Shown here: positions 1-38,838 of the stretch, piece after piece
Numbering within the stretch: position 1 is the stretch's first letter
How the letters are laid out: every line of letters starts with the position of its first letter
Assembly (NCBI RefSeq): GCF_004010195.1
Contig: NW_025214071.1
Coordinates: 1-38,838, forward strand
DNA: 38,838 nucleotides
Source: Chiloscyllium plagiosum
Taxonomy: Eukaryota
Direction: 5' to 3'
Notes under the pieces: generated by a model
The model's input: only the letters and a program-made list of their open reading frames with translations
Told to the model about the DNA's origin: nothing
The model's database searches: none
Made by a program: the position numbers and the translations under genes

Positions 1-917
1 GACATTACACTGCACACCACAGGACAGTACACTTTTCACCACAGGACAGTACACTGTACACCACAGGACAATACACTGTACACCACAGGACATTACACTG
101 CGCACCACAGGATATTACACTGTACAGCACAGGACAATACACTGTACACCACAGGATATTACACTGCACACCACAGAATATTACACTGCACACCACAGGA
201 CAATACACTGCACACCACAGGACATTACACTGTACATTACAGGACAGTACACTGCACACCACAGGACAATACACTGCACACCACAGGCCAATACACTGCA
301 CACCACAGGACAATACACTGTACACCACAAGACATTACACTGCACACCACAGAATATTACACTGTACACCACAGGACAATACACTGCACACCACAGGATA
401 ATACACTGTACACCACAGGAAAATACACTGTACACCACAGGACATTACACTGTACACCACAGGACAATACACTGTACAGCACAGGACAGTACACTGTACA
501 CCACAGGACAATACACTGTACACCACAGGACATTACACTGCACACCACAAGACTGTACACTGTACACCACAGGACAATACACTGCACTCCAGAGGACAAT
601 ACACTGCACTCCACAGGATATTACACTGTACACCACAGGACAGTACACTGCACTCCACAGGACAGTACACTGTACACCACAGGACATTACACTGCACACC
701 ACAAGACTGTACACTGTACACCACAGGACAATACACTGCACACCACAAGACTGTACACTGTACACCACAGGACAATACACTGCACTCCACAGGACATTAC
801 ACTGTACACCACAGGACATTACACTGCACTCCACAGGACATTACACTGTACACCACAGGACAGTACACTGCACTCCACAGGACATTACACTGTACACCAC
901 AGGACAGTACACTGTAC
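1..917. repeat. 22-bp tandem minisatellite, consensus approx. GACA(T/A/G)TACACTG(C/T)ACACCACAG, about 41 copies, runs off the window start
   Basis: 22-nt period visible directly; explains the repetitive minus-strand ORFs in 5..834. Confidence 0.95.
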
Positions 918-929
918 TTTATCGACTGA

Positions 930-1462
930 ACCAAACATCTTCAGCTGCTTCGTCAATGACCTTCCCTCCATCTTAAAGTCGGAACTGGAGATAGTCGCCA
1001 ATGATGGCACAATGTTGAGCACCATTCGCAACTCCTCAGACACTGAAGCAGTCCATACCTAAATGCAACAACATCTGGACAATATTCAGGCTTGGGTTGA
1101 CAAGTGACAAGTAACGTTTGCCAGACAATGCCAGGCAATAACCATCACCAATAAGGGACAATCTAACCACCGCCCCATGACATTCAATGGTGTTACCATC
1201 ACTGAATCCCCCACTATCAACATCCTGGAGATAACCATTGACCGGAATCTTAATGGACACATCACATAAACACAGCGGCTACAAGAGCAGGTCAGAGACT
1301 AGGAATACTAACTCCCCTCCTGACTCCCCAAAGCCTGTCCACCATCTACAAGGCACAAGTCAGGAGGGTGAGGGAATACTCCCCACTGGCCTGGACAGGG
1401 GCAGCCCCAACAACACTCAAGAAGCTCAACACCCTCCAGGACCCAACAGCCTGCTGCTTATT
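930..1462 (+). mobile_element. CR1-clade LINE fragment (RT C-terminal part), degenerate
   Basis: Encodes IFSCFVNDLPSILKSEL..ANDGTM (degenerate FADD region); reverse-complement homolog of the LINE at 25400-25960. Confidence 0.8.
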
Positions 1463-1902
1463 AATGATCTGTCGTTGTACACTTTGTCTTTAAATCACTT
1501 TAAATAATTAATTTCATTGTATTGTACAGAATTTGAATAGTCCCAAAAATAAACAAAAAGTCAATGTTTTGTCTTTAATTCACCTGGACAGTCATTGCTA
1601 GAAACCAAATTGGGAACATTAGTTGTTGGAGCATGAGGAAAGGTTGCAGTGTGGTTGGTGGGAGAGTACACCAGGGATTGGGTCCACCATGGTAATGGTG
1701 TCTCACGTACAGGACAGCACGCTGTATATGACAGGCATCAATACACTGTGCTGCATCTGTAAGACTCAGCACACCATACTCCAGGGTGAGCACAGAGTAT
1801 AACATGGACAAGTGCACATTGGCCTGCATGGTTTGGACAAGAGAGGAATTGCGATTGTGGAAATGTTAATGTTTATGGTTCTCTTCCTGTCTCTAACTCC
1901 AG

Positions 1903-1966
1903 CCGAAACCTGAGGGATTTTCCTACTTCTTACCAGAAATCATCGAGGGCAACAAGATCTATACAG
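1903..1966 (+). CDS. IQCA1: IQCA1-like internal coding exon A (PKPEGFSYFLPEIIEGNKIYT-D)
   Basis: Pyrimidine tract and AG at 1901-1902; peptide resembles recalled IQCA1 FLP..EG..Y segment; ends CAG|GCAAGG (GC donor) in phase 1, matching the next exon. Confidence 0.7.
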
Positions 1967-1990
1967 GCAAGGAACTCAGAGTGAGATTGT

Positions 1991-2048
1991 ATGTGTGTGT
2001 GTGTGTGTGTCTGTGTGTGTGTGTGTGTCTGTGTCTGTGTGTGTGTGT

Positions 2049-2085
<37 letters not shown>

Positions 2086-2600
2086 TGTGTATGTGTATCT
2101 GTGTGTCTGTGTGTGTGTGTCTGTCTGTGTGTGTGTGTCTATGTGTGTGTGGGTGTGTCTGTGTGTGTGTGTGTGTCTGTGTGTGTGNNNNNNNNNNNNN
2201 NNNNNNNNNNNNNNNNNNNNNNNNNNNNNNNNNNNNNNNNNNNNNNNNNNNNNNNNNNNNNNNNNNNNNNNNNNNNNNNNNNNNNNNNNNNNNNNNNNNN
2301 NNNNNNNNNNNNNNNNNNNNNNNNNNNNNNNNNNNNNNNNNNNNNNNNNNNNNNNNNNNNNNNNNNNNNNNNNNNNNNNNNNNNNNNNNNNNNNNNNNNN
2401 NNNNNNNNNNNNNNNNNNNNNNNNNNNNNNNNNNNNNNNNNNNNNNNNNNNNNNNNNNNNNNNNNNNNNNNNNNNNNNNNNNNNNNNNTGGGTGGGTTTG
2501 TCTGTGTGTTTGGGAGGGTGTGTCTGTCTGTGTGTGGGTGTGTGTGTCTGTGTGTGACTGTAGTGAGATGGTCAGTGTGTCTGTAGTGAGTCTGTCAGTG
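1991..2600. repeat. (TG)n/(TC)-interrupted microsatellite flanking an assembly gap
   Basis: Visible dinucleotide repeat on both sides of the N run. Confidence 0.95.
2188..2488. other. Assembly gap (301 N)
   Basis: Run of N. Confidence 1.
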
Positions 2601-2815
2601 TGCTCACACTGAGTACTGATGCTGGTGATGTCCTGTCTTATTGGTTGTTGGGGTGTAGGGAGTATGTTGTCAGAGTCAGGGGGAGAGTGGAATCTTTTGT
2701 AAGAATGTTCTGGAGTCAGTCTGACCTGAAAGGGGAGTGAAGGGTTGCTTTATGTGATGTGTCAGTGACAATGGCGGGCTGTTGATGCAGTTTAAATTGT
2801 GTGTTTTTCTGACAG

Positions 2816-2922
2816 ACGTGTGGAGGGAACGTGATGAATCCACCAACCACCGTCAGAAACATGATGTGGAACTGGAGAAGGAGGAAAAGAGGAAGGAGGT
2901 GGAGAAAGAGATTCGACTTCAG
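2816..2922 (+). CDS. IQCA1: IQCA1-like exon B (D-VWRERDESTNHRQKHDVELEKEEKRKEVEKEIRLQ)
   Basis: ttttctgacAG acceptor, CAG|GTGAGA donor; matches recalled IQCA1 W..DES.N..Q..D.EL.KEEKRKE...EIR.Q; phase 1 in, phase 0 out. Confidence 0.9.
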
Positions 2923-2948
2923 GTGAGACTCTCAAACAGCACTGGCCA

Positions 2949-5900
2949 AGCACAGGCCTCAGTGTAGGGGCACAGGCCTCAGTGTAGGGGCACAGGCCTC
3001 AGTGTAGGGGCACAGGCCACACTGTCCAAGCACAGGCCTCACTGACCGAGCACAGGCCTCAATCTCTGGGCACAGGCCTCACTGTCTGAGCACAGGCCTC
3101 AATCTCTGGGCACAGGCCACACTGTCTGAGCGCAGGCCGCACTGTCCGAGCACAGGCCGCACTGTCTGAGCACAGGCCTCACTGTCTAAGCACAGGCCAC
3201 ACTGTCTGAGCACAGGCCACACTGTCCGAGCGCAGGCCTCCCTGTCCGAGCGCAGGCCTCCCTGTCCGAGCGCAGGCCTCCCTGTCCGAGCACAGGCCTC
3301 ACTGTCCGAGCACAGGCCTCAATCTCTGGGCACAGGCCACACTGTCTGAGCGCAGGCCGCACTGTCCAAGCACAGGCCTCACTGTCAGAGCACAAGCCAC
3401 ACTGTCCGAGCGCAGACTTCACTGTCCAGGCACAGGCTTCACTGTCTGAGCACAGGCCTCACTATCCGAGCACAGGCCTCACTGTCCGAGCACAGGCCTC
3501 ACTGTCCGAGCACAGGCCTCACTGTCTGAGCACAGACCTCTCTATCCGAGACAGGCCTCACTGTCCGAGCGCAGGCCTCACTGTCTAAGCACAGGCCTCA
3601 CTCTCTGGGCACAGGCCTCACTCTCTGGGCACAGGCCTCACTCTCTGGGCACAGGCCACACTGTCTGAGCGCAGGCCTCACTGTCTGAGCGCAGGCCTCA
3701 CTGTCTGAGCGCAGGCCTCACTGTCTGAGCACAGGCCACACTGTCCGGGCGCAGGCCTCCCTGTCCGGGCGCAGGCCTCACTGTCCGGGCACAGGTCACA
3801 CTGTCCTCGCACAGGCCTCACTGTCAAAGTACATGCCTCACTATCCGAGCACAAGCCTCACTGTCCGAGCACAGGCCTCACTGTCCGAGCGCAGGCCTCA
3901 CTGTCCGAGCGCAGGCCTCACTGTCCGAGCGCAGGCCTCACTGTCTGAGCGCAGGCCACACTGTCTGAGCGCAGGCCTCACTGTCTGAGCGCAGGCCTCA
4001 CTGTCCGAGCACAGGCCTCACTGTCTGAGCACAGGCCACACTGTCTGAGCACAGGCCACACTGTCCGGGCGCAGGCCTCCCTGTCCGGGCGCAGGCCTCA
4101 CTGTCCGAGCACAGGCCTCAGTCTCTGGGCACAGACCACACTGTCTGAGCGCAGGCCGCACTGTCCAAGCACAGGCCACACTGTCCGAACGCAGACCTCA
4201 CTGTCCGGACACAGGCCTCTCCATCCGAGCACAGGCCTCACTGTCCGAGCACAGGCCTCACTGTCCGAGCACAGGCCTCACTGTCCAAGCGCAGACCTCA
4301 CTGTCCAGGCACAGGCCTTACTGTCTCAGCACAGGCCTCACTATCCGAGCACAGGCCTCACTGTCCGAGCACAGGCCTCACTGTATGAGCGCAGGCCTCA
4401 CTGTCTGAGCACAGGCCACACTGTCCGAGCGCAGGCCTCCCAGTCCGAGCACAGGCCTCACTGTCCGAGCACTAGCCTCCCTGTCCGAGCACAGGCCTCA
4501 CTGTCCGAGCACAGGCCTCAATCTCTGGGCACAGGCCTCACTGTCTGAGCGCAGGCCACACTGTCCGAGCGCAGGCCTCACTGTCCGGACACAGGCCTCT
4601 CTATCCGAGCATAGGCCTCACTGTCCGAGCACTAGCCTCCCTGTCCGAGCACTAGCCTCCCTGTCCGTGCACAGGCCTCACTGTCCGGGCACAGGCCTCA
4701 CTGTCCGGGCACAGGCCTCAGTGTCCTAGCAGAGGCCTCAATGTCTAAGTGCAAGCCTCAATGTCCGAACACAGGCCTCACTGTCCGAGCACAGGCCTCA
4801 CCGTCCGAGCACAGGCCTCACCGTCCGAGCACAGGCCTCACCGTCCGTGCACAGGCCTCACCGTCCGTGCACAGGCCTCACCGTCCGTGCACAGGCCTCA
4901 CTGTCCTAGCACAGGCCTCACTGTCCTAGCACAGGCCTCACTGTCTGAGCCCAGACCATACTGTCCGAGCATTGGCCTCAGTGTTCGAGCACAGGCCTCA
5001 CTGTCCGAGCGCAGGCCTCACTGTCCGAGCGCAGGCCTCACTGTCCGAGCACAGGCCTCACTGTCTGAGCCCAGACCATACTGTCCGAGCACAGGCCTCA
5101 GTGTTCGAGCACAGGCCTCACTGTCCGAGCGCAGGCCTCACTGTCCGAGCGCAGGCCTCACTGTCCGATCACAGGCCTCACTGTCTGAGCACAGGCCTCA
5201 CTGTCCAAGCGCAGACCTCACTGTCCAGGCACAGGTCCCACTGTCCGAGCACAGGCCTCCCTGTCCGAGCACAGGCCTCCCTGTCCGAGCACATGCCTCA
5301 ATCTCTGGGCACAGGCCTCACTGTCTGAGCGCAGGCCACACTGTCCGAGCGCAGGCCTCACTGTCCGGACACAGGCCTCTCTATCCGAGCACAGGCCTCT
5401 CTATCCGAGCACATGCCTCACTGTCCAAGCACAGGCCGCACTGTCTGAGCGCAGGCTTCACTATCCGAGCACAGGCTTCACTGTCCGGGCACAGGCCTCA
5501 CTGTCCGGGCACAGGCTTCAGTGTCCTAGCACAGGCCTCAATGTCTATATGCAAGCCTCAATGTCCGAGCACAGGCTTCACTGTCCGAACACAGGCCTCA
5601 CTGTCCGTGCACAGGCCTCACTGTCCGTGCACAGGCCTCACTGTCTGGGCACAGGCCTCACTGTCCGAGCACAGGCCTCACTGTCTGAGCCCAGGCCATA
5701 CTGTCCGAGCACAGGCCTCAGTGTTCGAGCACAGGCCTCAGTGTCCGAACACAGGCTTCACTGTCCGAACACAGGCCTCACTGTCCGAACACAGGCCTCA
5801 CTGTCGGAACACAGGCCTCACCGTCCGAACACAGGCTTCACTGTCCGAACACAGGCCTCACTGTCCGTGCACAGGCCTCACTGTCCATGCACAGGCCTCA

Positions 5901-8900
5901 CTGTCCGAGCACAGGCCTCAGTGTTCGAGCACAGGCCTCAGTGTCCGAACACAGGCTTCACTGTCCGAACACAGGCCTCACTGTCCGAACACAGGCCTCA
6001 CTGTCCGAACACAGGCCTCACCGTCCGTGCACAGGCCTCACCGTCCGTGCACAGGCCTCACCGTCCTAGCACAGGCCTCACCGTCCTAGCACAGGCCTCA
6101 CTGTCAGGGCACAGGCCTCACTGTCCGAGCACAGGCCTCACTGTCCGAGCACAGGCCTCACTGTCTGAGCCCAGGCCATACTGTCCGAGCACAGGCCTCA
6201 GTGTTCGAGCACAGGCCTCAGTGTCCGGGCACAGGCCTCAGTGTCTAAGCGCAAACAACACTGTCCAAGCGCAGGCCACACTGTCTAAGCGCAGGTCTCA
6301 ATGTCCGAGCACAGGCCTCACTGTCCGTGCACAGGCCTCACTGTCCGTGCACAGGCCTCAATGTCCGAGCGCAGGCCGCACTGTCCGCGCACAGGCCACA
6401 CTGTCTGACCGCAGGCCTCACTGTCCGGGCACAGGCCTCACTGTCTGGGCACAGGCCTCACTGTCTGGGCACAGGCCTCACTGTCCTAGCACAGGCTTCA
6501 CTGTCTGGGCACAGGCCTCACTGTCTGGGCACAGGCCTCACTGTCTGGGCACAGGCCTCACTGTCCTAGCACAGGCCTCACTGTCTGGGCACAGGCCTCA
6601 CTGTCCGAGCACAGGCCTCACCGTCCGTGCACTGGCCTCACTGTCTGGGCACAGGCTTCACTGTCCGAGCACAGGCTTCACTGCCCGAGCAGAGGCCTCA
6701 CTGTCCAAGTACATACCTCACTATCCGAGCACAGGCCTCACTGTCTGAGCACAGGCCTCACTGTCTGAGCGCAGGTCTCACTCTCCGGGCACAGGCCTCA
6801 CTGTCCGAGCGCAGGTCACAATGTCCGAGCACAGGCCTCACTGTCCGAGCACAGGCCTCACTGTCCGAGCACAGCCTCACTGTCCGGGCACAGGCCTCAC
6901 TGTCTGAGCACAGGCCTCAATGTCTGAGCACTTGCCTCAATGTCTGAGCACAGGCCTCAGTTTCCGAGCATAGGCCTCACTGTCTGAGAGTATTCTCACT
7001 GTGCAAGCACAGGCCACACTGTCCAAGTACATGCTTCACTGTCCGAGCACAGGCCTCACTGTCTGAGCGCAGGCCTCACTGTCCGAGCGCAGTCCTCACT
7101 GATGAGCGCAGGCCTCACTGATGTACTTGGCCACACTGTCCAAGTACATGCCTCACTGTCTGGGCACAGGCCTCACTGTCTGGGCACAGGCCTCACTGTC
7201 TGGGCACAAGCCTCACTGTTGGAGCACAGGCCTCGCTGTCCAGGCACAGGCTTCACTGTCCAAGCTCAGGCCTCACTGTCCGAGCACAGGCCTCACACTG
7301 TCTGAGCACAGGCCTCACTGTCCGCACACACACCTCACTATCCACGCGCAGGCCTCACTGTCCATGCGCGGGCCTCACTGTCCATGCGCGGGCCTCACTG
7401 TCCGGGCGCAGGCCTCACTGTCCGGGCGCGGGCCTCACTGTTTGGACACAGGCCTCAGTGTGCGGACACAGGCCTCACTGTGCGGGCACAGGCCTCACTG
7501 TCCGAGCACAGGCCTCACTGTCCGAGCACAGGCCTCACTGTCCGAGCACAGGCCTCACTGTCTGGACACGGGCGCCTCACTGTCCGCACACACACCTCAC
7601 TATCCACGCGCAGGCCTCACTGTCCATGCGCGGGCCTCACTGTCCGGGCGCAGGCCTCACTGTCCGGGCGCGGGCCTCACTGTTTGGACACAGGCCTCAG
7701 TGTGCGGACACAGGCCTCACTGTGCGGGCACAGGCCTCACTGTCCGAGCACAGGCCTCACACTGTCTGAGCACAGGCCTCACTGTCCGCACACACACCTC
7801 ACTATCCACGCGCAGGCCTCACTGTCCATGCGCGGGCCTCACTGTCCGGGCGCAGGCCTCACTGTCCGGGCGCGGGCCTCACTGTTTGGACACAGGCCTC
7901 AGTGTGCGGACACAGGCCTCACTGTGCGGGCACAGGCCTCACTGTCCGAGCACAGGCCTCACACTGTCTGAGCACAGGCCTCACTGTCCGCACACACACC
8001 TCACTATCCACGCGCAGGCCTCACTGTCCATGCGCGGGCCTCACTGTCCGGGCGCAGGCCTCACTGTCCGGGCGCGGGCCTCACTGTTTGGACACAGGCC
8101 TCAGTGTGCGGACACAGGCCTCACTGTGCGGGCACAGGCCTCACTGTCCGAGCACAGGCCTCACACTGTCTGAGCACAGGCCTCACTGTCCGCACACACA
8201 CCTCACTATCCACGCGCAGGCCTCACTGTCCATGCGCGGGCCTCACTGTCCGGGCGCAGGCCTCACTGTCCGGGCGCGGGCCTCACTGTTTGGACACAGG
8301 CCTCAGTGTGCGGACACAGGCCTCACTGTGCGGGCACAGGCCTCACTGTCCGAGCACAGGCCTCACACTGTCTGAGCACAGGCCTCACTGTCCGCACACA
8401 CACCTCACTATCCACGCGCAGGCCTCACTGTCCATGCGCGGGCCTCACTGTCCGGGCGCAGGCCTCACTGTCCGGGCGCGGGCCTCACTGTTTGGACACA
8501 GGCCTCAGTGTGCGGACACAGGCCTCACTGTGCGGGCACAGGCCTCACTGTCCGAGCACAGGCCTCACACTGTCTGAGCACAGGCCTCACTGTCCGCACA
8601 CACACCTCACTATCCACGCGCAGGCCTCACTGTCCATGCGCGGGCCTCACTGTCCGGGCGCAGGCCTCACTGTCCGGGCGCGGGCCTCACTGTTTGGACA
8701 CAGGCCTCAGTGTGCGGACACAGGCCTCACTGTGCGGGCACAGGCCTCACTGTCCGAGCACAGGCCTCACACTGTCTGAGCACAGGCCTCACTGTCCGCA
8801 CACACACCTCACTATCCACGCGCAGGCCTCACTGTCCATGCGCGGGCCTCACTGTCCGGGCGCAGGCCTCACTGTCCGGGCGCGGGCCTCACTGTTTGGA

Positions 8901-11900
8901 CACAGGCCTCAGTGTGCGGACACAGGCCTCACTGTGCGGGCACAGGCCTCACTGTCCGAGCACAGGCCTCACACTGTCTGAGCACAGGCCTCACTGTCCG
9001 CACACACACCTCACTATCCACGCGCAGGCCTCACTGTCCATGCGCGGGCCTCACTGTCCGGGCGCAGGCCTCACTGTCCGGGCGCGGGCCTCACTGTTTG
9101 GACACAGGCCTCAGTGTGCGGACACAGGCCTCACTGTGCGGGCACAGGCCTCACTGTCCGAGCACAGGCCTCACACTGTCTGAGCACAGGCCTCACTGTC
9201 CGCACACACACCTCACTATCCACGCGCAGGCCTCACTGTCCATGCGCGGGCCTCACTGTCCGGGCGCAGGCCTCACTGTCCGGGCGCGGGCCTCACTGTT
9301 TGGACACAGGCCTCAGTGTGCGGACACAGGCCTCACTGTGCGGGCACAGGCCTCACTGTCCGAGCACAGGCCTCACACTGTCTGAGCACAGGCCTCACTG
9401 TCCGCACACACACCTCACTATCCACGCGCAGGCCTCACTGTCCATGCGCGGGCCTCACTGTCCGGGCGCAGGCCTCACTGTCCGGGCGCGGGCCTCACTG
9501 TTTGGACACAGGCCTCAGTGTGCGGACACAGGCCTCACTGTGCGGGCACAGGCCTCACTGTCCGAGCACAGGCCTCACACTGTCTGAGCACAGGCCTCAC
9601 TGTCCGCACACACACCTCACTATCCACGCGCAGGCCTCACTGTCCATGCGCGGGCCTCACTGTCCGGGCGCAGGCCTCACTGTCCGGGCGCGGGCCTCAC
9701 TGTTTGGACACAGGCCTCAGTGTGCGGACACAGGCCTCACTGTGCGGGCACAGGCCTCACTGTCCGAGCACAGGCCTCACACTGTCTGAGCACAGGCCTC
9801 ACTGTCCGCACACACACCTCACTATCCACGCGCAGGCCTCACTGTCCATGCGCGGGCCTCACTGTCCGGGCGCAGGCCTCACTGTCCGGGCGCGGGCCTC
9901 ACTGTTTGGACACAGGCCTCAGTGTGCGGACACAGGCCTCACTGTGCGGGCACAGGCCTCACTGTCCGAGCACAGGCCTCACACTGTCTGAGCACAGGCC
10001 TCACTGTCCGCACACACACCTCACTATCCACGCGCAGGCCTCACTGTCCATGCGCGGGCCTCACTGTCCGGGCGCAGGCCTCACTGTCCGGGCGCGGGCC
10101 TCACTGTTTGGACACAGGCCTCAGTGTGCGGACACAGGCCTCACTGTGCGGGCACAGGCCTCACTGTCCGAGCACAGGCCTCACACTGTCTGAGCACAGG
10201 CCTCACTGTCCGCACACACACCTCACTATCCACGCGCAGGCCTCACTGTCCATGCGCGGGCCTCACTGTCCGGGCGCAGGCCTCACTGTCCGGGCGCGGG
10301 CCTCACTGTTTGGACACAGGCCTCAGTGTGCGGACACAGGCCTCACTGTGCGGGCACAGGCCTCACTGTCCGAGCACAGGCCTCACACTGTCTGAGCACA
10401 GGCCTCACTGTCCGCACACACACCTCACTATCCACGCGCAGGCCTCACTGTCCATGCGCGGGCCTCACTGTCCGGGCGCAGGCCTCACTGTCCGGGCGCG
10501 GGCCTCACTGTTTGGACACAGGCCTCAGTGTGCGGACACAGGCCTCACTGTGCGGGCACAGGCCTCACTGTCCGAGCACAGGCCTCACACTGTCTGAGCA
10601 CAGGCCTCACTTTCCGAGCACAGGCTTCGCTGGCTGAGCACAGGCCTCGCTGTCCGAGCACAGGCCTCGCTGTTTGGACACAGGCCTCACTGTCCGAGCA
10701 AAGGCCTCATTGTCCCAGCAGAGGCCTCGCTGTCTGAGCACAGGCCTCACTGTCCGAGTGCAGGTCTCACTGTCTGAGCACCAGTCTCGCTGTCCGAGCA
10801 CAGGCCCGCTGTCCGAGCACAGGCCTCACTGTCTGTGCACAGGCCTCACTGTCCGTGCACAGGCCTCACTGTCCGAGCACAGGCCTCACTGTCCGAGCAC
10901 AGGCTTCACTGTCCGAGCACAGGCCTCACTGTCCGAGCACAGGCTTCACTGTCCGAGCACAGGCTTCACCGTCCGAGCACAGGCCTCACCGTCCGTGCAC
11001 AGGCCTCACTGTCCTAGCACAGGCCTCACTGTCTGGGCACAGGCTTCACTGCCCGAGCACAGGCCTCACTGTCTGAGTACAGACCTTATTGTCTGAGCGC
11101 AGGACTCACTATACGAGCACAGGCCTCACTGTCCGAGCACAGGCCTCACTGTATTAGCGCAGGCCTCACTGTCTGAGCCCAGGCCTCACTGTCTGAGCGC
11201 AGGCCTCTCTATCCGGGCACTGGCAACACTGTCCAAGGTCAGGCCAAACTGTCCGAGCACAGGCCTCAGTGTCCGGGCACAGGCCTCAGTGTCCAAGCGC
11301 AGACAACACTGTCTGAGCGCAGGTCTCAATGTCCGAGCACAAGTCTCGCTGTCCAAGCACCGGTCTCGCTGACCGAGCACAGGCCTCAGTGTCTGAGCAC
11401 AGGCCTCACTGTCCGTGCATAGGCCTCACTGTCTGACCACAGGCCTCACTGTCCGAGCACAGGCCTCACTGTTTGGACACAGGTCTCACTTTCCGAGCAC
11501 AGGCTTCGCTGGCTGAGCACAGGCCTCGCTGTCCGAGCACAGGCCTCGCTGTTTGGACACAGGCCTCACTGTCCGAGCAAAGGCCTCATTGTCCCAGCAG
11601 AGGCCTCGCTGTCTGAGCACAGGCCTCACTGTCCGAGTGCAGGTCTCACTGTCTGTGCACAGGCCTCACTGTCCGTGCACGGGCCTCACTATCCGTGCAC
11701 GGGCCTCACTGTCCGTGCACGGGCCTCACTCTCCGGGCACGGTCTTCACTGTCCGAGCACCGGCCTCACTGTCCGAGCACCGGCCTCACTGTCCGAGCAC
11801 CGGCCTCACTGTCCGAGCACAGGCCTCACTGTCCGAGCACAGGCCTCACTGTCTGAGCACAGGCCTCACTGTCTGGACACAGGCCTCACTGTCCGAGCAC

Positions 11901-14900
11901 AGGCCTCACTATCCGAGCACAGGCCTCGCTGTCTGAGCACAGGCCTCGCTGTCCGAGCACAGGCCTCGCTGTCCGAGCACAGGCCTCGCTGTCCGAGCAC
12001 AGGCCTCACTGTCCGAGCACAGGCCTCACTGTCTGAGCACAGGCCTCACTGTTTGGACACAGGCCTCACTGTTTGGACACAGGCCTCACTGTCCGAGCAC
12101 AGGCCTCACTATCCGAGCACAGGCCTCGCTGTCTGAGCACAGGCCTCGCTGTCTGAGCACAGGCCTCGCTGTCCGAGCACAGGCCTCACTGTCCGAGTGC
12201 AGGTCTCACTGTTTGGACACAGGCCTCACTGTCCGAGTGCAGGTCTCACTGTTTGGACACAGGCCTCACTGTCCGGGCACGGGCCTCACGGTCTGAGCAC
12301 AGGCCTCACTCTCCGGGCACAGGCCTCACTGTCTGAGCACAGGCCTCTCTGTCTGGACACAGGCCTCACTGTCTGGACACAGGTCTCACTGTCCGAGCGC
12401 GGGCCTCACTGTCCGAGCGCGGGCCTCACTGTCCGAGCGCGGGCCTCACTGTCCGAGCACGGGCCTCACTGTCCGAGCACAGGCCTCACTGTCCGAGCAC
12501 AGGCCTCACTGTTTGGACACAGGCCTCACTGTCCGAGCACAGGCCTCGCTGTCCGAGCACAGGCCTCGCTGTCCGAGCACTGGCCTCACTGTTTGGACAC
12601 AGGCCTCGCTGTCTGAGCACAGGCCTCGCTGTCTGCACACAGGCCTCGCTGTCTGCACACAGGCCTCACTGTCCGAGCACAGGCCTCAGTGTCTGGACAC
12701 AGGCCTCACTGTCTGAGCACAGGCCTCGCTGTCTGAGCACAGGCCACACTGTTTGGACACAGGCCTCACTGTCCGAGCACAGGCCTAGCTGTCTGAGCAC
12801 AGGCCTCACTGTCTGGATACAGGCCTCACTGTTTGGATACAGGCCTCACTGTTTGGATACAGGCCTCACTGTCCGAGCACAGGCCTCACTGTTTGGACAC
12901 AGACCTCACTGTCCGAGCAGAGGCCTCACTGTCCGAGCACAGGCCTCGCTGTCTGAGCACAGGCCTCACTCTCTGCACACAGGCCTCACTGTCCGAGCGC
13001 AGGCCTCACTGTCCGAGCGCAGGCCTCACTGTCCGAGCACAGGCCTCACTGTCCGAGCGCAGGCCTCACTGTCCGAGCGCAGGCCTCACTGTCCGAGCGC
13101 AGGCCTCACTGTCCGAGCGCAGGCCTCACTGTCCGAGCGCAGGCCTCACTGTCCGAGCGCAGGCCTCACTGTCCGAGCGCAGGCCTCACTGTCCGAGCGC
13201 AGGCCTCACTGTCCGAGCGCAGGCCTCACTGTCCGAGCGCAGGCCTCACTGTCCGAGCGCAGGCCTCACTGTCCGAGCGCAGGCCTCACTGTCCGAGCGC
13301 AGGAGCACAGGCCTCGCTGTCCGAGCGCAGGCCTCACTGCACGAGCACAGGCCTCACTGTTTGGATACAGGCCTCACTGTCCGAGCACCGGCCTCACTGT
13401 CCGAGCACCGGTCTCGCTGTCCGTGCGCGGGCCTCACTGTCCGAGCACAGGCCTCGCTGTCTGAGCACAGGCCTCCCTGTCCGAGCACAGGCCACACTGT
13501 TTGGACACGGGCCTCACTGTCCGAGCACAGGCCTAGCTGTCTGAGCACAGGCCTCACTGTCTGGATACAGGCCTCACTGTTTGGATACAGGCCTCACTGT
13601 TTGGATACAGGCCTCACTGTCCGAGCACAGGCCTCACTGTTTGGACACAGACCTCACTGTCCGAGCAGAGGCCTCACTGTCCGAGCACAGGCTTTGCTGT
13701 CCGAGCACAGGCTTCGCTGTCTGAGCACAGGCCTCGCTGTCCGAGCGCAGGCCTCACTGTTTGGACACAGGCCTCACTGTCCGAGCACAGGCCTCGCTGT
13801 CTGAGCACAGGCCTCGCTGTCCGAGCACAGGCCTCGCTGTCCGAGCACAGGCCTCACTGTCCGGGCACAGGCCTCACTGTTTGGACACAGGCCTCACTGT
13901 CCGAGCACAGGCCTCGCTGTCTGAGCACAGGCCTCGTTGTCTGAGCACAGGCCTCACTCTCTGCACACAGGCCTCACTCTCTGCACACAGGCCTCACTGT
14001 CCGAGCGCAGGCCTCACTGTCCGAGCGCAGGCCTCACTGTCCGAGCACAGGCCTCACTGTCCGAGCACAGGCCTCAGTGTCTGGACACAGGCCTCACTGT
14101 CCGAGCACAGGCCTCGCTGTCCGAGCACAGGCCACACAGTTTGGACACAGGCCTCACTGTCCGAGCACAGGCCTAGCTGTCTGAGCACAGGCCTCACTGT
14201 CTGGATACAGGCCTCACTGTCTGGATACAGGCCTCACTGTCTGAGCAAAGGCCTCACTGTCCGAGCACAGGCCTCACTGTTTGGATACAGGCCTCACTGT
14301 CCGAGCACAGGCCTCACTGTCCGAGCAGAGGCCTCACTGTTTGGACACAGGCCTCACTGTCCGAGCAGAGGCCTCACTGTCCGAGCACAGGCTTCACTGT
14401 CCGAGCACAGGCTTCGCTGTCTGAGCACAGGCCTCGCTGTCCGAGCACCGGTCTCGCTGTCCGTGCGCGGGCCTCGCTGTCCGAGCACCGGCCTCGCTGT
14501 CCGAGCACCGGCCTCGCTGTCCGAGCACAGGCTTCGCTGTCTGAGCACAGGCCTCGCTGTCCGAGCGCAGGCCTCACTGCACGAGCACAGGCCTCACTGC
14601 ACGAGCACAGGCCTCACTGTTTGGATACAGGCCTCACTGTCCGAGCACCGGCCTCACTGTCCGAGCACCGGTCTCGCTGTCCGAGCACAGGCCTCGCTGT
14701 CCGAGCACAGGCCTCGCTGTCCGAGCACCGGCCTCGCTGTCCGAGCACCGGCCTCGCTGTCCGAGCACAGGCCTCGCTGTACGAGCACAGGCCTCGCTGT
14801 CCGAGCACAGGCCTCGCTGTCTGGACACAGGCCTCGCTGTCTGGACACAGGCCTCACTGCACGAGCACAGGCCTCACTGTCCGAGCACAGGCCTCGCTGT

Positions 14901-14965
14901 CCGAGCATAGGCCTCGCTGTCCGAGCACAGGCCTCGCTGTCCGAGCACAGGCCTCGCTGTCCGAG
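2949..14965. repeat. 12-kb tandem satellite, 20-bp monomer CACAGGCCTCACTGTCCGAG (roughly 600 monomers)
   Basis: 20-nt period throughout; begins about 26 nt after the exon B donor; generates the HRPHCPSTGLTVRAQASLSE ORFs. Confidence 0.98.
7575..10610. repeat. 202-bp higher-order repeat (nine 20-mers plus one 22-mer), about 15 apparently identical copies
   Basis: Marker CCTCACACTGTCTGAG recurs every 202 nt from 7755 to 10583; identical 157-aa ORFs start at 7902, 8104, ... 10124. Confidence 0.95.
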
Positions 14966-15829
14966 TTAAGGTTCCCTCTTTCCGTCTGATCCTTCTCTGC
15001 AGAGCAAATTGAAACGGGGATGCACGTTCCCTTGGCTCAACACTGCGACATTGCAGCCTTTGATATTTATACATTCCTGCAGTGTGTGAGTTTGTTTTGT
15101 TTTCATTGGGGCTGGGGGAGGAGTTACCAAGGCAACCAAATAAATATCACATTGCCATCAGGTTTCTAATAAAAGAATCTATTGACCAGGTTTTGAAATA
15201 AAATTGATTTCCTTACACTGATACCTTTCCAACACATTTATGTGACAAAACCGATTCCCCTTCCACGATCAGCAATATTTATTAGAACTATCACTGTATT
15301 TACTCTCCTCACTGCTTTGTATGGTCCACTCATCCTGACTTTCAGAGGCTCACCCTGACCAAGGTTACAATATTGACCCTTCATCTCGCAGTCTGATCAC
15401 TCTCACTGCTGAATGTCTATCTGCCCAGACTTTCATTGTCACCTGTCAGCTGTTTTTAACTCTCTCGTGCTATTTCACGTGCTGCTGTGAATCTCTCTAA
15501 AAACATAGACCCTTTGTCCCAATTGTTTGATTATTAATGACAATCATCTGTAACCATTGTTTTGAGAGTGTGTTGGGATCTGTCTAAAGTGATTGCTGAT
15601 TACATGCTCCTCATGTCTTTAGTTTTGTACCCAAGGTGCAGATTATAACCTGGAAACCATCAACACTCTACGCTTCCAGAGCTAACCTCAGCTTTACAGA
15701 TAGTCCTATCATAGTTCGTAACTGGGGTGGGAGGGGTCTCTGATGATGATGATGATGAGCAGCGAGAAATCTAAATGCAGTCAAATGATGGAAGGATGGT
15801 TTGTGTGATGGACTGGGTTGTGTTCACAA

Positions 15830-15959
15830 CTTCTCCCCACCCTAGAGGCTCCCTGCCTCCATTCCTGATGAAGGGCTTTTGTCTGAAACATTGATTTTTC
15901 TGCTCTTCGGATGCTGCCTGACCTGCTGTACTTTTCCAGCACCGCTCTAATCTAGACTC
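15830..15959 (+). mobile_element. Short Penelope-terminus-derived insert with degenerate hammerhead core
   Basis: Flanked by 11-bp direct repeat TGTGTTCACAA (15819-15829, 15960-15970); contains CTGATGA-AGGGC-TTTT-GTCT-GAAAC-ATT. Confidence 0.75.
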
Positions 15960-15988
15960 TGTGTTCACAATCTTCTTTAGTTTATTAT

Positions 15989-16265
15989 GGGTGGCACAGT
16001 GGTGAGCACTGCTGCCTCCCAGCGCCAGAGACCCGGCTTCAATTCCCACCTCAGGCGACTGACTGTGTGGAGTTTGCACATTCTCCCCGTGTCTGCGTGG
16101 GTTTCCTCCGGGTGCTCCGGTTTCCTCCCACATTCCAAAAATATGCAGGTTAGGTGAATTGGCCATAGTGTTAGGTGTAGGGGAATAGGTCTGGGTGGGT
16201 TGGGCGTCGGTGTGGACGTATTGGGCCGAAGGGCCTGTTTCCACACTGTAAGTAATCTACATCTA
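15989..16265 (+). mobile_element. HE1-type V-SINE, near full length
   Basis: tRNA-derived head (A box TGGCACAGTGG, B-box-like GCTTCAATTCC), V-domain GTGTGGAGTTTGCACATTCTCCCCGTGTCTGCGTGGGTTTCCTCCGGGTGCTCCGG, CR1/HER1-like tail GGGCCGAAGGGCCTGTTTCC. Confidence 0.9.
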
Positions 16266-16267
16266 GT

Positions 16268-17400
16268 CTTATGGCCCTGGGCAGAGCAGTTGCTGAACCA
16301 AGTAGTGATGAACCCAGATAGAATGCTTTCTACAGGCCATCTGTAAAGGTTGGTGAGGACATGCCGAATTTCCTAAGCCTCCTGAGGAAGTAGAGGTGGT
16401 GTTGTTGTGCCTTCTTGACCATCACATCCACGTAGGAGGACAAGGACAGATTATCGGTTATCATCACTCCGAGGAACTTGATGATCTCGACCCAGTCCAC
16501 CTCAGCTCCGTTCATGGAGATAGGGGCATGACCTCCTCCTTTCTTCCTGAAGTCAATGATCAGTCCTTTGGTTTTGCCGATATTGAGGGAGAGATTGTTA
16601 CCATTACACCACAATGCCTAGCATTCTATCTCCTTCTTGTATTCTGACTCATCACTGTCTGATACCCGGCTTACAACGGTGGGGTCATCAGCAAACCTGG
16701 AGATGGCATTCGGATGAAATTTGGCCAGAGTCGTGCATGCACTGGGAGTACAGTAGGGGGCTGCCTACACATCCTTGTGGGAGTTGAGTGTTATCGTGGA
16801 GGAGCTGCTGTTGTCTATCTTCACTGATTGCGGTCAGTGAGTCAGGAAGCTGCGGATCCAGTTGCAGAGCTGGGAGCTAGGTCTCGGAGTTTGGAGATCA
16901 CCTTTGGTTGGGATTAGCGTTGAAGGTGGAGCTGTAGTTGATGAGCAGTGGTTTGATGCAGATGTCCTTGTTGACCAGATGTGCCAGGGATGGCTGCAGG
17001 CCTAGGGAAATGGCGTCTGCAGAGGATGTTTTGTGATGGTAGTAAATTGTGGGGGATCGAGGCAGGCTGGGGGACTGGAGTTGATGTGGGCCATGACTAG
17101 CACTTTCTGATTACACAGGGCAGAGCCATTGGGCGGCAGTCATTAAGGCACATTACATAGGTACCGGGATGACAGTGGTCTCATAGCAAGGAGACGTTAA
17201 AGATGTCGGCAAATATTCCTACCAGCCTGTCTACACAGGCCAGTCACTTTCCTCCGGTTTACTCTCTAAAAGATCAATCTGACGCCTGCAGCAGTGACTG
17301 TGGGGACAGGTGTGTCTGGGTCTCTCTGGGAACGTGACACTGTTTCATTAACCTCTGTTCACACTGAGCGTAAAAAGCTTCAGCACATCAGGGAGGGGTG
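16268..17400 (-). mobile_element. Rex1/Babar-type LINE remnant (RT and C-terminal region); right boundary approximate
   Basis: ORF 16330..16614 WCNGNNLSLNIGKTK.LIIDFRK...KFLGV.ITDNL...KKAQQ.LYFLRRLRKFGMS; degenerate FADD (TTTGCTGATGAC on minus) near 16685-16696. Confidence 0.8.
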
Positions 17401-17599
17401 CATTTTTATCTGGTACTCTGTTCTGATTCACTTTGTAGCCTATTATGTCGCGTAGGCCTTGCTACAGACTCACTATTTTCTCAAATCACATGAAGGATGC
17501 CTTTATATCCTTTCCCTCCAATTCTGATAGGGCCTGTGTTTCCTGACTGGACTTTAGAATATGGATGCAGGTTTGCTCGCTGAGCTGGAAGGTTCATTT

Positions 17600-17639
17600 T
17601 CAGATGTTTCGTCACCATACTAGGTAATATCATCAATGA
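17600..17639 (-). ncRNA. Degenerate minimal type I hammerhead in left terminus of outer Penelope
   Basis: Minus strand TCA-TTGATGA-T-ATTACC-TAGTAT-GGTGAC-GAAAC-ATC-TGA; core C3 changed to T. Confidence 0.6.
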
Positions 17640-18440
17640 GCCTCCAAATGGAGCACTGGTGGTATGGCATGCTTTTTTACTTATGTGTTTAGGGTTCCTT
17701 GGGCTGGTGATGTCACTTCCTGTTCCTTTTCTCAGGGGGTGGTAGATGGGGTCTAACTCGATGTGTTTGTTGATAGAGTTCCAGTTGGAATGCCATGCTT
17801 GTAGGAATTCTCGTGCGTGTCCCTGTTTGGCTTGTCCTAGGATGGATGTGTTGTCCCAGTCGAAGTGGTGTCCTTCCTCATCCGTCTGTGAGGATACTAG
17901 TGAGAGAGGGTCATGTCTTTTTGTGACTAGTTGGTGTTCATGTATCCTGGTGGCTAGTTTTCTGCCTGTTGTCCAATGTAGTGTTTGTTACAGTCCTTGC
18001 ACAGTATTTTGTAAATGACATTAGTTTTGCTCATTGTCTGTACAGGGTCTTTTAAGTTCATTAGCTGCTGTTTTTGTGTGTTGGTTGGTTTGTGGGCTAC
18101 CATGATGCCAAGGGATCTGAGTAGTCTGGCAGTCATTTCAGAGATGTCTTTGATGTAGGGGAGAGTGGCTAGGGTTTCCGGACATGTTTTGTCTGCTTGT
18201 TTGGGTTTGTTGCTGAGAAATCGGCAGTCTGTGTTCAATGGATACCCATTCTTTTTGAATACACAGTATGGGTGATATTCCTCTGCTCTGTGGTGGAATG
18301 TGTGGTGGCTCATTAAAATAATGTTCTGATGCTTCTCCATTTGTAGATATGATTCGGAGATGCCTGTGTTGGACTGGGATGTACAAAGCTAAAAATCACA
18401 CAACACCAACAGGTTATAGTCCAACAGGTTTAATTGGAAG

Positions 18441-18475
18441 CACTAGCTTTCGGAGCACTGCTCCTTCATCAGGTG
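18441..18475 (-). ncRNA. Minimal type I hammerhead ribozyme motif, intact core
   Basis: Minus strand CAC-CTGATGA-A-GGAGC-AGT-GCTCC-GAA-AGCT-A-GTG: stem I CAC/GTG, 5-bp stem II, palindromic AGCT stem III, CUA triplet. Confidence 0.8.
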
Positions 18476-18708
18476 GTTGTGGAGGCCACAATTGTAAGGC
18501 ACAGAATTTATAGCAAAAGTTTACAGTGTGATGTAACTGAAATTATACATTGAAAAATACCTTGACTGTTTGTTGAGTCTTTCATCTGTTCGAATACCAT
18601 GATAGTTTCACTTCTTTCATGTGTAAATCACAAAACTGTTTTTTTTAAAAGTTACATTTTCAGGTTAACTGTAACATTTGGTGATAGCTAGACAATATGT
18701 TGAAGGTG

Positions 18709-18892
18709 GAGAAAGTGAGGACTGCAGATGCTGGAGATCAGAGCCTAAAAATGTGATGCTGGAAAAGCGCAGCAGATCAGGCAGCATCAAAGGAGAAGGA
18801 TTCCTGAAGAAGGGCTTATGCCCGAAACGTCGATTCTCCTGCTCCCTTGATGCTGCCTGACCTGCTGTGCTTTTCCAGCAACACATTTTTAA
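18709..18892 (+). mobile_element. 184-bp palindromic non-coding insert with hammerhead in the loop
   Basis: 15-bp TSD AATATGTTGAAGGTG (18694-18708, 18893-18907); arms at about 18747-18795 and 18842-18890 are inverted repeats. Confidence 0.85.
18799..18836 (+). ncRNA. Minimal type I hammerhead ribozyme motif, intact core
   Basis: GATTC-CTGAAGA-A-GGGC-TTAT-GCCC-GAA-ACGT-C-GATTC; CUGANGA at 18804-18810, GAAAC at 18824-18828, GUC triplet ending 18831; stem I imperfect. Confidence 0.75.
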
Positions 18893-19252
18893 AATATGTT
18901 GAAGGTGTTAGCCCCCTGTGTTCCCTGTCTGTCCCATAATGTTTAGACTGACTCTAATCTAAAACGTGAGATAACAGTCTTACTTATATTCATGCAATTT
19001 AACTCCGCAAGTACAAATTCACCCCACAAACGTATACGTGTGTGTGTGTGTGTGTGTGTGTGTCTGGGGTGGGGGTTGTGAGTGTCTGTGAGAGAGAGTG
19101 TATATGTGTGTGTGTGTGAGAGAGAGTGAAAAGGGTTCTAAGTCTGTGAGAGGGTGTGTGAGTGTGGGAGTGTGTATGTCTGTAAGGAGTTTGTGTCAAT
19201 GGGAGTGTCTGTGTATATGTGTGTGTGTGTTTGTGTGTAGGAGTGTCTGTGT

Positions 19253-19493
19253 CAGGCGACTGACTGTGTGGAGTTTGCACGTTCTCCCCGTGTCTGCGTG
19301 GGTTTCCTCCGGGTGCTCCGGTTTCCTCCCACAGTCCAAAGATGTGCAGGTCAGGTGAATTGGCCATGCTAAATTGCCTGTAGTGTTAGGTGAAGGGGTA
19401 AATGTAGGGGTATGGGTGGGTTGCACTTTGGAGGGTCGGTGTGGACTTGTTGGGCCGAAGGGCCTGTTTCCACACTGTAATGTAATCTAATCT
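19253..19493 (+). mobile_element. HE1-type V-SINE, 5'-truncated, inserted in a TG-rich tract of the inner Penelope
   Basis: V-domain and tail nearly identical to the 15989-16265 copy; (AATCT)n tail. Confidence 0.9.
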
Positions 19494-21455
19494 ATATGTG
19501 TGCCTGTGTGTGTGTGTGTATGTGTATAGTGCAATGGTGGTCACCTGTAATGTGACATGAACCCAAGGTCCCGGTTGAGGCCCTCCCTATGGGTACCGAA
19601 CTTAGCTATCAGTCTCTGCTCGGCCATTTTTCGCTGCTGCCTGTCCCGAAGTCCACCTTGGAGGATGGTCACCCGAAGGTCCGAGTCTGAATATCCTGAA
19701 CCACTGAAGTGTTCCCCAACTGGGAGGGAACCCTCCTGTCTGTTGATTGTTGTGCGGTGCCCATTCATGTTGTCGTAGCCTTTGTTCGGTTTCCCCAATG
19801 TACCATGCCTCCGGGCATCCTTGCCTGCAACGTCTAAGATAGACAACGTTGGCTGAGTCACATGAGTACCTGCCATGTACAAGGTGGGAGGTGTTCCCAC
19901 GCGTAATAGTGGTATCTATGTCCACAATCTGACACGTTTTGCAGCGTCCACCGTGACAGGGTTGTATGGAGTTGTCCTGAGAGCCGGGCAGTTTGCTACG
20001 AACAATGATCTGTTTGAGGTTTGGCGGTTGTTTAAAGGCAAGTAGTGGAGGTGTGGGGAAGGTCTTGGTGAGGTGCTCATCCTCATTGATAATGTGTTGC
20101 AGGTCACGAAGAACATGGCGTAATTTTTCAGCCCCTGGAAAGTACTGAACAACAAAGGGTACCCTGTCAGTTGCAGCATGTGTCTGTCTCCTGAGGAGGT
20201 CATTACGGTTCCTTGCTGTGGCACGTCGGAACTGGCGGTCGAGGAGTTGAGCATCGTACCCCGTTCTTATGAGGGCATCCTTGAGTATTTCCGGGTGCCT
20301 GTCACGTTCCTCCTCATCTGAACAGATCCGGTCCATGTGTAGGGCTTGTAGATGTTGGGATGATTGCTTCTGTAGTTCAGTATTTGGTCTGTATGTGTTG
20401 TTTTCCTGTAGACGCTGGTTTGAAGTTCCCCATTGGCTGTTTGCTCTATGGTGACATGTAGAGATGGCAGTTTGTTGTTGTCCTCCTCCTCTTTGGTGAA
20501 TGTGGTGCCAGTAAAAGGGTATTGTTGGTGGTCTTCAGGGTTTCATTTAATTTGTTTCATTTAGACATGACACAGGTGTCATCCACATGGCAGACCTGGA
20601 GTTTGGGTTGGGTGGTTGGCAGAGCTGTTTGTTCAAGCCTCTGCATTACTGCCTCTGCTAAGAGCCCTGAGGTCGGAGATCCCATGGGTGTTCCGTAGGT
20701 TTGTCTGAAGGTTTTGTTGTTGAAGGTGAAGTGGGTGGTAAGGCATAGGGCCACTAGCTTGATGATACTGTCCTTGCTGATGAAGTTGGTGGTGTTTGGT
20801 GTTTGTGTCTTTGGGTCTTCTAATAGTGTAGTCGGTGTTTCCTTGGCCAGATTGATGTTGATGGATATGAACAGGGTTGTTACATCAACGGAGACCATTA
20901 TTTCATCCTCTTCTATCTTGGTGTCTTTGATGGCCTTGAGGAATTCTTGCGGGGAGTGGATGGAGTGGCATGAGTCTTTGACTAAGTGTTTTAGTCTTTG
21001 ATGTATCACCAGTCTGTAAGTTGGTGTTCCAGGTAGCAAGACTATGGGTCTGAGAGGGGCTCCTGGTTTGTGAAAATTGGGTAATCTGTAGAAGCGTGAT
21101 GTGTTGGATCCGTCTGGTTTCATTTTTTGGAAATCAGTCTTATTTATTTCTCCAGATCTCTGAAGTGTTTTGAGTCGGGCTGTGATGTAGTTCTCTAGTT
21201 GTGGAGTTGGGTCTATTGCCACCTGTTGGTAAGTATAGGTATCCACAAAGAGTGTGTTCACTTTCTCACTGTAGTCTGTTTGTTTAAAATGACTGTCAAG
21301 CGTCCTTTGTCTGTAGGTAGGAGAACAATGTTTTTATCTTCTCTGTGAAAAATATCAGGAATTGACGTTACCAGAGGAAATGACATCATCAACCCAAGGA
21401 AACTCAAACATATAAATTGAAAGTGGACTACACCACCAGCGCTTCATCCGGATGC

Positions 21456-21495
21456 TCACTGAAGATGTTACCTAGTATGGTGACGAAACATCTGA
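21456..21495 (+). ncRNA. Minimal type I hammerhead in right terminus of outer Penelope
   Basis: TCA-CTGAAGA-T-GTTACC-TAGTAT-GGTGAC-GAAAC-ATC-TGA; stem I TCA/TGA, 6-bp stem II; stem III ACAT rather than palindromic ACGT. Confidence 0.7.
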
Positions 21496-22311
21496 AAATG
21501 AACCTTCTAGCTCGATGAGCAAACTCATATCCAGAACCTCAACCCGAGCTACAAATCTTCTCAAACCTCACTAACTTTAGAATATATCTTGAACTTTCTA
21601 CAGTTGAGCTCTATTAGGTTTCTGAAGTCTCACTTCTCTAACTGCATCATTCCAAACTTTCACCCTATTCTCTTCCCCTTTGCAATTCAACTCTTTTTAA
21701 AACTCTCTTTCTTCATATTTCTCTCCCATTTCTACCATCCTTATTCTTCCCTCATGATCAGCCTGTTTTATCTCTAACTCAATAGGAACTGATTTCGATA
21801 TCTCACTTGCTCATCTTTCGTGAATATCTATTTAACCCAAATGCTGTGTTACTCTTTCAGGTTTTTATCATCTTACCTGGCAAGCACCTCGGCTCCCAGT
21901 GTACTTCCCAATCCATCAATCCGGTTACTAGGATCTCTCCTTACTTTGCACAGAGGAAGGGTTTAGCAGTTCCTGATGTCACTTTATTTTTGACAGTACA
22001 ATAATTGGTGTTTTCCTTTCTCCTGTTGTCACTTACTAACTCCACACCCAATTGTACATTTCCTTTGTTTGAAAACTGTGCAGCCACGGCCCTCAAACTT
22101 AGTCACAACCCAGTGGGGTACTGTGTTGGAAATCAAACCCCACTATACCTAGAGTTGTCACAAATGTGAAAAATATTTAATGAAACCATCCAAAATTGGA
22201 GCAGATACGATGAGCTGTTTGGCCCACTTTACTCCAATGTTTTATGTCCAAAGTCCCCAGTATTCTTGACTGATGATTCAGATTAAAAGAAAATGGTCAA
22301 TAGGTTTTGGT

Positions 22312-22438
22312 GGGAGAAAATGAGGACTGCAGATGCTGGAGATCAGAGCTGAAAATGTGTTGCTGGAAAAGCGCAGCAGGTCAGGCAGCATCCAAGGAGC
22401 AGGAGAATCGACGTTTCGGGCATAAGCCCTTCCTCAGG
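22312..22438 (-). mobile_element. 127-bp hammerhead-containing insert, same family as 18709-18892
   Basis: 13-bp TSD AATAGGTTTTGGT (22299-22311, 22439-22451); minus strand CTGAGGA-A-GGGC-TTAT-GCCC-GAAACGTC-GATTC at 22437 to 22405. Confidence 0.85.
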
Positions 22439-22944
22439 AATAGGTTTTGGTACTTAACAAGAGAATTCTTAATAAATTTACCTTTGTCCAATGGCAGTCA
22501 GGAAATATGAATTTTTGAGGTATAGCTCTCTATTCTTAAAAATCTACCCATCTTCAATTCCCTCTTCACAAATAGACATATTAAGGCTAGTAAAAGCCAG
22601 AAGTGCAGGGAAACAGTTCCAAAGCACCGTTCTGAGCAGAGGAGCTGATACGCTGTTTTCTTTGGTTTCTTCATATCCCTTTGAGGTCTTTGACAATGTT
22701 TCGCACACCAATGGGCTCATTCATTCACTGGTTGGGAATTCACCTTTTCACTGTCTTTGAAAGAGTTTTATTCCTTCTTCAGTTTTATTCCTTCTTCAGT
22801 TGGGAATTTTCAGAAAAAGTGGCAGACAGCTAACTCGTGACATGTTGGTTGGGAGGTAGGTGTTGGCTGAATTGTTGTGCTGGGCCTACTAGACCAGGGG
22901 CCAGTCAAACTTTGTTGTTGAGCAGTTGTCCCTTAGTTTCGAGC

Positions 22945-23081
22945 TGAAAATGTGTTGCTGGAAAAGGGCTTATGCCCGAAACGTTGATTCTCCTGTTCCC
23001 TGGATGCTGCCTGACCTGCTGCGCTTTTCCAGCAACACATTTTCAGCTCTGATCTCCAGCATCTGCAGACCTCACTTTCTC
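22945..23081 (+). mobile_element. 137-bp insert of the same family with short inverted 5' arm; hammerhead lacks CUGANGA
   Basis: 15-bp TSD CCCTTAGTTTCGAGC (22930-22944, 23082-23096); retains GGGCTTATGCCCGAAACGTT. Confidence 0.85.
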
Positions 23082-23306
23082 CCCTTAGTTTCGAGCCCAT
23101 TGATTCTGTGGGGTCTGTTTCTGCTCTTACTGTTCCAGAAAAATTCAACATTTTCTACATTTCACTGTGTGCTCCAGGAAGCAACTTTTTGCACTTGGTT
23201 TAAAGCAGTAATTTCTCTGTTGAGTCCACTGTCTGAAAGTAAAAGCAGTCAGCTGGTGTGGTTTTTTTGGTAACTGACTCTAACCTCCTGCCCTCTCCCC
23301 CGACAG

Positions 23307-23402
23307 GTGGATGAGCTCATGAGAGAAGAGTTGAGGAATTTGAGAATGGCAGTTGAGCGGGACTTCAGTGACCCTCCTAAAGCCAAGGTCAAACCCAAAA
23401 AG
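23307..23402 (+). CDS. IQCA1: IQCA1-like exon C (VDELMREELRNLRMAVERDFSDPPKAKVKPKK)
   Basis: ccctctcccccgacAG acceptor, AAG|GTACAT donor; 96 nt, phase 0/0; matches recalled VDELMRQELKNLKLAVDR. Confidence 0.92.
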
Positions 23403-23457
23403 GTACATTCTGAGCAGTGTCCAGATCTTTGTCAGTTATCCCAGTCAGCTCTGATTC

Positions 23458-23880
23458 TGACCCAGTGACAGTGAAGGAACAGCGATATATTTCCAAGTCA
23501 GGATGGGGAGTGTCCAGGTGAGGAACCTGCAGGGGGTGGTGTTCCCATGTATCTGCTGCCCTTGTCCTTCTAGATGGAAGTGGTCATGGGTTTGGATCTT
23601 TGGTGAATTCCTGCAGTGTACCTTGTAGCTGGTACACACTGCTGTTACTGAGTGTTGGTGGGGGGGTTGGGAAGGTGATGCTTGTGGATCTGGTGCCAAT
23701 CAAGCGGCTGCTTTGTCCTGGATGGGGTCAGGCTTCTTGATGGGGGTTGGAGCTGCCCCCATCCAGGGAAGTGGGGAGGATTCCCTCACACTCCTGCCTT
23801 GTAGATGATGGACAGGCTTTGGGAGTCAGGAGGTGAGTTACTGACTGCAGTATTCCTACCTTCTGACCTTCTGCCACTGT
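23458..23880 (-). mobile_element. CR1-clade LINE 3' fragment
   Basis: Colinear with 25165-25600. Confidence 0.75.
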
Positions 23881-24115
23881 TTAGATCACATGGAATGAAT
23901 TGAATTGGTGGTGTGGTGGGGAGGGGTCTGTATCATAGAGCAGATCTCTGCTCCCACGTCACACTCGCCAACCCCACCCAGCCCCAAACCCCCAGGACCA
24001 GCCAAGGGGAAGTTGGTTTGTTCCCATTCACCATGAGCACCTCTGTGTTGTCAGGCACAGGTTCCTGATACAGTCAGAGTGAACGTTGACACAGGGCTGT
24101 GTTGTTTCTCTTTAG

Positions 24116-24171
24116 GCCAAAGGTAAAGAGAAAGGATCGAAGAAGAAGGAGAAAGACTTTACAGCCAACAG
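24116..24171 (+). CDS. IQCA1: IQCA1-like exon D (AKGKEKGSKKKEKDFTAN-R)
   Basis: tttctctttAG acceptor, CAG|GTAAAA donor; phase 0/2; matches recalled KKDKDLTADR. Confidence 0.88.
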
Positions 24172-24489
24172 GTAAAAAACGTCAAAGGCCATCCCACCAT
24201 CTGCAGCAGTCCACTCTGATCCTGGGGATTTAGTGTGATTGCTCTCTCCCGACTCCATTCCCAAGAGGATCACGGTTCACAGTCACAGACCCTGGCTCCC
24301 CTGGCATCAGGACCTCAGGACTGACGCTCCATGCTGTGGGTCTGGAGTCACATGTAGACCCAGATTGGGGATGGATAGGAGGAGATGAGTGAACCAATTG
24401 GCAGTAGTTTCCTGGTCACTATCAGAGGAGCTCTGTCCACTCCAGATTTTGTTTGAAATCAAATGTCTCCATCTGCCTCTGTGGGATTT

Positions 24490-24985
24490 GTGGGGTTAGC
24501 ACTGCTGCCGCACGGCGCCCAATTCCAGCCTCGGGCGGCTGTCCGTGTGGAGTTTGCACATTCTCCCCATGTCTGCGTGGGTTTCCTCCAGGTGCTCTGG
24601 GTTCCTAAAATGTGCAGGTTAGGTGGATTAGCCGTGGGAAATGTGGGATTACAGGGTTAGGGTGAGGGTCGATTAGCCGTGGGAAATGTGGGATTACAGG
24701 GTTAGGGTGAGGGTCGATTAGCCGTGGGAAATGGGGGATTATAGGGTTAGGGTGAGGGTCGATTAGCCGTGGGAAATGGGGGATTACAGGGTTAGGGTGA
24801 GGGTCGATTAGCCTTGGGAAATGGGGGATTACAGGGTTAGGGTGAGGGTCGATTAGCCGTGGGAAATGGGAGATTACTGGGTTAGGGTGAGGGTGGATTA
24901 GCCGTGGGAAATGTGGGATTACAGGTCTAGGGGGAGGGTCAGAGTGGAATGTCCTTGAGAGGGTCATTGCAGAGTCGATGGGCCA
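24490..24985 (+). mobile_element. Diverged HE1-type V-SINE with internal tandem expansion
   Basis: Head remnant TTAGCACTGCTGCC, V-domain at about 24545-24600, tail remnant GATGGGCC. Confidence 0.8.
24626..24925. repeat. 45-bp G-rich minisatellite, about 6.6 copies
   Basis: Unit GATTAGCCGTGGGAAATG(T/G)GGGATTACAGGGTTAGGGTGAGGGTC starts at 24626, 24671, 24716, 24761, 24806, 24851, 24896. Confidence 0.95.
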
Positions 24986-24989
24986 AGCT

Positions 24990-27060
24990 TTTTATTTATT
25001 TATTCATTTTGTGGGACACGGGGGGGGGGGTCACTGACTGGGCCCAGTATTTACTGCCCGTCCCTTGTTGCCCCTTGAGAAGGTGGGGGTGAGCTGCCTT
25101 CTTGAACTGCTGCAGTCCATGTGCTATAGGTAGACCCACAATGTCCTTAGGGAGGGAATTCCAGCACCCAGTGACAGTGAAGGCAGAGCAATTATAATTC
25201 CAAGTCGGGATGGTGAGGGGCTCGGAGGGGAAGTTGAAGGGGATGCTGTTCCCATGTACCTGCTGTCCTTGTCCTTCTCGATGGAAGTGGTCGTGGGTTT
25301 GGAAGGTGCTGTCTGAGGATCTTTGGTGAATTCCTGCAGTGTATCTTGTAGATAGTACACACTGCTGCTACTGAGCGCTGGTGATGGAGGGAGTGGGTGT
25401 TTGTGGACGTGGTACCAATCAAGTGGGTTGCTTTATCCAGGATGGTGTCAGGTTTCTTGAGCGTTGTTGGAGCTGCACTCATCCAGGCAAGTGGGGAGTA
25501 TTCCATCACCCTTTTGACTTGTGCCTTGTAGATGGTGGACAGGCTTTGGGTGTCAGGAGGTGAGTTACTCGCTGCAGGATTCCTAGCCTCTGACCTGCTC
25601 TTGTAGCTGCTGTGTTCATATGGTGAGTCCAAGTGAATTTCTGGTCAACAGTATCCCCCAGGCTGTTGATAGTGGGGGATTCAGTGATACTAACACCATT
25701 CAATGTGAAGGGGTGATAGTTAGATTGTCTCTTATTGGTGATGGCCATTGTCTGGCAGTTGTGTGTGGTGACTGTTACTTGTCACGTGTCAGCCCAAGCC
25801 TGGATATTGTCCAGATCTTGCTGCATATGAACACGGACTGCTTCAGTGTCTGAGGAATTGTGAATGGTGCTGAATCATCGGCGAACATCCCACTTCTGAC
25901 CTTATGACAGAGGGAAGGTGATTGATGAAGCAGCTGAAGATGGTTGGGCCTGGGACACTCCCCTGAGGGACTCCTGCAGAGATGTCCTGGGGCTGAGATG
26001 ATTAACTCTCCACAATCACAACTATCTTCCTTTGTGCCAGATATGACTCTAACCTGCAGAGTGTTTGTCCCGTGATACCCATTAATTCCAGTTTTGCTAG
26101 GACTCCTTGATACCATACCTGGTCAAATGCGACCTTGATGTCAAGGGCTGTCACTCTCATTTCACCTCTAGTATTCAGCTGTTTTGTCCATGTTTAAACC
26201 AAGGCTGTACTGAGATCAGGAGCTGAGTGACCTCTGGTGAAACCCAAACTGGATGTCACTGAGCAGGGTGTTGCTGAGCGGGTGCTGCTTGATAGCGCTG
26301 TTGATGACCCTTCCATCACGTTACTGATGATGGAGAGGAGACTGGGCAGTAATTGGCCAGGTTGGATTTGTCCTGCTTTTTGTGTACAGGACATACCTGG
26401 GAAATTTCCCACATTGTCGGGTAGTTGCCAGTGTTGTAACTGTACTGAAACAGCTTGACTAGGGGAGCAGCAAGTTCTGAAGCACACGTCTTCAGTACTA
26501 TTGCGGGAATGTTATCAGGCCCTATTGCTTTTGCAGTGCCTCCAGCCATTCCTTGACATCACATGGAGTGAATCGAATTGTCTGGAGACTGTATCTGTGA
26601 TGCGGGGGACCACTGGAGGAGCCCGAGATGGATCATCCACTTGGCATTTCTGACTGAAGGTTACTGCAAATATTTCAGCCTTATCTTTTGCACTGATGTG
26701 CTGGGCTCCTCCATCATTGAGGATGGGGATATTTGTAGAGTCTTCTCCTCCATTGAGTTGTTGAATTATCCACCACCATTCACAACTGGGTGTGGAAGGA
26801 CTGCAGAGCTTAGATCTGATCCTTTGGTTGTGGGATCGTTTAGCTCTGTCTATCTCTTGCTGTTTATGCCGTTTGGCAAGTAGTCCTATTTGGTGTCTTC
26901 ACCAGGTTGACATCTCATTTTTAGATATGCCTGGTGCTGCTCTTGGCATGCCCTTCTGCACTCTCCATTGAACCAGGGTTGATCCCCTGACTTGATGGTA
27001 ATGGTTGAATGGGGGATGTGCTGGGCCATGAGGTTACAGATTGTGCTGCTGTTGATGAAC
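24990..27060 (-). mobile_element. CR1-clade LINE, about 2 kb decayed copy with internal deletions
   Basis: Minus ORF pieces DQPWFNGECRRA, KAIGPDNIPAIVLKTCASELAAPLVKLFQ, VCPVHKK, GMFADD, RAGQRLGILQRV, YKAQVKRVMEYSPLAW. Confidence 0.9.
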
Positions 27061-27089
27061 CTGATGGCTGTTTTTGACAATCGACAAAC

Positions 27090-27237
27090 TTTTCACAATC
27101 ATCAGTTAATTCCAGATGTTTTTTATTGAATTCAAATTCCACCATTTATTGTGGCAGGATTCAAACCCAGGTCCCCAGAACATTCCCTGGATCGATAGAC
27201 TAATAGTCCAGCAATGATACATACCACTGGGCCATTG
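27090..27237 (-). mobile_element. tRNA-derived SINE head fragment
   Basis: Minus strand A-box-like TGGCCCAGTGG and B-box-like GGTTTGAATCC. Confidence 0.55.
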
Positions 27238-27479
27238 TCTTCTTCTGCACTGCAGGGGTGCTAAACATCACTTGACAGGTGGACTTTGTTTGGTCGATGT
27301 GTTGCCATGGAGAATGCACCAGTTAGTCATGACTTACAGTTAACTAACAACCTTTGATTTAATTTTACGGCAGATTGACTCTGATTGGTCAAATCATAGC
27401 TCTAAGAGTTGACCCAGAGAACCACTCTCAGCGATGTTGGTGAGTGGTGACAGAGCAATGCAGATGCACGTTCTTTCTA

Positions 27480-27930
27480 CCTGCATGGAACAGACCCTGT
27501 CAGTTAGTATCTGTCACCACTCTGTGGGCAGGACTGACAATCCGAACATCAATGTCAGCGTCAGTCTTTACACCTTCAAGGTTATTCAGTAAATGCTGTC
27601 CAATGACAGAATGCGATCGAACATTGGGACACTGTGTTGTGTGCTTTGTAAACACCAGCAGGTTGGGTAAAGACAGGAGGGACATAGATTTGAGGTGATC
27701 AGCCAGTCTTTGGGATCAGCAGCTGAATCACACTGGATCGGAAACTCATTGTAAGCGTGACCTGTTTGTGTCCTTGCCTGACAGCAGCCTCCTGTGCCAG
27801 GGGAACATTATAATTGCACAGAACAACTCGCTTAACCTGCTGCTTAAACCTGTCAGAGATCTGACCCTGTCTGGGAGTATGCTGGGGAAAACAGCACACA
27901 GTTTAGAGTAAAACGTGAACTCTAAAAAGT
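27480..27930 (-). mobile_element. Old Penelope-like GIY-YIG region remnant
   Basis: Fragmentary minus-strand peptides SQRLADHLK and SVIGQHLLNN resemble Penelope endonuclease motifs. Confidence 0.5.
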
Positions 27931-27936
27931 GAGCGC

Positions 27937-28070
27937 GCACTGTCGGAGGGTCAGTGCTGAGGGAGTGGGCACTGTCGGAGGGTCAGTGCTGAGGGAGTGG
28001 GCACTGTCGGAGAGTCAGTGCTGAGGGAGTGGGCACTGTCAGAGGGTCAGTGCTGAGGGAGTGGGCACTG
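27937..28070. repeat. 32-bp minisatellite GCACTGTCGGAGGGTCAGTGCTGAGGGAGTGG, just over 4 copies
   Basis: Units start at 27937, 27969, 28001, 28033, 28065. Confidence 0.95.
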
Positions 28071-28173
28071 TACCTAATGGGTGAGATGGTTTTAAAAATC
28101 CCGGTGCTGAGATTCTCGAGAGCTCCTTCCCTACTGTACTGGAGGATGTGACAGTGTTCCCTTTGTGTTTCAG

Positions 28174-28256
28174 GAGTTTGAACTCTCTGTGCGATGAGTT
28201 GATTGAACAGGGATTGTTGAAGGCAGCCCCACAGGTTCCTCTGGCCAGTTATTTAG
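28174..28256 (+). CDS. IQCA1: IQCA1-like exon E (R-SLNSLCDELIEQGLLKAAPQVPLASYL-G)
   Basis: ctttgtgtttcAG acceptor, TAG|GTGAGT donor; phase 2/1; matches recalled TIESLYKELVEEGLL...LSDYIG. Confidence 0.92.
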
Positions 28257-28399
28257 GTGAGTATCTGACTCTGGGTCCTCGTCATTGACCGACATTCCCT
28301 CCTGTCCAACCCCATTGTCCTTCTCAGCTTCAACCTAAACCCTTTCCCTTTCACCCTTGATCTTCAGCCACAAAGATCAAACACTAACTGATATTAGGG

Positions 28400-29640
28400 G
28401 ATGTTTGTGATTGGGTCCAGCATTTACTGCCCGTTCCTAGTTGCCCCTTGAGAAGGTGGGGGTGAGCTGCCTGTTCGAATCACTGTGTCTATGTGCTGTG
28501 GGTTGACCCACAACTCCTGAGGGAGGAAGTTCAGGATTTTGACCCAGCAACACTGAAGGACTGACGATATATTGCCCAGCCTGGAGGGTTTGATTTATAA
28601 GGAGAGGCAGGATGGCTGGGACTTTTTCCTTGGAGCGTCGGAGGCTGAGGGGTGACCTTATAGTGGTTTATAAAATTACAGGGGGGGGGCATGGAGAGGG
28701 TAAATAGACAAGGTTTTTTTACTCAAAACTGGAGGGAATAGATTAAAAGTGAGAGGGAAAAGATTTAAAAGGAACTTAAGTTGCAACCTTTTTACCCAGG
28801 AGGGTGGTTCATACGTGGAATGAGCTGCCAGAGGAGGTTATCGGTGCAGATACCGTATCAACATTTAAAAGACATGGGAACAGGAACATGAACAGAAAAG
28901 GTTTAGAGGGAAATGGGCCAAACACAGGGAAGCCTGGTCAGCATGGGCAGGTTGGACCGAAGGGTCTGTTTCCGTGCTGCATGACCCGAGGATCCGAGAC
29001 TCTATTTCCACTCAGGAACCTGGAGGGGATGGTGTTCCCATGTATCTGCTGCCCTTGTCCTTCTGGATGGAAGTGGTCGTGGGTTTGGAAGGTGCTGTCT
29101 GAGGGTCTTTGGGTGAATTTCTGCAAGGCCTCTTGTAGATGGTAAACACTGCTGCTACTGAGCACCGGGGGTGGAGGGAGGGGTTGTTTGTGGGTGTGGT
29201 GCCAATCAAGCAGGAGCTGCTTTGTCCTGGATGGGGTCAACTTCTGGAGCTGCCCCCATCCAGGCAAGTGGGGAGTAATCCCTCACACTCCTGAGTTGCA
29301 CCTTGTAGATGAGTCAGGAGGTGAGTTACTCACTGCAGGATTCCCAGCCTCTGACCTGCTGTTGTGACCTCTGTGTTGAAATCACGTGGAGTGAATCGAA
29401 TTAGCTGACGGCTGGTAGCTGTGATTCTGGGGACCACTGCAGGAGGCTGAGGTGGACCTTTCACTCGGCACTTCTGGCTGAAGATTACTGTGAAAGTTTC
29501 AGCCTTATCTTTCACACTGATGTGCTGGGCTCTCCCATTACTCAGGATGGGGATACTTGTGGAGCCTCCATACATACATAACTGGGTGGGGTAGGACTGC
29601 AGAGCTCAGATCTGATCCGTTGGCTGTGGGATCATTTACC
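28400..29640 (-). mobile_element. Fragmented CR1-clade LINE (same family as 24990-27060), interrupted by a + strand CR1 tail
   Basis: Blocks colinear with 25040-25600 and 26560-26840. Confidence 0.75.
28571..28990 (+). mobile_element. CR1/HER1-like LINE 3' end
   Basis: RRLRGDL and WNELPEEV motifs; homologous to 32170-32620. Confidence 0.85.
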
Positions 29641-29729
29641 AGCCTGTGCTGTTTCACTGAATTCTCCTGCCCTGACTCTTCCTCCAGCCCATTCTCACCC
29701 TCTTCGCTGACCACCGCCTGACTTACTGA

Positions 29730-29861
<132 letters not shown>

Positions 29862-30079
29862 TGATTGGATTACACCTTCACCCAGCTCACACCCTCTGGG
29901 CAACTCCAGACCAGAGGGAACAGCTAAAAGGACAGAGATAACCCACTCAGAGTCTCTCTCACACAACAACAGCCATAGCCTCCATGTTTCCAAAGTGTGT
30001 CTTGGTGTAAACCTGTCACACTGTCCTCACCTCACCCTGGCATCAGCTGTGGGCAACAGGCTATAGAAGGGTCAACCTG

Positions 30080-30341
30080 AGGTGAGAGGTCAGTGCTGAA
30101 GGGTCAGGTCTGGGTGAGAGGTCAGTACTGGAAGGTCATGTCTGAGGGTTAGTGTTGACCAATTAGCCCTGAGACATGGGTCAGTGCCAAGGGGTCAGGG
30201 TCAGTGCCGAGGGGTTAGAGGTCAGTGTTGAGGGCGTGGGGGGGGTCAGTGCCGAGGGGGTCGGGGTCAGTGCCGAGGGGTTAGAGGTCAGTGCCAAAGG
30301 GTTGGGGTCAGTGCCGAGAGGGTGGGGTCAGTGCTGAGGGT
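30080..30341. repeat. Degenerate G-rich minisatellite built on GGTCAGTGC(C/T)GAGGG (about 21-bp spacing)
   Basis: Recurrent GGTCAGTG core with G-run spacers. Confidence 0.75.
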
Positions 30342-30459
30342 AGATAACAAGGGGACAAGTTCCAAATGCTCAGGACAAGAGAAAACGCTCTTTCCTTCCC
30401 CTTGAGATATTGTTGACCATCTTGGATTCTCCCTGCCCTTACCTGCTGGCTGAAACCCT

Positions 30460-31790
30460 GATATAATCACCCTCATGTTGTTTTTACATACCTTCATGAA
30501 TTGCCTACAGATCTGTTCCTCCATTGCCCGCTAACTATTCAAGAGACTATCATACATTCCAAGCAATATGGCTGCTCCTTTTTTATTTCTAAATTCTACT
30601 CTCAAAGCCTCATTTGAAGACTCTGCCAAGATATCCTCCCTCCTTACCATAATAACTGACTCGTGAATTAACAAGACAACAGCACTTCTCCTCTGGCACC
30701 CTCCCCTGTCCTGTCTTAGGATGCTATACCCTGGAATATTGAGTTACCAGTCCTGCTCCTTGGATATCAATCCATACCCTTACCTCATCGGCCTACCCTC
30801 TAATACCCATTGCATTAAAGGAGAAGGCCTCTAGGCTTGCGTTAATTCCCTGGGACACTAGCGATACTGAGGCCAAAGGCTACCTCCACCTCCCGGGTAC
30901 ACGTGTCCAGTGTGTGGCCACAGATCAGGCTCTAGGATCAGGTTCATCACAAACACCACCGATCCCATGGACCAGTGACACAGAATCTCCTGGGTGGCTC
31001 ATCTGACAGGTTAGTGAGTGATGGTCACCAACTGCCTTGAGACACAACATTATTGGAACTCTTCACGCAAATATTGTGACAAACTCCTGTCCGTTAGTTA
31101 AACACAACTTCATCTTTAGAAATCCAAGCCGGCTCCTCCTGATTATCCCACCTTTTTCCATGTGATTACTGACTCTATCCTGAATAATTGTTTCTAGAAG
31201 CTTCCCCACCCCTGATGGTAAACTGACTGCTCTGTAATTGTTGGGATTATCCTTACAGTCTTGCTTAAACAATTCTCCAATCCTCTGGCAGCTCCCCTGA
31301 GTCTGGGGAAGACGGAAAGATTGAGACCAGCGTTCCCACAATTCGTATCCTCACTTTCTTCAGAATTCTGGGATGTACCTCACCCAGTCCCAGTGCCTTG
31401 TCAACTTTCACATCAGCCAATGATGTTCTAAATTTATGAATTAATGTATCTCGCTCAGTCATTGTATTGCCAACAATGTACTTCCAGAGCACCCGCAATG
31501 TCACAGAGATAGAACCGAAGAGAACCCCTTCCAGCCAGCTCCACACTCATTGTGGTCACTCAATCCAAACCTTTTCTAAAGGCCACCATTTGACTCTTTC
31601 TAAGAGAGATGGGGTCCAGTCTGCCAATCCCTTCCTGATATTTACTTACACATATTTCTGGTATCATTCTTATGAATCTTCTTTATTTACTGTTTCCAGT
31701 TTATAATATGGTGACCAGACTTACACAGAGTACTTCAAAACGTGGTCCAACCAAGGGGCGGGTAGAGACTGAGCAGGATCTTATCTACTT
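30460..31790 (-). mobile_element. Old CR1 LINE fragments (endonuclease and RT parts)
   Basis: Minus peptides EEQICRQF...RVII.G, KALGLGEVHPRILK, NYRAVSLPSGVGKLLETII. Confidence 0.75.
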
Positions 31791-31811
31791 TATGATGCTG
31801 TTCCTCTAGAA

Positions 31812-32638
31812 AGTGGCAGATGGAGTTTAATTCAGATAAATGCGAGGTGCTGCATTTTGGGAAAGCAAATCTCAGCAGGACTTATACACTTAATGGTAAG
31901 GTCCTAGGGAGTGTTGCTGAACAAAGAGACCTTGGAGTGCAGGTTCATAGCTCCTTGAAAGTGGAGTCGCAGGTAGATAGGATAGTGAAGAAGGCATTTG
32001 GTATGCTTTCCTTTATTGGTCAGAGTATTGAGTACAGGAGTTGGGAGGTCATGTTGCGGCTGTACAGGACATTGGTTAGGCCACTGTTGGAATATTGTGT
32101 TCAATTCTGGTCTCCTTCCTTTCGGAAAGATGTTGTGAAACTTGAAAGGGTTCAGAAAAGATTTACAAGGATGTTGCCAGGGTTGGAGGATCTGAGCTAC
32201 AGGGAGAGGCTGAACAGGCTGGGGCTGTTTTCCCCGGAGTGTCGGAGGCTGAGGGGTGACCTTATAGAGGTTTATAAAATCATGAGGGGCATGGATAGGA
32301 TAAATAGTCAGTCTTTTCTGTGGGGTTGGGGAATCCAGAACTAGAGAGCATAGGTTTAGGGTGAGAGGGGAAAGATATAAAAGGGACCTAACGGGCAACG
32401 TTTTCACACAGAGGGTGGTACGTGTATGGAATGAGCTGCCAGAGGAAGTGGTGGAGGCTGGTACAATTCCAACATTTAAGAGGCATTTGGATGGGTATAT
32501 GAATAGGAAGGGTTTGGAGGGATATGGGCCGGGTGCTGGCAGATGGGATTAGATTGGGTTGGGATATCTGGTGGGCATGGATGGGTTGGACTGAAGGGTC
32601 TGTTTCCATGCTGTACATCTCTATGATTCTATGACTCT
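31812..32638 (+). mobile_element. Young 5'-truncated CR1/HER1-like LINE 3' end
   Basis: ORF 31820..32344 MEFNSDKCEVLHFG...RPLLEYCVQFWSP...RRLRGDLIEVYKIM, continued in 32361..32552; (CTATGA(T/C)T)n tail. Confidence 0.95.
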
Positions 32639-32964
32639 AAATGAAACCTAATGCTTGTTTGCATTTTTAAAAATGGTGGCCTTGGTATGGTGTGGTACCA
32701 CACTGTTCAGGATTGGGGTCCATGATCCATTGGTGTGTGAACTCCACCTCGATCTGCACCTCCCAACCAATAAGTGACCTGTCCACCCAGCTGGCTCAGT
32801 GCGGATGCCAACTTGTTCATTTGTGCTTGCAACAACGTCAGTGTCAGTGAGCAAACTGTGTGAACCCCCTCCCCCACCCCACCCCACCCCGCCCCAGGAT
32901 TGGCTCAGCTGGGTCTCTCCCTGACCAATAGAGATCCTCTGCTTTCTCACTCTGCCCTCTGTAG

Positions 32965-33164
32965 GCTCCCAGCCGCTCCATGAGAAAGCTCCCCTGGTGA
33001 AGTCCATCCTTCTGGCTGGCCCCCATGGAGTAGGCAAGAAGATGTTGGTGCACAGTATCTGCACGGAGTCCTGTGCCACACTGTTTGATTTGACAGCGAA
33101 GAACATCGCCGGGAAATACCCAGGAAAAGCAGGTCTGCAAATGATGCTTCACATGGTCTTAAAG
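32965..33164 (+). CDS. IQCA1: IQCA1-like exon G, AAA domain P-loop ([67 protein letters not shown])
   Basis: tctgccctctgtAG acceptor, AAG|GTAGGG donor; phase 1/0; very close to recalled IQCA1 [30 protein letters not shown]...[21 protein letters not shown]1 vs IQCA1L not resolved. Confidence 0.96.
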
Positions 33165-33696
33165 GTAGGGCCACTCACCGGGAGAGAGGCGGGGGCTGGA
33201 GGGAGTCTGTGAGGGTTGGGGGTGGAGCTGGGGGTGCTGGGAGGGAGATTTGTGGGGTATCTGGGAACTGGAAGTGTTCTGAGGGGGCTGGGGTGGGGGG
33301 TCTGGCAGGGGGAGGGGACTGGGGTCTGTGGGGGCTGAATAAAGTTTGTGATAAGGATTTGAAATGTTCAAGGCAATGACACTGGAAAGTGGGATAGTGT
33401 TAGTAGATCAGTTTAAACCTGATGGGCCAAATGGCCTCTTCTGTGCTGCATGACTCCCTGAATGTAAGAGGAGGCCATTCAACCCATCTTTGACAGAGCT
33501 ATCTAAAAACACCCAGCTCTATGGCTATTGTTCCTGTTCGGGGTTCAGGGAGAGAGGTTCAGCGTGATGCTAGGAGCTGGGAGATGGGCTGAAGGGACTG
33601 AATGAGGATAGAGGTGGGAGGAAGGTCAGGGAGGAATGACAGAGTGTGGGGCCATGGGGGAGGAGGGGGTCACTGTTGAGTCCAGGAATCACAACT

Positions 33697-34467
33697 GCTG
33701 GACTGGCTGGATTGGGCTGGGCTGGACTGGACTGGGCTGGATTGGGCTGGGTTAAGCTGGACTGGACTGGACTGAATGGGGCCAGACTGGGTTGGGCTGT
33801 ACTGGGCTGGGCTGAGCTGGACTGGGCTGGACTGTACTGGACTGGGCTGGGCTGAGCTGGACTGGGCTGGACTGTACTGGACTGGGCTGGGCTGGACTGG
33901 GCTGGGCTGGGCTGAGCTGGACTGGGCTGGACTGTACTGGACTGGGCTGGGCTGTACTGGACTGGGCTGGGCTGAGCTGGGCTGGTCTGGACTGTACTGG
34001 GCTGGGCTGGGCTGGACTGTACTGGACTGGTCTGGGCTGAGCTGGGCTGGTCTGGACTGTACTGGGCTGGTCTGGACTGTACTGGGCTGGGCTGTACTGG
34101 ACTGGGCTGGGCTGAGCTGGGCTGGTCTGGACTGTACTGGGCTGGGCTGTGCTGGACTGGGCTGTGCTGGACTGGGCCGGGCTGGGCTGGACTGGGCTAG
34201 GCTGGACTGGGCTGGGCTGGGCTGGGCCGGGCTGGTCTGAGCTGGGCTGGGCTGGGCTGTGCTGTGCTGTACTGGGCTGGACTGGGCCGGGCCGGGCTGG
34301 GCTGGGCCAGGCTGGGCTGAGCCGGGCTGGTCTGAGCTGGGCTGGACTGGGCTGGGCTGGGCTGGGCTGGGCCAGGCTGGGCTGGGCCGGGCTGGTCTGA
34401 GCTGGGCTGGGCTGGGCTGTGCTGTGCTGTACTGGGCTGGACTGGGCCGGGCCGGGCTGGTCTGGGC
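33697..34467. repeat. Pentamer array (GGGCT/GGACT/GAGCT/GTACT/GGTCT)n
   Basis: 5-nt period; source of the AQPSP and GLGWA ORFs. Confidence 0.95.
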
Positions 34468-34664
34468 ACTGTTCTGGAGAAAGCCACTAACACTGTATGG
34501 TGTAGGAGTCTCTGACTGTATTCTGAAGGACGGTGGTGACATTGTTGAGCGAACGATTGTGTATTTCAGAGGAGAGGGAGCCTTCTGCTTTCCAACCACA
34601 TGGTGGCTCTCCAGTTCGGTCCGACCCCAGCACTGGCACATTCTCCAGCTCTCCATCTCCATCG

Positions 34665-35582
34665 CGCTCTCTCTCTCTCTCCCTCTCTGGCTCTGTATCT
34701 CTCTGTCTCTGCATGTCTCTCTATCTTCTTCTGTCTCTATCTCTCTGTGTGTCTCCGTCTCCTCCTCTCTGTCTCTCTCTTTCTCTCTGCCTGTCTGTCT
34801 CTCTCTCGCTTTGTCGCTCTCTCTCTGTCTCTCTGTCCCTCTTCCTCTCTGTCCCTCTCCCTCTCTCTCTCTCTCTCTCCNNNNNNNNNNNNNNNNNNNN
34901 NNNNNNNNNNNNNNNNNNNNNNNNNNNNNNNNNNNNNNNNNNNNNNNNNNNNNNNNNNNNNNNNNNNNNNNNNNNNNNNNNNNNNNNNNNNNNNNNNNNN
35001 NNNNNNNNNNNNNNNNNNNNNNNNNNNNNNNNNNNNNNNNNNNNNNNNNNNNNNNNNNNNNNNNNNNNNNNNNNNNNNNNNNNNNNNNNNNNNNNNNNNN
35101 NNNNNNNNNNNNNNNNNNNNNNNNNNNNNNNNNNNNNNNNNNNNNNNNNNNNNNNNNNNNNNNNNNNNNNNNNNNNNNNNNNNNNNNNNNNNNNNNNNNN
35201 NNNNNNNNNNNNNNNNNNNNNNNNNNNNNNNNNNNNNNNNNNNNNNNNNNNNNNNNNNNNNNNNNNNNNNNNNNNNNNNNNNNNNNNNNNNNNNNNNNNN
35301 NNNNNNNNNNNNNNNNNNNNNNNNNNNNNNNNNNNNNNNNNNNNNNNNNNNNNNNNNNNNNNNNNNNNNNNNNNNNNNNNNNNNNNNNNNNNNNNNNNNN
35401 NNNNNNNNNNNNNNNNNNNNNNNNNNNNNNNNNNNNNNNNNNNNNNNNNNNNNNNNNNNNNNNNNNNNNNNNNNNNNNNNNNNNNNNNNNNNNNNNNNNN
35501 NNNNNNNNNNNNNNNNNNNNNNNNTCTGTCTCTCCGTCTCTGTCATTCTCACACTCGCGCTCTCTCTCTCTCTCTCTCTCTC
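34665..35582. repeat. (CT)n-rich microsatellite spanning an assembly gap
   Basis: Visible on both sides of the N run. Confidence 0.9.
34881..35524. other. Assembly gap (644 N)
   Basis: Run of N. Confidence 1.
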
Positions 35583-35624
35583 ACCCCAGGTAACTTCCTC
35601 TTAGTTCCTCATGTATGTTCTCCA

Positions 35625-35728
35625 CCTCTCTCAGAACCCCTCTCAGAACCTCCTCTGCCCCTCTCAGAACCCCTCTCAGAACCCCCCTCTGCCCCTCTCA
35701 GAACCCCCCTCTGCCCCTCTCTGCCCCT
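35625..35728. repeat. Short tandem repeat of CCTCTCAGAACC / CCTCTGCC
   Basis: Visible recurrence. Confidence 0.8.
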
Positions 35729-35779
35729 TGTATCTGGGAGAATCTCAGGGCTCTGTGTCTGTGGCCATAAGACCCTGAG

Positions 35780-36190
35780 ATATACGAGCTGGAAGAGGTT
35801 TTTCGGCCCATCGAGCCTGCTCCACCTTCCAATCGTGGCTGATCTGTTTCTGAATCCCATTTTCCTGCCTTCTCCCTATAAGCCTTGTTCCCCTTACTAA
35901 TCAATCGCCAATCTCTGTCTTAAATATACTCAACGACTTATCCTCCACAATTCTCCTGTAGCCCCACCCTCTGACTGAAGAAGTTCCTCTACATCTCAGT
36001 TCTGAAGGGTTGTCTCTTCACCCTGAGACTGTGCCCTCAGATCCTGGTCTCTCCTGCTGGTGGGAACATCTTCTCCACATCCACTCTATCCAGGCCTCTC
36101 AGTATTCTCTAAGGCTCAATCAGATCCCCCGCATCTTTCTAAACACCTTCGAGTGCAGACCCTGAGTTCTCAACCATCCCCGGGATCATT
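35780..36190 (-). mobile_element. Old CR1 LINE 3' fragment
   Basis: Reverse complement of CR1 3' ORF/UTR (TTCGGCCCATCGAG, RRNFFSQRV-like segment). Confidence 0.7.
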
Positions 36191-36194
36191 GTTG

Positions 36195-37360
36195 TAGACA
36201 GTTCACAGGGGTGTGTTAGAGCAAAAATCGGATAATTACTGTATACTCGGGGATTTCAACTTTCCCCAAAGTAAATTGGGATAGTCATAGTGAGTTTTGA
36301 GAAGATTTGTAGCTCAGGTTGAGATTTTGGATGTAGATTTGCTCTCTGAGCTGGAAGGGATTGTCACAGTGTGAAGGGTTTAGAGGGGGAGTATCCAAGG
36401 GAGGTTTTTGCAGAAGGCCCAACAGGGACAGTGTAGTCTGTGGAAAGAAGCCAGACAAGTGTTTGATGTGGCAGTTGGGGAGCATTTTAGCAATAGTGAC
36501 CACAACATAGTGCAGTTTAAATTTATTCTGGAAAAGATGGCCTGCAAAAGACAGCTTTGGAAGGCACAATTTATTAAAATAAAGCAGGATCTGACCACTG
36601 TAGACAGAGAATAGCTGCTTATGGGTAATGTTATGGCTGAGCAGGGGGTAAGGTGGTGGTGGTGGTGGGTGGGATGCATTCAAAAATGAGCTGGGGAGAG
36701 CGCAGGTCCAACATGTTTCCTTTTGGGGAAAATGTAGCAGCAATACGTTCAGAGAATCTTGGATATCCAGGACAATTCAGGACTGGATGAGGAAGAAGAG
36801 AAGAAATTTTAGCAAGTCCAGATGGAACAATTCAGCTGTGGCCCTTGAGGAATACAAGAAATGTAGGAGGGACCTTGAGAAAGCAATTAGAAGAGCAAAA
36901 AGGGGGCATTGCAAAAGGACATTGTGAACAGGATTAGGGAGAATTCTAACATATTTTATAAATATTTTATAAATTACATTAAAGGGAAGCAGTTAAGCAG
37001 GGAAAGAGTAGGGCCCATTAGGGACCAAGGAGGCAGCCTATGTGTGAAGCCGCAGGATATTGGAAGGATGTTAAATAAATACTTCTCTTCGATCTTCACG
37101 CAAAAGGAAGTGAACGTAGGTTCAGAATTCAGGAACAGGGACTGCGAGGAACTGGCACAGTTTGACATGGGAAATGGGGATGTATAGGAGGTCCTGTTAG
37201 GCTTAAAAATGGCCAGTTCCCCTGGCCTGGATGAATTACATCCCAGGCTGCTGCGGGAGGTGAGGCAGGGAATTGCAGGGATACTGACACAAATATTTAA
37301 TTCCTCTCTGGCCACAGGGGAATGGAGGGTGACTGATGTGGTTCTACTTTTCAAGAGAGG
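36195..37360 (+). mobile_element. CR1 LINE ORF2 fragment (endonuclease to start of RT)
   Basis: ILGDFNFP, GEHFSNSDHN, LNKYFSSIFT, SPGLDELHPRLLREV...IFNSSLATG. Confidence 0.85.
36293..36356 (-). mobile_element. Isolated extreme terminus of the outer-Penelope family inserted in CR1
   Basis: Reverse complement of about 21503-21570; degenerate 15-bp TSD GGGATAGTCATAGTG / GGGATTGTCACAGTG (36278-36292, 36357-36371). Confidence 0.75.
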
Positions 37361-37807
37361 TAGTAGAAGTGAGAATTTGTGTACAACACCCTCAGTCCTA
37401 CACTGACTGCTCACTTCTCTGTGCCTGAGGTTAGATTCCTGAATCTTTCCATAATCTCTGTCATGCTCTTGCTCTGGACAATTTAATAACTTCTGTTGAA
37501 CCCTACCCCCCCCCGACCTGTAACTTCTTCCATAATTTTACACACAACTGAACCCCCACAGATCTCCCTCAGCCCTATCCATCGCCCTCGTTCAGTGATT
37601 CACCCTGAATTCTGGCCATGAAAGATCACAGAGAATGATTGTTCCTCTTCACTACAGGAGGCTCTTCAACCCTGCTTACACTTTCTTCACTCTTATCAGT
37701 ACGACACTCTCAATCCCAGATCTCTTGTAGTGTCTCTCTCTCTCTCTCTCTCTCTCCTTCCCTCCATCCCTCACCATCCCTCTCCCACTCTTTCTCTCTG
37801 GCACATT

Positions 37808-38190
37808 CTTGCAGATGACACAGAAATTGTCCATGTTGTTGACAGTGAGCAGAAAGGTTCTAGGTTTGAGGAGGATATAAACATATTGGGCAGATCAACG
37901 GCAGATGGAATTTAACTCTGATATATGTGAGGGCATGCACTTTGGGAGAAGGAACAAGACAAGGGAGCACTCAATGAATGGCAGGACACTAGGAAGCTCA
38001 CAGGGACAGAGCTGACAGTGACCGAGCAGGTTAATAGGGGGGTAAGATGGCGTAGCGACACACCTCTATAAGAGCAGGGAGGTGATGTTGGAGCTGTACA
38101 GTATTAGTGTTGGAAAGCAGGATTATTGTATTCTTGGCAGTATAGACTTGACAGGCTGAAGGACCACTTCTGTACAATATGACTCTAAGA
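37808..38190 (+). mobile_element. Degenerate CR1 LINE 3' part
   Basis: LADDT (GCAGATGACACA), QMEFN-like segment, tail TATGACTCTAAGATTC. Confidence 0.75.
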
Positions 38191-38838
38191 TTCACTTTCT
38201 ATCCCCTCACACTCTCTCTCTCTCCTCTTTTCCCCTTTCAGTCTCTCCTTCCCTCCCATTCCCAATCTATGTTAATTAAATTAAGATAAGGGTATAGGTT
38301 ATTGTTGAATTAAGTATGAATGGAACTAATAAAGAGAGATTTGTCTGTAATTTCTGTGTCCATGAGGTCACTGTTGGTCACAGCTGAACTCGGATTGTGA
38401 GGCTGCTGTCTTTTTCACTGTATCTAACGTTGGGCAGTCTGTCTTACTTTAGTGGAACTTGGTTTATGGTTCGAAGAGAGACAGATGCTAGGATGTCCTT
38501 AGATACAGAGTATACCGTGTCCGTGGCTTCAAGTCTTTCCCAACTAGTGGGCATCGTCAGGGCTGGGATGTCTCTTGTTCCCCCGAAAGGCCTTCCTGTG
38601 ACAATGTGACCCACAGACACTGCCCACCCTCTGAGCTTCTCCAGCATTCTGTGTGTTTGTTTCAGATTTCCAGCATCCATAGTTTTGTGCTTTTATTTTT
38701 ACAGAGAGAGAGGGGAGAGACTCAGCGCAGTTCGGGCACGATCACCAATATCACGGTTTTTAACCAGCTTGGGACAACAAATTGTGGTGTGGCATTCTAT
38801 TCATACTATGTCTCATTCTCCCTCTCTCTCTCTCTCTC

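Follow-up and report, generated by a model that had tools for sequence, protein, structure and literature searches.

5′ truncation, partial tandems, an adjacent inverted copy and a 30–40-bp tail at one end are hallmarks of Penelope-like elements (PLEs) (PMC8557442; PMC3846280), and the origin of the inverted and tandem structures and of the one-sided tail is stated to be unsettled (PMC8557442). In Poseidon of Anolis carolinensis (PAc), two internal starts of reverse transcription (RT) have been described in vitro; both strands are cleaved and extended, and the hammerhead lies ~100–130 nt upstream of the starts and is dispensable for insertion (PMC11167929). Most minimal hammerhead ribozymes (min-HHRs) are single and have been called ‘probably related to truncated PLEs’ (PMC4209133). 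Tails, inverted arms and solo minimal hammerheads derived from truncated PLEs have thus far all been published. The canonical type I hammerhead of retrozymes has a 6-bp helix I and loop–loop contacts. In L1 twin priming, an inverted 5′ part lies under a single pair of target-site duplications (TSDs) with microhomology at the junction, and each arm is copied from a different part of a single RNA.

Here we describe four short inserts, i1 to i4, in a 38,838-nt stretch of the Chiloscyllium plagiosum genome (contig NW_025214071.1, hereafter the window). They belong to a known class, truncated PLE ends with the usual minimal hammerhead, and are not a new ribozyme-driven element. Very probably they are dead-on-arrival 3′ ends (a pseudo-LTR, or pLTR, with minimal hammerhead, tailed or tail-less) of an endonuclease-bearing PLE that is extremely abundant in this shark lineage. 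We also hold, with good confidence, that they arose as very short target-primed RT products of the PLE end, at times primed from both target ends. A literature search that covered few subscription journals found no description of this family; supplements beyond it may list the family.

Architecture of the inserts and their target sites

The coordinates of the inserts were verified in the window (Table 1) and agree with those of the first-pass annotation, which had also reported a duplication of 11 to 15 bp around each. Exact direct repeats flank all four; in 20,000 random position pairs, repeats of at least 11 bp occurred at matched offsets in 0.34%, an upper bound given that the sampled region includes tandem arrays and the inserts themselves. 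Each insert has a distinct TSD pair and is, as had been proposed, a separate insertion. No empty-site allele was found among the contig records listed, and the TSDs are called from the insert flanks. The orthologous flanks of i3 were found joined to the element in a second organism (organism B; two contig records).

Table 1 Features of the four inserts and of the coding PLEs in the window. Unit numbering is taken from i3, with unit 1 at position 22441.
Feature	Positions	Strand	Description
i1	15830–15959	+	Older-subfamily stub; includes 31 nt upstream of hammerhead edge; ends at tail-less site
i1 TSD	15819–15829, 15960–15970		11 bp, left and right
i2	18709–18892		Compound insert
i2 inverted arm	18709–18800	-	Unit ~128 to 38; outer end at tail terminus; no hammerhead
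i2 forward arm	18800–18892	+	Unit 1 to ~92; full min-HHR; outer end at tail-less site
i2 TSD	18694–18708, 18893–18907		15 bp, left and right
i3	22312–22438	-	Simple stub; hammerhead edge to tail terminus; tail ~22313–22347
i3 TSD	22299–22311, 22439–22451		13 bp; first copy on the element's 3′ side; inner 3 letters of the other copy also match the element (5′ microhomology)
i4	22945–23081		Compound insert
i4 inverted arm	22945–22966	-	Unit ~92 to 71; outer end at tail-less site
i4 forward arm	22964–23081	+	Unit 11 to ~128; outer end at tail terminus
i4 TSD	22930–22944, 23082–23096		15 bp, left and right; final 4 letters of left copy also match the element
Coding PLE	17563–21573	-	Decayed, different family (in-window control); RT and GIY-YIG-like frames
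Nested coding PLE fragment	18351–20345 (approximate)	-	Third family; full min-HHR at 18472

The inserts had been taken for four copies of one type. This holds for i1 and i3, which are single; i2 and i4 each consist of two arms placed head to head, in i4 with an overlap of 3 nt. Arm identity is 0.85–0.97 within i2, i3 and i4 and 0.72–0.81 against i1. All six arms have their 3′ end at one of two sites ~34 nt apart (unit 92–96 or 126–129), and the segment between these sites is the optional ‘tail’ of PLEs; i2 and i4 each pair one tail-bearing with one tail-less arm. The terminus reported as shared was borne out for three inserts and is absent from i1, because i1 ends ~34 nt earlier, at the second site.

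The 5′ ends of the six arms vary (unit -31, 1, 1–4, 11, 38 and 71). Starts at unit 1–11 are found in three of the four inserts and in a database copy (a C. plagiosum gene model), and this boundary near the hammerhead edge is sharper than plain random truncation would give. That many 5′ ends lie at the hammerhead's upstream boundary, and not at its cut site, is the remaining point of interest.

No coding parent of the family lies in the window, as had been noted, yet two coding PLEs of other families sit between the inserts. The decayed element has a tail-less 3′ end, an inverted 5′ arm (~21375–21573) with a ~41-nt tail, and a single 12-bp TSD (17551/21574), and so shows the inserts' own architecture of one tail-bearing and one tail-less arm. 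The nested fragment carries i2 in its 3′ non-coding part.

Fold-back of a single cDNA as the source of the compounds is possible for i4 and impossible for i2. Since i2 is unobtainable by such fold-back or by L1-style twin priming, it speaks for priming at both ends of the target. Recombination between the repeats of formerly full-length insertions, leaving solo pLTRs as known in a rotifer (PMC3846280), would give TSD-flanked stubs like i1 and i3. It leaves unexplained, however, the head-to-head arms of i2 and i4, whose outer ends both lie at RT start sites, and would demand implausibly many full-length precursors; we regard it as extremely improbable.

Hammerhead cores and copies in public contigs

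Three hammerhead cores and a truncated fourth had been proposed. The full minimal-hammerhead descriptor is satisfied by i2 (core start 18804) and i3 (core 22437–22410, predicted cut between 22410 and 22409) only. The i4 core is indeed truncated, its CUGANGA box missing, while i1 (core start 15865) carries a decayed min-HHR in which the 15.2–16.2 pair fails, and which meets a relaxed descriptor. Helix I is 2 bp long in i1–i3. The full descriptor has three matches in 15001–33600, those of i2 and i3 plus one belonging to a different family, and none in any of 300 shuffles. An Rfam scan, the check suggested in the first-pass annotation, returned no hammerhead match at E ≤ 1; two sub-threshold Rfam miRNA matches on the i2 hairpin were dismissed as a by-product of the inversion. 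The predicted structure of the unit is no stronger than that of shuffles (z -0.4 to -1.1), and an uninformative cofold of two cores formed no hammerhead dimer. CpG decay is seen in hammerhead copies.

The family is huge, with ~99,000 records in each of two DNA runs and ~22,000 in a third run. No RNA run was listed as containing it; run X15 is a tentative RNA candidate. Its fixed 3′ terminus stands beside unrelated AT-rich flanks in 1190, 1320 and 267 contigs of the three runs, these and the other contig counts being biased to unique junctions and incomplete for run X1. More piles of loose ends lie close to the tail-less site, and read depth in the tail bins is about one third of that in the body in both DNA runs. 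Eleven of the 15 joints listed (of 90) are head-to-head inversions, at differing breakpoints. Partial tandems, in which the sequence jumps back to the terminus from a range of 5′ points, are also present, and joints fall at 22432–22441 too, among the 5′ ends clustering at unit 1–11.

Loose ends upstream of the hammerhead occur in 982, 956 and 229 contigs, with a similar starting consensus in three organisms. This upstream consensus is common to copies for ~19–30 nt in the three runs. Its overall agreement is low (0.33–0.36), and in the DNA runs it gives way to A-rich sequence beyond ~19 nt; copies flanked by long unique sequence therefore mostly stop near the hammerhead. Viral contigs, metagenome contigs (32-mer search) and prokaryote genomes yielded no copies with long flanks. 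The 119 metagenome loci matching a 19-mer were set aside as chance, the best eight BLAST matches of the listing covering only 23–34 nt around the seed.

One of the two origins first offered for the family was retrozyme-like: tandem 129-nt units would self-cleave as hammerhead dimers and circularise, and the circles would be retrotransposed. The best-supported joint is in fact an exact head-to-tail junction with a 129-nt period, and vertebrate retrozymes are pLTR-derived, have solo monomers and have been reported from one chondrichthyan (bioRxiv 10.64898/2026.07.22.740005). But that joint accounts for just 16, 16 and 2 contigs out of the ~99,000, ~99,000 and ~22,000 records, tandem junctions fall at many other points, and what extends past unit 1 is in most cases something other than tail (982 versus 16 contigs for run X1). 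The window holds no tandem hammerhead units, its copies being solo or inverted, and the motif is minimal, with its short helix I, rather than canonical, in a unit that folds like its shuffles. Hammerhead cleavage was also rejected as the origin of the window's 5′ ends, as no arm starts at the cleavage site (unit 33). A joint at 22409/22441 (4 and 7 contigs) does fall at the predicted cleavage site, and is ambiguous because of a 2-nt homology with the upstream consensus. Taken together, a retrozyme origin is highly unlikely.

Parent element and origin of the short products

The other origin first offered, very short Penelope RT products, agrees with the optional tail, the inverted 5′ arm under one TSD pair, the partial tandems, the variable 5′ ends and the upstream continuation. 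A truncation gradient into a full-length Penelope had been named as the observation that would speak against a new system; what was found of it is the upstream extension common to copies. Protein and contig searches, with two unit frames as protein queries, found no RT/GIY-YIG ORF linked to the family, and no ORF start was found inside its pLTR. The 3′-open unit frame (40 aa) retained none of three candidate proteins. The 5′-open frame retained two of six, both isoforms of one C. plagiosum gene, along with one 96-aa hypothetical protein of C. punctatum. As these searches covered longer proteins or cluster representatives only, their blanks carry little weight. The matches are exonised copies and not a parent ORF: the last part of the C. 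plagiosum gene model is a copy extending from the hammerhead core start to the tail-less site, with a repeated 5-residue peptide on its flanks.

In the mechanism we propose for truncated PLE ends, an autonomous copy elsewhere would provide the RNA and the RT/GIY-YIG protein, and both target strands would be cut 11–15 nt apart, giving rise to the observed TSDs. Reverse transcription begins at either of two fixed sites ~34 nt apart, as the ends of all six arms show and in keeping with the published two-start-site ‘tail’. The cDNA would end after 20–130 nt, often at the boundary observed on the upstream side of the hammerhead, where the template RNA may begin or the RT may stall. Sometimes both target ends would be primed, one per start site, and the two cDNAs joined head to head via 1–3 nt of microhomology into structures such as i2 and i4. 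Once inserted, a solo minimal hammerhead would, judging from published assays, be unable to fold as an active monomer and would decay.

A narrower proposal, possible but on balance doubtful, is that the ~95/130-nt class is a discrete product. Here RT would start internally at the two tail sites and run off an RNA whose 5′ end is the hammerhead's upstream edge, often from both target ends with one arm per start site, the template being either the parent mRNA or a self-propagating pLTR-only RNA. If this were true, at least ~10^5 shark stubs would be an in vivo record explaining the inverted-repeat-plus-one-tail structure of PLEs, and possibly a SINE-like lineage that outran its parent.

A SINE-like non-autonomous derivative would in turn be a pLTR-only RNA of ~95–130 nt made from its own masters, with a promoter in the pLTR and a start at the hammerhead edge, and moved in trans by PLE protein. 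A promoter and a transcription start do lie within PLE pLTRs, and non-autonomous derivatives of Chlamys are known (PMC8557442); the clustering of 5′ ends at unit 1–11 would fit, as would the very large number of copies, for which no parent was found. The further 5′ ends at -31, 38 and 71 and the upstream continuation common to three organisms do not, and the window's coding PLE forms an identical arm-plus-tail structure. Moreover, internal initiation on an autonomous transcript that starts in the pLTR would yield short products of the same kind (PMC11167929). We consider a SINE-like derivative unlikely.

The value of the family lies in its very many short, readable, TSD-bounded insertions with countable arm ends. 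For annotation, it illustrates that PLE stubs can be misread as retrozymes or as miRNA hairpins, and can find their way into gene models.

Comparison with known systems

The compound inserts share with L1 twin priming an inverted part within one TSD pair and junction microhomology. Unlike in L1, the two arms of a shark insert are copies of one stretch, and each outer end is a 3′ start site. Non-LTR retrozymes (PMC7229834; bioRxiv 10.64898/2026.07.22.740005) are likewise non-coding and pLTR-related, with a type I hammerhead, TSDs above 4 bp and occasional solo monomers. They are defined by tandem hammerhead units and circular RNA, with mostly canonical hammerheads, whereas the shark inserts occur alone or in inverted form, carry minimal hammerheads and vary in their 5′ ends.

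With the metazoan PLE min-HHRs (PMC4209133) the inserts share the type I core, a single unpaired base ahead of helix II, G10.1–C11.1, a palindromic 15.2–16.2, no loop 3 and a mostly solo occurrence. In the shark inserts, helix II has 4 bp and helix I only 2 bp plus a U–U mismatch, compared with 7–8 and 4–5 bp in the published Schistosoma mansoni motifs. Sharks receive no mention in the sections and supplements searched.

PAc likewise has two adjacent RT start sites that bound the tail (PMC11167929), although the PAc data were obtained in vitro and no ORF start was found in the pLTR of the shark inserts. Compared with the insertion units of endonuclease-bearing PLEs (Penelope/Poseidon and Neptune; PMC8557442; PMC3846280), the shark units are only 95–185 bp long, far more numerous and known here without the family's ORF, and their TSDs of 11–15 bp are longer than the 8–10 bp of rotifer PLEs. 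In all other respects compared the two agree: a fixed 3′ end, an optional ~34-nt tail on one arm only, an inverted arm enclosed by a single TSD pair, partial tandems, extensive 5′ truncation and a hammerhead near the 3′ end.

Inserts, duplications and arm geometry

The four short inserts (i1–i4) are real and belong to an already known kind of element. As the first-pass annotation had proposed, each lies between its own duplication: exact direct repeats of 11, 15, 13 and 15 bp flank i1 to i4, respectively, and a matched-offset repeat of at least 11 bp has a chance probability of ≤ 0.34% per insert. Window 22441 is taken as unit 1 of the repeated sequence, with numbering along the minus strand. 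With the window masked, a profile search returned six single unit copies (arms) and one weak, old relative, around which no direct repeat of at least 6 bp was found.

Coordinates of the inserts, coding Penelope-like elements (PLEs) and neighbouring features
Feature	Position	Strand	Remarks
i1	15830–15959
i2	18709–18892		arms antisense unit ~128–38 + sense unit 1–~92; junction overlap 1 nt
i3	22312–22438
i4	22945–23081		arms antisense unit ~92–71 + sense unit 11–~128; junction overlap 3 nt
Decayed coding PLE, different family	17563–21573	−	between inserts; in-window control
Second coding PLE fragment, third family	~18351–20345		nested in the preceding PLE; exact 8-bp direct repeat 18341/20346
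SINE-like repeat	19252–19494		inside the nested fragment; second copy 16051–16265
Candidate branch-point-like motif, pyrimidine tract and AG	22384–22363	−	unit 58–79; conserved body; by eye
3′-end piece of the putative Poseidon-type family	36288–36358	−	71 bp; tail present, hammerhead absent
Old, weak relative of the unit's 3′ part	38587–38699	+	nhmmer E 0.0011
Array	2940–14965		12 kb; 20-bp unit, ~600 copies, 84% matches

The 3′ ends of all six arms fall at one of two sites, a terminus bearing a tail of ~34 nt and a second, tail-less site, while 5′ ends lie at unit positions −31, 1, 1–4, 11, 38 and 71. i3, a simple copy, runs from unit 1–4 to the terminus. i1, of an older subfamily (identity 0.72–0.81), carries 31 nt upstream of unit 1 and ends ~34 nt before the terminus. 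i2 and i4 each comprise two head-to-head arms, one tail-bearing and one tail-less, within one pair of target-site duplications (TSDs). Six of 56 positions differ between the two arms of i2; because both carry variants uncommon in the family (one at ~8% of depth), a single source subfamily is suggested.

The decayed coding PLE has an RT match (PF00078, E 6e-6) under the Pfam cut-off and a GIY-YIG-like frame identified by eye. Its 3′ end is tail-less, its inverted 5′ arm carries a ~41-nt tail, and there is a single 12-bp TSD; this is the architecture of i2 and i4 with the coding body retained. The nested fragment hosts i2 and has shark RT proteins as its closest named relatives; the SINE-like repeat inside it we take to be HE1. 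No exact repeat of at least 7 bp was found around the 71-bp piece. Poseidon-type and Neptune-type labels for the coding families are inferred from absence versus presence of the Cys linker, a criterion from the accessible part of PMC8557442.

The hammerhead

Three hammerheads and one truncated copy had been claimed. A full hammerhead of the minimal type, with a 2-bp helix I and a 4-bp helix II, is present in i2 and i3; the 15.2–16.2 pair is broken in i1, and i4 lacks CUGANGA. The core starts at unit 5, with a predicted cut between unit 32 and 33. The full descriptor matched none of 300 shuffles; an Rfam search did not detect the unit's hammerhead, nor is the fold of the unit better than that of shuffled sequences. 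In public contigs, core CpG positions vary in 6–19% of depth, as expected under neutral decay. A variant at window 22407 (unit 35) that would complete a 4-bp helix I reaches 16% of depth in organism C, 1.4% in A and 0.2% in B; the dominant A/B subfamily has spread with the weaker helix I. As for the intron-like motifs in the body, a 5′-UTR intron is possible in PLE pseudo-LTRs (pLTRs), according to the accessible part of PMC8557442.

The family beyond the window

Contigs of 4 of the 24 listed runs were matched to i3 plus flanks at 85% likeness. The two DNA runs (organisms A and B) yielded ~99,000 each and organism C 22,000; the fourth, a raw RNA run, gave no matches, which does not bear on expression. 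Summed word depth, which is not a copy number, is 1e7–3e7 within the unit against ~10–30 on the flanks; read only as an order of magnitude, it indicates a family of 10^5 or more. Loose ends at the fixed terminus, with AT-rich unrelated flanks, occur in 1190, 1320 and 267 contigs (A, B, C); further piles at 22352 and 22356, close to the second site, are partly subfamily variants. Relative to the body, tail-bin depth is about one-third in each of the DNA runs and reaches 0.70 in C, edge effects contributing. Upstream of the hammerhead, consensuses from 982, 956 and 229 contigs begin similarly in the three organisms, with agreement of just 0.33–0.36 across 30 letters, fading past ~19 nt in the DNA runs.

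Among the 15 joints listed (75 more lie beyond these), 11 are head-to-head inversions with differing breakpoints, two being essentially the i2 junction. Junctions leading back to the terminus start from 22345, 22346, 22390, 22400, 22402, 22423, 22436 and 22441; that from 22441, which gives a 129-nt period, has the best support (16, 16 and 2 contigs). In organism B the element is attached to flanks orthologous to those of i3, which makes i3 older than the A/B split; the listed contig structures include no empty site for i3.

The final part of one C. plagiosum gene model is a translation of the unit (28 of 32 residues matching), from a copy starting at the hammerhead core and ending at the tail-less site. 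Five identical residues on either side, at peptide level only, likely reflect a 15-bp TSD. In P0028/P0029, predicted C. plagiosum FUBP3-like isoforms, a stub (a short insert of this family) supplies the C-terminus, which could reflect exonisation or an artefact of the gene model. Protein searches with unit frames also gave one C. punctatum match and found no coding parent. Together with shark relatives of a neighbouring ORF, the two Chiloscyllium matches suggest that the window is shark DNA, probably from a carpet shark. The stub terminus presumably ends GIY-YIG-bearing elements in bamboo-shark assemblies, a lead only.

Origin of the inserts and known systems

We consider the inserts probably truncated PLE 3′ ends. 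The earlier alternative of very short Penelope reverse-transcription products is thereby favoured: TSDs, two 3′ start sites and variable, often hammerhead-proximal 5′ ends are observed, as are head-to-head overlapping arms and partial tandems. A discrete SINE-like derivative is unlikely, and solo pLTRs arising through recombination are the least probable source. On truncation of PLE 3′ ends, an autonomous partner would supply an RT/GIY-YIG protein, the target would be nicked in staggered fashion, and target-primed synthesis would begin at either start site and stop early, at the RNA's 5′ end or the hammerhead structure; in i2 and i4, both target ends may have been primed. A fold-back origin of i2 is excluded because its tail and unit 1–37 sit on different arms. 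L1-type twin priming, in which arms do not overlap, is excluded because those of i2 do. The stub family's value lies in its countable arm geometry and its boundary at the hammerhead edge.

Synthesis by the PLE protein of Anolis, as described in the accessible part of PMC11167929, involves extension of both strands and internal starts at two sites, which delimit the tail; hammerhead cleavage is not required. Retrozymes, as defined in the portions available of PMC7229834 and bioRxiv 10.64898/2026.07.22.740005, combine tandem units with circular RNA. In the window the stubs form no tandem units, and their hammerhead is not of the canonical type; the retrozyme-like family once proposed is very improbable. 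The literature searched yielded no description of this stub family; the part of PMC8455134 available includes Penelope in its listing for whale shark but gives no further detail, and that of PMC6155905 gives general background. PLE truncation, partial tandems, inverted copies and one-sided tails are already described in the accessible parts of PMC8557442 and PMC3846280. Minimal hammerheads, according to the available text of PMC4209133, occur in thousands, mostly solo and inactive as monomers, and are attributed to truncated PLEs.
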